Below are positions 1 through 64,000 of a stretch of 64,000 bases of DNA, in pieces. How positions within the stretch are numbered: position 1 is the stretch's first letter; each line of letters begins with the position of its first letter. Made by a program: the position numbers and the translations under genes. The DNA lies in NCBI GenBank assembly GCA_965209055.1, contig OZ242374.1, forward strand, positions 5,536,001 to 5,600,000, given 5' to 3'. The notes below the pieces were generated by a model that worked only from the letters and a program-made list of their open reading frames with translations, was not told the DNA's origin and ran no database searches. The DNA is from Acidobacteriota bacterium. GTDB taxonomy: Bacteria > Acidobacteriota > UBA6911 > RPQK01 > JAJDTT01.

Positions 1-665
1 CCGAAGAACCGGGTCAGGAGCGCGAGCACAAAGAGGGGGACGAGAGTGCCTGTCACCGTGTGGAGCAAGGCAACCTTGGTTCCGATCATGATCAGGAACT
101 GCGACCAGTCCGCAAAGCCGGCTTGGGAGGAGAAGGAAACCACGGCGGGGTCCGCCGAGAGTCCCGTGTTCACACCCACCAGGATCGGGGTCCCGACGGC
201 TCCGAAGGAAACCGGAGTGCTCTGAATGATCATTCCCGCCATCACCGCGCCCAGGGCGGGAAAACCGAGCGCGACCAGGAGGGGCACGGCCACCGCCGCC
301 GGCGTCCCGAAACCGGCCGCCCCCTCGATGAAGGAGCCGAAGAGCCAGGCGATGATGATGACCTGGATCCGGCGGTCCGGCGTGATATCGGTGAAGATGC
401 GGCGAATGGTGCCCAGAGCTCCACTCTCCTCCAGGGTATTCAGGAGCAGGATGGCCCCGAACACGATGTAGAGCAGGGAGAGCGCAACCACCAGGCCGTT
501 CACGGAGGCGGCCGCCACCTGAGCCGGAGGAACCTTCCAGACCAGGAGAGCCAGTCCCGCCGCGGTGACGTAGGAAATGGGCATGGCCCGGCTGGCCGGC
601 CAACGGAGGCCGACCAGGAAGAGACCGACGACGGCAATGGGGAGCAGGGACAGCAGTGCCAACAC
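1..665 (-). CDS. L-lactate/glycolate permease (LctP/GlcA family), 3' end runs off the window
   Basis: Manual minus-strand translation from GTG at 665 gives a hydrophobic protein ([20 protein letters not shown]...[27 protein letters not shown]) with the lactate-permease EGAAGFGTP signature. It lies directly downstream of malate synthase. Not in the ORF track because it is open-ended. Confidence 0.85.
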
Positions 666-706
666 GATTTATTTATTTCGATACGCAAGCGGGCGCCGGC
701 CGCCGG

Positions 707-2380
707 TTAGAAGGCATCCGGTCCGGCGGCAATCCTGGCCAGGTCGCCGCGCGTGTAGGAGCCCAGACTCCTGAAGTCCAGTTCCGTATAGTTCCTGACC
801 CACTGCAGAGCGATCTTGTAGGAATCCCGATAGCGGCCGGCTGCGCCGGTCCCGGACGAGGCCGCCCCACTCAACTCCAGGATGCTCTCCAACTCCTCCC
901 CCAGCAGCCTCTTGACCAGAGCGAAATCGTGCCTCCGGCCGGTTTCGGCATCCTGGGCTTCGTGGAGCACTCTCTGGGCAATCTGGGCCACCGAGATCCG
1001 GGCCGTGGCCAGGTCCTCCATCAGGGCCGGCCTCTTGCCCGGCTGCCCCGCCAGACTGTCGATTCCCTTGGCGCCCCGCCCGTTGAGCCACCCCTCCAGG
1101 TACTCCAGCAGCATGCGCGCGTTCCGGCGCGTCCCCGCCTCGGTGATGGGACCCTCGGGGACGGTGATCTCGATGGGGTAGTTCTCGGGCCGCGCCATTT
1201 CCGGCGATGGCGTCCAGCCCGAACCCCTCAATTTCCGAAAGGGATCCGCCGCCGTCTTCATGTGAAAGATATGGGCCACCCATCCCCGGAGAAATCCCTG
1301 CTCGGCCTCCCATTGTTTGTCGGCCCGAATCGCTTCCGCCGCCACCTGGTTCACCTCGGCGTCGCGGCTCGGCAACGCCGTGGCCATGCCGCCGATGGGC
1401 ACGGCGCCGCGCTTGAGACAGATGGCCACCAGGCGGCGAAAGATCCGCGTCAGAAAATCGGTGGTCTTGATGTCCACGTCGAAACGGTCGGGCCAAACCG
1501 AATCCGGGTCCGCCATCACGTACTCCAGGATGCTGGCCTTGAAGTCCCAGCGCGCCGCGTTGAGCCCGGCCGCGTACTCTCCCAGCGCGTAAAGTATCTC
1601 TTCCATCTGGAAGGCGGCGGGAACCGACTCCACCAGGGCAATGGCCCGGATCGTGGCGCTCCGGAGACCCGGCAGAAGATCCTGGCTCGCGGCGAAGAAA
1701 TCTCTCCAAAAAGCCGCTTCCCCGGCCGACTCCATCTTGGGAAGGTAGAAGTAGATCCCCTGACCCCTTTGGGCCTGGGCCTGACCGGCATGAAAGAGAG
1801 TCAGCGCCGTTCCCAGGATGCTGGCGGAAACAGGCGCTCCGTCCACCAGGACCTCCGGCTCGTCCAGGTGGAGCCCCCGCTCCCGGTGCATGAAGAAGGG
1901 AAGGTCCCCGTCCGCGAGCTCGTACTTCTTTCCCTTGGCGGCGTTGTAGAAGGTCAGCGTGCGATCCACGGCGCCCTTCCGGTTGGCTGCCGCCTGCAGG
2001 GTGTCCACCAAGCGGTGGCCTGCCGAGTCCTCGTCGTCGTCCAGATCGCCCTGGGCGCGGAATCCATCCGGACCCGGATTCAGGGCATTGATGAACATGC
2101 TGGTAATGGAAGCGGGACCCGAGATTTCGATCCCCGGTTCGCGGAGTTCCTCGGGCACTTCGGGAACGCTCCAATCGCCGGTGGTGGCGTCGCTCGGAGG
2201 CAGGTGCGCCGGTCCGACGCCGTCGTGGAGGGCTCGTTTCACCACCTGAGCGCGCTTCGCTCGAAGTTCCAGGACGCGGCCTGCGAACTGATCGTGAAGG
2301 GCCAGCAGATAGTCCTGGAATTCAGGACTCATCAACTCGGCTGCGCCTGGAACCGGAGCACATTGGATTCGACTGCTCAT
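707..2380 (-). CDS. aceB: malate synthase (type A-like)
   Basis: Motifs EISGP, RERGLHL, YFYLPKMES, GLNAARWDF, PIGGMA, MEDLATARIS. Start trimmed to ATG 2380 (MSSRIQ), which has an AGGAGG RBS. Confidence 0.9.
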   Translation of the reverse strand: MSSRIQCAPVPGAAELMSPEFQDYLLALHDQFAGRVLELRAKRAQVVKRALHDGVGPAHLPPSDATTGDWSVPEVPEELREPGIEISGPASITSMFINALNPGPDGFRAQGDLDDDEDSAGHRLVDTLQAAANRKGAVDRTLTFYNAAKGKKYELADGDLPFFMHRERGLHLDEPEVLVDGAPVSASILGTALTLFHAGQAQAQRGQGIYFYLPKMESAGEAAFWRDFFAASQDLLPGLRSATIRAIALVESVPAAFQMEEILYALGEYAAGLNAARWDFKASILEYVMADPDSVWPDRFDVDIKTTDFLTRIFRRLVAICLKRGAVPIGGMATALPSRDAEVNQVAAEAIRADKQWEAEQGFLRGWVAHIFHMKTAADPFRKLRGSGWTPSPEMARPENYPIEITVPEGPITEAGTRRNARMLLEYLEGWLNGRGAKGIDSLAGQPGKRPALMEDLATARISVAQIAQRVLHEAQDAETGRRHDFALVKRLLGEELESILELSGAASSGTGAAGRYRDSYKIALQWVRNYTELDFRSLGSYTRGDLARIAAGPDAF

Positions 2381-2406
2381 TCTCTTCCCTCCTCCTGAAT
2401 GCAATC

Positions 2407-3273
2407 TCAAGCGACCGGTCTGGGACGAGGCTTCCGGGGCTGGCAATTCGGACAGAAATGACTGCCTCGCTGGCTGATGACCGTCTTCTGAATCGTGAAC
2501 CCGCATTGGGTGCAGGACTGCCCGTCACGCCCGTACACTTTGAGCAAAGACTGATATTCTCCCGGATTTCCGCGGCTCCTCCGATAATCCTGAAGGGTCG
2601 TCCCGCCATGGTGTACGGCCCTTTCCAACACTCGGGGAATCGCTTCGAACAGCTTCACCTTCTCCCATCGGCGAATGTACCGGACTCTTCTGGCCGGATG
2701 CACGCCGGCTTCGAAGAGGGCCTCGTCGGCATAGATGTTTCCGACCCCGGCCACCACCTTCTGATCCAGTAGCAACGACTTGATCCGCGCCTTCCTCTTG
2801 CCGAGTCTGCCCAGAAAGTCCTCCAGGAGATAGCCGGTGTCCAAGGGCTCGGGACCCAGGGAGCCGAGGCGGGAGCCCAAGCCGCCCCCGTCCCGGGAGA
2901 GCAGCATGACCCGGCCGAATTTTCTGACGTCCCGGAACACCAGAATCCGGCCCCGGGACAGGCGGGCCACGAAAGCGATGTGGGCGTCCCCGCCCGGACT
3001 CGATCCGTTGCTCTTCCCGAACCGGTCCGGGACCGTGAGCTGGCCGGTCATGCCCAGGTGAATGATCCAGTACCAGCGGTCGAGCTTGAAGATGAGGAAC
3101 TTCGCCCGGCGGGACACGGCGTGGATGGTCTGTCCGGCGACGGCCGCCTCCAGGAAGGCGGGGTCCAATTGGAAGACCCGCGATGGAAACGTGCTCAGCG
3201 ATCGGATGACCCGCCCCCGGAGACGCGGCTCCAGTTCCCGGCGCAGGGTTTCGACTTCGGGAAGTTCAGGCAA
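2407..3273 (-). CDS. mutM: formamidopyrimidine-DNA glycosylase / AP lyase
   Basis: N-terminal (M)PELPEVET from TTG at 3273, HLGMTG, H2TH motif AGVGNIYADEALF, C-terminal zinc finger CTQC...CPNCQ. Confidence 0.95.
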   Translation of the reverse strand: MPELPEVETLRRELEPRLRGRVIRSLSTFPSRVFQLDPAFLEAAVAGQTIHAVSRRAKFLIFKLDRWYWIIHLGMTGQLTVPDRFGKSNGSSPGGDAHIAFVARLSRGRILVFRDVRKFGRVMLLSRDGGGLGSRLGSLGPEPLDTGYLLEDFLGRLGKRKARIKSLLLDQKVVAGVGNIYADEALFEAGVHPARRVRYIRRWEKVKLFEAIPRVLERAVHHGGTTLQDYRRSRGNPGEYQSLLKVYGRDGQSCTQCGFTIQKTVISQRGSHFCPNCQPRKPRPRPVA

Positions 3274-3520
3274 GCTTGCGCCCCCCGACGACGGCCCCGC
3301 CTCGCTCCTCACAAGTGTTGTGCGAGAAGGAGAAATCTCCTGCAGCCCGATGCATGACGGCCATCATATATAGCAATTGGAGGAGTGAGAAGTGAGGAGT
3401 GGGAAGTCAAAGATAAACAGTTGTCCCGCACAACCGCACGGCGGCCGGCTTCCAATGACAGCGTCCGGCGCGACCCTGTACCATGTAGACTGAGTGGAAC
3501 GGATGGAAAGGGGCGGACGC

Positions 3521-3871
3521 ATGCCTTTTTTGGAACTGGATCAGATCGAGGCCCGGGAGATCTTTCCCGGGATCCGGATCAGGGCGCCTCACGGCGAGAA
3601 TCTCATGCTGTCCATCGTGGACTTCGAACCCGGTGGCCATGTTCCCCTCCACAGTCATCCTCATGAACAGGGAGGCGTGATGCTGGAGGGCCGTATGGAG
3701 CTGCAGATCGGTTCCGAGTCGAGAGTCCTGGAGCCGGGAGAGTATTACATCATTCCTCCCGACACCCCTCATCAGGCAAGGGCCGTGGGGGGACCTGCAC
3801 GCGCCCTGGACATCTTCAGTCCCATCCGGGAGGACTACGCCGCCTTGTGGGCGGACGGAGGGGCCGAATGA
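3521..3871 (+). CDS. cupin domain protein
   Basis: HSHPHEQ and PPDTPH cupin motifs plus DIFSPIREDY. ATG at 3521; stop overlaps the thiolase start (ATGA). Confidence 0.85.
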   Translation: MPFLELDQIEAREIFPGIRIRAPHGENLMLSIVDFEPGGHVPLHSHPHEQGGVMLEGRMELQIGSESRVLEPGEYYIIPPDTPHQARAVGGPARALDIFSPIREDYAALWADGGAE

Positions 3872-5160
3872 AGCCTTCGCGAAACGTGCACCTGATCGGG
3901 GGCGCCCACAGCGGATTCATCGGGAAATTCCATCCCGACTTCATCTGGAAAGGGCATCCCGACTATGGACGGAGGACCAACCCGTCGCTGGAAGAGCACC
4001 TGAAACGGGCCGTCACCGGGGCCTTGGAGGACACCGGGGTTTCGGACCACCAGGTCCAGCGGGGCTACGTGGGCAACTTCACCGGTGAGCTCTTCTCCAA
4101 GCAGGGACATCTTGGATCACTCCTGGCCGGTGTCCGGCCGGGTTTCAGGAACAAGGCCTTCTCCCGGGTCGAGGGAGCCTGCGCGTCGGGCGGGCTGGCG
4201 CTGATCGCGGGAATCGACGCCATTTCCGCAGGTTGCGACTTCGTCCTGGTGGCCGGGGTCGAGGTGCAGACTACGGTCAGCGCCAAGAAGGGCGCCGACT
4301 ACCTGGCCCGGGCCGCCCATTACGAGACCCAGCGAAGCTGCGATCCCTTCACCTTCCCCTGCCTTTTCGCCCGCCGCTCCAAGGCCTACCGGAAGGAGTA
4401 CGGCGTGGGGGAAGAAGACCTGGCCCGGGTCGTGGTCAAGGCCTACTCGAATGCCAACCGGAATCCGAACGCCCACATGCAGGCCGTCCGGTTGACCCTC
4501 GAAGAGGCGGCGACTCCCTCCGACCGCAACCCCCGGTTTCTCAGTCATCCCGAGTTCCGCGACTACATGAAGGTGAGCGACTGCTCCCAGGTTTCCGACG
4601 GCGCCTCGGCCCTGGTCCTGGTTTCGGACCGGGGCTTGAAGGCACTGGGCAAGTCCCCGGTCCGGGACGCCGTCCAGATCCTCTCCTACGGGCACGCGAC
4701 CGCTCCCCTGGACGAAATTCCGGATCCCCTGAGGCTTCCCACGGCCCAAAGGGCCGCCCGGGAAGCCTATGAGGATGGGCAGGTCGAACCCGGACAGATC
4801 GGCGTGGCCGAGGTGCACGACTGCTTCAGCGTCACCGAACTGCTCCTCTATGAGGCTCTGGGATTTTGCCGGCCGGGGGAAGCACCGGATCTGGTCCGAA
4901 ACCGCACCACGACCATCGAGGGAGATCTGCCGGTGAACACGGGGGGCGGCCTCATGGGTTTCGGCCATCCGGTGGGCGCCACGGGCGTCAAGCAGGCCCT
5001 GGAGATCTTCAAGCAGTTGAAGGGCCGATGCGGCGGTTACCAGATCACACACCGTCCCGAATTCGGTCTGGCGGCGAATCTGGGCGGCGACGATCGGACC
5101 GGAGTCGTGACCATCTACGGGAATCCCCGGCCGGGGAATGGGACGTCCGGCGACGCCTGA
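3868..5160 (+). CDS. SCP2-type thiolase (acetyl-CoA C-acyltransferase)
   Basis: EGACASGG (nucleophile Cys), EVHDCF and GHPVGATG. C-terminal NLGG in place of CxG is the SCP2-thiolase fingerprint. Confidence 0.9.
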   Translation: MKPSRNVHLIGGAHSGFIGKFHPDFIWKGHPDYGRRTNPSLEEHLKRAVTGALEDTGVSDHQVQRGYVGNFTGELFSKQGHLGSLLAGVRPGFRNKAFSRVEGACASGGLALIAGIDAISAGCDFVLVAGVEVQTTVSAKKGADYLARAAHYETQRSCDPFTFPCLFARRSKAYRKEYGVGEEDLARVVVKAYSNANRNPNAHMQAVRLTLEEAATPSDRNPRFLSHPEFRDYMKVSDCSQVSDGASALVLVSDRGLKALGKSPVRDAVQILSYGHATAPLDEIPDPLRLPTAQRAAREAYEDGQVEPGQIGVAEVHDCFSVTELLLYEALGFCRPGEAPDLVRNRTTTIEGDLPVNTGGGLMGFGHPVGATGVKQALEIFKQLKGRCGGYQITHRPEFGLAANLGGDDRTGVVTIYGNPRPGNGTSGDA

Positions 5161-5175
5161 ACAAGACTCGAAGAA

Positions 5176-5874
5176 TCACGCGGTTCCGAGGGGACTCCGG
5201 TTCATGACGTAGTCGATGGCCTCCTGCGGGACCTCGTATTCGGTGCGGTAATGGTTGCCCTTGTAGTCCACGTCTTCGTACCCGATGGGGCTGGTGTAGA
5301 AGGCATCCACGATGAGGCGGCGCGCCCACACGAAGAAACGGGCGCCGGGCCCCAGCCGCCCGCCGGGACGGGCGGTGTAATCCTGAAAGCCGGCATATTC
5401 CGGGGCGGAATGAAAATCGATCAGCATCCCCGCTGACCGGTCCGCAACGGCGGCCAGGTCGTCCAAGAGCCGAATCTGCTCCTCCTCGGTGGCCTCCGCG
5501 AAACGGCGGGCCCGGCGGCGCCCCATCTCCCGGTCGAGCCAGAAGATTCCGGAGATGAAGATCTCCGCCAACTCCTCGTTCTGGTTGGCGAGCACGTCGA
5601 TGAATTCGGGGGCTCCGGCGTCCAGAGCGCTGCCGGATCGGCCGTCGGCCGGAATGATCAATTCGCTCAACCGCTGCAGCGTCTGGTATTCGCCCCCGTT
5701 GAAGCATTGGGGCGTGTACTCGCCGGTCCGCTGCTTCTTCTGGGACACCGCTTTGTGGACATGCCGGCCGGCCTTCAGATCCAGCACGCCCGCCGATGCC
5801 ACGGCCAGGGCAATACGCTGCAGGAGCACCCGGCGGGAAACTTCATTGCCTTGTCGGCCGTCTGGTTCAGACAT
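5176..5874 (-). CDS. gluconate 2-dehydrogenase subunit 3 family protein
   Basis: Twin-arginine-like leader (SRRVLL), LIIPAD...A.DAGAPEFID, AFYTSPIG..DVDY.GN. Overlaps the GMC oxidoreductase stop. Confidence 0.8.
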   Translation of the reverse strand: MSEPDGRQGNEVSRRVLLQRIALAVASAGVLDLKAGRHVHKAVSQKKQRTGEYTPQCFNGGEYQTLQRLSELIIPADGRSGSALDAGAPEFIDVLANQNEELAEIFISGIFWLDREMGRRRARRFAEATEEEQIRLLDDLAAVADRSAGMLIDFHSAPEYAGFQDYTARPGGRLGPGARFFVWARRLIVDAFYTSPIGYEDVDYKGNHYRTEYEVPQEAIDYVMNRSPLGTA

Positions 5875-7579
5875 GGCCTTGCTTCATCTCCTCGGCGATG
5901 TAATCGGACGTGCGCCAAGCCAGCGCCGTGATGGTGAGGGTGGGATTCTTGTCGGGATTACTCACGAACGGTCCGGCATCCGCCACGAAAAGGTTCGGGA
6001 CCTCGTGACCCTGGCAATACTGGTTCAGGGCCGAACTCCGCGGATCGTTCCCCATCCGAACCGTCCCCAACTCATGGATGATGGTGCCGGGGACCGAAAT
6101 GCCCTTCCCGTCCTGGCGGGGGGACCGGCGGCCCAGCACCTGCCCGCCCATGGACTCGATGAGGTCGACGAAGGTTCGCTCCATGTGCCGGGCCTGCTTC
6201 CATTCGTAGTCGCTCCATTTGAAATGGAAGCGCAGCACCGGAATCCCCCACTTGTCCACGGTCACGGGATCCAGTTCACAGTAGCTCAGATTGTTGGGAA
6301 TCATCTCACCGCGCCCGGCGAAGTAGACGAAGGACCCGTATTCCTTCCGGATCCGGTCCTTGAGCTGACGCCCGTAGCCGCCGATCCGGTTCACTTGGCC
6401 CTGAAAGCTGCCGACTCCGGGCATTCCGAAGCCGCCGCCGATCTCGATGTGGTACCCGCGGGGGAATTCCTTGTTCTTCTTGTCCCATTCCCACCACGGC
6501 GAGTAGACATGGCCGCCGCTGAAGCCGTCCGTGTCGTAATGGGGCATGCCCTCCAGGGCCGGCACGTATCCTCCGACGCCCAGACCGACGGTGTCCATCA
6601 AGAACCGGCCCACCACTCCCGAGTTGTTGGCCAGGCCCTGGGGAAAGCGGCTGGACCGGGAGTTGAGCAACAATCGGGCGGACTCGCAGGCGCTGGCCGC
6701 CAACACGACGACCCGGCACCGGATCTGCTGCTCGGTTCGAGTCTTCTTGTCGATGTAGGAGACGGCAGTGACGCGGCCGTTTTCGTCGCTCAGAATCTCC
6801 CTGGCCATGGCCTGATCGAAGATCTTCAGCTTGCCCGTCTTCAGGGCGGGCAGGATCTGGACCTGGCTGGAGGCGTAGTTGGAAGCGGTGATGCAACCGC
6901 GGCCGCACTGCCCGCAATAGTGGCAGGCCGGCCGGCCGTTCAGCGGCTTGGTAATGACCGCCCGCCGCATGGGAATGCAGGGGATGTTCATCCGGCTGCA
7001 CGCCTGCTTGATGAGGTGCTCGTGGGCCTTGGGGGGCGGGCACGGTTGGAAGATGCCGTCGGGCGCGCTCCGGATGCCCTCGATGCTCCCGGTGACCCCG
7101 ATGAAGGCCTCGGCCTTGTCGTAGTAGGGAGCCAGGTCGTCGTAGGTGAGGGGCCAGTCGGTGCCCAGCCCGTCCATGGAGTAGGGCACGAAATCGTAGT
7201 CGGCGAACCGAAGTGAGATCCGGCCGTAGTGGTTGGTGCGTCCACCCAGGATCCGGGACCGGAACCAGCGGAATTCGCTGCCGGGCGCCACCGTGTAGGG
7301 TTCGCCCTCCAGATCCCAGGCTCCGTTGGGCGCCCGGAAGAAGCCCCAGGGCTGCTTTCCGAAGTAATGGGCCCCACCTTCGCCGGCGCCCCGGTGGTCC
7401 ACGTGGTGCGGGAGCATGTGCTCCTTGTAGTCCTTTTCGGGATCCAGCATGGGACCCGCTTCCAGGAGGGCCACCTCGATGCCCTTCCCGGTCAGGACCT
7501 GGACCGCGGCGCCGCCGCCGGCGCCGGAGCCGATGACCACCACGTCGTAAACTTTCGGACTCTTGATGACTTCAAGCAC
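5867..7579 (-). CDS. GMC family oxidoreductase (flavoprotein subunit)
   Basis: FAD-binding DVVVIGSGAGGG, ILGGRTNHY, CHYCGQCGRGC, HELGTVRMG, NPTLTI. The true start is near GTG 7579; the 969-aa track ORF is an artefactual extension through the IS. Confidence 0.9.
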   Translation of the reverse strand: MLEVIKSPKVYDVVVIGSGAGGGAAVQVLTGKGIEVALLEAGPMLDPEKDYKEHMLPHHVDHRGAGEGGAHYFGKQPWGFFRAPNGAWDLEGEPYTVAPGSEFRWFRSRILGGRTNHYGRISLRFADYDFVPYSMDGLGTDWPLTYDDLAPYYDKAEAFIGVTGSIEGIRSAPDGIFQPCPPPKAHEHLIKQACSRMNIPCIPMRRAVITKPLNGRPACHYCGQCGRGCITASNYASSQVQILPALKTGKLKIFDQAMAREILSDENGRVTAVSYIDKKTRTEQQIRCRVVVLAASACESARLLLNSRSSRFPQGLANNSGVVGRFLMDTVGLGVGGYVPALEGMPHYDTDGFSGGHVYSPWWEWDKKNKEFPRGYHIEIGGGFGMPGVGSFQGQVNRIGGYGRQLKDRIRKEYGSFVYFAGRGEMIPNNLSYCELDPVTVDKWGIPVLRFHFKWSDYEWKQARHMERTFVDLIESMGGQVLGRRSPRQDGKGISVPGTIIHELGTVRMGNDPRSSALNQYCQGHEVPNLFVADAGPFVSNPDKNPTLTITALAWRTSDYIAEEMKQGHV

Positions 7580-7683
7580 GTGGCTATTCAAGCACAAGCA
7601 ACCGTCGAGAAAAAGGGGCCTGAGACGGGATCGGGACGCACCCGCCGAGCGAAACCCGAAGTGAAGAATGAGGAATATCCTAA

Positions 7684-8873
7684 GGAAGGTCTGATTAAGT
7701 CGAGTCAGCGTTCTGCACGATAATCCCTTCATCATCACTGCGTGGGGGGAAAGACGATGTCGCAACGGACGTTCGCAGATCTGGAATACGACGCCAAGAA
7801 GCGGGTGACCCGTCGGGAGAAGTTTCTGGTCCGCATGGACGGGTTGATTCCGTGGGAGCAGTTGGAAGCCCGGATTGAGCCGTTTTACCCGAAAGCGGGA
7901 CGGGGCCGGCGTCCCTACCCGCTCTCGGCGATGCTGCGGATCCACTGCGTGCAGTTGTTTTACAACCTGAGCGATCCGGGGATGGAGGATCTGCTTTACG
8001 AGGTGGAGTCGGTGCGGCGGTTCGTGGGTCTGAAGCTCACAGGGCCGCTGCCGGACGAGACGACGATTCTGAAGTTCCGTCATCGGCTGGAGGAGCATGG
8101 TCTGGGGGAGGCGCTGTTCGAGGAGATCGGTTCTCACCTGCAGCGTCAAGGCCTGCGGCTGAGCCGGGGGACGATCGTGGACGCGAGTATCCTGGCGGCG
8201 CCTTCCTCGACGAAAAACAAGGATCGGGCGCGGGATCCGGAGATGCACCAGACGAAAAAGGGAAAACAGTGGTATTTCGGAATGAAGGCCCACCTGGGGG
8301 TGGACGCCCAGACGGGGGTGGCGCACACGGTGGTGACGGCTCCGGCCAACGAGCATGACGTGACGCGGGCCTCCGAATTGCTGCACGGCTCGGAGTCGCA
8401 AGTTTGGGGGGATTCCGGATACCAGGGAGTGCAGAAGCGGTCGGAGAATCGAGATCGGCCGGTGGATTGGCAGGTGATGATGAAGCCCGGGAAGCGTTGG
8501 CAGCTGTCGCCGGAGAGTGAGGCGGCGTTGGCCGAGCGGCGTAAGGCATCGGTACGGGCGAAGGCAGAACATGTGTTCGGGTACCTGAAACGGCATTTCG
8601 GCTACGCCAAGGTGCGCTACCGCGGGCTGGCGAAAAACACCCAACGGATCTATCTGCTGGTGGGATTCGCCAATCTGATGATCGCCGAGCGCTCCGGTGT
8701 GACCGCCTGATCGGAATGCGGCACGGCTGTGTTTGAGGCTGGGGAAACCGTCTCGCAATCGCTTGGTCAAGACCAATTCAGGGTTGCAAATCCCAGGTTA
8801 GAGCGTCTGGATCCGAAAAAGGGAGGGATACAAGGTCTGTTTCGCCCCATATGAGGACTTAATCAGACCTTCC
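7684..8873 (+). mobile_element. complete IS5-family (IS5 subgroup) insertion sequence, 1190 bp
   Basis: Perfect 18-bp terminal inverted repeats GGAAGGTCTGATTAAGTC (7684-7701) and GACTTAATCAGACCTTCC (8856-8873). 4-bp target duplication CTAA at 7680-7683 and 8874-8877, matching the YTAR preference of IS5. Confidence 0.97.
7742..8710 (+). CDS. IS5 family DDE transposase
   Basis: GRRPYPLSAMLRIH, PDETTILKFR, IVDASI, WYFGMKAH, GDSGYQG, RAKAEHVF, KVRYRGLAKN. Start may be ATG 7757. Confidence 0.95.
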   Translation: MGGKTMSQRTFADLEYDAKKRVTRREKFLVRMDGLIPWEQLEARIEPFYPKAGRGRRPYPLSAMLRIHCVQLFYNLSDPGMEDLLYEVESVRRFVGLKLTGPLPDETTILKFRHRLEEHGLGEALFEEIGSHLQRQGLRLSRGTIVDASILAAPSSTKNKDRARDPEMHQTKKGKQWYFGMKAHLGVDAQTGVAHTVVTAPANEHDVTRASELLHGSESQVWGDSGYQGVQKRSENRDRPVDWQVMMKPGKRWQLSPESEAALAERRKASVRAKAEHVFGYLKRHFGYAKVRYRGLAKNTQRIYLLVGFANLMIAERSGVTA

Positions 8874-10298
8874 CTAAAGCAGCGATCGGGCCTCAGCCAG
8901 AGCCTGGCCGGCCAACACTGCCTGACGCCGGGTGTCGAAGGGGCCGGGACCTGACTCGATCACACGGATCCTTCCGCTACCCCCCGGTCTCCAGCGGCGC
9001 GCAAACAAGGGAGAGGCGTGCCCGCCGAACACGGTGACCAGGTCGAGGTTCAGCGCGCCGGCCAGATGCTGGCCCAGCGAATCGTAGCCGACGTAGATCC
9101 GGCATTGCTCCAGCAGGGCCCCGAACTCATCGACCGGGCCCTGAAACAGAACCAGCCGGACCGGCAATGTGCCCGGGGCGTCCCGCAGCAGCCTCCCTCC
9201 CTCGATTCGGGCCGTTCCATGGCCCCGCTCGCCGATCTCGCGGTGGAGTCGCCGCGCCTGCTCCAGCTCGTCCCGGCCCAAACCGGCATCCAAGACCAGC
9301 GTCGCCCCCTGATCCAGCAAACCGGTCACCAACAGGCGCTCGAAATCGGAGACCGCTTCCCGGTTCCGACGAATTCTCTTGTCCGGATTACCTCCGACTC
9401 CCAGGTTCATGCCCACCAAAACCGGATCCCGGCCCAGGTTCAGGGAGGCCAGCATCTCTTTCGCCCGACGACGGACCGAATCCTCAAGGTGCAGAGACGG
9501 CCCCCGAAGCGGATTCGGGGGATGAGACCGGAACATCTCCCGAAGCCAACGGTTCAGGTCCTCCAACTGGCTGCGCTCCTCCGTCTCCCTCCCGGAAACC
9601 GACGGATCCCAGCCAAAGTAGCTCCCCGCCTCCCGGCCGGGAGGAACCAGCGGCAGGAGTCCGCTCTGCAGGAATCGGGAATCGGGATTGATGACGATGA
9701 GTTCCCGGTCCGCCGACAGTCCGAGGGTCTCCTCGTTGACGGCGTCCATCAGGTCCACCCAGGCGAGCATTCTTTCCAGCAGGGAGCCCCGGCGTGGATA
9801 GGAGAGCTCGCGGATCCGGAAACGGCTTGAGTCCGGCGCGATCAGCCCGGCGTTCTTACGGCTGCCCAGGAACACGATATCCGCATTCGGAAGGGCGTCC
9901 AGGCAGGTGCGGACAATGGGGCCGGTGAGGAGCAGATCGGCGCCGAGGGTCACGCGGGAGGGAATCAGCACCCGTTTGATCCGCCGCGGAAGGGCCGGCG
10001 TTTTCATCCCGGCCAACCGCCGGGCCCGGTCGACGACGGCGTCTTCATCGTCCAACCCCACCTGGTCGAGCCCTTCATGAAACGACTGCGCCTCCGGGAG
10101 CCGGCGGACCCGGGTGACGATCCGAGCCAACAGTTGCTGCTGGAGCCGCCGGTCCCGGACCAGGAAGGAGTCGCCCAATGGTTCGATCAGATCCCGGAAC
10201 AGGCGCCGGGTCCCGGTCCGGGCGCGTCCGGGGTCGGGGGAAAGGGCGGGACCCAGAAAGGAGTCCAAGACTTCCCAGGCCGGAAATCGTGGTGTCAT
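8874..10298 (-). CDS. glycosyltransferase family 9 (heptosyltransferase-like) protein
   Basis: SRVTLGADLLLT near the N-domain and YVGYDSLGQHLAGAL...VTVFG, both resembling GT9 motifs. Confidence 0.6.
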   Translation of the reverse strand: MTPRFPAWEVLDSFLGPALSPDPGRARTGTRRLFRDLIEPLGDSFLVRDRRLQQQLLARIVTRVRRLPEAQSFHEGLDQVGLDDEDAVVDRARRLAGMKTPALPRRIKRVLIPSRVTLGADLLLTGPIVRTCLDALPNADIVFLGSRKNAGLIAPDSSRFRIRELSYPRRGSLLERMLAWVDLMDAVNEETLGLSADRELIVINPDSRFLQSGLLPLVPPGREAGSYFGWDPSVSGRETEERSQLEDLNRWLREMFRSHPPNPLRGPSLHLEDSVRRRAKEMLASLNLGRDPVLVGMNLGVGGNPDKRIRRNREAVSDFERLLVTGLLDQGATLVLDAGLGRDELEQARRLHREIGERGHGTARIEGGRLLRDAPGTLPVRLVLFQGPVDEFGALLEQCRIYVGYDSLGQHLAGALNLDLVTVFGGHASPLFARRWRPGGSGRIRVIESGPGPFDTRRQAVLAGQALAEARSLL

Positions 10299-10304
10299 CG
10301 GTTG

Positions 10305-13300
10305 TTAGTTACGGGGGCTCCCGCCCTTCACCGGAGCAGCGATCAGAGTCGGAGGTTCCGGTTCCTGCACGGGGGGGCGCCCCAGGAGCCACCGGGCGGC
10401 TCGTCCCAGGTCCTCCAGAATCATGTAGGTGCACGGCACCAGAACCAGGATGACCGGAGACGAGAACACGACGCCGAACGCCAGGGAAACCGCCATGGGA
10501 ATCAGGAACTGGGCCTGGAGGCTCGTTTCCATGAGCAATGGGGTCAGGCCGGCGAAAGTGGTCACCGAGGTGAGGAATATGGGTCGGAACCGAGCCGACC
10601 CGGCCGTCAGGATCGACTCCTGGAGAGGGACTCCGGCACGCCGTTGCCGGTTGACGTAATCGACCAGGATCAGGCTGTCGTTCACCACCACTCCCGCCAG
10701 GGCCACGATTCCGAATATCGAGAGGATGCTCAGATCCATACCCAGGATCCTGTGTCCCCAAAAGGCGCCCACCAGGCCGAAGGGAATTGCGCTCATGATG
10801 AGCAGGGGCTGGAAATAGGACCGGAGAGGTATGGCCAACAATCCGAATATGGCAGCCAGCGCTATGCCGAAGCCTTGGAGCAGGCCGTCGATCGTCTCGC
10901 TTTGCTGTTCCTGCTCGCCCTCCAGCGAATAGGTCAGGCCTGGAAACTGCCGCAACATGGAGGGAAGGTAGCCGCTCTCCAGTTCCGCCAGGATCTCGTT
11001 GGAGTTGGCCCGTTGAGTGTCCACTTCCGCAGTCACGCTGACGGAGCGATTCCGGTCCACCCGGCGGATGGTTGCAAAGCCGCGGCTCAGCTCCGAATCG
11101 GCCACCACCGAAAAAGGAACCTCTCCGCCCTCCGGAGTCCGGATCCGCATCTCCTCCATCTGCCCCAGGGAACGGCGCCGGTCCGAGGGGTACCGGACCA
11201 TGATCTTGACCTCGTCACGGCCCCGCTGAATCCGCTGGACCTCTTCTCCGTAGAAGGCTTGCCGAATCTGTCTAGCCAGGTCCGCCTGCGTCAGGCCCAG
11301 GGATTCGGCGGCTGGACGAATCTTGAGCTTGACCTCCTGCTTTCCGGCCCGGAAGGAATCGGCGATGTCGTAGACCCCGGCATATTCGTTCAATTTCAGC
11401 TTGAACCGGCGCGCGGCCTCCTGCAGTTGGTCCAGGTCGGGGCCGGAGAACTGAACGTTGATGGGAGCCCCCGCGGCGAAGATCGAGGCCGAGTAGGTGA
11501 GTTCCACGGCATCCGGGATGGTCCCCGTCAGTTCCCGCCAGCGGTTGGCGATCTCGGTGCTGCTGATGAGTCTGCCGTCTCGTGCCCGGGGCCGTTCCTC
11601 GGACGGCGCCAATTCGATGTTCACCGATCCCAGGTGTGCACCGCTAAACTGGGACACGTTTCCGCTTTGCCGGTTTTGAAGGACCCGGGCGGGTTGTTCC
11701 CCTACGGAAGCCAGCACGTGGCGGAAGACGCTGGCCGAGCCGCCTCCCTGGCTGGGAGAGTCGAGCTCCTCCCGAAGCAGCAATGCGGCCCGCTCCACTC
11801 TCTGCAAGGCGCGGCCCGTGACCTCGGCCGAAGTGCCCTGAGGCATGGTCAGGAAGGCCATGACGTTGTCCGCCTCCACCGGAGGGAAGAAATTGAACTT
11901 GATTCTTCCGCCCAGAATCAGGCCGACGACCATTACCAGGGTGGCAACGCCCAGGGCCGCCGTCAGATAGCGCCACTCGACGGCCACGCGCAGGAACGGT
12001 TCGTAGACTCGCTTGACGAATCGTTTGAGCTGGCGCGAGATCAGGTCCTGGAAGCGGTTCCACAACCCGGACAATCCCCGTTTCCGCAGCCTCTCGGAGC
12101 GTCTCAGGTGGGAGAGGTGATGGGGCAGGATGAGCAGGGACTCGACCAGTGAAAAGACCAGTGTGGGCAGGACCACCAGCGGAATGACCCGCATGATCTT
12201 CCCGGTGGAGCCTTCGATCATCAGCATCGGAGAGAAAGCGGCTACCGTGGTCGCCACCGCAAAGAACACGGGAATCATCATCTCCTGTGTCCCATCGATG
12301 ACCGCCCGCAGCTTGGGCTTCCCCTGTTCGTATTGGGAAAAGATGTTCTCGCCGACGACGATGGCGTCGTCCACCACGATTCCCAGCACGACGATGAAGG
12401 CGAACAGGGAGATCAGGCTGATGGAGACGTCCAGAAGGGGCAATGCCAGCAGGCAGCCCATAAACGAAATGGGGATGCCCAGGCTGACCCAGAACGCCAG
12501 GCCGACCCTCAGAAACAACGTCAGAGTCAGAACGACCAGCGCCAACCCAGCCAAACCGTTCTTGATCAGCAAGTTGAGCCGGCTCCGCAGGATGCGGGAG
12601 TCGTCCTTCCAAGTGGTCAGCGTCAGGCCTTCCGGCAACTGGAGCTGTTTCTGCTTGACGTACTCCCGCACGGCGGCGGCAATCTCCAGAGCGCTCTGCC
12701 TCCCGACCCGGAAGACCTGGACCAGGATGGCCGGCTGACCGTCGAACCGGGCCACCTGGTCGGTCTCGGCGAATCCGTCCACGACCCGGGCGACGTCTCC
12801 CAGCAGGACCCGCGTGCCGTCCGGTCGCGAGAGCAGAGTCAACTGCCGGAATTCCTCCCCCACGTAGGCCTGACTCTTGGTTCTCAGCAGGATCTCACCC
12901 GCTTCGGTCCTCACCGAGCCCCCGGGCAGGTCGAGGGAGGATCGGCGGACGGCCCGCGCCACCTCATCGAAGGTCAGACCGTGGCGGAGCAGGGCGTCCT
13001 CCGAAACTTCGATGGAGACTTCATAGGGGCGGGCGCTGGAAAGCTCAACCTGGGTGATCCCGGGCAGAGAGGCGACCTCATCCCGAACCTGCTCGGCGAC
13101 CCGCTTGAGGGTCCGTTCGTCGGCTGGTCCCGAGACGGCTATGTTAATGACCTGGTTGCGGACGATGAACTCCTGGATGACCGGCTGTTCGGCCTCCTCC
13201 GGAAAGGTGCTGATGGCGTCCACACGGCCCTTGACGTCGTCCAGAAGTTCCCGGGCGTCGGTTCCCTCCAGGATTGCCACGTTCACGATGCCCATGCCCT

Positions 13301-13559
13301 CGGAAGCCGTCGACGTGACCTGCTTGACCCCGGCAAGGCTTTGAACGGACTCCTCGATCCGGATACAGATTCCCTCCTCGACCTCCTCCGGCGCAGCGCC
13401 CGGATAGGCCACCGACACGCTGATCAGGTCCGTGGAGAACTCCGGGAAGACCTCTTTTCGAATCTCGGTAATGGAGAGGGCGCCGCCCACCAGGATCACG
13501 ACCATCAACAGGTTGGCCACGACCCCGTTGGATGCGAACCAGGCGACGAGTCCCTTCAT
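10305..13559 (-). CDS. RND efflux transporter permease (AcrB/AcrD/AcrF family), native operon copy
   Basis: ATG 13559 (MKGLVAWFASNGVVANLLM), TM4 GIVVDDAIVV, GVVVNDSLIL, RFRPIFLTSVTT. Confidence 0.92.
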   Translation of the reverse strand: MKGLVAWFASNGVVANLLMVVILVGGALSITEIRKEVFPEFSTDLISVSVAYPGAAPEEVEEGICIRIEESVQSLAGVKQVTSTASEGMGIVNVAILEGTDARELLDDVKGRVDAISTFPEEAEQPVIQEFIVRNQVINIAVSGPADERTLKRVAEQVRDEVASLPGITQVELSSARPYEVSIEVSEDALLRHGLTFDEVARAVRRSSLDLPGGSVRTEAGEILLRTKSQAYVGEEFRQLTLLSRPDGTRVLLGDVARVVDGFAETDQVARFDGQPAILVQVFRVGRQSALEIAAAVREYVKQKQLQLPEGLTLTTWKDDSRILRSRLNLLIKNGLAGLALVVLTLTLFLRVGLAFWVSLGIPISFMGCLLALPLLDVSISLISLFAFIVVLGIVVDDAIVVGENIFSQYEQGKPKLRAVIDGTQEMMIPVFFAVATTVAAFSPMLMIEGSTGKIMRVIPLVVLPTLVFSLVESLLILPHHLSHLRRSERLRKRGLSGLWNRFQDLISRQLKRFVKRVYEPFLRVAVEWRYLTAALGVATLVMVVGLILGGRIKFNFFPPVEADNVMAFLTMPQGTSAEVTGRALQRVERAALLLREELDSPSQGGGSASVFRHVLASVGEQPARVLQNRQSGNVSQFSGAHLGSVNIELAPSEERPRARDGRLISSTEIANRWRELTGTIPDAVELTYSASIFAAGAPINVQFSGPDLDQLQEAARRFKLKLNEYAGVYDIADSFRAGKQEVKLKIRPAAESLGLTQADLARQIRQAFYGEEVQRIQRGRDEVKIMVRYPSDRRRSLGQMEEMRIRTPEGGEVPFSVVADSELSRGFATIRRVDRNRSVSVTAEVDTQRANSNEILAELESGYLPSMLRQFPGLTYSLEGEQEQQSETIDGLLQGFGIALAAIFGLLAIPLRSYFQPLLIMSAIPFGLVGAFWGHRILGMDLSILSIFGIVALAGVVVNDSLILVDYVNRQRRAGVPLQESILTAGSARFRPIFLTSVTTFAGLTPLLMETSLQAQFLIPMAVSLAFGVVFSSPVILVLVPCTYMILEDLGRAARWLLGRPPVQEPEPPTLIAAPVKGGSPRN

Positions 13560-13934
13560 GGTGACACCTCGGAGCCGGAATCCGACTGAATCTGGTCCGC
13601 CACGCCGCCGGTAAGGGGCGCTGGAGTTTCGAGTTGTCGCGCCTTCACGAAGCGAAGACTCCCTTTGCCTGGCCGCAATGCACATCCAATCGTCCCGAAT
13701 CGAATTCGTTGCCTCCGATTCGTGACCACCATGGCGTTTGCTCCGATTTCGATATTCTACCTGTTTGCAGACGATGAGGGGTCGGGGGCTTGAGGCGCCC
13801 AACGCCGACGGCGCAAGGGCCGGCGCGGGCAGAGCCGGCAGACGCGTCGCCCCGGAATCTTGGAATCGGACGGCTCCGTCCCCGGGGAGAACACCGTTTC
13901 GGATCGCCGCCGGCGAAATGGCGACGGCTGTCGA

Positions 13935-15005
13935 CTATGGATTGACCGGACGCTGGTTGCGCTGGACGCCGCCGTCCCGGGGTTCCGGATAGAACTGCTT
14001 GCAATAGCGTCGAAAGGTTCCGATCTCGCCGTCGGACCGGCACAGTCTGGGGCGGGACAGGTACCGCTTCCGGCTCCAGATCTCCACATCCTGCAGCACG
14101 TCCCGCTTTTGTTGCCACAACATGAACCGGTTCATGAATTTGTTGCGCAGGCCCGGAGGAAGGAAACTCAGGCCCATGATCGGCCGTTTCGGTTTCCGCA
14201 TTTCCCGCACCTGCGCGGCGAGCACGACCTCGACAAACTTCCCGTCAACGGGCGTTGCGAGTACCCACAGGCGCATGTCCAGGGGGACGGATCGCTCGCG
14301 GATCTCGACGAACGAGTAGCCCAGTCCAAAGATGCGGGTGAAGGCGGAAATATCGACCGACATGTCCATGATCCCGCCAATGGTCTGGACCCGCTTGAAG
14401 TCAAAGTGGCCTTCGAGACAGGCGCCGTCGACGGTCACCCGCCCGATTCGGCTGACATTGTCATAGCCGTGCACGTACCGCAGGTGCGCCAAGTCCACGG
14501 CGTTCTCCGTCGTTTCCTGGGGATGGCCGGGAAACCGGACGGTCCGGAAGCCCAATTCGCTCCAGTCCGCTCCCGACGGCGGATCCTCGGGAAGGCTCCA
14601 TTGCGGCGGACGTCCGTCGATGCCCCACCAGGCGAACACCATGCCGAGAACCTCACGGATCTCGAATACCTTCAGCTTCGCGGCCTTCGGCGGCGGCGCA
14701 AAGGGAGTCGCGACACATTGGCCGCCGGCGTCGAACTCGTAGCCGTGAAACGGACAGACGAGACAGCCGTCGCGTACCCGGCCTCCGGCATCGGGCCCCA
14801 ATTCGGCCCCCAGGTGCGGACAGACCGCCTCGGCCACGCAGACGCGTCCTTCACCGTCGCACCAGGCGACGATTTCCTCGCCCATCCAGGTCTTCTGGAT
14901 CAGCTTTGCCCTGAGAATGGCCTCACGGCTGGAAACGAAGTACCAACCCTCGGGAAACGGAAGCAGCGAGGAGGCTTTGTCAGGCTCGAAATGTCGTTTT
15001 GCCAT
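13935..15005 (-). CDS. Rieske [2Fe-2S] oxygenase, KshA/Neverland(DAF-36)-like steroid-acting family
   Basis: Rieske ligands CPHLG...CPFHG, mononuclear iron motif ENAVDLAHLRYVH, and C-terminal QDVEIW..K.Y...P.LC..DG.I..FRRY.KQFY typical of KshA/Neverland. Confidence 0.85.
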   Translation of the reverse strand: MAKRHFEPDKASSLLPFPEGWYFVSSREAILRAKLIQKTWMGEEIVAWCDGEGRVCVAEAVCPHLGAELGPDAGGRVRDGCLVCPFHGYEFDAGGQCVATPFAPPPKAAKLKVFEIREVLGMVFAWWGIDGRPPQWSLPEDPPSGADWSELGFRTVRFPGHPQETTENAVDLAHLRYVHGYDNVSRIGRVTVDGACLEGHFDFKRVQTIGGIMDMSVDISAFTRIFGLGYSFVEIRERSVPLDMRLWVLATPVDGKFVEVVLAAQVREMRKPKRPIMGLSFLPPGLRNKFMNRFMLWQQKRDVLQDVEIWSRKRYLSRPRLCRSDGEIGTFRRYCKQFYPEPRDGGVQRNQRPVNP

Positions 15006-15402
15006 TTTCCACCGAAGTTTCGTCGTCTGATGGCACCGATAGCCTCCAAGCCAAGTGGGAGAAAACGAAGCTACAATTCCATTCTATCCGTCATCGACGA
15101 CCCCATTTTTACTTCGGCCCGGTGACGCATCACACGCGGCTCGCAAATCTCCTGTCGCGACCCAGGCGATTTCACGTGGACCGAACCTCAGACTTGTCTA
15201 GGCAGCCATTTTTGCCAATGGTAGGATATAACGTCCTTTTTGCCGGAATTTAGTCACAGGCTTCTGCTTGCCTCAGTTCATGGATTCCCTCAAATCAGCC
15301 GTCCTCTTACAGCGTGCCTGTCGGCCGGCGAGACCTGGGATCAGCTTCGCGAAGCGGCCGGCGAATTCCCGGGCCGGGTCAGCTTCCGGCGGGTAGATCA
15401 CC

Positions 15403-16611
15403 ATGAGGAAGATACTCGGCTACCTGGTTGCGGTTGCCATTCTTGCAGGCTCCGTCTACCTGGCCTATTACCTGGTGTCGCTGGCGCCCGAACCGGAACG
15501 CACCGAGCCGCCTCCCCAGATTCCCTTTGCCCAGACCGGCCGGGTTGCGGCCGGCACCGGAGCCATCCCCGTCTATGGCGCCGGCACCGTACGGCCCAGC
15601 GCGGAAGTCGACATCGCTCCGCTCGTCAGCGGCAGCGTCGTCTGGTTGGAACCGGGTTTCCAGAGCGGCGGGCGGATCGAGTCCGGTCAGCCGATCCTGC
15701 GTATCGACAACGCCGACTATCTGCAACGCCTGCGCGAGGCGGAGGCCGAGCTCGAAGCCCGTCGGGTGGCCCTCGATTTGGCCCGGGAAAAAGGGACGTT
15801 CGCCCGCGCCGAATTCGAGGAGTACTCGCGCCAGCAACTCGAGGCGGGAGCTCCGGTGGGCGAACCGGGGCCCTTGGCGTTGGGGGAACCGGAAATCAAG
15901 GCGGCTCGGGCCGCGCTGCACCGTGTGGAGGTCCAGATCGCCGGCGCCGAGCTGGCCCTGTCCCGAACCGAACTGCGGGCGCCGTTTGACGGCTATGTGC
16001 GCAACGAATCGGTGGATACCGGGCAGTTCGTGTCCGCAGGCCAGACCGTTGGGCGGCTGATGGCGGCCGAGGCCGTCGAGGTGGCCGTGCCCCTGTCCGA
16101 CGCCAACGCCGCCATGATTCCAGGGCTTTGGAAGCTTCGCGCGGGAGACGCCGAACGGCGGGTGGCCGCCCGGGTGACCGCCAGGTTCGACGACGCCAGC
16201 TATGTTTGGAAGGGCTATGTCGACCGGGCTGAAGTCTCAGTCGACGAGCAGACGCGAACCATCGACGCGATTGTACGGGTGCCCAACCCTTTTTCGGCGG
16301 GTGTTCCGGCGGACGGGTCCGGCGATGCACCCCCGCTCCTGGTAGGCAAGTTCGTGGAGGTAAAGATTCAAGGTCTTGTACCGGAGAGCTATTTCCGGGT
16401 GCCGCGGGCTGCACTGCAAACCGGCGACGAGGTCTGGACAGTTGGTGAAGACCAGACGGTGAGTATTGTCCCGGTCCGCGTCTTGCAGCGGGCCAACGAC
16501 GAAGCCGTGGTGGTCGGCGCCCTGGAAGACGGGCAGTTGGCCATCACAGGCGGCATTCAATTCGTCACCGAAGGCATGGTGGTACAAACAGCGGCCGGTT
16601 CGGCGGAATGA
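15403..16611 (+). CDS. RND efflux periplasmic adaptor (MFP), island copy
   Basis: N-terminal TM segment, GTVRP, ELRAPFDG, PPLLVGKFVEV, VPRAAL. ATGA overlap with the downstream RND. Confidence 0.9.
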   Translation: MRKILGYLVAVAILAGSVYLAYYLVSLAPEPERTEPPPQIPFAQTGRVAAGTGAIPVYGAGTVRPSAEVDIAPLVSGSVVWLEPGFQSGGRIESGQPILRIDNADYLQRLREAEAELEARRVALDLAREKGTFARAEFEEYSRQQLEAGAPVGEPGPLALGEPEIKAARAALHRVEVQIAGAELALSRTELRAPFDGYVRNESVDTGQFVSAGQTVGRLMAAEAVEVAVPLSDANAAMIPGLWKLRAGDAERRVAARVTARFDDASYVWKGYVDRAEVSVDEQTRTIDAIVRVPNPFSAGVPADGSGDAPPLLVGKFVEVKIQGLVPESYFRVPRAALQTGDEVWTVGEDQTVSIVPVRVLQRANDEAVVVGALEDGQLAITGGIQFVTEGMVVQTAAGSAE

Positions 16612-19600
16612 GCCAAAACGAACAACAACCGGCGGAACCCGGCGGGCCAATCGCCTATATGGCGGGCAGCAGCGTCGCGGCCAACCTGCTGATGTTCGGC
16701 ATCCTCGCTGCGGGCCTCGTGTCTCTGACCGGCCTCGAGCAGGAAGCGTGGCCCGAGGTGCCCTTCTATCAGTTCGAAATCTCCGTGACGCTCCCTGGGG
16801 CAACGCCCGACGAGGTGGAGGAGGCCATCGTCGTCAAGATCGAGGATGAGGTCCGTGGACTGGCGGACGTGAAGGCGGTCAGGTCCGTAGCGGCCCCGGG
16901 AATGGCGTCCGTCAGGGTCGAATTCAGATCGGGTACGGACATGGGCGCGAAGAGGGATGAAATCGAGTCGGCGGTCGGGCGTATTCAGACGTTCCCGGGC
17001 GGAGCCGAGCGGCCCCGAATCCGGGAAATGACCAACGCCCAGAGCATGATGCGCCTCATCCTCTACGGCGACGTTCCCGAGCGCTCGCTGAAAGAACTCG
17101 CCTATCGTATCGAGGACGATCTCGCTTCCCTCCCGAACGTGTCCCAGGTCGAGACCAACGGTGTGCGCAACTACGAGATCTCCATCGAAGTGCCACTGCG
17201 GTGGCTACGGGCCGTTGGGCTAACTCTGACCGATGTCGCCAATACGATTCGTCGCGGTTCGCTGGACCTGTCTGCGGGCAGCATCAATACCGAGCAGTCC
17301 CAGGTGCGGATTCGGACCCTCGGTCAGAGCTACGATCAGCAGGATTTCGAGGAGATCGTCATCCTCGGCCGCGACGACGGCACAGCGGTGCGCTTGGGTG
17401 ATATTGCCGAGGTGCGCGACAGCTTCGAGGACTCGGATTTGATCGTGCGGCACCAGGGCCATCCCGCCGTGTTCGTTGAGGTTTCGCGAGCCGACGGCGA
17501 GAGGGTGATGGATGTGGCGCGCGCCGTTCGGGACCATGTTGCGAACGAGATAGCGCCCTCGCTCCCCGACGGCGTGGGCATCACTATCTGGAGCGACGAC
17601 TCTTCGGTATTCGTGGAGCGGGGCCTCCTTCTCCTCAAAAACGGATCCTTGGGGTTGTTGCTGGTCTTGTTCGCGCTTGGCCTTTTTCTCGAAGTCCGGT
17701 TGGCGTTTTGGGTCGCCGTCGGTCTCGGCGTTTCCGCGATCGGCGCCCTGGCCGCCATGATGATGTTCGACATCCCGCTCCATGAGATTTCGCTCTTCGC
17801 TTTCGTGCTCGCCATCGGAATCATCGTAGACGATGCGATCGTCGTGTCCGAGCACATTCACCTGGAGCGAATGCGCGGCACGCCGGGGGTTGTCGCGGCG
17901 ATCCGGGGTGCGCGACGAATCAAGGTGCCACTGATCTTCGCCGTGCTGACTACGGTCGTGGCGTTCGTTCCGCTGCTCTTCATACCCGCGGGCTTCGGAG
18001 AGGTCTGGAAGGCACTGCCCATCGTCGTCATTGCCACGCTGCTGTTTTCGCTGGTCGAATCGCTGCTGGTGCTGCCCAACCATCTGTCCCATCATCTGCA
18101 CGGCCCGGATTGGGTGCCCGGCACGAGCATCGAACGATTCGTCTCCCGGATCCAGAATCGTGTCGATTCCTGGTTGAACAGCTTTGTACAGGGGCCCCTG
18201 GATCGTGGGATACAGTTCGCGACGGACTGGCCTGAGGTGACGGTCTCGGGGGCGGTCGCGCTGCTCATCCTGAGCATTTCCCTCATTCCGGCCGGCATCG
18301 TCCCCACCACCTTCGCAACAGCGGTCGAAGGCGACTTCGCAATCGCCACCCTCGAGATGCCGGACGGAACGACCGCGGAGCAGACGTACGCAGTGGCGCA
18401 ACAGCTGGAATCAGCCGGTCGCCGGGCCATCGAGCGGCTTTCTGAAGGCCGGCCCGCGGATGCGCCTCCTCTGCTGTCCGGAGTTACAGTCGTCGTCGGT
18501 CAGCGTTCGCGGATCGAAACCGGGGGCCTCAATCCCTCGCCCACCCTGAACCCGGAAGCCAATGTCGCCACCATCGAGTTCAAGCTCCTGGGCGCGCAGC
18601 AACGGCGCATCACTTCGGGAGAAGTCGTGCAGGCATGGCGCGAGGAGGTGGGTGTCCTGCCTCATGCGCGCGCGGTCACCTACATCAGTGAGATCTACAC
18701 ACTGGGCAACCCGGTCGAGGTCGCGCTGTCCCACCCGGATCCGGAACGCCTGGTCGAGATCGCATCTTCCGCAGTCGCTGGCCTTGGCGGAGTCGGAGGC
18801 GTCTTCGACATACGCTCTGATCACACTCGCAGTATCCCGGAAGTTCAGGTGGGATTGCGTCCCGAAGCGCGCACCCTCGGCCTCACGCTTGATGATCTTG
18901 CCGGGCAGACGAGAGCCGCCTTCTTTGGCGTGGAGGCCGTGCGGGTGCAGCGAGGACGTGAAGAAGTTCGGGTTTATGTGCGGCTACCCGAGGAGCAGCG
19001 TAATGCGATCACCGACGTCGAGAGATACTGGCTCCGTACGCCAACCGGTGCCGACGTGCCGTTAAGCCGCGTGGCTTCGCTGAGTTCTGGCACATCGCCG
19101 CCGGCCATCCGGCGCCAAGACGGCCATCGCATTGTCACGGTTTCCGCTGATGTGGATGCCAGTGTGATTTCCGCCGCGACCGCCAATGACATTCTGGAGA
19201 ACACTATCCTCGCGGAACTCATCGAGGAAAACCCGGAACTCACGTACACCTTCGGAGGTGAACAGCAGCAGCAGCTCGACTCTTTGGGCGGTCTCTTCCG
19301 CGGATTCGTGATCGCGTTGCTCATGATCTTCGCGCTGCTGGCCATTCCGTTGCGCTCCTACACCAAACCGTTCATCATCATGGCCATCATCCCGTTTGGG
19401 TTCATCGGCGTGATCCTGGGTCACTGGGTCCTGGGGGTGGCGTTGAGCGCGGAATCCTTTGTCGGGATATTCGGCCTCGCCGGCGTGGTGGTGAACGATT
19501 CCCTGGTGATGATCGATTTTATCGATCAGAAGCTCAGGGAAAACACTCCGGTGCGAACCGCGATCATCGAGGGTGCGAAGGGACGATTTCGCCCGATCAT

Positions 19601-19787
19601 GCTGACTTCCTTGACCACCTTCCTCGGCTTCACCCCCCTTATTCTCGAAGACGCCATTCAGGCGCAGTTCTTTGTTCCCTTCGCCGCCTCGATCGGCTGC
19701 GGCATCCTCTTCACCACGACAATCATCATGTTTCTGGTGCCGGCGCTTTCCTCGTTCCATCTGCGCCTGACCTCGACGCGGGGCTGA
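16608..19787 (+). CDS. RND efflux transporter permease, island copy
   Basis: AANLLM, GIIVDDAIVV, GVVVNDSLVM, RFRPIMLTSLTT. Clear paralogue of 10305..13559. Confidence 0.92.
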   Translation: MSQNEQQPAEPGGPIAYMAGSSVAANLLMFGILAAGLVSLTGLEQEAWPEVPFYQFEISVTLPGATPDEVEEAIVVKIEDEVRGLADVKAVRSVAAPGMASVRVEFRSGTDMGAKRDEIESAVGRIQTFPGGAERPRIREMTNAQSMMRLILYGDVPERSLKELAYRIEDDLASLPNVSQVETNGVRNYEISIEVPLRWLRAVGLTLTDVANTIRRGSLDLSAGSINTEQSQVRIRTLGQSYDQQDFEEIVILGRDDGTAVRLGDIAEVRDSFEDSDLIVRHQGHPAVFVEVSRADGERVMDVARAVRDHVANEIAPSLPDGVGITIWSDDSSVFVERGLLLLKNGSLGLLLVLFALGLFLEVRLAFWVAVGLGVSAIGALAAMMMFDIPLHEISLFAFVLAIGIIVDDAIVVSEHIHLERMRGTPGVVAAIRGARRIKVPLIFAVLTTVVAFVPLLFIPAGFGEVWKALPIVVIATLLFSLVESLLVLPNHLSHHLHGPDWVPGTSIERFVSRIQNRVDSWLNSFVQGPLDRGIQFATDWPEVTVSGAVALLILSISLIPAGIVPTTFATAVEGDFAIATLEMPDGTTAEQTYAVAQQLESAGRRAIERLSEGRPADAPPLLSGVTVVVGQRSRIETGGLNPSPTLNPEANVATIEFKLLGAQQRRITSGEVVQAWREEVGVLPHARAVTYISEIYTLGNPVEVALSHPDPERLVEIASSAVAGLGGVGGVFDIRSDHTRSIPEVQVGLRPEARTLGLTLDDLAGQTRAAFFGVEAVRVQRGREEVRVYVRLPEEQRNAITDVERYWLRTPTGADVPLSRVASLSSGTSPPAIRRQDGHRIVTVSADVDASVISAATANDILENTILAELIEENPELTYTFGGEQQQQLDSLGGLFRGFVIALLMIFALLAIPLRSYTKPFIIMAIIPFGFIGVILGHWVLGVALSAESFVGIFGLAGVVVNDSLVMIDFIDQKLRENTPVRTAIIEGAKGRFRPIMLTSLTTFLGFTPLILEDAIQAQFFVPFAASIGCGILFTTTIIMFLVPALSSFHLRLTSTRG

Positions 19788-20005
19788 CGGCCGGTGGGGA
19801 AAGTGGCGCGCGCACCGAGGCCACACCGGAAGAACTGGCCTGCGAGGTTCCCGGTTGACAGGGCGAGTGGGGGAGGAGCGCCCACCGGAAGATCGGCCCG
19901 GGCGTAATCCAACCGAAACTCAACGATGGGAGCTGCGAAGCGACGCGTTCTCGCCGGGATGCATCACCCGTCGAATGCCACACTACCGTGTCTGCAGGCC
20001 GCCAA

Positions 20006-21058
20006 TTACCCCCGAAGAGGCCGCCGCGCCACGAAACAGTAGAGCGGTGTGAAAATACCGGCCCTGCCCCCGGCAACATAGGCGTTTGCGGTCCGATCCA
20101 GTAGCCCGACGACCTCCGTCGAGCCTTTCGGGAACGTACCGAGAAACTCGGCCATCCTGGATCCCCTCCTCACAACCTTGCGACCCATCGGGGTCCGGCG
20201 TAAAGCGCCGCCGAGCAGTCCGCCCCGGGTTTCCATGGGCTGATACCACGGCCTGACCGGACCGTGCTGGTCGCTGGCGAGGTCCAACCCTTCCATGACT
20301 TCGAATCCCGCGGTTTCGAGCGCCCGGTTGACCTCCCGGAACGTCGCGATTTCCTTGAGCGCGATGCCGTGCATGAGTTCTCGCTTGATGGCGCGATGCC
20401 GATCGTCGCCGGGATCGAACAGGTCCGTCATGCACATTTCCTGGCCCCAGAAGAGAGCTCCGGGTTTCAGGACACGGTAGATTTCGGCGAACGCAGCCAC
20501 CTTGTCGGCCGCGTGGCAGGTCGATTCGATCGCGTAGCCACGATCAAACGTCTTGTCCTTGATGGCGCTCATCTCCATGAAGCTGCACACCTGGCAGTCG
20601 GTCATGTGATCGAGCCCCGCAGCGGCGTTCAGCCGCTGGGCGTTGTTGCACTGGACTTCACTGACGTTGATTCCGACGACCCTTACATCGGCCTCGCGGG
20701 CGACCCGGCGCATCGGACCGCCGATCCCGCAGCCGATGTCGACTACCGTCATGCCCGGGCGCAGTTCGAGCTTGGAGATCATGAGTCGCTGGTGCCGGAT
20801 CTTGGAGTCCTCCAAGCTCTCGCCAGACGACAGCGGCGCGAAGTGCAGGGATTCTCCCCAACCGAAGACCATGAACTCGCTGCAAAGGTCGTAGTATTCC
20901 TTCACGGTCAGCGTGTGGTCGTAGAGCGCTTCGGAATCCTGGCGGGACTCCCTGTCGGTCCATCCTTCGAAGTCGTGCACGCGGCGGACGACGTTCGACC
21001 CGTCGAATGCGGCCTTCAGCGCATTGGATAGTTCGCGGAATCGCCTCACGGGCCTCAA
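20006..21058 (-). CDS. sterol C24-methyltransferase-like SAM-dependent methyltransferase (ERG6/SMT family)
   Basis: YYDLCSEFMVFGWGESLHFAP (SMT region I-like), VDIGCGIGGP (II), YAIESTCHA (III), VLKPG, and C-terminal GIFTPLY. Likely start TTG 21058 after GGAG; the ORF stays open to 21118. Confidence 0.85.
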   Translation of the reverse strand: MRPVRRFRELSNALKAAFDGSNVVRRVHDFEGWTDRESRQDSEALYDHTLTVKEYYDLCSEFMVFGWGESLHFAPLSSGESLEDSKIRHQRLMISKLELRPGMTVVDIGCGIGGPMRRVAREADVRVVGINVSEVQCNNAQRLNAAAGLDHMTDCQVCSFMEMSAIKDKTFDRGYAIESTCHAADKVAAFAEIYRVLKPGALFWGQEMCMTDLFDPGDDRHRAIKRELMHGIALKEIATFREVNRALETAGFEVMEGLDLASDQHGPVRPWYQPMETRGGLLGGALRRTPMGRKVVRRGSRMAEFLGTFPKGSTEVVGLLDRTANAYVAGGRAGIFTPLYCFVARRPLRG

Positions 21059-21121
21059 GGCAGGCTCTCCAGTCGATCCAAGACGGCTAGGCGGGCAAGT
21101 GACGTGCTTACCCCGCATAGC

Positions 21122-21550
21122 TCAGCAAAGGGCGTGGCATGGGGCATGAAATCGTAGTAACAAGTTTGTTATTAGCAATTTACATGCTGGCCAACAATAC
21201 ACCCTGTGCCCCCACACTGTATCACAGCCGATCTCCCCAATCAGGCACCAAAGTTGGTGAATCATGCAGGCTGGCCCTTCCCCGGGGGACTTGGAATCGT
21301 AGCGCATGAACCAGGCAGGGACTTCCGGCAGCGGCGCGGAGGATTGCCTGCGGTCTCGGATCGGGTTTGTGACCTCAGCAACGCGGAACTTCAGCTTCTT
21401 GCCGGGATCAGCTGTCGGAAATGGATTGATGACGGGCTTGTGGTCTTTCGGCAATACTTCCAGCTTCAGGTGGTGCGCGATAAGCAGGAGATTGACGCCC
21501 AACTGAAGCTCCACCCGCCGATTCCCCAGGCACATGTGCGTGCCTGGCAC
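21122..21550 (-). pseudogene. C-terminal relic of a second cytochrome P450
   Basis: GTHMCLG...VELQLGVNLLLIAHH...INPFPTADPGKKLKFRV..VTNP aligns by eye with the end of the P450 at 22122..24236. Everything upstream of the heme loop is missing. Homology covers roughly 21360-21544. Confidence 0.85.
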
Positions 21551-21606
21551 CCAATAACACTTAAAGGTGCGGATACAGACTCTTCAGCTTGGTCCGTGCA
21601 TCGCCT

Positions 21607-22172
21607 TCACCTTCGGAGGCGAACAGCAGCACCAGTTGGAGTCTCTGGACGCTCTCTACCGCAGCTTCGTGCTCGCCATGCTGGCGATTTTCGCGCTCCT
21701 TGCCCTTTCCCAGGGTTCCTATGTCAGACCGTTCCTCGTGATGGCCATCATTCCCTTCGGCCTGGTCGGCGTGGTCCTAGGCCACTACGTGTTGGGAGTC
21801 CCCATCAGTGCGGCATCGTTCATGGGCTTCTTCGGGCTCAGCGGCGTCACCATCAACGACTCGCTGGTCAGGAAGAATCTCATCGATCAGCGCCGCCGGG
21901 AGGGCTCCGATGGTAAGACTGCAATCATCGATGGCGCCAAGGGACGCTTCCGGCCCATCATCCTGACCTCGGTGACGACCTTTCTCGGCTTCACGCCCCT
22001 CATTCTCGAACGGGCCATCCAGGCGCAATTCCTGGTCCCCTTCGCCGCATCCCTCGGGGTCGGGATCATGATTACGACCGGGATCTTGTTGTTGCTTGTG
22101 CCGGCGCTGCTGGCCGTCAATCTACGCGCGAATTCCCGTCACCGGGCAGCGGGGGCCGTTCCGGTTCCCTAG
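21607..22172 (+). pseudogene. C-terminal relic of a further RND permease
   Basis: FTFGGEQQHQLESL...RFRPIILTSVTT...AIQAQF parallels the last ~180 aa of 16608..19787. The 5' ~85% of the gene is absent. Confidence 0.88.
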
Positions 22173-24236
22173 CCCGTCCGGTTCCTGCGGCGGTGCCGGC
22201 GCGTGCTTTCTTGCAGAGACCGGATTCGTGACTCTAACGACGCGGAGCTTGAGCTTCTTGTTGGGGGCGGCGGTCGGGAACGGATTGATGCCGAGCTTAT
22301 AGCTTGCCGGAGACACTTTCAGGTTCACGTGGTATGCGATGAGCAGAAGATTGACGGCCATCTGAAGCTCCACCCACGGCCGCCCCAAGCAGACGTGCGT
22401 ACCCAGGCCATAGGGAGCGTAGGCCCCCGGCTGCAAATGCTCTGCCCGATCCGGCAGGTATCGGTCGATGTCGAATTTCAGCGGATCCTTGAACAAGTCG
22501 CCGGAGTAGTGTGACGCGGTCTGAGAGATCAGAAGCCGCGTCCCGGGAGGTATCTCGAAGCCACTGACGATGCACGGGTTCATGACTGTTCTCAACTGCC
22601 ACGGAATCACGGGATACAGGCGTCCGGTTTCCAGCAGGAGCCGCTGTGTGACGTCGATGGTTTCGCGAGTGAAGTCCTCCGGCTTCGGTTCACGCCCGTC
22701 ACCAAAAAGCGCCTCGGCTTCTCGACGGATCCCCGAGTACACATCCGGGTTTCGAACCATGCAATAGACGGCGAAGCCGAGCGCGCTCCCCAGGTAGATA
22801 CTGGCGACCATCGCCGCGACGAACGGAAAGGTGAGGTCCGTTTCGGGCAGGAACTGCGGGTCGTTTCGATGGAGTTCGAGGATGGCATCGGCAATATCCA
22901 GTGGCTTCCCCTTCCTCTGCGCCGGGGTGTGCGATGCGATGATCTCCTCTTGGAGTTGAACGACCCTCTGGGCCCCCTGCTTCATCCTGGGCGTGGACAG
23001 CATGAATTTCGGCAACAGGCCCTGAACCCCAATGACCAGCGCACGATGTTCGTACTCAAGCAGTTCGTCGACGTAGTGGCTGCAATCCACTCCCATCGTC
23101 AGGCTCGAGACCTGACGGCTGATATGGGTCTGGAGGGTCCCGGTTGCGCGGAAAACGTCGCCTTCGTTCCAGGAGCCGATCGATTGCCGGCAATGGTGGA
23201 TCAACTCCGGAAGCCGCCGTGCAAGCGTGGCACGGGAATAGGCACCGTGCAGGGACTTGCGCATCTTGAAGTGTTCGGCGCCATCCATGCCGGGAAGTGT
23301 TCGGGACGCGCCGAACAAACGCTCCAGCCCCTCGATGTAGTCCTTCGACCGGAGATAGAATCGGCCGTGCCGGTTGACCCACTGATTCGTGTCCGGCCCC
23401 ATCAAGGCGACGACGGGTTGCTTGTTCATCTTGAAGGGAACCCGGACGACCGGTCCGTGCTTCCGGAAGATTTCGTGCATCGCCTTGGCCATATTCCCGG
23501 AACGGAAGTCACGCACCCGCAGGAGGTCGACGATCCCGAGCTTCGGAATCGGTTTGGCTTGGAGAACCCGGCGGGTCTTCGGGTTGACGCTGCTCTGCTT
23601 CACCGCCTCGGCAACCGACCGCCCCACCAGATCCAACTGGGCGATGATCTCGATCCGATTGAGCTTTTCCTCGTAGTCTTCGGGCGAAAGCACCAGCTTG
23701 AATCCGTCGCAGGTATGCATCAATGCAACGAGAATGGCGTCGTGGGGATCCGGAATGGCGTCGGTCAAGATGGCGTCCAGGACTCTTGCCCTGGCTTCCT
23801 GACGGATCTTGTTGTCGGACGCCGAATAGCTTCCCGAGCGCGAAACGTCGCGCGAGAGCATCCAGAATCCGCCGCTTCGATACTCGAGAATTCCCCTCTC
23901 CACCAAGCGGTCCAGCGTGGCCGTTACGATTTCCTCGGAACGGGCCGCGTTCCGTTCAATCCAATACTGTGCCTCGAAGAGTTCCTTGGACTCGGCGATT
24001 TCGCTGAGCGTCGGATCGAGCAGGTTGTCTCCCGTTGGAGTCGAATCTGTGATGTACAGCACTTGCAGATCGGTGTCGATGCGATTTGCCAGCGCGAGAT
24101 CTGCGATTACGGCGCCCGCCATGACGCAGGAGAAGTTCCAGCCTGGAACCATCTCCAAATAGCCGCTCCGTTCGTTGAGCATCAGGAGGATCAGTTCTTC
24201 GGAAAGGCGAATTGGGATCTCGTCGACTTTGTTCAT
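22122..24236 (-). CDS. GPP34/GOLPH3-like domain fused to cytochrome P450
   Basis: First ~210 aa (LSEELILLML...AGAVIADLAL..RID...PTGDNLLD...LDRLVERGIL) match the GPP34 pattern. The remainder has ExxR (ETGR), FDIDRY (PERF-like) and the heme loop YGLGTHVCLG. Confidence 0.85.
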   Translation of the reverse strand: MNKVDEIPIRLSEELILLMLNERSGYLEMVPGWNFSCVMAGAVIADLALANRIDTDLQVLYITDSTPTGDNLLDPTLSEIAESKELFEAQYWIERNAARSEEIVTATLDRLVERGILEYRSGGFWMLSRDVSRSGSYSASDNKIRQEARARVLDAILTDAIPDPHDAILVALMHTCDGFKLVLSPEDYEEKLNRIEIIAQLDLVGRSVAEAVKQSSVNPKTRRVLQAKPIPKLGIVDLLRVRDFRSGNMAKAMHEIFRKHGPVVRVPFKMNKQPVVALMGPDTNQWVNRHGRFYLRSKDYIEGLERLFGASRTLPGMDGAEHFKMRKSLHGAYSRATLARRLPELIHHCRQSIGSWNEGDVFRATGTLQTHISRQVSSLTMGVDCSHYVDELLEYEHRALVIGVQGLLPKFMLSTPRMKQGAQRVVQLQEEIIASHTPAQRKGKPLDIADAILELHRNDPQFLPETDLTFPFVAAMVASIYLGSALGFAVYCMVRNPDVYSGIRREAEALFGDGREPKPEDFTRETIDVTQRLLLETGRLYPVIPWQLRTVMNPCIVSGFEIPPGTRLLISQTASHYSGDLFKDPLKFDIDRYLPDRAEHLQPGAYAPYGLGTHVCLGRPWVELQMAVNLLLIAYHVNLKVSPASYKLGINPFPTAAPNKKLKLRVVRVTNPVSARKHAPAPPQEPDGLGNRNGPRCPVTGIRA

Positions 24237-24320
24237 GATCTTCCAATCCTGATCGGTTGCCGCAATAGCAGTGTGTCCGCCTGACGCCGGCCAGTTACGA
24301 AACCGTACGATGCAGCCCCG

Positions 24321-25508
24321 TCATGGTGCCTCCTGGGGGCTGGAATCCTGCTGAACCTGGACCTTCATGCCGTCGACGACCGTGGTCAGCGTGGCCAGAG
24401 AGACCAGTTCACCCTCCTTGAGACCGGAATCGATGAGCACTCTCTCCCGTTCCAGGCGCACGACGTTGACGCGGCGGAAACGGAGCTTGGATTCCGGGTC
24501 CACGACCAGCACCTGGTCCTCGCCTCGAAGGGCCGCCCGGGGCAACGCGACGACATCCCGCATCAAACGGCCCTGGATTTCAGCTTCCACGAACATGCCC
24601 ACGGCGAGAGGGGGACGATCCGGATCGGGCCCCCGGCCATAAGGATCGGCAACCTGCGCGATGGCGTGGATCATCCGGGTCTGAGGATCGATGGTCCCAT
24701 CGGTCCGCACGATTCTCCCGGCCCAGGAGTGGTTCCGCTGGCCGAACTCGGACCGCAACCGGACGACGGGTTGGCGCTTCTGCGAGGCGTCGCCGCGGTA
24801 GCTGAGGGGCAGATCCACATACGCCAGCTCCTCGTCGGGAAGCGGTAGCCGAATCTCCGCATAGTCCACGGAATAGATGGTGGCCATGGGAGTCCCCGGG
24901 GTCACGTATTGCCCGATATCCACGTTTTTTCGAAGGACCCGCCCCGCGAACGGAGCGCTGATCCGGGTCTTTTCCAGGTTCCGTTCGGCCTGGGCCAAAG
25001 CGGCCTGAGCGGATGACAGTGCGGCCCGGGCCCGGGCGATCTGGGGCACTCGCCGCAACAGGGGACTGGCCTCCCCTTTTCCCAGACTCTGCCACTCCTT
25101 CCGGGCGACCTCGGCCTGCGCCTCTTCCGTCTCCAGGGAGAGTTGCGCCTGCGCGATCTGGGCTTCGGCCTGAACCACCTGGAGTTGGTAGTCCGTGGAG
25201 TCGATCCTGAGAAGTTCAGCGCCCGCCTCGAAGAAGCCCCCGTCCGCGAGAGAGGGGGAGACTTGCAGGACCCGGCCCGCTATCTCGGGGAACAACGTGG
25301 TCTGGGTTCGAGGAGCCACAGTCCCCTGGGACCTGACCGTCAGGCGGAGTGTTTGAAGCTCTGCGGGAACGGCTCGGATCACCGGAACCGGAACCTCCGG
25401 AGGTCGAGTCTCGACCACAGGCCGATCATTGAATATCTTCCAGGCCCACGCCGAGGCAACCGCCAAAGTCGCCACGGGCAGCAATACCTTCAGCAGAAGC
25501 TTGATCAA
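24321..25508 (-). CDS. RND efflux periplasmic adaptor (MFP), native operon copy
   Basis: QGTVAP, ISAPFAG, PPLAVGMFVEA, LPRAAL. Overlaps the OMF stop. Confidence 0.9.
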   Translation of the reverse strand: MIKLLLKVLLPVATLAVASAWAWKIFNDRPVVETRPPEVPVPVIRAVPAELQTLRLTVRSQGTVAPRTQTTLFPEIAGRVLQVSPSLADGGFFEAGAELLRIDSTDYQLQVVQAEAQIAQAQLSLETEEAQAEVARKEWQSLGKGEASPLLRRVPQIARARAALSSAQAALAQAERNLEKTRISAPFAGRVLRKNVDIGQYVTPGTPMATIYSVDYAEIRLPLPDEELAYVDLPLSYRGDASQKRQPVVRLRSEFGQRNHSWAGRIVRTDGTIDPQTRMIHAIAQVADPYGRGPDPDRPPLAVGMFVEAEIQGRLMRDVVALPRAALRGEDQVLVVDPESKLRFRRVNVVRLERERVLIDSGLKEGELVSLATLTTVVDGMKVQVQQDSSPQEAP

Positions 25509-26971
25509 TTTCCATTCTCTCCGGCAAAAGTCACCGGGAGGAGCGCTCCCGGCGCGCCCGGCGGGGCGCCGGGGTCAAAGCCGCCTCCCAGCGCCAAGTG
25601 CAGATCGATCCGATTTTCGAGGAGGAGTCGTTGAAGAGAGAGGATCTGACTCCTGGAGTTGAGGATGCGACGGTCCGTCTGCAACACCACCAGCATGTCC
25701 CCAAGACCGTGGCGATAGCGAAACCGGGCCTGTTCGCGGGCCGTTGCGGCCTCGGCGACTGATTCCTCCAGTTCGCGCAACCGATCTCTTAGAAAACTCT
25801 CGACCGACAGGGCCGTCTCGACCTCTCCGAAGGCCTGCAGCACCGCACCGGCGTAGGTTTCCAGGATTTCCTGGGACCGGCCTTGGGCAATGTCGACCTG
25901 ACGCTTGAGACGCCCTCCCTGAAAAATGGGCTGGACCAGGTTGCCCAGCAGGCTCCAGACGGCGAAGTCCGCGTTCAACAGGCTCAACAGACCTTTGGTG
26001 GCCGTTCCGCCGGCCGTGGTGAGACTCAGGCGGGGGTGCAGAGCCGATTGAGCCTGAACGATTCCCACATCGGAGGCCAGCAGACGCCGCTGCGCCGCGA
26101 TGAGATCGGGCCGGCGCGTCAGGAGCTGCGAGGGGACACCGGCCGGAACACCGGAGGCAACCTCGGGAAGGCTTTTTCCAGCTTGAAGATCCCCGTCGGG
26201 ATAGCGTCCCGCCAGGAGTTCGACTTGGCGAATACCGCGGTCCAACTGCTCGCGGCGGAGATGGATGGCGGATTCGGCGGCAGAAATGTCCGCCTCCACA
26301 AGACTGATTTCCAGGGCCGGCCCCAGACCCGCCTCAAAGCGGTTGCGGAGCCAACGAGAGGTCGCCTCGAAACTGGCCACCATCTCGCGGGCCAGAGCCA
26401 GTTGAAGATTCGCCTCCGAACAGGCGAACCAAGCCTTGGCCGTCTGGCCCGCCAACGAATGCCTCGCCGCCGCAAGATCCGCCGCATGCGCGGAGGCGAC
26501 AGCACCGGCCAGGATTTCGCCGCTGCGGATTCTGCCCCAAAGGTCCGCTTCCCAGTTGATGTCCAGGGAGGCGCCCAGGTTGGTGAACGTGGCCCGAGGC
26601 ACCCGGCCTTCGAAACCCGGTATGGGAAAACCGATGAAGTTCTGCCGCTGACGGCGCCCGTTCAAGCTGAGTCCAACCGACGGCATCCGGTCGGCGCCGG
26701 CGAGCTCGGCCTCGATCAGGGCCGTCTCCAAGCGGGCGGCGACGGCCCGCAGTTGAGAATTGTGGCGGAGCGTTTCCTTGATCAACGCATCCAATTGCGG
26801 ATCCCGAAACTGTTTCCACCAATGGACATCCACCTGCCCCTCCGTTGCCGTCCCCGAATCCCACGCCTCTGGAATCGGCAGACTCGGCTGCCTTTCGGGG
26901 GGTGCGGCGGTCCGGACGCAGGCGGCTCCCGAAAGCAGCATGGCCAGCAAGAGAAAGTGAGTGGATCTCAT
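25505..26971 (-). CDS. outer membrane efflux lipoprotein (NodT/OprM/TolC family)
   Basis: Lipoprotein signal MRSTHFLLLAMLLSGAAC, WWKQFRDPQL, WEADLWGR, LLTRRPDL, LHLALGGG. ATG 26971 overlaps the TetR stop. Confidence 0.9.
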   Translation of the reverse strand: MRSTHFLLLAMLLSGAACVRTAAPPERQPSLPIPEAWDSGTATEGQVDVHWWKQFRDPQLDALIKETLRHNSQLRAVAARLETALIEAELAGADRMPSVGLSLNGRRQRQNFIGFPIPGFEGRVPRATFTNLGASLDINWEADLWGRIRSGEILAGAVASAHAADLAAARHSLAGQTAKAWFACSEANLQLALAREMVASFEATSRWLRNRFEAGLGPALEISLVEADISAAESAIHLRREQLDRGIRQVELLAGRYPDGDLQAGKSLPEVASGVPAGVPSQLLTRRPDLIAAQRRLLASDVGIVQAQSALHPRLSLTTAGGTATKGLLSLLNADFAVWSLLGNLVQPIFQGGRLKRQVDIAQGRSQEILETYAGAVLQAFGEVETALSVESFLRDRLRELEESVAEAATAREQARFRYRHGLGDMLVVLQTDRRILNSRSQILSLQRLLLENRIDLHLALGGGFDPGAPPGAPGALLPVTFAGENGN

Positions 26972-27624
26972 CTGCAGTTTTCCCGTGATGGAATCGGAGT
27001 CCGAAAGCCGGCTGCCAGAAACGAAACCAGTCGGTCGACGACCTCGTCCACCTGGGACGGTTCCGGAACATCCAGAAAAAGGTTCTCCAGATTCTTCCAG
27101 TCGGCGATCACGTGAAGCGTATGGGACATGGCCCCTACCATGAAATGGAATCTCCAGAACGCTTCTTCCCTGGAAAGATGGGGCAGCCTTGGACCCAACG
27201 CGCCGGAAAAACGCTCGATCACTTCGGCGAACTGTCCATAAATCATCTCCCGAATCGCTCCGTCGGGCGAGTTGAAGGCCCGGGAGAGAAGCTGCATGAA
27301 ACGCATGCCGCCCCTCTCCGGATCCCGGATCAGTTGTACCGGAGGTCGTACGAACGCCTCCAGGATCTGTTCCAGGGAGGGCTCCCCCGCACCGCCGCCT
27401 GCCTGGCAACGGTCCAGGAGCGCCAGGCGCTGCCGATTGAGAGGAGACAGCCGAAGGGCGAAGAGTTCCTGGATCAGTTGATCCTTGGAACCGAAATGAT
27501 AGTGCATGGCGGCCAGATTCACTTTGGCCCGGGAGGTGATCATCCGAACCGAGGTCGCAGAGAATCCCCGATCCGCAAAGAGCCCTTCCGCCGCATTCAG
27601 GATCCTGGACCTGGTGGCCAGCAT
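26968..27624 (-). CDS. TetR family regulator, PsrA-like
   Basis: TetR HTH (ILNAAEGLFADRGF...VNLAAMHYHFGSKD) and C-terminal WRFHFMVGAM resembling PsrA-type regulators. Confidence 0.85.
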   Translation of the reverse strand: MLATRSRILNAAEGLFADRGFSATSVRMITSRAKVNLAAMHYHFGSKDQLIQELFALRLSPLNRQRLALLDRCQAGGGAGEPSLEQILEAFVRPPVQLIRDPERGGMRFMQLLSRAFNSPDGAIREMIYGQFAEVIERFSGALGPRLPHLSREEAFWRFHFMVGAMSHTLHVIADWKNLENLFLDVPEPSQVDEVVDRLVSFLAAGFRTPIPSRENCR

Positions 27625-27635
27625 GGTTCTCCCGG

Positions 27636-27651
27636 TAAAACAATCGTTTTA
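27636..27651. promoter_or_regulatory. putative TetR(PsrA-like) operator
   Basis: Perfect inverted repeat TAAAAC-aatc-GTTTTA 11 bp upstream of the TetR start, resembling the AAAC-N2-4-GTTT PsrA box. Confidence 0.6.
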
Positions 27652-27863
27652 AACGTACGATGGTTCTACACAAAACGCGATACGCCTGTCAATTGGATGC
27701 CGGCCGGGACGCTTCGATCCGGGCGGACCGCCGGAAAAACCTCCCGGAGTCGAAACCATGCTCGTTTCGTGGCCGAAAACGCTCGGCGCGGTTGGCGCCC
27801 TTTTCGACCGTTCCGAGTCCGCCGTTCGACGGGGCTGCAGCGTGGCGCAAGGACGCCAGGGCG

Positions 27864-28100
27864 CTACCTCCGGTGGATCGTCAGCTGGTCGAGCAGGAAA
27901 TCTTCCAGAAGTTCGTCGTCACCGGCCAAGTCCTGCACCCGCTCCCAGGGCAACTCCAGGCGGAAGCTTTTCACACGAAGATGGCTGATCTCTACCGAGA
28001 GCCCGCCTTCGCCCGATCCGACTTCGACCCGGGCGTCCGATCCCAGATGGAAGAGAACGAAATTGTCCAACTCTTCCAGGAATTTGCGCTTCGCCGTATC
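27864..28100 (-). CDS. small hypothetical protein, start codon unclear (possibly decayed)
   Basis: Protein-like frame DTAKRKFLEELDNFVLFHLG...LLEDFLLDQLTIHRR* preceded by GGAGGAG, but no canonical start codon at the expected spacing. Confidence 0.3.
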   Translation of the reverse strand, partial: DTAKRKFLEELDNFVLFHLGSDARVEVGSGEGGLSVEISHLRVKSFRLELPWERVQDLAGDDELLEDFLLDQLTIHRR

Positions 28101-28126
28101 CCGGGGATCTCCTCCGAGAGCTGCGA

Positions 28127-28432
28127 TCAGACGAGCGCTCCCACTCCGGGAGGGATCTCGCCGGCCGGAGTCTCCGGAAAGGCCGCCAGGTCCTTCCGTT
28201 CCTGCGAGAAATTCTTGTCGTCGTCGAGGCCGCGGCCCAGGGAGTTGGACTCGACCGTCGGCGGGTTGTCTGCGGGAAAGTGGACGGGGGGTAACTCCGG
28301 GGGCGCCTGAATCTGGAAGGGTTCGCCGATGGGCATGGAGCCGGCAGCCTGCCCGGCAGGGGTAAGGGCGTAGCCGCTCGAGAGCGGCAGGCAGGCGGCG
28401 GAGGCCACTGCGGTGAGACAACGAAAATTCAT
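28127..28432 (-). pseudogene. internally deleted di-heme cytochrome c peroxidase/MauG-like gene
   Basis: Signal peptide then PPELPPVHFPADNPPT...LGR (CCP N-terminus) joined almost directly to QERKDLAAF.ET..GEIP (CCP C-terminus). No CxxCH left. Confidence 0.55.
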
Positions 28433-28567
28433 GACGGACCTGTCTCCTCCAGAAAAAAACCGTGAGCGCCAACCACAGCGTTCGAAAGTAGTTTAACCCG
28501 AATCTCTGATGCTGTGCCTGGATCTACGGCGTATTTGAGCTCACCGGTACCGGAAACCGGGCGCGGA

Positions 28568-29599
28568 TTACGGCATATGCTCGACCAACTCCACAAGCAG
28601 TTCGCGGATTCGAGGAACCTGCGGCTCATCGATCTTCAGATGCCGATGGCGCCCGTGGCCACCCGGCTCGAAACGGGTCCGGCCTACCGGATCGAGGATC
28701 ACCTCCCCCGGTTCCGAGACCCGGAAGTCATCGCGTCCGGGGCGCACCCCGTATAGGACGCTGGTCAGATCCCACGTGGGCCGGTCCGGAAGGTTCGGGA
28801 CGTACAACTCGTAGGCCTCGCGGACGGGATGGCCCCCGGCGGCGCCGGCCTCTCGCCGCATGCGCTCTCCTGGGTAACGGATGGCCATCCCCACCTCGTA
28901 GGCGCTCACGACGATGGGCGTGGGCCAGGCGTCGAAGAGCTTTCGTGCGGACGGCAGATCCTTGTAGACATTGTACTCCCGCCCATCCTTCGGCCCGGGT
29001 TGACCGAAGCTGCCCGCCACCATGGAGAGCAGGCGGATCTTCCTGGCCGCCAGATCTCTTCCTTGAAGCGGGGAGTACCGGTCGGGTGGAGAATCGAGGA
29101 GACGGGCCAGGTTGGTGGAGAAACCCACCTGGAGCATGACCACCGATTGATCGGGCTGACCCGCCAATGTCCGCCGCAGCAAGGGGGTGGCCTCCTCCAC
29201 CTCGCCGGGACGAGTCAGAGATCGAGCATACCGCAGCCTGCCTTGATTCCCGGCTTCGCAGATTTGGCGAACATACCGGCCATCCAACGGCGTGGGACCA
29301 TTTCGGACGATCCCTATGGGGATTCCGGGTCTTCCGTAGTAGTGGTTGAGCAGATCGCAGTAGGCGGCCGCATAGAAGTTGTCCTTGCTGACGGTCACGG
29401 CCAGAAGCCGGCATTCTCCCCGGTCCTGAAGCGCGTGAATGACGGCGAGCGCCATGGCGTCGTCGACGTCGTTCCCCATGTCGGTGTCGTAGATCAGCCG
29501 CACCGGGCCGTCGGTCTCCTGCTCCACCGGTGCGCCAGAGACATCCCCATGGAGCCGGACAGCAACTGCCAGGAGAAGAATAAAGACTCCACGCATCAT
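28568..29599 (-). CDS. nucleoside hydrolase family protein (secreted)
   Basis: IYDTDMGNDVDDAMALA aspartate cluster, TNLARLL, EYNV, PTWDL, and a signal peptide after ATG 29599. Confidence 0.85.
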   Translation of the reverse strand: MMRGVFILLLAVAVRLHGDVSGAPVEQETDGPVRLIYDTDMGNDVDDAMALAVIHALQDRGECRLLAVTVSKDNFYAAAYCDLLNHYYGRPGIPIGIVRNGPTPLDGRYVRQICEAGNQGRLRYARSLTRPGEVEEATPLLRRTLAGQPDQSVVMLQVGFSTNLARLLDSPPDRYSPLQGRDLAARKIRLLSMVAGSFGQPGPKDGREYNVYKDLPSARKLFDAWPTPIVVSAYEVGMAIRYPGERMRREAGAAGGHPVREAYELYVPNLPDRPTWDLTSVLYGVRPGRDDFRVSEPGEVILDPVGRTRFEPGGHGRHRHLKIDEPQVPRIRELLVELVEHMP

Positions 29600-29906
29600 C
29601 GGATTCCCTTCCCGGCACTGACCGTTACAGCATGCGCCACTTGGCAGATTCGGTTTACTCGCGTTCAGGACTCTCCGGTTCTCGTACCAACCGGTTCGCC
29701 ATCCCAAGCGGCCGCGTGACCATTTCTCAATATCAATGGCCGACCAATTTACGACTTGCATCGTACGTCCGCAATCCACGTCGCCACTTACGAACCCACA
29801 TCCGGCCTCGACGCTTGCCGATGGCCGCCGTGGCAGGAGAGTGCACCCGGCCCAGTGATGGCTCCCTTCGACCAATCAATGATCAATATTCGACGCAATC
29901 CTGCAC

Positions 29907-29993
29907 GACACTTTCAATCTGCCGCAGGTGAAAGTTACAATCTGCCGTGCCTGAAACTTTCAATCTGCCGCAGGTGAAAGTTACAATCTGCCG
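29907..29993 (+). repeat. 4 x 23-bp tandem repeat array (two 46-bp super-units)
   Basis: CAATCTGCCG at 29915, 29938, 29961 and 29984. 38-bp exact repeat at 29910-29947 and 29956-29993. The array ends immediately before ATG 29994. Confidence 0.95.
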
Positions 29994-31331
29994 ATGGTCG
30001 AACCTGCATTCTATCCACGTCATGCCGAGCGATTGCTGACCGAAGCGCTGGAGGATTCGCCCGTCGTCCTGATCCAAGGCCCGCGCCAGTGCGGCAAGAC
30101 GACGCTCGCCCAGAGGGTGTGTGCTCCGAAACATCTGGCTTTGCACGGTCGTCCAAAGAGTATCCTGGTCCCCGGACGGCGGGACTACACTTATGTCAAC
30201 TTCGACGACGACGATGCCCGCGCCGGCGCTCAGGCTGACCCCATCGGCTTTGTCGCTGATCTTCCCGAACGCGTCATCCTGGACGAGATACAACGGGTCC
30301 CCGCACTCTTTACCGCTTTGAAGATGGAGGTCGATCGCAGACGGATTCCGGGCCGTTTCGTTTTGACAGGCTCGACCAATGTACTCCAGGTTCCGACGAT
30401 CCAGGACTCTTTGGCGGGCCGGTTGGAAGTGGTCCGTTTGCATCCGCTGGCTCAATCTGAAATCGAAGGACGATCTGCTGCCGGTTTTACCGTGGACAGG
30501 TCTCCCGGGTTCCTTGACACCCTGTTCGGAGGACGGTTCACGATCCGGCCGATCGAACGGCTGGGCCGGAAATTGGCCGAACGCATCGTTTCCGGGGGAT
30601 ATCCTGCCGCGCTGGCTCGGCCGACCGGACGTCGGCGGACAAACTGGTACAGCAACTTCCTCGATGCGCAAACGCAGCGAGATGTCCCTGACCTGGCCCG
30701 TATCAGCACGCTGGAAGCGCTTCCGAGGCTGCTTACTTTGGCAGCCGTGCAAACGGCACAACTGTTCAACGTGAGCAACCTGGCCGCTCCGTTCCAGCTC
30801 AGCCGGCCGACCATACGAAACTACGTTGCACTGCTTGAAAGAGTATTCCTGTTGGAGAGGCTTTCGGCGTGGTACAGCAATCGTCTGAGCCGACTGATCA
30901 AGACACCGAAGCTCCATATCGGAGACACGGGTCTTGCCTGTGCGCTTCTTGGCGCGGACCCGGTCTCGCTCTCGGCCGACCGGACACTGCTGGGTCAACT
31001 GCTTGAGACTTTCGTCTTCCAGGAATTGAGGCGGCAAGCCAGTTGGCATCCGGTTCCCCTGCAGTTCTTCCACTACCGGGACAGAGACCAGGTCGAGGTG
31101 GACATCGTCATCGAGCGCGGGGCAATGGCAGTTGCGGCCGTGGAGATCAAGGCCGGAGCAACCGTCACCCAAGCAGACTTCCGAGGTCTCCGCAAGCTGA
31201 AAGCGGTACTGGGCAACCGTTTCGCCGGAGGTGTGGTCGTGTACGACGGAGAGATGTGCACCCGGTTTGGTGACCGTCTCTACGCCGTGCCGATCCGACT
31301 ACTCTGGGAAACACCGGTAGAGAGCGGCTGA
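29994..31331 (+). CDS. AAA_14 ATPase with DUF4143 / PD-(D/E)xK-like C-terminus
   Basis: Walker A GPRQCGKTT, Walker B ILDEIQ, LTGS, GGYP, KTPKLHIGDTGL, EVDIVIE...AVEIK. Confidence 0.9.
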   Translation: MVEPAFYPRHAERLLTEALEDSPVVLIQGPRQCGKTTLAQRVCAPKHLALHGRPKSILVPGRRDYTYVNFDDDDARAGAQADPIGFVADLPERVILDEIQRVPALFTALKMEVDRRRIPGRFVLTGSTNVLQVPTIQDSLAGRLEVVRLHPLAQSEIEGRSAAGFTVDRSPGFLDTLFGGRFTIRPIERLGRKLAERIVSGGYPAALARPTGRRRTNWYSNFLDAQTQRDVPDLARISTLEALPRLLTLAAVQTAQLFNVSNLAAPFQLSRPTIRNYVALLERVFLLERLSAWYSNRLSRLIKTPKLHIGDTGLACALLGADPVSLSADRTLLGQLLETFVFQELRRQASWHPVPLQFFHYRDRDQVEVDIVIERGAMAVAAVEIKAGATVTQADFRGLRKLKAVLGNRFAGGVVVYDGEMCTRFGDRLYAVPIRLLWETPVESG

Positions 31332-31416
31332 CTCTTCATCGAATACCGATTCTTGGCGTGATTTCCGCCTGGTGGGTCGTAGTAGACTGGGCGCTCAAAA
31401 GGCAAGAGGAAAAAGC

Positions 31417-32859
31417 ATGCGAATTGTTGGGAAATTGCTGATCCTGCTCGGTCTGCTGGCGACTTCCGCCTGCTCGCCGACACCGGAGGTCCGGGAACCG
31501 CTCGACGTGGGAAACCGCCGCCAGCTGCTGCTGGACGAGTCGTGGTTCGACCACAGCGAGGGCGTTGAGCTGACCCTGCACCGGCCGGTTCCCCGCGAAT
31601 CCGTGATTCGGTGCGAACGTCCCTGGGAGGGGAAGAGCCTCCACTACACGTCCGTTCTGGAGGACGGCGACCGGTTTCGCATTTGGTACCGGGTCTCCAT
31701 CGGAGATCCTCGCGTCGACACTCCCGGGGACACGGTGCTGACCTGCTATGCCGAGAGCCGGGACGGGATCGTCTGGGAGAAACCGAATCTGGGGCGATTT
31801 GAATTCGAGGGCTCCACGGACAACAACATCCTGGGGGCGCCCGAGGACTTCACCAACATCAGCGTCCTGCTGGACCCGAATCAGGATCCGGGGAGCAGCA
31901 CCCGCTACAAGATGATCTCCCGGGTCAACGGCATCTCCGGGTTCGTCTCTCCCGACGGCATCCGATGGACGCCGGTGGCAACGAATCCCCTGTTGTCCAA
32001 CGGCCCCTTCGACAGCCACAACACTCTGCTCTGGGACGACGAACGGGAGCGCTACGTCATCTATCTCAGGGGGGTCGACCCGTCGGTGCCCGGAGCGTTC
32101 AAAGGGGGCCGCCGGGCCATCCGCCGGTCCGAGTCCTCCGATTTTCTCCACTGGACCGAACCGAAGCTGGTTTTCACCGCCGACGAGCAGGATCCTCCCG
32201 ACTTCCATCTCTACACCAACGCGGCGGTCAAGTATTCCCGGGCCGCTTCCGCCTTCTTCATGTTTCCCATGATTCTGTATACCGACCGGTCGTATCCGGG
32301 CGCTCCGTACCCGGGCCTTTCCGACGTGCGGTTCGCCTACAGCCGGGACGGCATCCGGTGGGAGAGGACCTTTCGGGAGCCTTACCTGACCCCGGGGCCG
32401 GACGAGCGCAACTGGCTGGACCGCAATCCCATTGTGGGGCAGGGTGTGATCCGGACCGGTCCCGGGGAACTCTCCCTCTACTACTCGGATCTCTACCGGG
32501 ACCGGGAGAGCCGGATCCGGCGGGCCACGCTTCGCACCGACGGCTTCGTCTCGGTGGACGGGCCCTACGAAGGCTGGGGTGAATTCACGACTCGTCCTCT
32601 GCTCTTCCGGGGCAAGGAACTGGAGCTGAACTACAAGACCAGCAGCGGAGGCGCCATACAGGTGGAGATCCGGAACCAGCAGGGTGAGGCGTTGGACGGA
32701 TTCCGCCTGGAAGACGGCCTTCCCCTGGTCGGCGATCGCATCGGCGGCGTGGTGCAATGGAAGTCCGGCGCCGACCTCTCCAGCCTGGCCGGCATTCCCG
32801 TCCGGTTGCGGGTGCGCCTGAGGGACGCGGAAATCTATGCGTTTCGATTTCGTCCCTGA
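31417..32859 (+). CDS. hypothetical lipoprotein, glycoside hydrolase-like beta-propeller
   Basis: Lipobox LATSAC, repeated S.DGI.W (Asp-box-like) motifs, LRTDGFVSV. Confidence 0.65.
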   Translation: MRIVGKLLILLGLLATSACSPTPEVREPLDVGNRRQLLLDESWFDHSEGVELTLHRPVPRESVIRCERPWEGKSLHYTSVLEDGDRFRIWYRVSIGDPRVDTPGDTVLTCYAESRDGIVWEKPNLGRFEFEGSTDNNILGAPEDFTNISVLLDPNQDPGSSTRYKMISRVNGISGFVSPDGIRWTPVATNPLLSNGPFDSHNTLLWDDERERYVIYLRGVDPSVPGAFKGGRRAIRRSESSDFLHWTEPKLVFTADEQDPPDFHLYTNAAVKYSRAASAFFMFPMILYTDRSYPGAPYPGLSDVRFAYSRDGIRWERTFREPYLTPGPDERNWLDRNPIVGQGVIRTGPGELSLYYSDLYRDRESRIRRATLRTDGFVSVDGPYEGWGEFTTRPLLFRGKELELNYKTSSGGAIQVEIRNQQGEALDGFRLEDGLPLVGDRIGGVVQWKSGADLSSLAGIPVRLRVRLRDAEIYAFRFRP

Positions 32860-32935
32860 CCGTCTCGCGGGAGCATCTCTCAAGCCGTTTGCCGCCCGTT
32901 GTGGACCGGCATTCCAACCCACCAGGAGTTGAGCC

Positions 32936-34108
32936 ATGAAGATCTCGGACATCAAGGTGGACACTTTCCGCTACCGGACCCAGTGGTATCGGGACTACGA
33001 GGGCCATTCCTGTGCCGGAGCAGAGCGTTGGACCACCAACAACATGCTGACGATCCGGACCGACGAGGGAGCCGAGGGCTATTTTTTTGCCGGACCCTCC
33101 CAGGGGGTCGTGGACTCCCTGATCAAGCCGGCCCTGCTGGGTCAGGACCCCTTTTTCCGGGAGAAGATCTGGCAACGGATGCGGCGGATGCAGAAGCTCA
33201 CCAATTCCCTGCCCGACATGATGATCGCCCACGTCGACTGCGCCCTCTGGGACCTGGCCGGACGTTTTCTGCAGATCCCGGTCTACAAGATGATCGGCGC
33301 CGCGCGGACCCGGATTCCCGCCTATGCCAGCATCAATGCGGGCGACAACATCCCGGGGGGCCTCAGCAGCCCGGAGGATTACGCGCGATTCTCGGAGGAG
33401 TTGGTGCGGGACGGTTTCAAGGCCATCAAGCTGCACACCTGGATGTCCCCCCTGCCCGGCGCACCCGACGTCAAGCGGGACGTGGCCGCCTGCGCCGCGG
33501 TCCGCGAAGCCGTCGGGCCGGAAATCACCCTCATGCTGGATCCCCACCACCACTACGACCGGATCGAGGCGCTCTACCTCTCCAGGGAGATCGAGAAACT
33601 GGGTTTTCTCTGGATCGAGGAACCCATGAACGAGTACAGCATGTCCTCCTACGTCTGGCTCAACGGCAAGCTGGACATGGCGGTGCTGGGACCGGAGAAC
33701 CTGGAAGGCAGCTACCAGTCCCGGGCGGAGTGGGTGATGAACGGAGCCTCCGACATGCTGCGGGGCGGCACCGGCGAAGTGGGGGGCATCACGCCGATTC
33801 TGAAGCTGATCCACCTGGCCCAGGCCTTCAACCTCAGGATGGAGGTGCATGGCGGCGGTCCGCACAACATGCACGTCCTGTGCACCATGGACAACGGCTG
33901 GTTCTACGAGTGGGGACTGCTTCATCCCATGGTCGAACGCTATCGTCCCTTTCCGTGGCAGAAGACCCTCTACGATCCGATTGACGAGGAGGGCTGCGTC
34001 CGGGTCCCCGAGCGTCCCGGCCTGGGGGACGACATCGATTTCGACTACGTCCGGGAACACACTGTCGACGAAGGAGCAGTCGGCGGGGGAGCACCCGACG
34101 TGTATTGA
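32936..34108 (+). CDS. mandelate racemase / muconate lactonizing enzyme family (enolase superfamily)
   Basis: DCALWDLAGR, GFKAIKLH, LMLD, WIEEP, EVHG, PERPGLG. Confidence 0.9.
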   Translation: MKISDIKVDTFRYRTQWYRDYEGHSCAGAERWTTNNMLTIRTDEGAEGYFFAGPSQGVVDSLIKPALLGQDPFFREKIWQRMRRMQKLTNSLPDMMIAHVDCALWDLAGRFLQIPVYKMIGAARTRIPAYASINAGDNIPGGLSSPEDYARFSEELVRDGFKAIKLHTWMSPLPGAPDVKRDVAACAAVREAVGPEITLMLDPHHHYDRIEALYLSREIEKLGFLWIEEPMNEYSMSSYVWLNGKLDMAVLGPENLEGSYQSRAEWVMNGASDMLRGGTGEVGGITPILKLIHLAQAFNLRMEVHGGGPHNMHVLCTMDNGWFYEWGLLHPMVERYRPFPWQKTLYDPIDEEGCVRVPERPGLGDDIDFDYVREHTVDEGAVGGGAPDVY

Positions 34109-34217
34109 GGAATGCGGGCCAAGTCCGGTTCTTTCTAGATTCCGGGCGGCGTGGTCATGAACGGGACCATGCGTCTCGCGATTTCGCCCCGAAGTTGAAT
34201 TTCCTTCAGGGAGCAAG

Positions 34218-35426
34218 CTACGAGGTCATTCTCTGCGGAAACAATCCCGGCATCCAGCGGTGGGCGAGAGTCGCCGGAAACGCGAGCTTCAGAGGACCGC
34301 GGGTGCTTGCGGAGGTCAAAACGCCGCAGTCGAGCAGGGCCGAGGTGATCCGCCGGGCGTGGCGCCGGCCGACACCCAGGACCCTCGGCGCATGGCTCCG
34401 GGGAAGCTCTCCGCGAATGAGAACCGCCTCGAGCGCGGCGTCGGCGCGCGGGGGAAGCCGTTTCCCCCGAATCTCTTCCTCAGCCCAAACCAGAATACGT
34501 CCTCGAAGCCGGCTGGGCTGAATGAGACGCTCCATGAAATCGACTTGATCGATGCAGGTGGTCAGGAAGTATGCCGTGAATTCCATCAGGGCCGCTTCGC
34601 TCAAATGGCCCCGCCCGTCGAGATCATTGCGGCGGGTCTGGTCGCAGGCAGCAAGGTGCGCCTCATATGCGCCCTCGCTACGAGCCAGGCCTCTTGCCAC
34701 CGACCAGACGCCACCGGTATTCAGTGTTTCCCGCAGAACGGCATGGGACATCAGCCGCGCGACCCGGCCATTGCCATCCAGAAACGGGTGGACCCACAGT
34801 AAGCGGTGATGGGCGGTCGCAGCTGCCAGAATCGCGTCGGTCTTGCCCAGGTTCGAATAAGCGCTTTCGAACCGGGCCAGGAATCGAGGGATCGCACCCG
34901 GGCTGACGGGAACATGTCGGCCCGCCTGTACGTCCCGCGTACGGATCTCCCCCGGAATGACCCGGATTTCCTCGCCGGATCGGGGATCGGTCAACCGGAG
35001 CAGGCTACTGGGCACCCGATCGCAGAACCGCCTGTGGATCTGACGCAAGCCCGCCGCTGTCAGGGCAACACCGTCGACTCCCCCGTCATCGATCCAGGTC
35101 TGAACGGCAATGTGCGCCTTGGCTTCAAGCTGCAGATTGCGCAATTTCGGATCGGTGCTGTAATCGTCTCTGAGGGCACGCTCGATATCGACCGGATGAG
35201 TGTCGTGACCTTCGATCAGGTTGCTGTAGTAGCAATTCATCGCCCGCACGAGATCGGCAAGCGAACCAGCAACTCCCCCCGGCAGGCTCCGCCGTAGCCC
35301 GGCCGCTTTGGCGGCCAGATCCACGGCGAAGTCACTCAGGCTGGAAATTTGCTTGGCCGTGTCGCTGGCGAGAAGCGGCTCCATCAGGCCAACACTCTCT
35401 CCGCGGTCGACAACGGTCTCTTTCAT
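34218..35426 (-). CDS. Fic family protein (class II-like)
   Basis: Canonical HPFLDGNGRVAR and an N-terminal inhibitory motif SNLIEG. Confidence 0.92.
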   Translation of the reverse strand: MKETVVDRGESVGLMEPLLASDTAKQISSLSDFAVDLAAKAAGLRRSLPGGVAGSLADLVRAMNCYYSNLIEGHDTHPVDIERALRDDYSTDPKLRNLQLEAKAHIAVQTWIDDGGVDGVALTAAGLRQIHRRFCDRVPSSLLRLTDPRSGEEIRVIPGEIRTRDVQAGRHVPVSPGAIPRFLARFESAYSNLGKTDAILAAATAHHRLLWVHPFLDGNGRVARLMSHAVLRETLNTGGVWSVARGLARSEGAYEAHLAACDQTRRNDLDGRGHLSEAALMEFTAYFLTTCIDQVDFMERLIQPSRLRGRILVWAEEEIRGKRLPPRADAALEAVLIRGELPRSHAPRVLGVGRRHARRITSALLDCGVLTSASTRGPLKLAFPATLAHRWMPGLFPQRMTS

Positions 35427-35650
35427 GTCCACTTTGATGTCCGGTTATTCTGCGTTTCGAAATCAATCATATCAGTACTTTAGACGTTTATTCACGTGAT
35501 CGGATCCGTTTTCATGTCCGGTTCTTCGTCCGCCCGTCCCGGTTCCGGCGCCCCGTTCAATCGCGGACGGACCCCTGTCCCGCAACTCCTGCGCCCGCTC
35601 GGAGTAGACTTGGCGTTCACGTAACGGGGACCGAAAGCACGGGAGGCGCA

Positions 35651-35715
35651 ATGCGTTTCGATTTCACATGGCAGGACGGGACGCCGGGTCCAACCGATGT
35701 CGAAATCGTGGAAAG
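35651..35715 (+). pseudogene. possible C-terminal relic of a HigB-type toxin
   Basis: RFDFTWQDGTPGPTDVEIVE resembles the HigB C-terminal R.CF.W.DG..GP..VEIVDYH. Very short match. Confidence 0.3.
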
Positions 35716-35796
35716 TAGGCGGACGAAACGGACTGGCCCCTTCTCGTCGGCCGATCCTGAAGGGGACGCCGGAGGTGTATTGAGGAATCCCTCCGG

Positions 35797-37761
35797 CTAG
35801 GATTGTCGTCCCAGGAAGCGGTCGAACCACTGGCACACCAGTTCGAAGTACTCCAGCCTGAAGACGTGCCGGCCCGGGGGCTGGTACACCTTGAAGTGAT
35901 CCGGCTTTCCGGCCGCGGCGTAGACGGGCTCGACCTGCCGGATCAGGCGGTCGACCCCGGCCTTGGGCATGTCCTCGTCTTCGGTGGGCGCCACCATCAT
36001 GAAGGGACGGGGGGCGATGCAACTGTTCACGATGTCCCAATGCTCGAAGTAGCGGAGCATGTGGGGGAGGTAGGCAAACGAACTGTGGCGTTCGGGCATG
36101 CCGTCGTGGATGTTGATGCGCAAGCTCCCCAGGCCGCCGCAGACGGAGGCGCCGGTTCGGATCCAGTCACCCAGCGCCATGCCCAGCCAGGTGGCCCAGC
36201 CACCCAGCGACATGCCGGCCAACCCGATGCGGTTGGCGTCGACTCCCTCCTGGGCGCCCAGTACCCGGGCCGCCCGAAGCACCTCGTCGGCGATGACACC
36301 GATCTGGGATCTGCCGTAAGGGATCAGCCTCCGGTTCTCCTCCTCCCAACGCCCCAGTGTGATGCGCCGCGTCTCGGCGCCCTTGGGAGTGAAGGTCAAC
36401 ATGGCGTAACCCCGGCGCGCCAGCTCCCGTCCCCAGCCGAAAAGGGGACCCTCGTCGGGCCGGGGCCGATGGTAGCGCTCGTGGGCGACGTGCTCGGCGG
36501 TGCTGCCCGTGCCGTTCATGCAGACCAGGCCGGCCAGCGGGCCTGACGGCTCCCGGGGGCGGATGAACCGGGCCGGGATCACCTCTCCCAGGTAGTTGGA
36601 GAAGGTGATGCGGCTCTCCCGCAGCCCTTCCTCCTGCTCCTCGCCTCCGGCCTCCCCGAGGGTGAAGTCGACGCGCCCGGGAATGCGGTCCAGCCCGATG
36701 AGCTCTCGAAACTTCTCCGGGACCCGGCTCAGGGGAAGGTCGACGGGAAACGCCGGCCGGATGTTCCGAGATACCGTCGGGGTCACGAGACCGTCTCCGG
36801 AGGGGGGCGAACCGGACTCCAGTTCGTTCCGGAACCCCATCTTCTCCGGCAGGATGCGCCGCCTCCGGATTCGCAACGGGATCCTGGGATCGGCGTCCGG
36901 GTCGGAGTCGGTCCGGGTCTCGCGGCTCAGGAACAGCGGAATGTCCTCCGCCCGGGGATTGGTCCGGTCATGCGCCTCCGGGAAGCTGCGCATGATGATT
37001 CTCTGCTCCCGGTTCAGGGTGGCGATCCATTCCGGATCGCACTGCCGCCGGTCTCCTTCCCAGAGCCAGGACGGACAGTAGCTGATGAAGATGTTCTTCC
37101 GCACCGTGTCGGTCTCGTTGACGTCCACCCGATGCCAGGTCCCGCAGTGCATGACGGTGATGGTCCCGGCGGGAACGCAGAGAGGCTCCTCGCCGGGAAC
37201 GCTCCGGTGCGTGTAGTAGTGCTCGAATTCCGGACTCTTGTGGCTGCCCGGCATGTAGATGAAGTTGGCCATTCCGGTGCGGGGCAGGCCGGTGAGCCAG
37301 TAGCCGATGCAGAGCCGCAGGGGAAGCACGGGCGAGAATGCGGCATAGGGAGTCGGCCGGGGCGAGTCGGGATGCCACATGCTCCGGTTCGTGTTCCGGG
37401 GCCGGACGAAGACGTCCGAACGCTGCACCTTCAACAGCTCGCCGTACAGATCGTAGCCGTACCCGACGTGACGGGGATGGTCGATGAGCTCGCTCAGGAC
37501 CGGGTCCGCCGTCACGGCGTTGGTGACCCGATAGTCCTGGCCGGGCCGGTAGTTCGGGTCCGATGCGCAGACCCGATCGATGGCTTCGACGTAGCGGTGC
37601 ACCTCCTCCTGGGACAGGGCGTTCCTGAAAACGAGCATTCCCCGTTCCAGGAACTCCTCCCACTGCTCCGGGGTGAAACCCGGCGGCGCCACTCGATAAC
37701 TCGTTTCGGTCACCACCGGGTTCCTGTTCGTCTCACCCCAGGCGGACTCCGGCCGTCGCAT
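35797..37761 (-). CDS. PhyH-like Fe(II)/2-oxoglutarate dioxygenase fused to alpha/beta hydrolase
   Basis: N-half has WHPD and TWHRV (HxD...H) and RKNIFISY. C-half has nucleophile elbow GMSLGG, IAPRP and GRHVF. Confidence 0.8.
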   Translation of the reverse strand: MRRPESAWGETNRNPVVTETSYRVAPPGFTPEQWEEFLERGMLVFRNALSQEEVHRYVEAIDRVCASDPNYRPGQDYRVTNAVTADPVLSELIDHPRHVGYGYDLYGELLKVQRSDVFVRPRNTNRSMWHPDSPRPTPYAAFSPVLPLRLCIGYWLTGLPRTGMANFIYMPGSHKSPEFEHYYTHRSVPGEEPLCVPAGTITVMHCGTWHRVDVNETDTVRKNIFISYCPSWLWEGDRRQCDPEWIATLNREQRIIMRSFPEAHDRTNPRAEDIPLFLSRETRTDSDPDADPRIPLRIRRRRILPEKMGFRNELESGSPPSGDGLVTPTVSRNIRPAFPVDLPLSRVPEKFRELIGLDRIPGRVDFTLGEAGGEEQEEGLRESRITFSNYLGEVIPARFIRPREPSGPLAGLVCMNGTGSTAEHVAHERYHRPRPDEGPLFGWGRELARRGYAMLTFTPKGAETRRITLGRWEEENRRLIPYGRSQIGVIADEVLRAARVLGAQEGVDANRIGLAGMSLGGWATWLGMALGDWIRTGASVCGGLGSLRINIHDGMPERHSSFAYLPHMLRYFEHWDIVNSCIAPRPFMMVAPTEDEDMPKAGVDRLIRQVEPVYAAAGKPDHFKVYQPPGRHVFRLEYFELVCQWFDRFLGRQS

Positions 37762-37792
37762 CGCGCCTACGCGAGGCTTTCACCACGGACTG

Positions 37793-39082
37793 TCAAGTCT
37801 TGGTTTTCTCTCTCACCAGGTCGTCACGGCTCAGGTGGACCCGGTCGAAGCTGTCGTCGGAGATGACGTAGTACCAGGCGGCGAAGCGGGCATTGAGCTG
37901 TTCGGAGCGCTCCCGCGCCGTCTCCACCTTCTCTTTGCGCTCCTCTTCCTCCGCCGGCAGGTTCTGCATGTCCTCGTCATTGAACGAGGCGCTGATGAAC
38001 AGGTAGCGGTTCTCACCGGGACCGCTCTCCTTGTCGTCACTGGATTCGCCGCCCGCGGTGACCGCGTCCCCCGACCCGTAGACCACCTCGCCGAAGCGGA
38101 GCGTATAAGTCACGCCGTCGGAGGTCAGCACAGTCATTTCCCCTTCGTTGGAGACCAGTGATCCCTGGCGGGTGAAATAGAACCCCTTGCTCTGGAGCGA
38201 CATCATGTCGCCCTGAGTGATTCTGGTCGAGCCCTCGGCCCGCATCAGGGTGCGGGACAGCCCCTCCGGCTTGGGCCGGACGCCCACGATGTTGAGCTCG
38301 TCGATGGACCGCATCAACTCGCTGGCCCGGTAGGTCTCCATCTCCTCGTCGGCGCGGAGCTTGTCCAAAGCCCAATCGCCCTCCTTCTTGGTCAGCACCA
38401 GCTTGCCGCGGCGATTCAGGGAGCCGGTGCGCTCGTTGATGGAGTAGTTCTCCAGAACGACCCGGACGATGTCGTCCTTCTCCAATTGCAGCAGGTCCTT
38501 CTCGATCCAGTCCTCGAACTTGGTGGAGGGCTCCACCGGCATCTGGGCCACGTAGACCCGCTTTTGCTCCGGCAATCGGACGAAGCGGAGGTTCTCCCGC
38601 TCCTGGACCTTCTTGCCCACGATCATATCGGCCAGGACCTCGTCCCCTTCCCCCTTGATGGTGACCCGGCGCCCCCGGCCCCGCAGGCTGGTCTCTCCCT
38701 CGTCCAGCGGGTCCAGCACTCCGCAGGCCTCATGGTCGGCGACGTTGTTGGACCGGAAGTCGTCCTTGCGCATCTCGATGATGCCGGCGGCCGTCTTGGC
38801 CAGGAGCTCCTTGCCGTCGGCGGGATATTCGTGGTGGGACGGGATGGTCCACTTGCCTCCCTCGGAGGTCACCTTGAAGGGGCGGGCCGAAGCCGTGTCC
38901 TCGTCGAAATCCACGACTTCCAAGGAGACCGCCACGTTGGGATCGGTGAACTCGGGGAAGAAGGCTTCGCCGACGTCCAGGAAGGCGTCGGGGGCGACCC
39001 GGCTGGGGACCGTCACCAATGCGACCAGCAGAATCAGGACGCCGCCGCCCAGGTAGCTCAAGGATCTGTTCGTTTCACTCAT
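37793..39082 (-). CDS. DUF4340 domain protein
   Basis: N-terminal anchor, W.IPSH..YPAD, and position downstream of a GldG-like gene. Confidence 0.65.
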   Translation of the reverse strand: MSETNRSLSYLGGGVLILLVALVTVPSRVAPDAFLDVGEAFFPEFTDPNVAVSLEVVDFDEDTASARPFKVTSEGGKWTIPSHHEYPADGKELLAKTAAGIIEMRKDDFRSNNVADHEACGVLDPLDEGETSLRGRGRRVTIKGEGDEVLADMIVGKKVQERENLRFVRLPEQKRVYVAQMPVEPSTKFEDWIEKDLLQLEKDDIVRVVLENYSINERTGSLNRRGKLVLTKKEGDWALDKLRADEEMETYRASELMRSIDELNIVGVRPKPEGLSRTLMRAEGSTRITQGDMMSLQSKGFYFTRQGSLVSNEGEMTVLTSDGVTYTLRFGEVVYGSGDAVTAGGESSDDKESGPGENRYLFISASFNDEDMQNLPAEEEERKEKVETARERSEQLNARFAAWYYVISDDSFDRVHLSRDDLVREKTKT

Positions 39083-39086
39083 GTTT

Positions 39087-41843
39087 TTATGACCTCAACC
39101 TTCTCGCCGCACGGGCGCCCTCCTCTTCCCGGCGCTGGCGGCGCACGAAGATGAGCACGCCCAGCACGAACACGGGAACCGGAGGCAACAGGACCGCGTA
39201 GGTCCGGATGTTGCCCTGGATCCTCCGGATCTGACTCTCCATGCTCTCCTTGCTGGCGTTGATCTTGGACTCCTTCTCGGCCTCGATATTGGCCTTCAGC
39301 ACCTCGAACCGCCGGTTCTCCACTTCCTGGAGGTTCTGGGCCATAATCTGCTTGGCCTGAGCGTCCAGGTCCCGGCGTTCGCGCACCTCGTCGACCTTCT
39401 CCTGCAAGCGCTCCTGCGCCTGCTTGAGGGCCTTTTCGGCCACCTCCTCGGCTTCCTCTTCGTCCTTCACCCGCTGTTCGACAAAGCTGCGAGTCTGATC
39501 TTCGACCCGCTCCAGAGTCCGGTGGCGGACGCGCTTGTTGCGCAGCGCCACGAACGACTCGTCGCCCATGAGAACGTCCATGCAGTTGAGAAAGAAGGTC
39601 ACGTTGTCGAAGTTGAGGGTCTCGGGTCCCTGAGCCCGGATCGAGAAGAACTGCTGGGAGATAAAGTCCAGATCCGCCACCACGATGGCGTTGACCCGCT
39701 CGGATTCTTCCTCCTTCTTTTCGCCTTCTCCGTCCGGTTTCGAGTCGGCGCTCTCCGACGCCTCTTCCGGAGATGCCTCAGCTTCAGAATCGGATTCGCC
39801 CTTCTCCGTCTCCAAGTCCCTGGTCCGGACGTGCGCGGCCAGGATGTACTCCCGGTCATCCGGGCGATGAGGAAGCCCGCGGGCCAACTGGACGCCGAAG
39901 AAGTTCCGCTGAACCATGCGGGAGTAGTTCTGGACCGCCGACGCCTCTCCCGAACGAACCAGGGGCCGGAATTCCAGATCGGAGCCCGCCTCCCGCTTCA
40001 CGTGTCCTGGGAACAGGAAGACCAATTCCTGGAGGGCGAGGCTGGCCGGATGCTCCCGGTTGAAGGCCTGTTCGTTGTCGTTCCCTTCGCCGACGAAGAC
40101 CACTTCCTCCGGCAGGTGGGCCAGATCCGGGTGGGGATTGTAGCTGTCCCAGACGATCCCGGCGTTGTCCCAACGGACTCCGATCCTGGCCAACAGGCCC
40201 AGGATGTCTCCCTTGGGTTTGGGAGGCGGCCCCTGCTGCCGCTGAAAGGGATTGGTATTGGCGCCGGACCGCTCCGCAGGGGAAAGCCCGATGTTGAATA
40301 TGGGCAATGGGTCCACCAGGAGGAGCGTGGGGTTTCCCTGGTGGATATATTCCAGCAGGTTGTCCATTTCCGGCTGAGGCAGCGAGGAGGGAAGGGCCGC
40401 GAAAAGCCCGTCCAGTTCCTGACGGATGGGAGCCGCCGCCGAGACCTGCACCACGTCGTACTGCTTCCTCAGTTCCTCCACCACCGGCCATGCGGGATTG
40501 CTGCGCATGCTGGAGAAGTCGAAACCGCCGAAGAGTTTGGCTTCGGTGCCCAGGATCCCGACCTTCTTCCGTTCCGTCCTGGCCACCACCCGGACGCTGC
40601 GAGTGATCTCGTACTCGATGGGCAACCCCCTCTCCAGGAAGGGGATCACCTGCTCCTCGGCACCGCAGGTGAAGGCCACGCCCAGGAACACGTCGGTGAA
40701 GCCGGCGCGGGCGCTGCCCAGATGGGGGACCTGCCGGGGGGTGATTCCGAACTTCTCCCGGGCGTCCCGGGCTTCCTGGGTGAAGGGCTCCGTGTCCTCG
40801 ATGAGAACCTGGACCCTGGCGCCTCCCACCGATTCGATCTCTCCCAGCACTCCCAGCAGATTGGCCCGGGTCTGCACCAACTGCTCCGGGACCTCGGGGC
40901 TCACGTACGCCTGGATGAAGACGGGTCGTTCGCCGGACAACTCGGAAATCAGGGAGACCGTCTCCCCGCTCAGGGAGTGGAGGCCCTCGGCCGTGGCGTC
41001 AACCCGGATGCCCGCGCGTCCCAGAATCACGTTGAGGCCGATCACCGCCAGAACCAGTCCGACCGTCCGCGCCGCATGGTGGAGCCACATGGGACGTCCT
41101 TCGGCCTGTCGCGGCCAATGCCGCTTCTCCACCAGGAGCACGTTGACGTAGAGCATCAGTCCGGCGATGGAGAGGAAGTAGAGGAGCCCGGAGAAGCTCA
41201 TGACGCCGCGGGCAAAGTCGTCGAAGTGCCGGTAGACACCGAGGGGCGCCAGGAACTCGCCGAGACCCGCTCCGAAGGAACCCATCAGGTCGATGAGGAC
41301 GAGGAAGGCGCAGAAGACGGCGCCGACGACGAAGGCGATGGTGGCGTTGGCCGTGAGCAGCGAGGCCAGCATCCCCACGGCGATCAAAGCCGCTCCCAGC
41401 AGCCAGTAACCCACGTAGTTGCTGAACATGAGTCCCAGGTCGGGACTGCCGAGCCAGCTCAGAACCAGGACGTGGCTCATCGAGAGCACCAGCGACGCGG
41501 TGTAGATGCCGAGGGTGGCCAGGTACTTGCCGATGACGATCTCGAGGCTCGTGGCCGGGAGCGTGAAGAGCAGCTCGTCGGTGCCCTGTTTCCTCTCCTC
41601 GGACCAGACCGACATGGTCAGCGCCGGAATGAAGAACAGGAGCAGGTAGGGAAACATGTAGTTGAGCTGGTCCAGATTGGCCAGATTGTCCAGGAAGAAA
41701 CGATCCTGCCAGAAGGCCGCCGCCGTGCTCAGAAGGATGAACAGCGTGATGAAGACGTAGCCGGTGGGACTCGTGAAGTACTTCCACAGGTCCCGCTTCA
41801 CCAGCGCCAGGACGAAAGTGGTGTTGATCTCGGGTCGCTTCAC
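39087..41843 (-). CDS. ABC-2 permease fused to GldG-like auxiliary domain
   Basis: YFTSPTGYVF, PALTMSVWSEERKQGTDELL (GldF-like), then D.TAEGLHSLS, EYEITRS and VVADLDF (GldG-like). Confidence 0.85.
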   Translation of the reverse strand: MKRPEINTTFVLALVKRDLWKYFTSPTGYVFITLFILLSTAAAFWQDRFFLDNLANLDQLNYMFPYLLLFFIPALTMSVWSEERKQGTDELLFTLPATSLEIVIGKYLATLGIYTASLVLSMSHVLVLSWLGSPDLGLMFSNYVGYWLLGAALIAVGMLASLLTANATIAFVVGAVFCAFLVLIDLMGSFGAGLGEFLAPLGVYRHFDDFARGVMSFSGLLYFLSIAGLMLYVNVLLVEKRHWPRQAEGRPMWLHHAARTVGLVLAVIGLNVILGRAGIRVDATAEGLHSLSGETVSLISELSGERPVFIQAYVSPEVPEQLVQTRANLLGVLGEIESVGGARVQVLIEDTEPFTQEARDAREKFGITPRQVPHLGSARAGFTDVFLGVAFTCGAEEQVIPFLERGLPIEYEITRSVRVVARTERKKVGILGTEAKLFGGFDFSSMRSNPAWPVVEELRKQYDVVQVSAAAPIRQELDGLFAALPSSLPQPEMDNLLEYIHQGNPTLLLVDPLPIFNIGLSPAERSGANTNPFQRQQGPPPKPKGDILGLLARIGVRWDNAGIVWDSYNPHPDLAHLPEEVVFVGEGNDNEQAFNREHPASLALQELVFLFPGHVKREAGSDLEFRPLVRSGEASAVQNYSRMVQRNFFGVQLARGLPHRPDDREYILAAHVRTRDLETEKGESDSEAEASPEEASESADSKPDGEGEKKEEESERVNAIVVADLDFISQQFFSIRAQGPETLNFDNVTFFLNCMDVLMGDESFVALRNKRVRHRTLERVEDQTRSFVEQRVKDEEEAEEVAEKALKQAQERLQEKVDEVRERRDLDAQAKQIMAQNLQEVENRRFEVLKANIEAEKESKINASKESMESQIRRIQGNIRTYAVLLPPVPVFVLGVLIFVRRQRREEEGARAARRLRS

Positions 41844-42670
41844 TCTCCACCTCCCGATTCGGACGCTTCGGTAACTCCGGCCTCCTCCGCGGCTGATCCG
41901 TTGCCGGACGAGCCATGGGCCCCGCCGGTATCAGACTGAGTCATGCGGTAGAAGGAATTCTCCAGGGAGCCGTCCTCCATCAATTCCCGGGGACTCCCGT
42001 CGAAGATCATCCGCCCGTCGTGGACGAAGAGCACCCGGTCGGCCACGGCGTCCACCTCCTGCAGAATGTGGGTCGAAATGAGAATCGTCTTGCGCTTGCC
42101 CAGCTCCTGAATGCTGGACCGGAATTCCCGGATCTGGTTCGGGTCCAGACCGGCCGTGGGCTCGTCCATGATCAAGACGTCGGGATCGTGGAGCATGGCT
42201 TGGGCCAGCCCCACCCGCTGCCGGTATCCGCGGGAGAGCTTGCCGATGGGCTTTTCCAGGACGTCCTCCAACGAGAACTGCCGGGTGACACCCGCGATGC
42301 GATTCTCCAGATCGTCACCGGCCAGGCCACGCGCCTCTCCGAAGAAAGTGAGAAGCTCCAATGGCGTCATGTCGAGGTACAGCGGTCCGTTCTCGGGAAG
42401 ATAGCCCAGAATCCGGGACGCCTCGAGCCGGTTCTCGTGGACATTGAGACCACCGATGAGGGCGGAGCCTTCACTGGCGGCCAGATAGCCGGTGAGGATC
42501 CTCATGGTGGTGGACTTGCCCGCGCCATTGGGCCCCAGAAAGGCCACGATCTGGCCTTCCGGAATGGAGAAGCTGATGTCCTCGATGGCGACGAAGGGCC
42601 CGTAGTACTTGCTGAGCCCCTGGGCTTCGATCATGGTGCGGGGAGAGCTTTCCATGTTCTCCTTCCTCAT
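41840..42670 (-). CDS. ABC transporter ATP-binding protein (GldA-like)
   Basis: GPNGAGKST, LSRGYRQR, MDEPTAGLD, STHIL. Confidence 0.93.
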   Translation of the reverse strand: MRKENMESSPRTMIEAQGLSKYYGPFVAIEDISFSIPEGQIVAFLGPNGAGKSTTMRILTGYLAASEGSALIGGLNVHENRLEASRILGYLPENGPLYLDMTPLELLTFFGEARGLAGDDLENRIAGVTRQFSLEDVLEKPIGKLSRGYRQRVGLAQAMLHDPDVLIMDEPTAGLDPNQIREFRSSIQELGKRKTILISTHILQEVDAVADRVLFVHDGRMIFDGSPRELMEDGSLENSFYRMTQSDTGGAHGSSGNGSAAEEAGVTEASESGGGE

Positions 42671-42937
42671 TGATACTTTTCGGCGGTCACGGGCCGGTCA
42701 CTTTCTGTTGTCCACTGGTCATCCGTGGAAGGTGAGTTCGGGTTCACTTGCCGGCAACCAGCCCACTCGTGCAACTTGCAGCGGGGAAGTGTCCCGCGAG
42801 AAAGGATATTCTAGCACCAGATCGTCGGAATCTGTCAATTGCGGCGGCGTCGGCCAGGTCAGTTGTCCGGTCCAGCCGGCAGGCGACCCGGCCGGCTCAG
42901 GAAGCGTGGGGAGCGGGACCCATTGGGGAGGAAGAAG

Positions 42938-44533
42938 ATGAAACACATTCTGACGGCTGTCGGAGTCGTTCTCCTGTCCTCGGCGTGCGATGTCGCGGAC
43001 ATCGTCACTTCCGGCGCCAGGGTCGGCGATCCAAGCGAAACGGTGCCGGGAACCGGACCGCAACTGGGCGTCATCAGTTTTCCCAACAGCGGTGGCGCCG
43101 CCGCCCAGGGGCCGTTCCTGCGGGGCATGCTGCTCCTGCACAGCTTCGAGTACGACGATGCGGCGTCGGCATTTCGCGACGCCCAGGCCGCCGATTCCTC
43201 ATTTGCTTTGGCCTATTGGGGAGAGGCGCTCACGCACTACCGTCCGGTCTGGCACAACGAGAACCTGGATCAGGGGCGGTCGGCACTCGAGAAGGCTCCT
43301 GAGAACCTGACCGTCACCTCGAGGGAGCAGGCTTACCTGGACGCCGCGGCAATCCTGTTCGGCGATGGCGAGCAGGATCCGCGCTGGAAAGATTACTCCG
43401 AGGCCATGGGGCAGCTATCGAGAGACCATCCGGAGGACCTGGAAGCCGCCAGCCTCCATGCCGTGTCCATGTTCGGCGTGACGGGAGGGGAGCGCGACTA
43501 TCGAACGTACATGAAAATCGCATCGATCGGCCAGGAAGTCTTTCGCCGGAACCCCGATCATCCGGGAGCACTGCACTACCTGATCCACGCTTTCGACGAT
43601 CCGGTCCACGCCCCGCTCGGCCTGCCGTACGCGCATCGCTATTCGAAAGTGGCCTCGGCGGCGCCCCATGCTCAGCACATGCCCTCGCATATCTTTCTGG
43701 CTCTTGGCATGTGGGACGAATGCATCTCGTCGAACATCGACTCATGGAACTCTTCCGAAGAGCGCGTGGCGCGGCTGGGCTTGGGAAGCGAGGACCGGGG
43801 CTACCATGCCCTCTTGTGGATGCAATACGCGTATCTGCAAAAGGGAATGCTGGCCGAGGCCCGGGAGAAGTTGTCGATCGTCGAGCAGGATGCCGCCCAA
43901 GCCGACTCGAGCCGGGCACGCAGACACCAGGCCTACATGCGGGCACACTTCCTCATAGACGGGGAACAATGGGCCGCCGACGTGCGGACCGTTGACGACC
44001 AGGATCTCGGCTCCGGGGCCTGGGGTGTGAACGCGCTCACCGAGGGACTTCGCGCGCTCAAGACCGGAGACCTGGCCGGCGCCCGCGAATGGGCGGAGAA
44101 GCTTCAGGCCAAGTCGGACGCCGAAGGCGATGAAGAATCCTCACTGCCGATTGCCGCGTTGGAACTCGAAGGCCTGCTGCAGTTCGAAGACGGAAAGACC
44201 GACACGGCCGTAGCGACGCTTCGCAAAGCCGTTCAGCTCGAGGAGCAGACTCCATTCGGTTACGGACCGCCGCTTCCTCCCAAACCGGCCCTCGAACTGC
44301 TGGGCGAGATCCTGCTGGCAATGGAGCGGGCCGAAGATGCGGTGGAGGCATTCCAGGCGTCCCTGGAGCGCACGCCCCGGCGAGCGCTCTCACTGCGGGG
44401 TCTGAGCCGTGCCGCGGCTGCTGCCGGCGATCAGGAGATCGCCGACCGTGCGAATGCGGAGTTGCGGGACCTGGCGTCGAGGCTGAGCGGCGGTATCCAA
44501 CCGCCGAATTCCCGACAACCGACGGGCGAATGA
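42938..44533 (+). CDS. TPR-like repeat lipoprotein
   Basis: Lipobox LSSAC, LLHSFEY, AYWGEAL, HPGALHYLIHA.D, HAQHMPSHIF, Ala/Leu-rich helical repeats. Confidence 0.75.
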   Translation: MKHILTAVGVVLLSSACDVADIVTSGARVGDPSETVPGTGPQLGVISFPNSGGAAAQGPFLRGMLLLHSFEYDDAASAFRDAQAADSSFALAYWGEALTHYRPVWHNENLDQGRSALEKAPENLTVTSREQAYLDAAAILFGDGEQDPRWKDYSEAMGQLSRDHPEDLEAASLHAVSMFGVTGGERDYRTYMKIASIGQEVFRRNPDHPGALHYLIHAFDDPVHAPLGLPYAHRYSKVASAAPHAQHMPSHIFLALGMWDECISSNIDSWNSSEERVARLGLGSEDRGYHALLWMQYAYLQKGMLAEAREKLSIVEQDAAQADSSRARRHQAYMRAHFLIDGEQWAADVRTVDDQDLGSGAWGVNALTEGLRALKTGDLAGAREWAEKLQAKSDAEGDEESSLPIAALELEGLLQFEDGKTDTAVATLRKAVQLEEQTPFGYGPPLPPKPALELLGEILLAMERAEDAVEAFQASLERTPRRALSLRGLSRAAAAAGDQEIADRANAELRDLASRLSGGIQPPNSRQPTGE

Positions 44534-44667
44534 GCGAACGAGGGAGCGGAGGAACGGACGACTGGAATTCGCCTCTCCCGAGCCGCGCGTTGACTCGGAG
44601 CCTAGGCCGGAAACATACTCTGCTCCGGTCAATCTGACCCTCGTCAACCAAACGGAGGAGAGGATTC

Positions 44668-46404
44668 GTGGCACTGAAATCGGTCTTCGAGAGGCGCCTT
44701 CGCTCAGGTTTCGCAGCACTTTGGATCCTGGTGGGGCCGATGGCGTGCGCTCCGCCTCCGGAAGGCCCGGAGACGGCTGGCTCCGACCCGGACGAGGTCC
44801 GGAGGGCCCTGAAACAGGCGGTGGAATTCTTCCGCACTCGCGTGTCCAATTCCGGCGGTTATCACTTCCGGTACGCCACGGACCTGAGTTATGGACGGTC
44901 CGAGGCGGCTCACGGTCCGACCCAGGTGACGGTGCAGACCAGCGGAACCCCCCTGGTGGGCATGGCCTATCTGAGGACCTACGAGGCCACGGCAGACCCT
45001 TACTATCTGGAGGCGGCCCGGGAAACCGCCCTGTTGCTGGTCCGGGGTCAGCACTGTTCCGGGGGTTGGGACTACATCATCGAATTGGACCCCGAACGAC
45101 GCGGCTCCTACCCCTACCGGGTCGACGGGGATTGTGCCGAGAGGCCGGATTCCGCTCCGAAGGACGGCTCCCCCGGTTCAAGGGCGGCCAGCACGCTGGA
45201 CGACAACGTCACGCAGGGCGCGCTCCGGCTCCTCATGCGGGTGGATCGGGAACTGGAATTCCAGGACGCCGAGATCCACGAGGCGAGCCTCTTCGCCCTG
45301 GATCAACTGGCCCGGGCCCAATATCCCAACGGCGCGTGGCCTCAACGATTTCGGGACGTCGCCGATTCCGGCCTCCCGGCCGCCCGATCCGCCGCGTATC
45401 CCGACTCGTGGCCGCGCGAATGGCCGGGTCCCGACTACCGCCACCACTACACCCTCAACGACAACGCCATCCTGGATGTCATCGACACCTTCCTGGAAGC
45501 GGCGCGAATCTACGGGGAGCCTCGTTACCGGGAAGTGGCCGCGAAGGGAGGCGACTTCCTCCTGCTGGCCCAGATGCCCGATCCCCAACCGGCCTGGGCT
45601 CAGCAGTACGACAGCCGCATGCACCCCGCCTGGGGCAGGATCTTCGAGCCGCCGTCGGTCACCGGTTCCGAGTCTCAGGCCGTCCTGCAGATGCTCCTGG
45701 TGCTGTACCGCGAGACCGGACGGAAGAAATACCTGGAGCCCTTCCCCAGAGCCGTCGAATACCTGCGGAAATCCGACCTGCCTGCCGACGGGCCCTGGCG
45801 GCAGGAAGGCGGTCGATGTGGTCCCGGCGCACTCTGTCTGGCCCGATTCTACGAGCTCGGCACCAATCGCCCCCTCTTCATCACCAAGGGGACCCGGGTC
45901 CGGGTGGAAGCGGGATCCAGCCGGCTGCTGGACGGGTACGAGTTGAGCTATTCGCCGGTGAGCGTCATCCGCCACTACGGCCTCTGGACCGACGGCGGCC
46001 GCCTGGAGCAGGCGGAGCAGGAATACCGGTCGCTGCTCTCCCGGGACCCCTCGGCCATTCGACGTCCGGAGCGCCTCCAAGGCCTCTCACCCTGGCGGGG
46101 GGAGACCGCGTACCCGTCAGGCCCGGAGCTGGCCCGCCTGGCGGGGAGTCTGGTGCGGAGTCTGGACCCGCGGGGGGCGTGGGTCGAGGAGGGATCGGTG
46201 GGCAAGGCCGGCCCGGTGGTTTCTCTCTTCGCCGCCGAAGACATGGTCGTGACCATCGACAACCGGACCATCCCTCTGAACGAGAACGGCAGGCTGACCG
46301 TCTTTCGCGGAGACAAGCCGCCGCTGGAGCGGATCCTCAGCTCCCGGACCTTCGCCCGAAACATCGAGACCTTGGCGGCCTATCTGAGCGAGAGCGGCCG
46401 GTGA
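44668..46404 (+). CDS. pectate lyase (PL10/PelA-like) protein
   Basis: STLDDNVTQ, AQYPNGAWPQ, YTLNDN, WAQQY, R.FEPP, ARFYELGTNRP. Confidence 0.75.
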   Translation: MALKSVFERRLRSGFAALWILVGPMACAPPPEGPETAGSDPDEVRRALKQAVEFFRTRVSNSGGYHFRYATDLSYGRSEAAHGPTQVTVQTSGTPLVGMAYLRTYEATADPYYLEAARETALLLVRGQHCSGGWDYIIELDPERRGSYPYRVDGDCAERPDSAPKDGSPGSRAASTLDDNVTQGALRLLMRVDRELEFQDAEIHEASLFALDQLARAQYPNGAWPQRFRDVADSGLPAARSAAYPDSWPREWPGPDYRHHYTLNDNAILDVIDTFLEAARIYGEPRYREVAAKGGDFLLLAQMPDPQPAWAQQYDSRMHPAWGRIFEPPSVTGSESQAVLQMLLVLYRETGRKKYLEPFPRAVEYLRKSDLPADGPWRQEGGRCGPGALCLARFYELGTNRPLFITKGTRVRVEAGSSRLLDGYELSYSPVSVIRHYGLWTDGGRLEQAEQEYRSLLSRDPSAIRRPERLQGLSPWRGETAYPSGPELARLAGSLVRSLDPRGAWVEEGSVGKAGPVVSLFAAEDMVVTIDNRTIPLNENGRLTVFRGDKPPLERILSSRTFARNIETLAAYLSESGR

Positions 46405-46420
46405 CGCCGAGGCTCCCGTC

Positions 46421-47881
46421 GTGACCTGGATCGGGGAACACAGCCTCGTCCTGGCGCTCCTGGGGGTCTACACGGCTCTCATGGTCTACCATGCCTGGAT
46501 CGGGCAGCGCCGGACCCGGGGCTGGCTGGACTTCTTCGTCGCCGGACGGTCCCTGGGAGGCGTCACGCTGGGGATCTCGTTTTTCGCCACCTACGCCAGC
46601 ACCAACAGCTACGTGGGTTTTTCGGGACAGGCATACAGCTACGGGCTGTCCTGGCTGCTCCTGGTGCCCTTCGCGGTGGGTTTCACCTGGATGGCCTGGA
46701 TCTGGGTGGCGCCGCGGCTGCGGGAGCGGACCGCCTCGCTGGGGTCGGTGACCATCCCCGACTTCATCGGATTCCGTTTCGCCAGCACTCCGGCCCGGGT
46801 GGGAGCGGCCCTGCTGGTCCTCTTCTCCAGCGTGATCTACATGACGGCGGTCTTCAAGGGCATCGGCAACCTGCTGGAGGCGGTCCTGGAGGTCCCCTAC
46901 TGGACGGCCATCGGAATGGTCCTGGTCGTGGTCATGCTCTACACCGCCGTGGGCGGCTTCCATTCGGTGGTCCGGACCGACGTGATCCAGGGCGGCATGA
47001 TGATCGTCGCCGCCGTGGTGCTCTTCACGGGGACCTGGCGGGCCGCCGGCGGCTGGGAGCCGATCTCCCAGGCCGTGGACCAGGTGCCCTCCTCGGTGGC
47101 GGGACCACTCCCGCTGACTCTCCTGCTGGGCGTCATCTTCGCCACCACCATCAAGGCGTTGGTGGAGCCCCGGCAACTGTCCCGCTTCTATGCCCTGGAG
47201 GACGAACGGGCGGTCCGCCAGGGCACCTGGATCTCCCCGGGAATCTTTCTGCTGGTCTTCAGCCTGCTGACGCCCATCGGGCTGTTCGCGCGACGGATTC
47301 TACCGCCAGGTCTGGAAGACACGGACCGGGTCGTTCCGGCGCTGCTGGCCGGGGGCGAGGTCTTCGGTCCCTTCGTGAGCGCCTTCCTGTTCGTCGCCAT
47401 GGTGTCCGCCGCCATGTCCTCTCTGGATTCGGTGCTTCTGGTGGTGGCCTCCACCTGCGAGCGGGACCTGGTGGGCCTGGTCTGGAAGGGACGCAGCGAA
47501 CGCGCGCGTCTGCAGTCCACCCGCGTCTACGTCGCACTCTTCGCCGTCGTGACCGCCCTGGTGGCATTGAACCCTCCGGGCGGCGTCGTCTCCATCACGG
47601 CGTTCTCCGGGAGCCTCTACGCCGCTTGCTTTCTGCCCAGCCTGCTGTTCGGACTCTACTGGAACCGGGGCAACGGCCAGGCGGTCGTGGCCTCCTATGC
47701 CGCGGGCATCGCCTGCCTGATCCTCTGGCCCCATCTTCCCGAGGGCGCCCTGGTCCACCGCGTCTTCCCGGCAGTGATTCTCTCGACCCTCACCTACGTC
47801 TCGGTATCCCTCCTGACCGCGCCGGCCGTCCCCGTCTCCGATGCCGGGAATTCCGCCGGTTCGTATCGCGGGCAAGCGTGA
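46421..47881 (+). CDS. sodium:solute symporter family protein
   Basis: FFVAGRSLG, YTAVGG..SVVRTDVIQG, SAAMSSLDS, many TM segments. Confidence 0.9.
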   Translation: MTWIGEHSLVLALLGVYTALMVYHAWIGQRRTRGWLDFFVAGRSLGGVTLGISFFATYASTNSYVGFSGQAYSYGLSWLLLVPFAVGFTWMAWIWVAPRLRERTASLGSVTIPDFIGFRFASTPARVGAALLVLFSSVIYMTAVFKGIGNLLEAVLEVPYWTAIGMVLVVVMLYTAVGGFHSVVRTDVIQGGMMIVAAVVLFTGTWRAAGGWEPISQAVDQVPSSVAGPLPLTLLLGVIFATTIKALVEPRQLSRFYALEDERAVRQGTWISPGIFLLVFSLLTPIGLFARRILPPGLEDTDRVVPALLAGGEVFGPFVSAFLFVAMVSAAMSSLDSVLLVVASTCERDLVGLVWKGRSERARLQSTRVYVALFAVVTALVALNPPGGVVSITAFSGSLYAACFLPSLLFGLYWNRGNGQAVVASYAAGIACLILWPHLPEGALVHRVFPAVILSTLTYVSVSLLTAPAVPVSDAGNSAGSYRGQA

Positions 47882-47919
47882 AAGTCGCCGGCTCCGGCTG
47901 TTAACATCAACCGCATCCC

Positions 47920-49071
47920 ATGAAGGCGCTGCTGCTGGAACGCCCCGGACGGCTCGAGGTGGCCGACGTGCCGGAACCGGAATGCGGGGATCATGACGTC
48001 TTGATCCAGGTCGGTGCGGTCGGCGTCTGCGGCACCGACTTCCACATCTTTCAGGGCGAAGCCAACTACAACTCCGATGGCGAAGGACGGACGATTCCTC
48101 TCTCAGTCCAGCCCCAGATCCTGGGGCACGAATTCTGCGGGACCGTTCTGGAAGCCGGCTCCCAGGTTCGGGACCTGGCGCCCGGTGACCGGGTGGCCGT
48201 GGACCAGGGCCTGAACTGCTACAGCCAGCGGATCACTCCGGTCTGCGAGTACTGTGACGGCGGCGACTCGCACCAGTGCCTCCACTATCAGGAACTGGGC
48301 ATCACCGGCATTCCGGGAGGCATGCGGGAACGGGTGGCGATTCCCGCGGTGAACGCGTTCCGGCTGGAGGGGGAGATGGGTTTCCCCGAGACCGCCCTCT
48401 CGGAACCCTTGGGATGCATCCTCCACGCCCTGGACCGGGTGGTGCGCACGCCCGCCCGCTACATGTTCCAACCGGGCTCCCACGGGTCCCGGCCGATCGA
48501 AAACGTCCTGATCCTGGGCGCGGGACCCGCTGGCCTCCTGTTTCTGCAGAACCTCCGGAGGGAAGTGGGATTCGAAGGGGTCATCCTGGTGGCGGACCGC
48601 GTCCCGGAGAAGCTGAGCCTGGTGAAGCGTTTCGGAGGAACGCCCTTGGACGTGGGACAATCCGACCTGGTGGAGAGGGTTTCCCACCTGACCCGGGGCC
48701 GGAAGATCGACCTGCTCATCGAGGCCACCGGCAGCGGGGCCGCCTTCCGGACCATCTCCTCGCTGATTCGAAAGCAGGGCACCGTGTTGCTCTACGGGCA
48801 TGGGCACCAGGGAACCGATCTCAGCGTCATCAATCTCCTCCTTTTCCTGGAGCCGACGCTGGTGGTCTCGGTGGGGGCCTCGGGCGCGCTGAATCCGGCA
48901 ACCGGGCGGTCCGAGACCACGACCCGGGCCGTGGAACTGATTCAGACGGGTCAGGTAGACGTCCGGTCCCTCATCACCCACCGTTACGCCTCCCTGGAAA
49001 CGGTAAGGGGCGCCTTCGGCGACGACTCCAAAGACGCGGCCTACATCAAGGGCGTCCTGGAAGTTTCCTGA
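47920..49071 (+). CDS. zinc-dependent alcohol/polyol dehydrogenase (MDR family)
   Basis: GVCGTDFH, LGHEFCG, structural Zn cysteines, GAGPAG. Confidence 0.9.
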   Translation: MKALLLERPGRLEVADVPEPECGDHDVLIQVGAVGVCGTDFHIFQGEANYNSDGEGRTIPLSVQPQILGHEFCGTVLEAGSQVRDLAPGDRVAVDQGLNCYSQRITPVCEYCDGGDSHQCLHYQELGITGIPGGMRERVAIPAVNAFRLEGEMGFPETALSEPLGCILHALDRVVRTPARYMFQPGSHGSRPIENVLILGAGPAGLLFLQNLRREVGFEGVILVADRVPEKLSLVKRFGGTPLDVGQSDLVERVSHLTRGRKIDLLIEATGSGAAFRTISSLIRKQGTVLLYGHGHQGTDLSVINLLLFLEPTLVVSVGASGALNPATGRSETTTRAVELIQTGQVDVRSLITHRYASLETVRGAFGDDSKDAAYIKGVLEVS

Positions 49072-49141
49072 AAGGAACTCTTGAATCGTTGAAGGGCGCG
49101 GGCACGACTCGCCGTGCCCGTCACCACTCGGCAGGGGGAAC

Positions 49142-50185
49142 CTACACGATCAGCGGCGCTTCGATGGGCTCGTCGGCAGCGTCTTCCAGGCCCAGGTCCT
49201 CCAGGACCAGCCGGCGGATCTGCTTCAATTCCTCTCTCCCTTGGGGCGTGAGCGTGCTCAGAAGGAGTCGGGGCAGGTGGTTTCGCAGCCACTGCCGGAC
49301 GAATTGGCCGGGGACCCCGAGACGGCGGCAGGGCCAGACGATCTTGTCGGCCACCATCCGGGTGCGTTCCAAAAGTCCGAACGAGGAGATCACGGGCTCG
49401 TTGAGGGTGGTCCGGTTGAACACGACGAGGCAGCCGCCGGCCAGCAGGCTCTCCACGGTCACCACCGCCTCGCAGCCGTGCTTGAAATAGGCGTCCTCCG
49501 TCCCCCCGCACAGATCGGGCTCGGTCAGGAAGACCCGCCGGGCAAGGCCTCGGCTGAGAATCTTCAATCCGGAGTGGAAGTCGGGAAATTCCTCCAACAC
49601 CGTGGCGTATTCAAGCCGCAACGGAGCCCCCCGGACCGTGGCCGACCAGGTCAGCGCGTCCAGGAGAACGCGGTCGGCCAACTCCTCCATCTCGCCCCTC
49701 ATGAGGCCCATGGGCCGGTGCCGGCTGATTCTTCGGCCCAGCACCAGGACTTCCAGATCCGGGTCGTGACGGCGCGCGTACTGGGCCGACCGGATCCCGT
49801 TGGCAAGCTCGTGAGGAAAGTGGTCCCCGTCCGCGTCCAGCGCGGCCAGATAGTCATGGCCCCCGTCCTCCAACAAGACCTCCATGCCCTGCCGCACGGC
49901 CTGGAGCTTGCCCTTGTTCCGGCGGCACCAGGTGAGCCGGACCTGGAACCGGCGGGACAGGACTTCGCCCACGTCTCTCCCGTAGGGTTCTCCGTCCACG
50001 CTCAAACAGACGGACTCGGGACGTTCGACCTGGCGGACGCAGGCATCGACGGTGTCCGCCAGCAGGTCGTGACCCACCTGCCGATCCACGCCGGGAGGAA
50101 AGTAAACGGGAATGACGATTCCGGTCGATGTCCGCACCGCCTCCGAGCTGGAGCGGAAGGAGTGGGGTTGGGTCATGTTTGCCAT
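49142..50185 (-). CDS. GT-A fold (family 2-like) glycosyltransferase-related protein
   Basis: IVIPVY, NKGK..AV..G, DxD motif LDADGDH, D.HSGLK. Confidence 0.6.
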   Translation of the reverse strand: MANMTQPHSFRSSSEAVRTSTGIVIPVYFPPGVDRQVGHDLLADTVDACVRQVERPESVCLSVDGEPYGRDVGEVLSRRFQVRLTWCRRNKGKLQAVRQGMEVLLEDGGHDYLAALDADGDHFPHELANGIRSAQYARRHDPDLEVLVLGRRISRHRPMGLMRGEMEELADRVLLDALTWSATVRGAPLRLEYATVLEEFPDFHSGLKILSRGLARRVFLTEPDLCGGTEDAYFKHGCEAVVTVESLLAGGCLVVFNRTTLNEPVISSFGLLERTRMVADKIVWPCRRLGVPGQFVRQWLRNHLPRLLLSTLTPQGREELKQIRRLVLEDLGLEDAADEPIEAPLIV

Positions 50186-50271
50186 CCGCGGTGTCGAGCC
50201 TACCGGATGCCGGTCCCTGCCAATCGCCGTTCAGACAAGATTCACAACCGGCAGCGGCCATTGCCCCGGCT

Positions 50272-51213
50272 TCATTCGGACTTGATCCGGAGCAGCTTGA
50301 GCAGCCTCCGGTCCCGGTCGTCGAGCACTTTCCCCGATGCGTCTCCGGCATATTCGTAAAAGCCGGCTCCGCTCTTGACGCCCAGCCGGCCCGACGCCAC
50401 CAAGGTCTCCAGCAGCCGGAGGCCTCCCTGAGCCGCCGACAGGTGAGGGTTCAAGTTCCGGGTGACGATGTTGAAGACGTCCAGGCCGCCCAGATCGGCG
50501 ATCTCCAGGGGCCCCAGCAGCGCCCATCGCATTCCCAATCCGTCCTTCATCGCCACGTCGATCTCGGCGCTCGTCGCGACGCCCTCCTGCACCAGGTGGA
50601 CCGCCTCCCGAACCAGGGCGGCCTGGAGCCGGACGGTGACATATCCGGGGACCTCTTTTTGCACCACGATGGGCCGTCTTCCGATCCGGCGGGCCATGCC
50701 CATGACCAATTCCACGGTCCGGTCCGACGTGGCCTCTCCGGGGATGACTTCCACCAGCGGAATGAGGTGGGCCGGGTTCAGGAAATGGAGACCGGAAAAA
50801 CGCTCCGGCCCCGACACGGCGGTTGCCAATCGCGAGATGCTCAACCACGAGGTGTTGGTGGTCAGGACGGCGTCGGGAGGGCAAATCTCGGCCAATGACC
50901 GGAACAGCCCGATCTTGGCGTCCATATCCTCGACGATGGTCTCGGCCACGAATTCCACGGAGGCCAGATCCGAGAGCTCCAGGGTGGTGTTCAGGCGGGC
51001 CCTGGACTCTCTGCATTCCTCTGCCGTCAGGGCCCCGGACTCCATGAGGATGTGCTGGTTCCGTCGCACCCCGGCCAGACCCCGTTCAATGCCGGCCGCC
51101 GACCGGTTGTACCAGGTGACGTCAAAGTCCGCCTCGGCGAAGAGCTGGGCGATGCCCGTTCCCATTGTGCCCGCTCCCGCGACTCCGACTCTCCTGACCT
51201 GTTCCAAACGCAT
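50272..51213 (-). CDS. 3-hydroxyacyl-CoA dehydrogenase family protein
   Basis: GAGTMGTGIA, TNTS, HFLNP, GPLEIADLGGLD, G.KSG.GFY. Confidence 0.92.
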   Translation of the reverse strand: MRLEQVRRVGVAGAGTMGTGIAQLFAEADFDVTWYNRSAAGIERGLAGVRRNQHILMESGALTAEECRESRARLNTTLELSDLASVEFVAETIVEDMDAKIGLFRSLAEICPPDAVLTTNTSWLSISRLATAVSGPERFSGLHFLNPAHLIPLVEVIPGEATSDRTVELVMGMARRIGRRPIVVQKEVPGYVTVRLQAALVREAVHLVQEGVATSAEIDVAMKDGLGMRWALLGPLEIADLGGLDVFNIVTRNLNPHLSAAQGGLRLLETLVASGRLGVKSGAGFYEYAGDASGKVLDDRDRRLLKLLRIKSE

Positions 51214-51241
51214 GTTCTCACCTCCGCCGGATCCCGGACCG

Positions 51242-52594
51242 TCACCTGACGTGAAAATCGATCATCTTCTCGATGGCTTCCCTGCAGACCGGGCAGAAAT
51301 CGGGTTCATCGCGGCTGAACATGACGCAGGTCAGCGCGGGACGGTACAGCCCGGTGGGCGCGTAGCTGGCCCCTTCGAAAGCTCCCACGGCGCCCGTGTG
51401 AGGCTCCCTTTCTCGAACCGTCGTTCCAGCGTCCGAATTCTCTCCATTGTTCCGGCTTCCGAGTTCGTGTCCCCGCTTGTCCCAAGGAGTGGGAAGCGGC
51501 GTTCCCTCTTGCACCAGGTGGCCCCATTTGAGCTGGTCCGGATCCAGAAGGGCCGTGATGTTCGGCTCCCAAGGCTCCACGCCGGGCGCCACGAGGTCCA
51601 GGTAGGCCACGGTCGAAGTGTAGTACTCGTCTCCGAGACCGGCGAAGAGATGTCCGAATTCATGCACGAGAAGGTGGGAGCTGTAGGGAGAATCCGCGGC
51701 CACCACCGCGTAGAGGTTGAAGATTCCGCCTCCTCCATACTCCTCCTCATTGACCAGGATGACGACGAAATCGCTGGGAGCGGAGGCCGCCGCATCCCGC
51801 CAGGCCCGGTCGTCCGTGGTCAGGATGTAGCGCTTCAAACCGAGGGCATCGTAACTGGCCCCCAGAGGCGAATTCCTGGCGACGCCGGCGGCCGGCCGGG
51901 ACACGCCCGCGGCCGGCGCCGGCGTAAAGAGGACTGTCACGTTGAAGTCGGTCCGGCGCGAAGCAAAGGGCTCGACCCGGAAGAGGGCCTCGGCAAGGCG
52001 CTCTGCGTCCCGTTTGAACTCGTCTTCTTCCGGATACCCGTCTCCCAGGAAAAGAAGGTCCACCTTCCGCGTCGAGGGACCGTTTCGCATCAGCGTCGTC
52101 GGGTTGCCGGACCTGGTCGGAGAACGGTCGATCTCGTTGGCTCGGGGATCGATTAAAAGATCCCACACCGGCTGGAACGCCTGTTTGCGGTTCCGCTTGT
52201 GGAGTTCCAACCGCACGGTTCGCCGCGGCTCCGGAAAGCAGACCGCTTCCGGAAACGTGCGCCAGATTTCCTCCCTGGCCTCTTCCGTCGTCTCCCACTC
52301 CCCGTAGATGCTGGAGAACCCTCTGGAGAACAGGACACGCCCGGATTCGGGATCGGTCAGCCGGAAGCGGTACTTGCCCAAGCCGGTCGAATCCAGCACG
52401 CGGCGCGGATTCCCGGCCCAGGGGCCTTCGACCCGGATTCGATCCAGGCTGAAACGCTCCTTCGTGGCCGTCCCGGTATGGAAGTAGTCGACCCGCATGA
52501 GGGCGCTCGTGAAATCCCGGAGGAAGGCGTCCTCCATTTCCGCGGCCGTCCAAGCCATGGCCGCCAGGGCGATCCAGATCGGCATTTGCTGCAC
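51242..52594 (-). CDS. peptidase M64 family protein
   Basis: MRVDYFHTG, LGDGY, YGGGGI, HEFGH..AGLGDEY, FEGA.Y...G.YRP...C.M, FCPVC. Confidence 0.9.
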   Translation of the reverse strand: MQQMPIWIALAAMAWTAAEMEDAFLRDFTSALMRVDYFHTGTATKERFSLDRIRVEGPWAGNPRRVLDSTGLGKYRFRLTDPESGRVLFSRGFSSIYGEWETTEEAREEIWRTFPEAVCFPEPRRTVRLELHKRNRKQAFQPVWDLLIDPRANEIDRSPTRSGNPTTLMRNGPSTRKVDLLFLGDGYPEEDEFKRDAERLAEALFRVEPFASRRTDFNVTVLFTPAPAAGVSRPAAGVARNSPLGASYDALGLKRYILTTDDRAWRDAAASAPSDFVVILVNEEEYGGGGIFNLYAVVAADSPYSSHLLVHEFGHLFAGLGDEYYTSTVAYLDLVAPGVEPWEPNITALLDPDQLKWGHLVQEGTPLPTPWDKRGHELGSRNNGENSDAGTTVREREPHTGAVGAFEGASYAPTGLYRPALTCVMFSRDEPDFCPVCREAIEKMIDFHVR

Positions 52595-52692
52595 CCTACC
52601 AGCCCGTGGCGAAGGTCGTCACGGGCATTCGATTCGGTCTGCATTCGGGTGGAGGGTGCGGCAGCCTTCGAGACCGTTCCTTCGCCCTGACT

Positions 52693-53595
52693 TCAGCTCG
52701 CTTCAAAGCGGGCGAGGATTTCCATGAGGGACAGCGGGTCGACCCGGGCTTTCCGGAGTCGAACGGACCAGTGCAGGTGCGGACCCGTAACCCGGCCCGT
52801 GGCCCCGACGTGGCCGATGAGGTCTCCGCGCTCCACCAGGTCCCCCTTCTTGACCGTAAAGTCATCGAGATGGGCGAAATAGGAATACAGTCCCTGGCCG
52901 TGGTCCAGGATCACCGTGTTGCCCGCGTAGTAGAGATTCCGGGCCAGCACCGCCACTCCGGCGTTGGGACTCTTGACGGGAGTGCCCCTGGAGGCGCGAA
53001 AGTCGGTTCCGCTATGAGGGCTGCGAGGTTTACCGTTGAGGATGCTCCGCTTGCCGAAACTGCTGTTGGCCCGCCCCGGAACGGGCCGGAGGAAAAATCC
53101 GGCCCAGTGGCGTTCGCTGCCCGCTTCGCCGAATATGCCGGAAACGAGCCGGCGTTCCCGCTTGATTCGCGCCAGGGACTTTTTCGGAGGCGTCACGAAT
53201 TTTTCCGGCAGGTTGAGTCTGCGCGTCGGGAAATTCTTGTGCTTGACCGTGATACGGTGATCCGCCCGGGTAAAAATGCGGTCCTGCTCGTAGAGTTCGA
53301 ACCGGAGCAGATAACCACCCGGTTTCGTTTCCAGATCGATTCCGACCAGTGCCCACCAGTTGGTCGGGACCTCTCCCAGGCCGGGTTCGAGAGGCAGTTT
53401 CTGCTGAAAGACCCGCAATGCGACCCGATCCACCCGGCGCGGCGCAGTCACGGTGACCAGCATCACCTCTCCCGGCTGGAAGGCCCTGGCGAGTGGGGTG
53501 ATCCGGACCCCCTCGGCTGCGCCGTCCGTGGCCGGAGGCGGTTGTCCGATCAGTGGAACGGTCAGGAGGAGCAATACCCAGGGAATGACTCGCAT
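52693..53595 (-). CDS. M23 family metallopeptidase
   Basis: HSGTD, DHGQG..S.FAHL, TGPHLHW. Confidence 0.92.
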   Translation of the reverse strand: MRVIPWVLLLLTVPLIGQPPPATDGAAEGVRITPLARAFQPGEVMLVTVTAPRRVDRVALRVFQQKLPLEPGLGEVPTNWWALVGIDLETKPGGYLLRFELYEQDRIFTRADHRITVKHKNFPTRRLNLPEKFVTPPKKSLARIKRERRLVSGIFGEAGSERHWAGFFLRPVPGRANSSFGKRSILNGKPRSPHSGTDFRASRGTPVKSPNAGVAVLARNLYYAGNTVILDHGQGLYSYFAHLDDFTVKKGDLVERGDLIGHVGATGRVTGPHLHWSVRLRKARVDPLSLMEILARFEAS

Positions 53596-53740
53596 GGCTG
53601 TCCGGCAGGTTACCACGCCAGTCTGATGCCAAACGGTCCACCCTCAGGGGTCTGGCCCCAGTGTCTCCCGTTGCCGCGGACGCTCGTCGCGGGTTTTTCG
53701 TTTCGACTTGCCGGTTCGTCTTCCAGAGCCGGAGGCGCCG

Positions 53741-54955
53741 TCAAAAATATTGCTTGAAGCCGAAGAAAAGGGTCCTGGGAACCGCCCCGTACTCGGTTCC
53801 CGGCTGGCCGTCCACTCCAGGATTGGCGCCAAATCCGAACTGGCTCCCCACCAGAAATTCCGAGTCATTGCCGGTGGACCAGGTCAAAGAGGGTAGCCAG
53901 AGGAGTGAGCCGTCGCTCCCGTTGACGAGTGCGGTGGTGGAAAACGTAAAGAGAGGGTGCAGGAGCATAGCCAGCGAAACCCCTCCATAGAGCTGGCCGG
54001 TGCCGTTGACCTCGCCGCGAGAGATCCGGTCCGAGTCGAAATAGAGGGGATATTCTCCGGGCGCCCCGGTCCCATACCCGTTGTAGGCGCCCTCCAGAAT
54101 CAAGGTCAGGTAAGGCGTCAATTGTTGATCGACTCCCACCGATCCCCTCCAAAACGTCTCCCGGTTCCGTTCCGCGTCCGCGGCGTCTCCGGACCGTGTC
54201 CAGCTGACCTCGCCCCGCAGGCCGGTCCCGGCAACGTCGGAAGTCACGAAAAGACCGGCCACGTCGTCCCCGTGGAAACTCCCCCCCATGAACCCCACGT
54301 CCACTGCGCCGGCGTTCAGCCGAAGCTGGAACCCGGCGGCGGCGTCCTCTCCGGGATCGGGACCCAACGAGGCGGCCACCACCTCCAATTCGGAGAACTG
54401 CCCCAGGCGCAATACGCCTCGGACGGCGTCGATGCCCGGCTTGTAGTCCCGGTCGAGGCGCTGGGGAGCGAAGGGAGCGAAAAGATCCAGGGCCGGCCAG
54501 AAGTAACTGACGCCCCAGGTGAGTGCCTGCCTCCCGACGATGACGTTCAGCGGGTCGAACTCCAGCTCCAGGTTCAGGCGGTCGAAAGCGGCCAGCAGGC
54601 GACCCTCGGCCCGGTTCATGAGATGGCGCTCCATCGGCAGGTAGAGATTCGCCGAGGAATCCGCCAGATCGGCCGAAGCGGACAGCGGAGGAGACAGGAA
54701 ATTCAGTATGGCGTGGGATTCCACGCGGGCGCGCCGCGTGAACTCGAAATTGGAGGTCAAACGGAATATGGCCAGCTCGGAATCACGTCTGGCCGTCGGG
54801 GCAAGCTTTTCTCTCAGGAAGAGATAGGACCGAATCGATCCGCCCCAGTCCAGGTCCTGGGCCTGGAGCACAGGCGTGGCCAGCATCCAGAACAGAGGAA
54901 GAAGCCTGGGCCAATGCCGCGGACTACCGCCGATCGTCGGCATCGACTTCCCCAT
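53741..54955 (-). CDS. putative outer-membrane beta-barrel protein
   Basis: Signal peptide, VGRQALTWG, KPGIDA, terminal Phe (KQYF). Last gene of the Lol-like ABC operon. Confidence 0.6.
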   Translation of the reverse strand: MGKSMPTIGGSPRHWPRLLPLFWMLATPVLQAQDLDWGGSIRSYLFLREKLAPTARRDSELAIFRLTSNFEFTRRARVESHAILNFLSPPLSASADLADSSANLYLPMERHLMNRAEGRLLAAFDRLNLELEFDPLNVIVGRQALTWGVSYFWPALDLFAPFAPQRLDRDYKPGIDAVRGVLRLGQFSELEVVAASLGPDPGEDAAAGFQLRLNAGAVDVGFMGGSFHGDDVAGLFVTSDVAGTGLRGEVSWTRSGDAADAERNRETFWRGSVGVDQQLTPYLTLILEGAYNGYGTGAPGEYPLYFDSDRISRGEVNGTGQLYGGVSLAMLLHPLFTFSTTALVNGSDGSLLWLPSLTWSTGNDSEFLVGSQFGFGANPGVDGQPGTEYGAVPRTLFFGFKQYF

Positions 54956-55625
54956 CCACCAGGCGGATGGTCCGCCTGGCCCGTTCCATGACCCTGGGAT
55001 CGTGGGTGGAGAAAATAAAGGTCGTCCCGTTTTCCCGATTGAGCCTCTCCATCAGATCCAGCAGGGAGAGGGCCGTGCGGCTGTCCAGGTTGGCCGTGGG
55101 CTCGTCGGCCAGAATCAAAGGCGGCTCCGCCACCACCGCACGCGCCACCGCCACGCGCTGCTGTTGTCCGCCTGACAGCTGGTCCGGCTTGCGGTCTTCC
55201 AGTCCACCCAATCCCACCTCCTCCAGAATGGCCCGAACCTTCTCCCGGCGTTGACGCCGCGGCACTCCTCGAAGCAAGAGTATGAATTCGGCGTTTTCCT
55301 GCACCGTCAGCACCGGCAGCAGATTGTTGGCCTGAAAGATGAATCCGACCCGCTCGAGCCGGAGCCGGGTCAGTTGCTTGCGGCTTCTCTCAGCCAGATC
55401 GATCCCCTGCAGGCGAATCCGGCCCCGGGTGGGATGGTCGATTCCACAGGAGACGTTGAGCAGGGTGGTCTTGCCCGATCCGGAGGGACCGGCGACGGCC
55501 ACCAGTTCACCCCGCCGGATGGTCAGGTCGACGTCTCGCAGGGCGTGAACCGTCTGCTCTCCTTGCAGGTAGACGCGCGAGACTTTCTCGAGCCGAAGAA
55601 GGTCCGGTTCGCTCGAATGGGCCAT
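54924..55625 (-). CDS. ABC transporter ATP-binding protein (LolD/MacB-like)
   Basis: GPSGSGKTT, LSGGQQQR, ADEPTANLD, STHD. Confidence 0.93.
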   Translation of the reverse strand: MAHSSEPDLLRLEKVSRVYLQGEQTVHALRDVDLTIRRGELVAVAGPSGSGKTTLLNVSCGIDHPTRGRIRLQGIDLAERSRKQLTRLRLERVGFIFQANNLLPVLTVQENAEFILLLRGVPRRQRREKVRAILEEVGLGGLEDRKPDQLSGGQQQRVAVARAVVAEPPLILADEPTANLDSRTALSLLDLMERLNRENGTTFIFSTHDPRVMERARRTIRLVDGEVDADDRR

Positions 55626-55627
55626 GT

Positions 55628-56884
55628 TTACATTCGTCCCAGCAACTGTACGCTGACCCGGCGCCCGGCGCGCCACGCCGGGACCAGAGCCAGGATCATG
55701 GTCAAGAACATGATGATCGATGCCGAGACGAGAAGGCGTTCGTTCGACAGCCGCGAGTAGAGTACCGGGTCCATCACCGCGCCGGCGGCGGACAGATCCC
55801 CTTCCCCATCGTAAAAGGCTTCCAGGGGCAGCCCGTGGGACTCCAGATACAGATGCGCGCCATAGCCGAGAGCCAGCCCCGCGGCCGTTGAGAACAGAGC
55901 CAACAGGACCGCTTCGGTGAACATCATGAAGAACCGGCCGGCAGGGGTTAATCCCAGCGCGTCCAGGAGCGCATATTCCCGCCTCCGTTCCAGCGCCGAC
56001 ATCATCAGTGTGTTCAGGACCACGAAGGCGATGAGGAGGAGAAAGATACCGTTGAACAGATAGTTTCCGGCGTTGTCCATGCGAATGAATTCGATGAGTT
56101 CCGGCATGGCATCCGCCCAGTCCAGCACTTCGGCCGACGCGGGCAGATCCGTCCGGCCGCGCCGTGCCAGCGCATGGGCTCCTTCGACGTCTTCCATGAA
56201 GACAGCGACCTGATGGACCTGACCGGGCAACAGCAACAACTCCTGGGCAGCCTCCAACGGGATGATCACCAGTCGTTGGTCCAGTTCGTCCATTCCCGTC
56301 CGCAGGATTCCATGGACCCGCAGGAGACGGGACTGGAGCTCGGCGCTTCCCGAGGCCTGGGAAAGAACCACGAACTTCGAACCCAAGCCCACGCCGAGCT
56401 TCCTGGCAACACCGGCGCCGACGACAGCCTGGTCTCCTGTTTCGGAACTCAGGAACTCTCCCGCCACCAGCTTCTCGCCGAATTTGGAGGCCTCACTCTC
56501 GGGCCCGGGTTGGGAGCCGATGACCCGGACCGCCGTTGAACCGTCGGCAGACGAGGCGAGCCCCGTGGAAAAGACTCTCTCCACCCGACTCTGAACCGAG
56601 CCATCGAAGCCCTCCCGTTCGATCCAGACTCGGACCTGGGACAGGGTTTCCGCTTCCAACGCCCGCTGAACGCCGCCGTGGTCGTGATAACCCTGGTGCT
56701 GGATCAGGACGTGGCCCGAACCCATGCGGACAGCGTTGTCGATCATCTGGAGATGGCTGCCGTCCCCCAGCCCGAATGTCACCAGCAGCAGCGCCAGTCC
56801 CAACGCCACCGTGGCCGCGGTCAGTACGGTTCGGCGCCGATTGCGCCCCAGGTTTCTCCAGGCCAGCTTGAGAATGATCTTCAC
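55628..56884 (-). CDS. FtsX-like ABC permease (LolC/E-type)
   Basis: LAWRNLGRNRRRT, LNTLMMSALERRRE. Confidence 0.88.
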   Translation of the reverse strand: MKIILKLAWRNLGRNRRRTVLTAATVALGLALLLVTFGLGDGSHLQMIDNAVRMGSGHVLIQHQGYHDHGGVQRALEAETLSQVRVWIEREGFDGSVQSRVERVFSTGLASSADGSTAVRVIGSQPGPESEASKFGEKLVAGEFLSSETGDQAVVGAGVARKLGVGLGSKFVVLSQASGSAELQSRLLRVHGILRTGMDELDQRLVIIPLEAAQELLLLPGQVHQVAVFMEDVEGAHALARRGRTDLPASAEVLDWADAMPELIEFIRMDNAGNYLFNGIFLLLIAFVVLNTLMMSALERRREYALLDALGLTPAGRFFMMFTEAVLLALFSTAAGLALGYGAHLYLESHGLPLEAFYDGEGDLSAAGAVMDPVLYSRLSNERLLVSASIIMFLTMILALVPAWRAGRRVSVQLLGRM

Positions 56885-56888
56885 GCAG

Positions 56889-58136
56889 TCAGGCTTTCGA
56901 CAGGTTTCTCATGGCCAGGACCGGATTCACGAACGCGGCCCGCAGAGCCGGGAGCAGTGATGCGACGACGGTGGCCAGAAGCAGCCCCACGGCCGGCAAC
57001 CAGACGGCGGCCCAGGACCAGGCAACTGGAATCACCGGATCCATCCGGGTCTCCAGCAAGGAGATCTCGCCCATCCAGGATCTCAGGTCCAGTCCGGTGG
57101 AACTCAGATGCCACACCAGCAGGCTGCCCAGGGCCAGGCCGGTGCCCAGACCCGCCACCGCCAGAGCGATGCTCTCGGAAACGACGGTGAGAACCACCGA
57201 GGCGGGCCGCATGCCCAGGGCCGACAGCATTCCCAGTTCCCGGACCCTCTCGAAGACCGACATGAGCATGGTGTTGAGGACGCCCAACGCCGCGAAGAGC
57301 CCCACCAGCCCGATCATGACGACGTAGCTGGCGGTCACCATGTCCAGGTAATCGCTCAGGGTGGGAAGGAGGCTCCTCCAGCTCCGGGCCACGGCGCCCG
57401 GGGGAAGGATGTCCGAATCGTTCAGTCTCGCCGCAAACGCCTCCGCCGCTCCGGGATCGCGAAGCTTGATCGTGATTTCATGAACACGCTCCGGCGCCAG
57501 CGACAACAACTCTTGAAGGTCCGTCAAGTGAACCAGCATCAGTGACCGGTCCAGAAACGCCATGCCCGTGCGCAGCGTTCCCCGGTTCAGGTAGAGGTCA
57601 TTGCCGATGGTTCCATCGGCAGCCTGGGTGACCAGTGCGATCTCGGTTCCCGTTCCGGCCACCAGCTCCTGTTGCAAGCTCTCTCCCAGAAGAAGGCCCC
57701 GTCCCTGGAGATTCTTCGGGCTCCCCTGCCCCTGCAACCCGCTGACCTTGGATTCCTGAACCGGATCGATCCCCACGATCGCCACTCCGGCGGAGGTTTC
57801 ACCCGTGGACGCCAGACCGGCGGCGTGAATCCGGGCTGTGGATGCGGCCACTTCGGGCTCGCGCCGCAGCCTCTCGGCGAGGGCCCGCCAATCGGTCCCC
57901 TCGCTGCCTCCCAACGTTTCGTAGAGATCCCGGTCGGGCAGATACTCCGGGTGGTGGATCTGAACGTGCCCCACCAGCAGATCGGTGCCGTTGTTGAGCA
58001 TCTGGACCCGCATGCCCTCGGTGATGCTGACCAGGAACATGAGGACGGCGTACCCCGAAGCCAGACCGACAATGGTGATGAGGCTTCGCAGAGGATTCCT
58101 CCACAGATTCCTCCATCCCAGGAGAAACACCATCAT
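56889..58136 (-). CDS. FtsX-like ABC permease (LolC/E-type)
   Basis: WRNLWRN..RS, LNTMLMSVFERVRELG, PALRAA..NPV. Confidence 0.88.
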   Translation of the reverse strand: MMVFLLGWRNLWRNPLRSLITIVGLASGYAVLMFLVSITEGMRVQMLNNGTDLLVGHVQIHHPEYLPDRDLYETLGGSEGTDWRALAERLRREPEVAASTARIHAAGLASTGETSAGVAIVGIDPVQESKVSGLQGQGSPKNLQGRGLLLGESLQQELVAGTGTEIALVTQAADGTIGNDLYLNRGTLRTGMAFLDRSLMLVHLTDLQELLSLAPERVHEITIKLRDPGAAEAFAARLNDSDILPPGAVARSWRSLLPTLSDYLDMVTASYVVMIGLVGLFAALGVLNTMLMSVFERVRELGMLSALGMRPASVVLTVVSESIALAVAGLGTGLALGSLLVWHLSSTGLDLRSWMGEISLLETRMDPVIPVAWSWAAVWLPAVGLLLATVVASLLPALRAAFVNPVLAMRNLSKA

Positions 58137-58939
58137 CGTCTCGCCCGCAGATTGGAAAGGGAGAAGGTCTTTTCGGCGATGGGAACGTCGAAGGAGAGAT
58201 CCTTGTAGATCATCTCGGTGAATTCCCCCGGTTTGTTCTCGGGGACGATGCTCATGCGGGTGGGAATCCGTCTGCCTCCCATCACGGCGTAATCCGAGAA
58301 GCTCATGGTCCGCTTCAGGGCCTCGTCCTCGCCGTAGTACCGGGCCCAGACCGGCAACAGGTCAGCCTGCCGGACCCGGTAGACGATCCGGCCCCAGACC
58401 ACCGGCGCCTCCGGTTTGGGGACGAGTTCGAACTCCCAGACCGGCACCCCCTCCTTCTCGCCCTCGAAGGAGATCCCGATGTCGTAGTCCCGGACCAGGC
58501 GGCTCTCCTTGACCAGGTCGTCGTTGGTGAGGTGGGACCCCATCCATGCGCCCATCATCATGGACGTGGGGACGCGGATGACCCGCTCGATCTTGGACAG
58601 GTAGTTCCACATGTTGGAACCCACCCTCAAGGTGGCGGTTCCCCGGTTCTTCCTGGGAGCCAGGATTCGAATCAGGGCCTTGTCGGTTCCCTCGGACCAG
58701 ATCCGCAGAGTCATGCTGCGGTTCCATCTCCGGGTCGCCACCTTCATCTGGACCGTTCCCGTCGAGGACTCTCCGCGCAGCATCTGGTCGACCCGGTCCA
58801 TGATCTCCCGCGCCCGATCCTGCCGGATCGACAGCGAGGACTGGTTGGAAGACGGCCGGACGAGATCCAGCCATGAGCCGGCGATGAACAGAAAGAGAAG
58901 GATCCCCGGCAGTGACCAGTTGCGCGTTGTGAGTCTCAC
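58133..58939 (-). CDS. outer membrane lipoprotein-sorting (LolA-like) protein
   Basis: NMWNYL, WMGSHLTNDDL, FSLSNL. First gene of the Lol-like ABC operon. Confidence 0.75.
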   Translation of the reverse strand: MRLTTRNWSLPGILLFLFIAGSWLDLVRPSSNQSSLSIRQDRAREIMDRVDQMLRGESSTGTVQMKVATRRWNRSMTLRIWSEGTDKALIRILAPRKNRGTATLRVGSNMWNYLSKIERVIRVPTSMMMGAWMGSHLTNDDLVKESRLVRDYDIGISFEGEKEGVPVWEFELVPKPEAPVVWGRIVYRVRQADLLPVWARYYGEDEALKRTMSFSDYAVMGGRRIPTRMSIVPENKPGEFTEMIYKDLSFDVPIAEKTFSLSNLRARR

Positions 58940-58952
58940 GGCAGTGTCAGCT

Positions 58953-59558
58953 TCAACCGCCGGGACGGATGGTGTCCAGGAACGCCAGGAAGTCCTGGTG
59001 CCAATTGTCGATGGTTTTCCGTGGTCCGGTGAGCTTGAAGAACCAGGGGCCCGACGCCGTCTGTGCGATGACGGCCAGCATCCGATAGCCCTTCTTGGGA
59101 TCTCCCGGCCGCATCATGGGCCCGGACGAAGGACGGTAGGTGCCCGAGACGTCGACGAGCATCAGGCGGACTCCGTTCGCGGTCCGAGGGGCGACCTCGG
59201 CTTTTGACGGGCCGCCGCCGGTTTCGTCCGGACTGAACTGCCCCACCCAGCGCTTGATATTGGCCTCGATCGTGCCTCCCTGTCCGGGGAAGTGGAACAC
59301 GACCAATTCGCCGTCTTCAGGGTCGCCGCCGGCGCGGGGAAGACGATACTGAGCTTTCCGCATCGATGAGGTCGGCGTTTCCTCGATCCATCCGTCGGGC
59401 GCCGTAAAGAGCAGGCCGCCGATGGCACCCGCCGCCGACACCGTCCCGGAAGAAACCGCACCACCGGCGGCGGGCTCCTCCATGTTCCTGGAACAGTGAG
59501 TCGAGGCCAGGAAGAGGATCGTCCCGAATACCCCGAGAACACGCTTGATCTGTCTCAT
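58953..59558 (-). CDS. hypothetical lipoprotein
   Basis: Lipoprotein-like leader (LASTHC), P.GW, GG..EANIKRW.GQF, WFFKLTGP. Confidence 0.7.
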   Translation of the reverse strand: MRQIKRVLGVFGTILFLASTHCSRNMEEPAAGGAVSSGTVSAAGAIGGLLFTAPDGWIEETPTSSMRKAQYRLPRAGGDPEDGELVVFHFPGQGGTIEANIKRWVGQFSPDETGGGPSKAEVAPRTANGVRLMLVDVSGTYRPSSGPMMRPGDPKKGYRMLAVIAQTASGPWFFKLTGPRKTIDNWHQDFLAFLDTIRPGG

Positions 59559-59572
59559 GTCACCCTCCGTTT

Positions 59573-59959
59573 TCAGTCCTCGGGAATCCGCTTGCGGCCC
59601 GCGAAGCCGGCGTCGATCTCATGCCAGTAGAAGATGTCTTCTTCGCCATGTTTCCAGCAAAGGTAGACCTCGCGCCCTTCCTTCATATGGGGAAAGTCGA
59701 TGAGTCCCCGATCCACGCTCTTGACCAGGCAGCCCAGGCCCTGGAGCCGGGCGACGCACGATTGCAGTTGCAGGAGACGCTCCATGTAGGCCGTGCCTTC
59801 CGGGCTTCCCCGGTTGAGGTCGGCGCTCTTGGCCAGCTCCTGGACGGCTTCCTTGTAACGGGAAATCTCGCCGGACAGATTCATTCCGACCGACACCAGC
59901 TTCCTGACCAGGGGCAGTATTTTTCTGGCTTCGGCCAGAGTGAAGACTCGTTTCGCCAC
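59573..59959 (-). CDS. DUF2203 family protein
   Basis: FTLAEA..ILP, GLIDFP, VYLCWKHGE, WHEIDAGFAGR. Start GTG 59959. Confidence 0.85.
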   Translation of the reverse strand: MAKRVFTLAEARKILPLVRKLVSVGMNLSGEISRYKEAVQELAKSADLNRGSPEGTAYMERLLQLQSCVARLQGLGCLVKSVDRGLIDFPHMKEGREVYLCWKHGEEDIFYWHEIDAGFAGRKRIPED

Positions 59960-60100
59960 GAAGACAGTATAGCCCTTCTGAGCGCCTTGAGCGCAGTTCG
60001 ACGGGGGCGGGATTGGGTTCGGCGTCGAATTCTCAAGCAAGCCAAATCGACCTCACGATGGTATCTTTTCGGCGCGATCGGGAATCCGGAGATTCGCGGC

Positions 60101-60727
60101 ATGAAATGCATTCTGTGCAACAGCAGGAAGGGAAAGCGCCACTGTCCGGCCAAGGGCACGCTCATTTGCGCCCCCTGTTGTGGCCGCCTCCGGGTGGTGG
60201 AGATCCCCTGTCCGGCCGACTGCGCCTATCTGACGTCGGGCCACGGCCATCAGGCCGGGAAAAAATATGTCGACCAGCTCCGCCAGGAGGAGGGCAGGGA
60301 CCGCCGAATCCGACTCTACGAGAACATGCGCCGATACCGTCCGCTCATCGACGAGATCGAGAAGGAGGTACTCCGCTACGGGCAGGGCCTGAGCAGTTTT
60401 CACGACCGGCATGTGCAGGAGGCGATCCGGCTGTTGCGGAAAACCTACCAGTCCGAGGAGCGGGGGGTGATCTACGAGCACAAGTCGGCCGACCCCATGG
60501 TTTCCGCGCTGATCCGCGCCGTTCAGGAGATGTTGGAGAAACTGCGGCAGGATCTCGAATTGAACCTCAGAGCGTCCGATATCCTGAATTGCATGGAGTG
60601 GGTGGAGTCGGAGGTCCGCTATCACCTGCGGCAACCTCCCGGCGGAGAGCCCTACCTGACCTTCATCCGCAAGAACCACCCCGAAATCACGCCGCCCTCA
60701 TCGGACCAGAACCTGATCGTGCTCTGA
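60101..60727 (+). CDS. hypothetical protein with N-terminal Cys-rich (zinc-binding) region
   Basis: MKCILC...RHCPA...ICAPCCG...CPADCAYL from ATG 60101. Confidence 0.7.
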   Translation: MKCILCNSRKGKRHCPAKGTLICAPCCGRLRVVEIPCPADCAYLTSGHGHQAGKKYVDQLRQEEGRDRRIRLYENMRRYRPLIDEIEKEVLRYGQGLSSFHDRHVQEAIRLLRKTYQSEERGVIYEHKSADPMVSALIRAVQEMLEKLRQDLELNLRASDILNCMEWVESEVRYHLRQPPGGEPYLTFIRKNHPEITPPSSDQNLIVL

Positions 60728-60783
60728 TGGAAATAGCGCGCGTCCGCACCCGTCGGACGAACCCCGTTACTCAATGAAAGGCA

Positions 60784-61026
60784 TCAGGGTCTGCGCCCCT
60801 CGTCGCGGGCGTCGAGCAGTTCCACGACGGGAACGGATGTTCGTTTTGCCCGTGCGGCGTTCATGCGCTCGATGATCGCGCGACGGTCCTCGACGGTATC
60901 TTCCAGGCCGACAATTCGAGCGATCGGGACACCCCGGCGCGTAACTGTGAATTGCTCGCCCTGTTCTACCTGCCGAAGCAACTCGGACAAGCGGGTCTTT
61001 GCCTCGTGGGATCCGATGGTTTGCAT
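60784..61026 (-). CDS. Phd/YefM-family antitoxin
   Basis: MQTIGSHEAKTRLSELLRQVEQGE...VTRRGVPIARIV and C-terminal RDEGRR. Confidence 0.88.
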   Translation of the reverse strand: MQTIGSHEAKTRLSELLRQVEQGEQFTVTRRGVPIARIVGLEDTVEDRRAIIERMNAARAKRTSVPVVELLDARDEGRRP

Positions 61027-61053
61027 GGAACCGGCCTCCGTCGGGAATGTGTA

Positions 61054-61078
61054 GACCAGTAAATCCATTCGACTGGTC
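61054..61078. promoter_or_regulatory. putative toxin-antitoxin operator (inverted repeat)
   Basis: GACCAGT-N11-ACTGGTC just upstream of the antitoxin start. Confidence 0.55.
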
Positions 61079-61189
61079 GGCATCAATATCGTCAGCGAGG
61101 AGTCCCCACAGTTCCTGGCAATTGACCGATTCTACCGCTTTCGCAGCAGATCAATTCCTGCGGCGCAGGTTCCTGACGGCCTCCGACCT

Positions 61190-61525
61190 CTAACCGTCGG
61201 CCTGGAGCCGGTCGATCTTGGCGGCCAGGACGAAGTCGCTTTCGGTCAGGCCGTTGATCTTGTGGGTCCAGAGGGTGATCTCCGCCTTTCCCCAGGCCAG
61301 ATAGAGGTCGGGGTGGTGGTCTTCCGCTTCGGCGACTTCCCCGACCTGGTTGACGAAGGCCAGCGCCTCGGCGAAATCGGGGAACCGAACCAGCTTGCGC
61401 AGGTGATGGTCCTCGACCACTTCCCATCCTTGCAACTGGTCCAGAAGGGGGGCGATTTCGTCAGCGGTCAGCGGCGGGACTCCGCCCCGGCAGGGGATGC
61501 ATCTTTTTTCGGCGAGTTGGGTCAC
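61190..61525 (-). CDS. phhB: pterin-4-alpha-carbinolamine dehydratase
   Basis: CIPCRGG, AEAEDHHPDL, WTHKINGLTESDF.LAAKID. GTG 61525 with an AGGAGG RBS. Confidence 0.9.
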   Translation of the reverse strand: MTQLAEKRCIPCRGGVPPLTADEIAPLLDQLQGWEVVEDHHLRKLVRFPDFAEALAFVNQVGEVAEAEDHHPDLYLAWGKAEITLWTHKINGLTESDFVLAAKIDRLQADG

Positions 61526-61683
61526 GATGAGGCCTCCTTCTGGGTGCGGCAACCTGTGCCGCGGACTGTCAACCGGCGGCGGACATCCATACCGGTTGCC
61601 AAACGCAAAAATGGTGGCTGCCGCCGAACCGCGAGCCTCCATTCGTGTCGATAACGGTCGGGACCGAACCGGCTGGCGCCGGG

Positions 61684-63693
61684 TCAGCCGACATTCAAGG
61701 TCACCAGGTCGTTCTTCTTCTTTTTCTTGAGCACCATCTCCTCGTAGTACTCACGCACCGCGGCCTGCTCCCGAAGGGCCTTGCGCCTCGCCATTTTCTC
61801 GTCGCGGGCGGTCTGGGGTTTGTCGCCCCGGTCGCGGACGCGCGCTGCGTCGTCGGCCCGGATCTGCAAGGAGTGATCGTAGCTCTGCAGCGGCGCATCC
61901 TTGCCGCCGGCGAAGATCTGGTGACGGCCGTGCTCCTTGTACCACTGGGCGACGGTCGCGTTCTTGTGCATGTTCTCGATGATCTGACGCCACCCATGAC
62001 CCGTGTTGTAGGCACAGAATGAGATCTCTCCTTCCTGCGTGGCGTAGGGGATGATGCACATCTCGGTCCGGCGGAAATCGTAGTTGAACAGGTCCTGGAA
62101 CCACATGCCGGCCACGAAGAGGAAGTTCCAGGGATCGTCCCGCCGGTCCTTGCCCTGGCCGTAGTCCTTGCCGCTCAGTCCGAAGCTCTTGTCGAACTTC
62201 TTGAGGATGTCGAGCAGAGTGAGGCGGGACGGCGCCCTGAAGGGACTGTAGTTCTTGAGCAGGGCCAGGCCGATCATGAAATTCGAGAACTTGGTGCCCC
62301 GAGCCGCGTCGGTCACTTTCCGCATGTCATTGACCAGGCCGGGGATGTTCAGGAACTGCGGAACCGGCGCCGCCTCCTTGGTCTCCTTGTCGATCATCAT
62401 GGCGGTTCCCACGCCGCAGTTGGGATGGCAACCGCAGCTGACCTGCCCCCAATCGGCGTTGGGGCCGTGGGCCACGTCGGCAAAGTCGGCGAACGCGCCC
62501 ATCAGGGAGAGGGGGAACCAGTCCCGCGTGGGTTCGGTGTATCCCGTCTGGGACTTCACGTCCCGGGCCAGGTGAGAAAGCGTGTACCGCTGGCGCAGCC
62601 TCCGCTCGTCGGTGATGGCCTCGTCCCGGCCGGTGAAGGAGACGGGCTGGAAGGCGATGAAGGCCACCTTCTTGGGGTTGTCCATGGCGAAGCGGATAAT
62701 GGGGCCAACCTGGTCGTTGTTCACGTCGTTGAGCAGCGTCGTGACCAGGATGATCTCGATCCCCGCCTTGTGGATGTTGTCGATGGCCTTGATCTTCACA
62801 TCAAACAAGTTGCCGATGTGGCGGTGGCTGTTGGCGTCGTTGCCGATGCCGTCGAACTGCAGGTAGGTGTAGCGCAGTCCCGCCTCGTACGCCTTCTTGG
62901 AGAACTCCAGGCTCTTGGCGAACTCGATCCCGTTGGTGGCCGCCTGGACGCTGTTGTAGCCGATCTTGCGGGAGTACTTGATAGCCCGAAAGAAATGGGG
63001 CGACATGGTCGGCTCGCCCCCCGAGAACTGCACGGACATCTGCCTGCGGGGCTTGATCTGCAGCGAGTTGTCCAGAATCTCCTTGATCTCCTCCCACTCC
63101 AGCTCGTGGACATAGCCGACCTGGTTGGCGTCCATGAAGCAGGGATCGCACATCATGTTGCAGCGGTTGGTGAGGTCGACCGTCAGGACGCTGCCCCGCC
63201 CGTGCTTGATGGTGCTGGACCCGTGGTTGTGGAGCGTGGCGTCATTGTGGGACCGGATATCCCGACCCGGGAAGTTGGACTCGATCCAACTGAGAAATTT
63301 GGAGTCGATGGCCATGAGGTCCTCACACTTCCCGTGAATCGGACACTCCTTCACCATCCAGACCTGTCCGTCCCGCTCGATGATGGTGGCCTTGATCTCG
63401 CCCACCTTCTCGTCGATCAGGACGCGGTAGTCTTCCTGCCCCTCGAGAATCTTCTCCCGGGCTTCGACCACGCACTTGGGGCAAAGAGAATCGGTCTTCC
63501 GCGGCCAACCCAGCGTGGGCTTCGTCTTCTCCCACGACTTGAGCAGAGGTTTGTCCGACCACTTGGGCGTGAACGACGGGTTGGGCCGGTAGTTGTTGAA
63601 GAATTGGATCGTGTCGAATGCGACGCCGGCCCCGAAGGACAGGGCCGAGTCGAAATACTTCCACGCTTTGTGCATACCGTTAGATCTTGGCAT
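61684..63693 (-). CDS. radical SAM protein, tetraether lipid synthase (Tes/GDGT-MAS, MJ0619) family homologue
   Basis: N-terminal SLCPKC...KECPIHG metal site, DLTNRCNMMCDPCF, QFSGGEPT, YLQFDG, CHPNCG, M.FQD..NYD..R...C.I.Y...ISFCAYN. AGGAGG RBS before ATG 63693. Confidence 0.85.
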   Translation of the reverse strand: MPRSNGMHKAWKYFDSALSFGAGVAFDTIQFFNNYRPNPSFTPKWSDKPLLKSWEKTKPTLGWPRKTDSLCPKCVVEAREKILEGQEDYRVLIDEKVGEIKATIIERDGQVWMVKECPIHGKCEDLMAIDSKFLSWIESNFPGRDIRSHNDATLHNHGSSTIKHGRGSVLTVDLTNRCNMMCDPCFMDANQVGYVHELEWEEIKEILDNSLQIKPRRQMSVQFSGGEPTMSPHFFRAIKYSRKIGYNSVQAATNGIEFAKSLEFSKKAYEAGLRYTYLQFDGIGNDANSHRHIGNLFDVKIKAIDNIHKAGIEIILVTTLLNDVNNDQVGPIIRFAMDNPKKVAFIAFQPVSFTGRDEAITDERRLRQRYTLSHLARDVKSQTGYTEPTRDWFPLSLMGAFADFADVAHGPNADWGQVSCGCHPNCGVGTAMMIDKETKEAAPVPQFLNIPGLVNDMRKVTDAARGTKFSNFMIGLALLKNYSPFRAPSRLTLLDILKKFDKSFGLSGKDYGQGKDRRDDPWNFLFVAGMWFQDLFNYDFRRTEMCIIPYATQEGEISFCAYNTGHGWRQIIENMHKNATVAQWYKEHGRHQIFAGGKDAPLQSYDHSLQIRADDAARVRDRGDKPQTARDEKMARRKALREQAAVREYYEEMVLKKKKKNDLVTLNVG

Positions 63694-64000
63694 CGAGAAT
63701 TTTCCTCCTAGTTCCGGGGGGCTGGACAGGAATCACCAGTCGAGCCTCCCGCCAAGCGTCATGAAGACGCGCTGCTGAACCCTTGCCGTTGACTATCCTG
63801 CGCCCAAGGCGGCATCGGGGTCAACCTGGCATTCGCGCCAAGCATGGCAAGATTCCTTTTTTTTCCCGAAAGTGATCCGTCTCCGCACGCGCCCCGGGCA
63901 TTTGGAAGAAACCTTATTCTGAGTTAGAATCTGCGTTGCGGTTCCAACGACGCCGATTCAGCACAGGTCATAATTCGATGATTACATTTACCGACCAAGC

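Follow-up and report, generated by a model that had tools for sequence, protein, structure and literature searches.

A candidate mobile module for lipid tailoring and export, pairing a sterol-type methyltransferase with a GPP34-P450 fusion, in a probably sponge-associated acidobacterium

What are a sterol-type methyltransferase, a steroid-type Rieske oxygenase, and a cytochrome P450 doing between the genes of a bacterial efflux operon? The window analyzed here, a 64,000-nucleotide stretch of an Acidobacteriota genome recovered as a single contig (estimated to be 98.4% complete) from a probably sponge-associated bacterium, contains such an arrangement. We favor, with moderate confidence, the explanation that the island is one copy of a mobile lipid-tailoring and export module that circulates among sponge-associated bacteria. 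Its core would consist of a KshA-like Rieske oxygenase, a GPP34-P450 fusion, and a lipid pump of the RND superfamily. In two-membrane bacteria, this pump is an AcrB-type permease with an adaptor, whereas Chloroflexota have an MMPL protein that bears a sterol-sensing domain. A divergent sterol-type methyltransferase (SMT) and a flavoprotein often accompany the core. Judging from sequence, the probable role of the module is to modify sterol-like lipids of external origin and to export them.

The gene inventory of an earlier sequence-only reading was borne out: the enzymes and the MFP-RND pair are intact and lie where it had placed them, as indicated by Pfam matches and by catalytic motifs legible in the translations (Table 1), and a scan of 48 window open reading frames (ORFs) found no squalene epoxidase, cyclase, or ring-degradation family. 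The permease, adaptor, and outer-membrane channel together match a tripartite HAE-type RND efflux system. The channel probably serves both pumps, and the true start of RND0 is probably near 13610.

Table 1. Features of the island and of the efflux operon that surrounds it (positions in the window)
Feature	Position	Strand	Supporting match
RND0, native AcrB-type pump gene flanking the island	10305..13802	-	ACR_tran 543.6 bits (Pfam)
KshA-like Rieske oxygenase (core module)	13935..15005	-	Rieske 56.8 bits, KshA_C 91.9 bits (Pfam)
MFP1, HlyD-type periplasmic adaptor of the module pump	15403..16611	+	RND_mfp TIGR01730 145.5 bits (cut-off 94.9)
RND1, imported AcrB-type RND permease	16608..19787	+	ACR_tran 520 bits (Pfam)
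Divergent cassette-type SMT	20006..21118	-	Sterol_MT_C 59.6 bits, CMAS 68.3 bits (Pfam)
P450 stub, 3' end of donor GPP34-P450 gene	21122..21550	-	ORF of 142 aa
RND1' stub, 3' end of displaced native RND1' gene	21567..22172	+	ACR_tran positions 838-1017, 100.9 bits
GPP34-cytochrome P450 fusion (core module)	22122..24236	-	GPP34 118.1 bits, p450 122.1 bits (Pfam)
MFP2, native adaptor flanking the island	24321..25508	-	RND_mfp 159.8 bits
NodT-type outer-membrane channel, native operon	25505..27673	-	TIGR01845 264.6 bits (cut-off 210), OEP 102.9 bits

MFP2 and RND0 adjoin in all five of the genomes checked that lack the module, and the boundaries proposed earlier, 13556-24328, correspond to a real insertion between these two genes. 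The accompanying claim of horizontal acquisition needs to be divided into two nested events, since the recent import comprises only about 5 kb (SMT and RND1) and not the whole island. In the first event, an ordinary efflux operon received the core between its adaptor gene and its pump gene. Among eight other congeners, the GPP34-P450 gene is present in six (74 to 95% identical) and the Rieske gene in five (74 to 87% identical), the SMT gene is present in one, and none of the three was found in 22 further relatives. In the second and later event, a piece carrying a P450 stub, the SMT gene, and a foreign RND gene recombined into the island and replaced most of the native RND gene. MFP1 is 84 to 87% identical to the congeners' copy, whereas RND1 is only 66% identical (70% at the nucleotide level) to their native gene and 81 to 97% identical to the RND1 proteins of 24 SMT loci from several diderm phyla. 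The gap between the SMT and P450 genes, which the earlier reading had not resolved, holds two gene stubs that are scars of this second import. The N-terminal ~65 residues of the P450 stub, which also contains the internal repeat D2, match the C termini of GPP34-P450 proteins, and its segment 21246-21545 has 90% nucleotide identity to the 3' end of the P450 gene in locus L006. The RND1' stub has 90.6% nucleotide identity to the 3' end of a congener's RND1' gene, and it shares the repeats D1 and D3 with the 3' end of RND1.

The association of these genes is strongly conserved across phyla, as the proposal of a module had implied. Among 62 SMT loci from other genomes with 10 kb on either side of the SMT gene, 49 contain the GPP34-P450 gene, 46 the Rieske gene, and 48 a lipid pump of the RND1 or MMPL type; all three partners occur together in 41, and only 9 SMT genes stand without any of them. 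Linkage is weaker in the metagenome set, in which the P450 gene was seen in 9 and the Rieske gene in 6 of 17 loci with full flanks. The rows of the SMT tree group largely by phylum, so transfers between phyla are few and are deduced mainly from high identity.

The pump type tracks the envelope type: RND1 is present in all Acidobacteriota (9/9) and Gemmatimonadota (5/5) loci and in none of the 40 Chloroflexota loci, 30 of which have an MMPL pump instead. In a search with NCBIfam-type models, RND1 and MFP1 match generic multidrug-pump models alone, and RND1 has no match to the BstA or HpnN equivalog models. The MMPL variant from locus L018 falls short of both models as well (BstA, 44.6 bits against a cut-off of 1400; HpnN, 115 bits against 751.85). 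Sponges are rich in bioactive compounds, and these generic matches, as well as the lodging of the island inside an ordinary efflux operon, are consistent with a detoxification unit that oxidizes toxic metabolites of the sponge or of microbes with its P450 and Rieske enzymes, caps them with the methyltransferase, and expels them by way of the RND pump. We consider such a unit improbable, given that the Chloroflexota swap in an MMPL protein matching the Sterol-sensing (55.6 bits) and Patched SSD families rather than a drug pump, and that the Sterol_MT_C family is specific, with matches in 0 of 14 control genomes. Further, the enzyme set retains 44 to 97% identity to the window proteins across phyla, which fits one defined substrate better than broad detoxification.

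The methyltransferase, the sole copy in the source genome, has the domains of an ERG6/SMT1-type enzyme (PF08498, 59.6 bits with a cut-off of 21.7; Methyltransf_11, 59.9 bits). Its S-adenosylmethionine-binding Region II, with the motif DxGxGxxGP (preprint 10.64898/2025.12.19.695621), reads DIGCGIGGP, and this motif is present in all 69 SMT rows of related loci, 68 of which are cassette type. Region I, which reads EFMVFGWGESLHF, departs from the GWGxxFHF pattern with Y74 and T78: the window protein has GWGESLHF, i.e., L89 and S78, and M in place of Y81, while Y74, H90, and F91 are retained (numbering assumes no gap relative to the alignment of the preprint). L89 recurs in all 61 cassette-type rows that yielded the motif, while 7 of the 69 rows gave none. 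According to the same preprint, 25 residues, T78 and F89 among them, are conserved in all functional SMTs. The cassette SMT is 42% identical to a bacterial SMT with the canonical motif, and three Chloroflexota loci add a second SMT with a canonical Region I. The cassette SMT belongs to a divergent subfamily and is not a canonical C-24 SMT, which corrects the earlier reading, and the usual first methylation at C-24 is probably not its reaction. The SMT contigs on which Brown et al. ran experiments do not appear among the 44 metagenome SMT loci found here.

In the fusion protein, the GPP34 domain (residues 11 to 214) precedes the p450 domain (residues 239 to 652), which is the GPP34_L architecture. 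The P450 part carries ETGR as its ExxR motif and YGLGTHVCLG around the heme Cys; the ExxR motif and the heme Cys are invariant in 62 of 62 relatives, and the I-helix reads A-S-x-Y-L-G, without the usual Thr. We considered the sterol 14-demethylase CYP51, but the best match (6mcw) reaches only 68.2 bits, and AGHHTSS there aligns with ASIYLGS here, so that the enzyme is only distantly like CYP51 and not CYP51 itself. The GPP34 domain matches GOLPH3 (3kn1, 9.5e-8), whose phosphatidylinositol-4-phosphate (PI4P) pocket we take to consist of W81, R90, R171, and R174; the weak alignment (32 to 35 bits) keeps W81 but places A, E, and V opposite the three arginines, respectively. The GOLPH3 match agrees with the published proposal (PMC11706023) that such proteins bind host PI4P and block phagosome maturation, in which case the fusion would be a secreted effector and its neighbors unrelated. 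This seems quite improbable to us: linkage to the SMT, Rieske, and lipid pump genes is far above chance, a heme enzyme requires a cofactor and an electron supply, and GPP34 starts at residue 11 with no leader seen ahead of it by eye in the translation. The main text of that paper does not contain the word sterol and likewise mentions no methyltransferases or RND pumps.

The Rieske protein carries the cluster motif CPHLG...CPFHG (CxH...CxxH) and the iron motif DLAHLRYVH (DxxHxxxxH) of KshA-type oxygenases, and its best match in the PDB is KshA (4qdc, 9.6e-25). The bacterial C-4 methylsterol monooxygenase SdmA, which the sequence-only reading had listed among known enzymes of this kind, was rejected, the score being 29.6 bits against the NCBIfam NF052579 cut-off of 600. 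No KshB-type reductase was found among the window ORFs scanned, nor was any reductase or ferredoxin partner in the island. For comparison with enzymes of the Neverland/DAF-36 type, an Atlas label of "cholesterol 7-desaturase" serves as a lead only.

Where, then, would the substrate come from? The rest of the source genome was checked for oxidosqualene cyclase (OSC) and squalene epoxidase, and neither these nor a cyclase N-domain was matched (PF13249, PF08491, and TIGR03463); the genome does not encode the OSC and squalene epoxidase pair that marks a de novo sterol cluster. The module might still finish a de novo sterol pathway whose cyclase is unrecognized or encoded elsewhere. Such a role is suggested by OSC-like genes in 2 of 36 carrier genomes (703 and 718 bits; source genome included in the census), by the ability of the source genome to make squalene, and by its sole PF13243 match, a 403-amino-acid protein with a weak cyclase-repeat score of 29.6 bits. 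We judge it highly improbable, as the match of that protein spans just ~105 positions of a single cyclase domain and the failure to match the sterol families extends over a nearly complete single-contig genome. ERG4_ERG24 had no match there either, which is no proof of absence, since the search was silent in all control genomes.

In our estimation, it is fairly unlikely that the module acts on an isoprenoid lipid made by the cell itself and other than a sterol, for instance squalene, a hopanoid, or a carotenoid-like lipid. In that case, the target of the SMT-like enzyme would be an acyclic or hopanoid double bond, and the product would reach the outer membrane by way of the pump. Botryococcus has squalene methyltransferases related to SMTs, and the cassette SMT differs at positions that functional sterol SMTs keep unchanged. 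The source genome encodes HpnC, HpnD, and HpnE for squalene synthesis, followed by an MpaB/Lcp-type oxygenase and an MMPL pump, which makes squalene a possible endogenous substrate. Further, 19 of the 36 carriers have cyclase scores of 187 to 275 bits; these are probably hopene cyclases, and the three inspected sit in hopanoid hpn clusters. Another 3 carriers have weak cyclase matches. The remaining 12, the source genome among them, lack any cyclase match, which rules out hopanoids as the substrate common to all carriers. Also against a non-sterol substrate, MMPL and GPP34-P450 paralogues in genome G031 lie directly beside a squalene epoxidase gene and an OSC-like cyclase gene, the canonical-motif SMTs join the cassette in the three Chloroflexota loci, and the best solved relatives of the two oxygenases act on steroids (KshA, CYP51, CYP46A1, and CYP24A1). 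The earlier view that the substrate is exogenous sterol is thus upheld in part: the lack of cyclase and squalene epoxidase matches agrees with it, while HpnCDE leaves an exclusively exogenous source insecure. As an OSC-like gene occurs in just 2 of 36 carriers, and not here, we infer that action on exogenous sterols is favored; nearly all examined carriers would modify sterols made by others rather than synthesize them.

In the module as we favor it, the substrate would be a sterol-like lipid in the cytoplasmic membrane, here most likely obtained from outside (the host or neighbors) because the source genome has no cyclase. Soluble enzymes at the inner face of that membrane would methylate it and oxidize or desaturate it, with the GPP34 domain perhaps serving as the membrane dock of the P450. 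The product would then be taken up by the pump and, by way of the outer-membrane channel that the two pumps share, delivered to the outer membrane or released from the cell.

Earlier publications describe the SMTs of symbionts and, separately, the fusion of GPP34 with P450, and our literature search found no paper that joins them, in agreement with the earlier impression that the combination was undescribed. Two sponge-symbiont hallmarks that have been treated apart would thus belong to one mobile module with a steroid-type Rieske enzyme and a lipid pump, which bears on the producers of the unusual side-chain-alkylated sterols that serve as sponge biomarkers and on the function of GPP34-P450. 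A more specific idea, which we regard as unlikely, is that bacteria use this module to make, from host or dietary sterols, the unconventional sterols by which symbiont-rich sponges are marked. If so, the divergent SMT would methylate a position other than that of the first C-24 step, e.g., C-26 or C-28; desaturation or hydroxylation of the sterol would fall to the Rieske enzyme and the Thr-less GPP34-P450, and the pump would return the products to the host. GPP34-P450 would then be a sterol enzyme and not a phosphoinositide effector, and the "sponge" sterane biomarker record would in part rest on symbionts that are themselves unable to make sterols. The genus offers a natural comparison: some close relatives lack the module, and of those that carry it some have the SMT and some do not, so that sterol profiles of their host samples could be compared directly.

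Several known systems resemble parts of this module. KshA, the best solved relative of the window Rieske protein, shares with it the Rieske cluster motifs, the mononuclear iron motif, and the KshA_C catalytic domain, but similarity is low (90.7 bits), and neither steroid catabolic genes nor a KshB-type partner lies near the window gene. BstA (sterols, Methylococcus) and HpnN (hopanoids) are likewise RND-superfamily transporters encoded beside triterpenoid-modifying genes; unlike them, RND1 is of the AcrB type, working with an adaptor and an outer-membrane channel. The GPP34_L proteins (Microbiome 2025, PMC11706023) share two-domain architecture and habitat with the window protein. That study reports GPP34 plus P450 proteins solely from sponge symbionts, two GPP34 plus Rieske fusions, and expression in an Aplysina metatranscriptome, and proposes PI4P binding and escape from phagocytosis, whereas the gene context here points to lipid tailoring. 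Finally, the de novo sterol clusters of sponge symbionts (Brown et al. 2023, PMC10070321; Kelly et al. 2022, PMC9531527) also contain a sterol-type methyltransferase from uncultured bacteria, and those SMTs likewise spread by gene transfer and sit in lipid gene clusters. The published clusters hold squalene epoxidase-OSC, CYP51, ERG24, SdmA, and SdmB, all of which are absent from the module described here; in contrast, the module occurs mostly in genomes without OSC and adds the GPP34-P450 fusion, the KshA-like Rieske oxygenase, and the pump.

The genome of the window (G000) is a single contig of 6.08 Mb, with an estimated completeness of 98.4% and a G+C content of ~63%. Pfam bore out all of the genes named in an earlier sequence-only reading of the island, and the cofactor and catalytic motifs of the island enzymes are intact in their translations. 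Cyclase, squalene epoxidase, and steroid ring-degradation families had no match among the 48 window ORFs scanned, in line with that reading. Third-position G+C is lower over 29883-31331, a stretch that contains a gene for an AAA_14 + DUF4143 ATPase (29994-31331, plus strand), overlapped on the opposite strand by a 429-aa ORF; a gene resembling the ATPase gene is found near the third GPP34-P450 paralogue of the genome (L138:4026-5195).

Features of the island, of its genome (G000), and of other carrier genomes (G) and fetched loci (L, own coordinates); coordinates without a prefix are those of the window
Feature	Position	Strand	Basis or remark
RND0, second RND permease	10305-13802		one flank of block
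Rieske + KshA_C oxygenase	13935-15005	minus	Pfam
MFP1, adaptor	15403-16611	plus	Pfam
RND1, AcrB-type RND permease	16608-19787	plus	Pfam
SMT, methyltransferase with sterol-methyltransferase C-terminal domain	20006-21118	minus	Pfam
Stub beginning with fragment of donor P450	21122-21550		between SMT and P450
Stub, 3' end of displaced native RND gene	21567-22172		90.6% DNA identity to congener
GPP34 + cytochrome P450 fusion	22122-24236	minus	Pfam
MFP2, second adaptor + outer-membrane channel	24321-27673		other flank of block
HpnC-HpnD-HpnE-oxygenase-MMPL (sterol-sensing domain)	G000:C1:112925-119947 (L144:6925-13947)		copy near G000:C1:540000
GPP34-P450 paralogue	G000:C1:2846633-2849806 (L137:7633-10806)
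GPP34-P450 paralogue	G000:C1:361527-364824 (L138:5527-8824)
Weak cyclase-like frame	G006:C1:4294795-4296594
Weak cyclase-like frame	G008:C1:826682-828481
Weak cyclase-like frame	G002:C1:3340727-3341089
Second SMT with canonical Region I	L029:14450-15523
Second SMT with canonical Region I	L052:17220-18248
Second SMT with canonical Region I	L064:14435-15451

The block is horizontally acquired, as had been proposed, and its boundaries are those of that proposal (13556 and 24328). MFP2 directly adjoins RND0 in all five module-free genomes (one congener and four from a sister genus), and among 30 relatives surveyed, the GPP34-P450 gene was found in six of the eight other congeners and the Rieske gene in five of them, both being absent from the 22 further relatives, while the SMT gene was found in only one of the eight congeners. 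Because of this adjacency and distribution, we place the insertion of the ~10.5-kb block inside this genus. Four congeners (G037 to G040) carry the block without SMT; in these, the RND gene shares only 66% (protein) and 70% (DNA) identity with the window RND1, and the flanking genes are 85 to 90% identical to those of the window at the DNA level. This one genus thus spans a natural series of genomes that lack the module, have it but not SMT, or have both. Window positions 15370-21545 share 89 to 90% DNA identity with a locus from a MAG titled Bryobacterales (L006), in a match that takes in 300 bases of the 3' end of the L006 P450 gene. Both of the small ORFs that separate SMT from P450 are scars. 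The divergence of RND1 from the congeners' RND gene, the identity to L006, and the stubs therefore indicate a second, recent recombination that imported SMT together with a foreign RND gene. The island ends showed neither terminal repeats nor an integrase or tRNA, and the only meaningful repeats at the island are the two stubs.

In sequencing runs, summed contig depth (a poor measure) over 16.8-21.4 kb was several-fold higher than over the flanks in four of four runs, as would fit samples that contain numerous similar copies of RND1-SMT. In a sponge metatranscriptome, a fraction of 0.10 of the sampled words was found, and contigs 90 to 95% alike span parts of RND1 and SMT (e.g., 18007-18340 and 20435-20845). 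We rejected these contigs as evidence of expression, since they come from relatives and DNA carry-over is possible.

The module is linked across phyla. Scanning one genome per species, we analyzed the best 80 of 361 SMT relatives, which are 67 to 96% identical to the window SMT and whose record titles name Acidobacteriota, Chloroflexota/Dehalococcoidia, Gemmatimonadota, Gamma- and Alphaproteobacteria, Thermodesulfobacteriota, Latescibacterota, Rhodothermales, and Acidimicrobiales. In the 62 loci where SMT is flanked by 10 kb on both sides, a P450 gene is present in 49, a Rieske gene in 46, a pump gene in 48, and all three in 41, so that the gene association, whose co-occurrence elsewhere the sequence-only reading had proposed as a check, is conserved in several phyla; an amine-oxidase-type flavoprotein gene occurs in 26 loci, and SMT lacks any partner in nine. 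Linkage was weaker in the 44 metagenome contigs (17 have full flanks, and of these nine contain the P450 gene and six the Rieske gene), several of which belong to accession series listed as Petrosia, Sarcotragus, and Aplysina metagenomes by Brown et al. (PMC10070321). In an SMT tree of 69 rows, out of 81 available (the window and 80 loci), rows cluster largely by phylum with a few nested exceptions; 12 loci were left out where an antisense frame or short ORF had been picked, including the Rhodothermales locus L076, and the long branch of L029 stems from that locus's second, canonical SMT. Transfer between phyla is suggested mainly by the small divergence. The cassette flavoprotein is also encoded in G000, away from the island, and is 79 to 84% identical to cassette-linked copies in other phyla; its gene (G000:C1:3274428-3275783; L139:8410-9786) is isolated, at a distance of 2.26 Mb from the island, and those copies are from Chloroflexota and Vicinamibacteraceae MAGs. 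Genes for an LppX/LprAFG-type lipoprotein and an MFS transporter recur near the cassette (L018:12311-14538 and seven to eight other Chloroflexota loci), a pairing similar to that of LprG and P55 in mycobacterial lipid export.

The SAM motif and the C-terminal domain specific to SMTs are both present in the window SMT, whose Region I reads EFMVFGWGESLHF. A preprint (10.64898/2025.12.19.695621) counts Y74, T78, and GWGxxFHF among the 25 residues that all functional SMTs conserve; the window SMT departs at S78 and L89 and also at M81. The motif was recognized in 61 cassette-type rows, all of which have L89, and was not found in 7 of the 69 rows. Beside the cassette SMT, three Chloroflexota loci encode another SMT, which has the canonical YEYGWGRSFHF and is 42% identical to the window SMT. 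The cassette SMTs thus form a conserved, divergent subfamily, for which, by the preprint's criterion, ordinary C-24 methylation of desmosterol is doubtful. The 44 metagenome loci include none of the contigs from which Brown et al. tested SMTs; as the scan registers pattern matches only, this does not imply unrelatedness.

The best solved relative of the Rieske protein is KshA. With the SdmA model it scores 29.6 bits, far below the cut-off of 600, and placing it relative to Neverland by named relatives failed, as the best 120 of 1760 matches belong to its own clade and bear generic or no names. As leads only, the Atlas gave it the automatic name "cholesterol 7-desaturase" and returned generic P450 clusters for the P450, whose closest relatives of known structure are CYP51s, CYP24A1, CYP120, and CYP46A1, with scores of only 57 to 68 bits. 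The I-helix of the P450 has the sequence A-S-x-Y-L-G, which lacks the usual threonine and is kept in 57 to 60 of 62 relatives, among which the heme cysteine and ExxR are invariant. The GPP34 domain aligns weakly to GOLPH3 and, of the four residues that we take to line the GOLPH3 PI4P pocket, retains only the tryptophan. The chemistry offered in the sequence-only reading (C-24 alkylation with 7-desaturation, 9-hydroxylation, or C-4 demethylation) is unsupported in detail. Two further GPP34-P450 paralogues in G000 are 37% and 34% identical to the island copy and, unlike it, retain the usual I-helix threonine; a sulfotransferase gene follows one of them and a membrane acyltransferase gene follows the other, and thus each GPP34-P450 in G000 is paired with a group-transfer enzyme.

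Regarding the origin of the substrate, we screened 36 carriers for matches to the cyclase N-domain family and to an oxidosqualene cyclase (OSC) model. OSC is absent from most carriers: scores were OSC-like in two (G009, 718 bits, in a squalene epoxidase fusion; G031, 703 bits), 187 to 275 bits in 19, and weak in three, and 12 genomes, including G000, had no match to either model. Hopanoid clusters with HpnC, HpnD, HpnE, HpnG, and HpnH surround all three of the 19 mid-score cyclases inspected. Three Acidobacteriota carriers have open frames of 641 to 681 aa that are only weakly similar to terpene cyclases (35 to 64 bits with the OSC model) and could represent divergent cyclases. A search of the rest of G000 for OSC and squalene epoxidase, a further check proposed earlier, found neither; the sole cyclase-like match is a 403-aa protein covering ~105 positions of one domain. 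An ERG4_ERG24 search of G000 had no match and was silent in every control genome, and so is no proof of absence. In the Dehalococcoidia genome G031, a second MMPL + GPP34-P450 pair directly adjoins, tail to tail, an OSC-like gene and squalene epoxidase (L087:4500-12365), tying the GPP34-P450 family to cyclized triterpenoids; CYP51, ERG24, and SdmA genes were not found within the 20 kb fetched around that locus. An exogenous origin of the module's substrate is plausible. In G000, genes for HpnC, HpnD, and HpnE precede those for an MpaB/Lcp-type oxygenase and an MMPL pump; the genome can therefore probably make squalene, which counts against a purely exogenous substrate. The 16-kb stretch examined around these genes occurs twice in G000, as an inverted repeat with 99.5% identity.

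Pump type tracks envelope type across SMT loci: two-membrane phyla carry an RND1-type permease (81 to 97% identical), and in 30 of 40 Chloroflexota loci the gene directly upstream of SMT encodes an MMPL protein of ~827 aa that has a sterol-sensing/Patched domain. Neither pump type reached the BstA or HpnN model. We hypothesize that SMT methylates a sterol-like lipid in the cytoplasmic membrane, that the Rieske enzyme and the P450, the latter held at the membrane by its GPP34 domain, oxidize or desaturate it, and that the RND or MMPL pump would move the product outward, a direction suggested by analogy with RND pumps in general. There is good support for reading the island as a conserved module that was acquired and that tailors and exports a lipid, and its substrate is likely a sterol.

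Literature searching outside subscription journals found no published account joining SMT, GPP34-P450, Rieske, and pump, in keeping with the earlier view that this combination had not been described as a system. ERG24-CYP51-LSS clusters and SMT enrichment have been reported (Kelly et al. 2022, PMC9531527), and symbiont SMTs occur in de novo clusters with OSC, CYP51, ERG24, and SdmAB (Brown et al. 2023, PMC10070321), in a main text that does not contain the words "Rieske," "P450," or "transporter." In contrast to those clusters, the island has a Rieske protein that fails the SdmA model and a P450 distant from CYP51. GPP34+P450 proteins have been described as exclusive to sponge symbionts, along with two GPP34+Rieske fusions, and escape from phagocytosis was proposed for the former (PMC11706023); the word "sterol" is absent from the main text and the one supplement searched. 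Those GPP34+P450 proteins have the same domain pairing as the GPP34-P450 fusion of the island.
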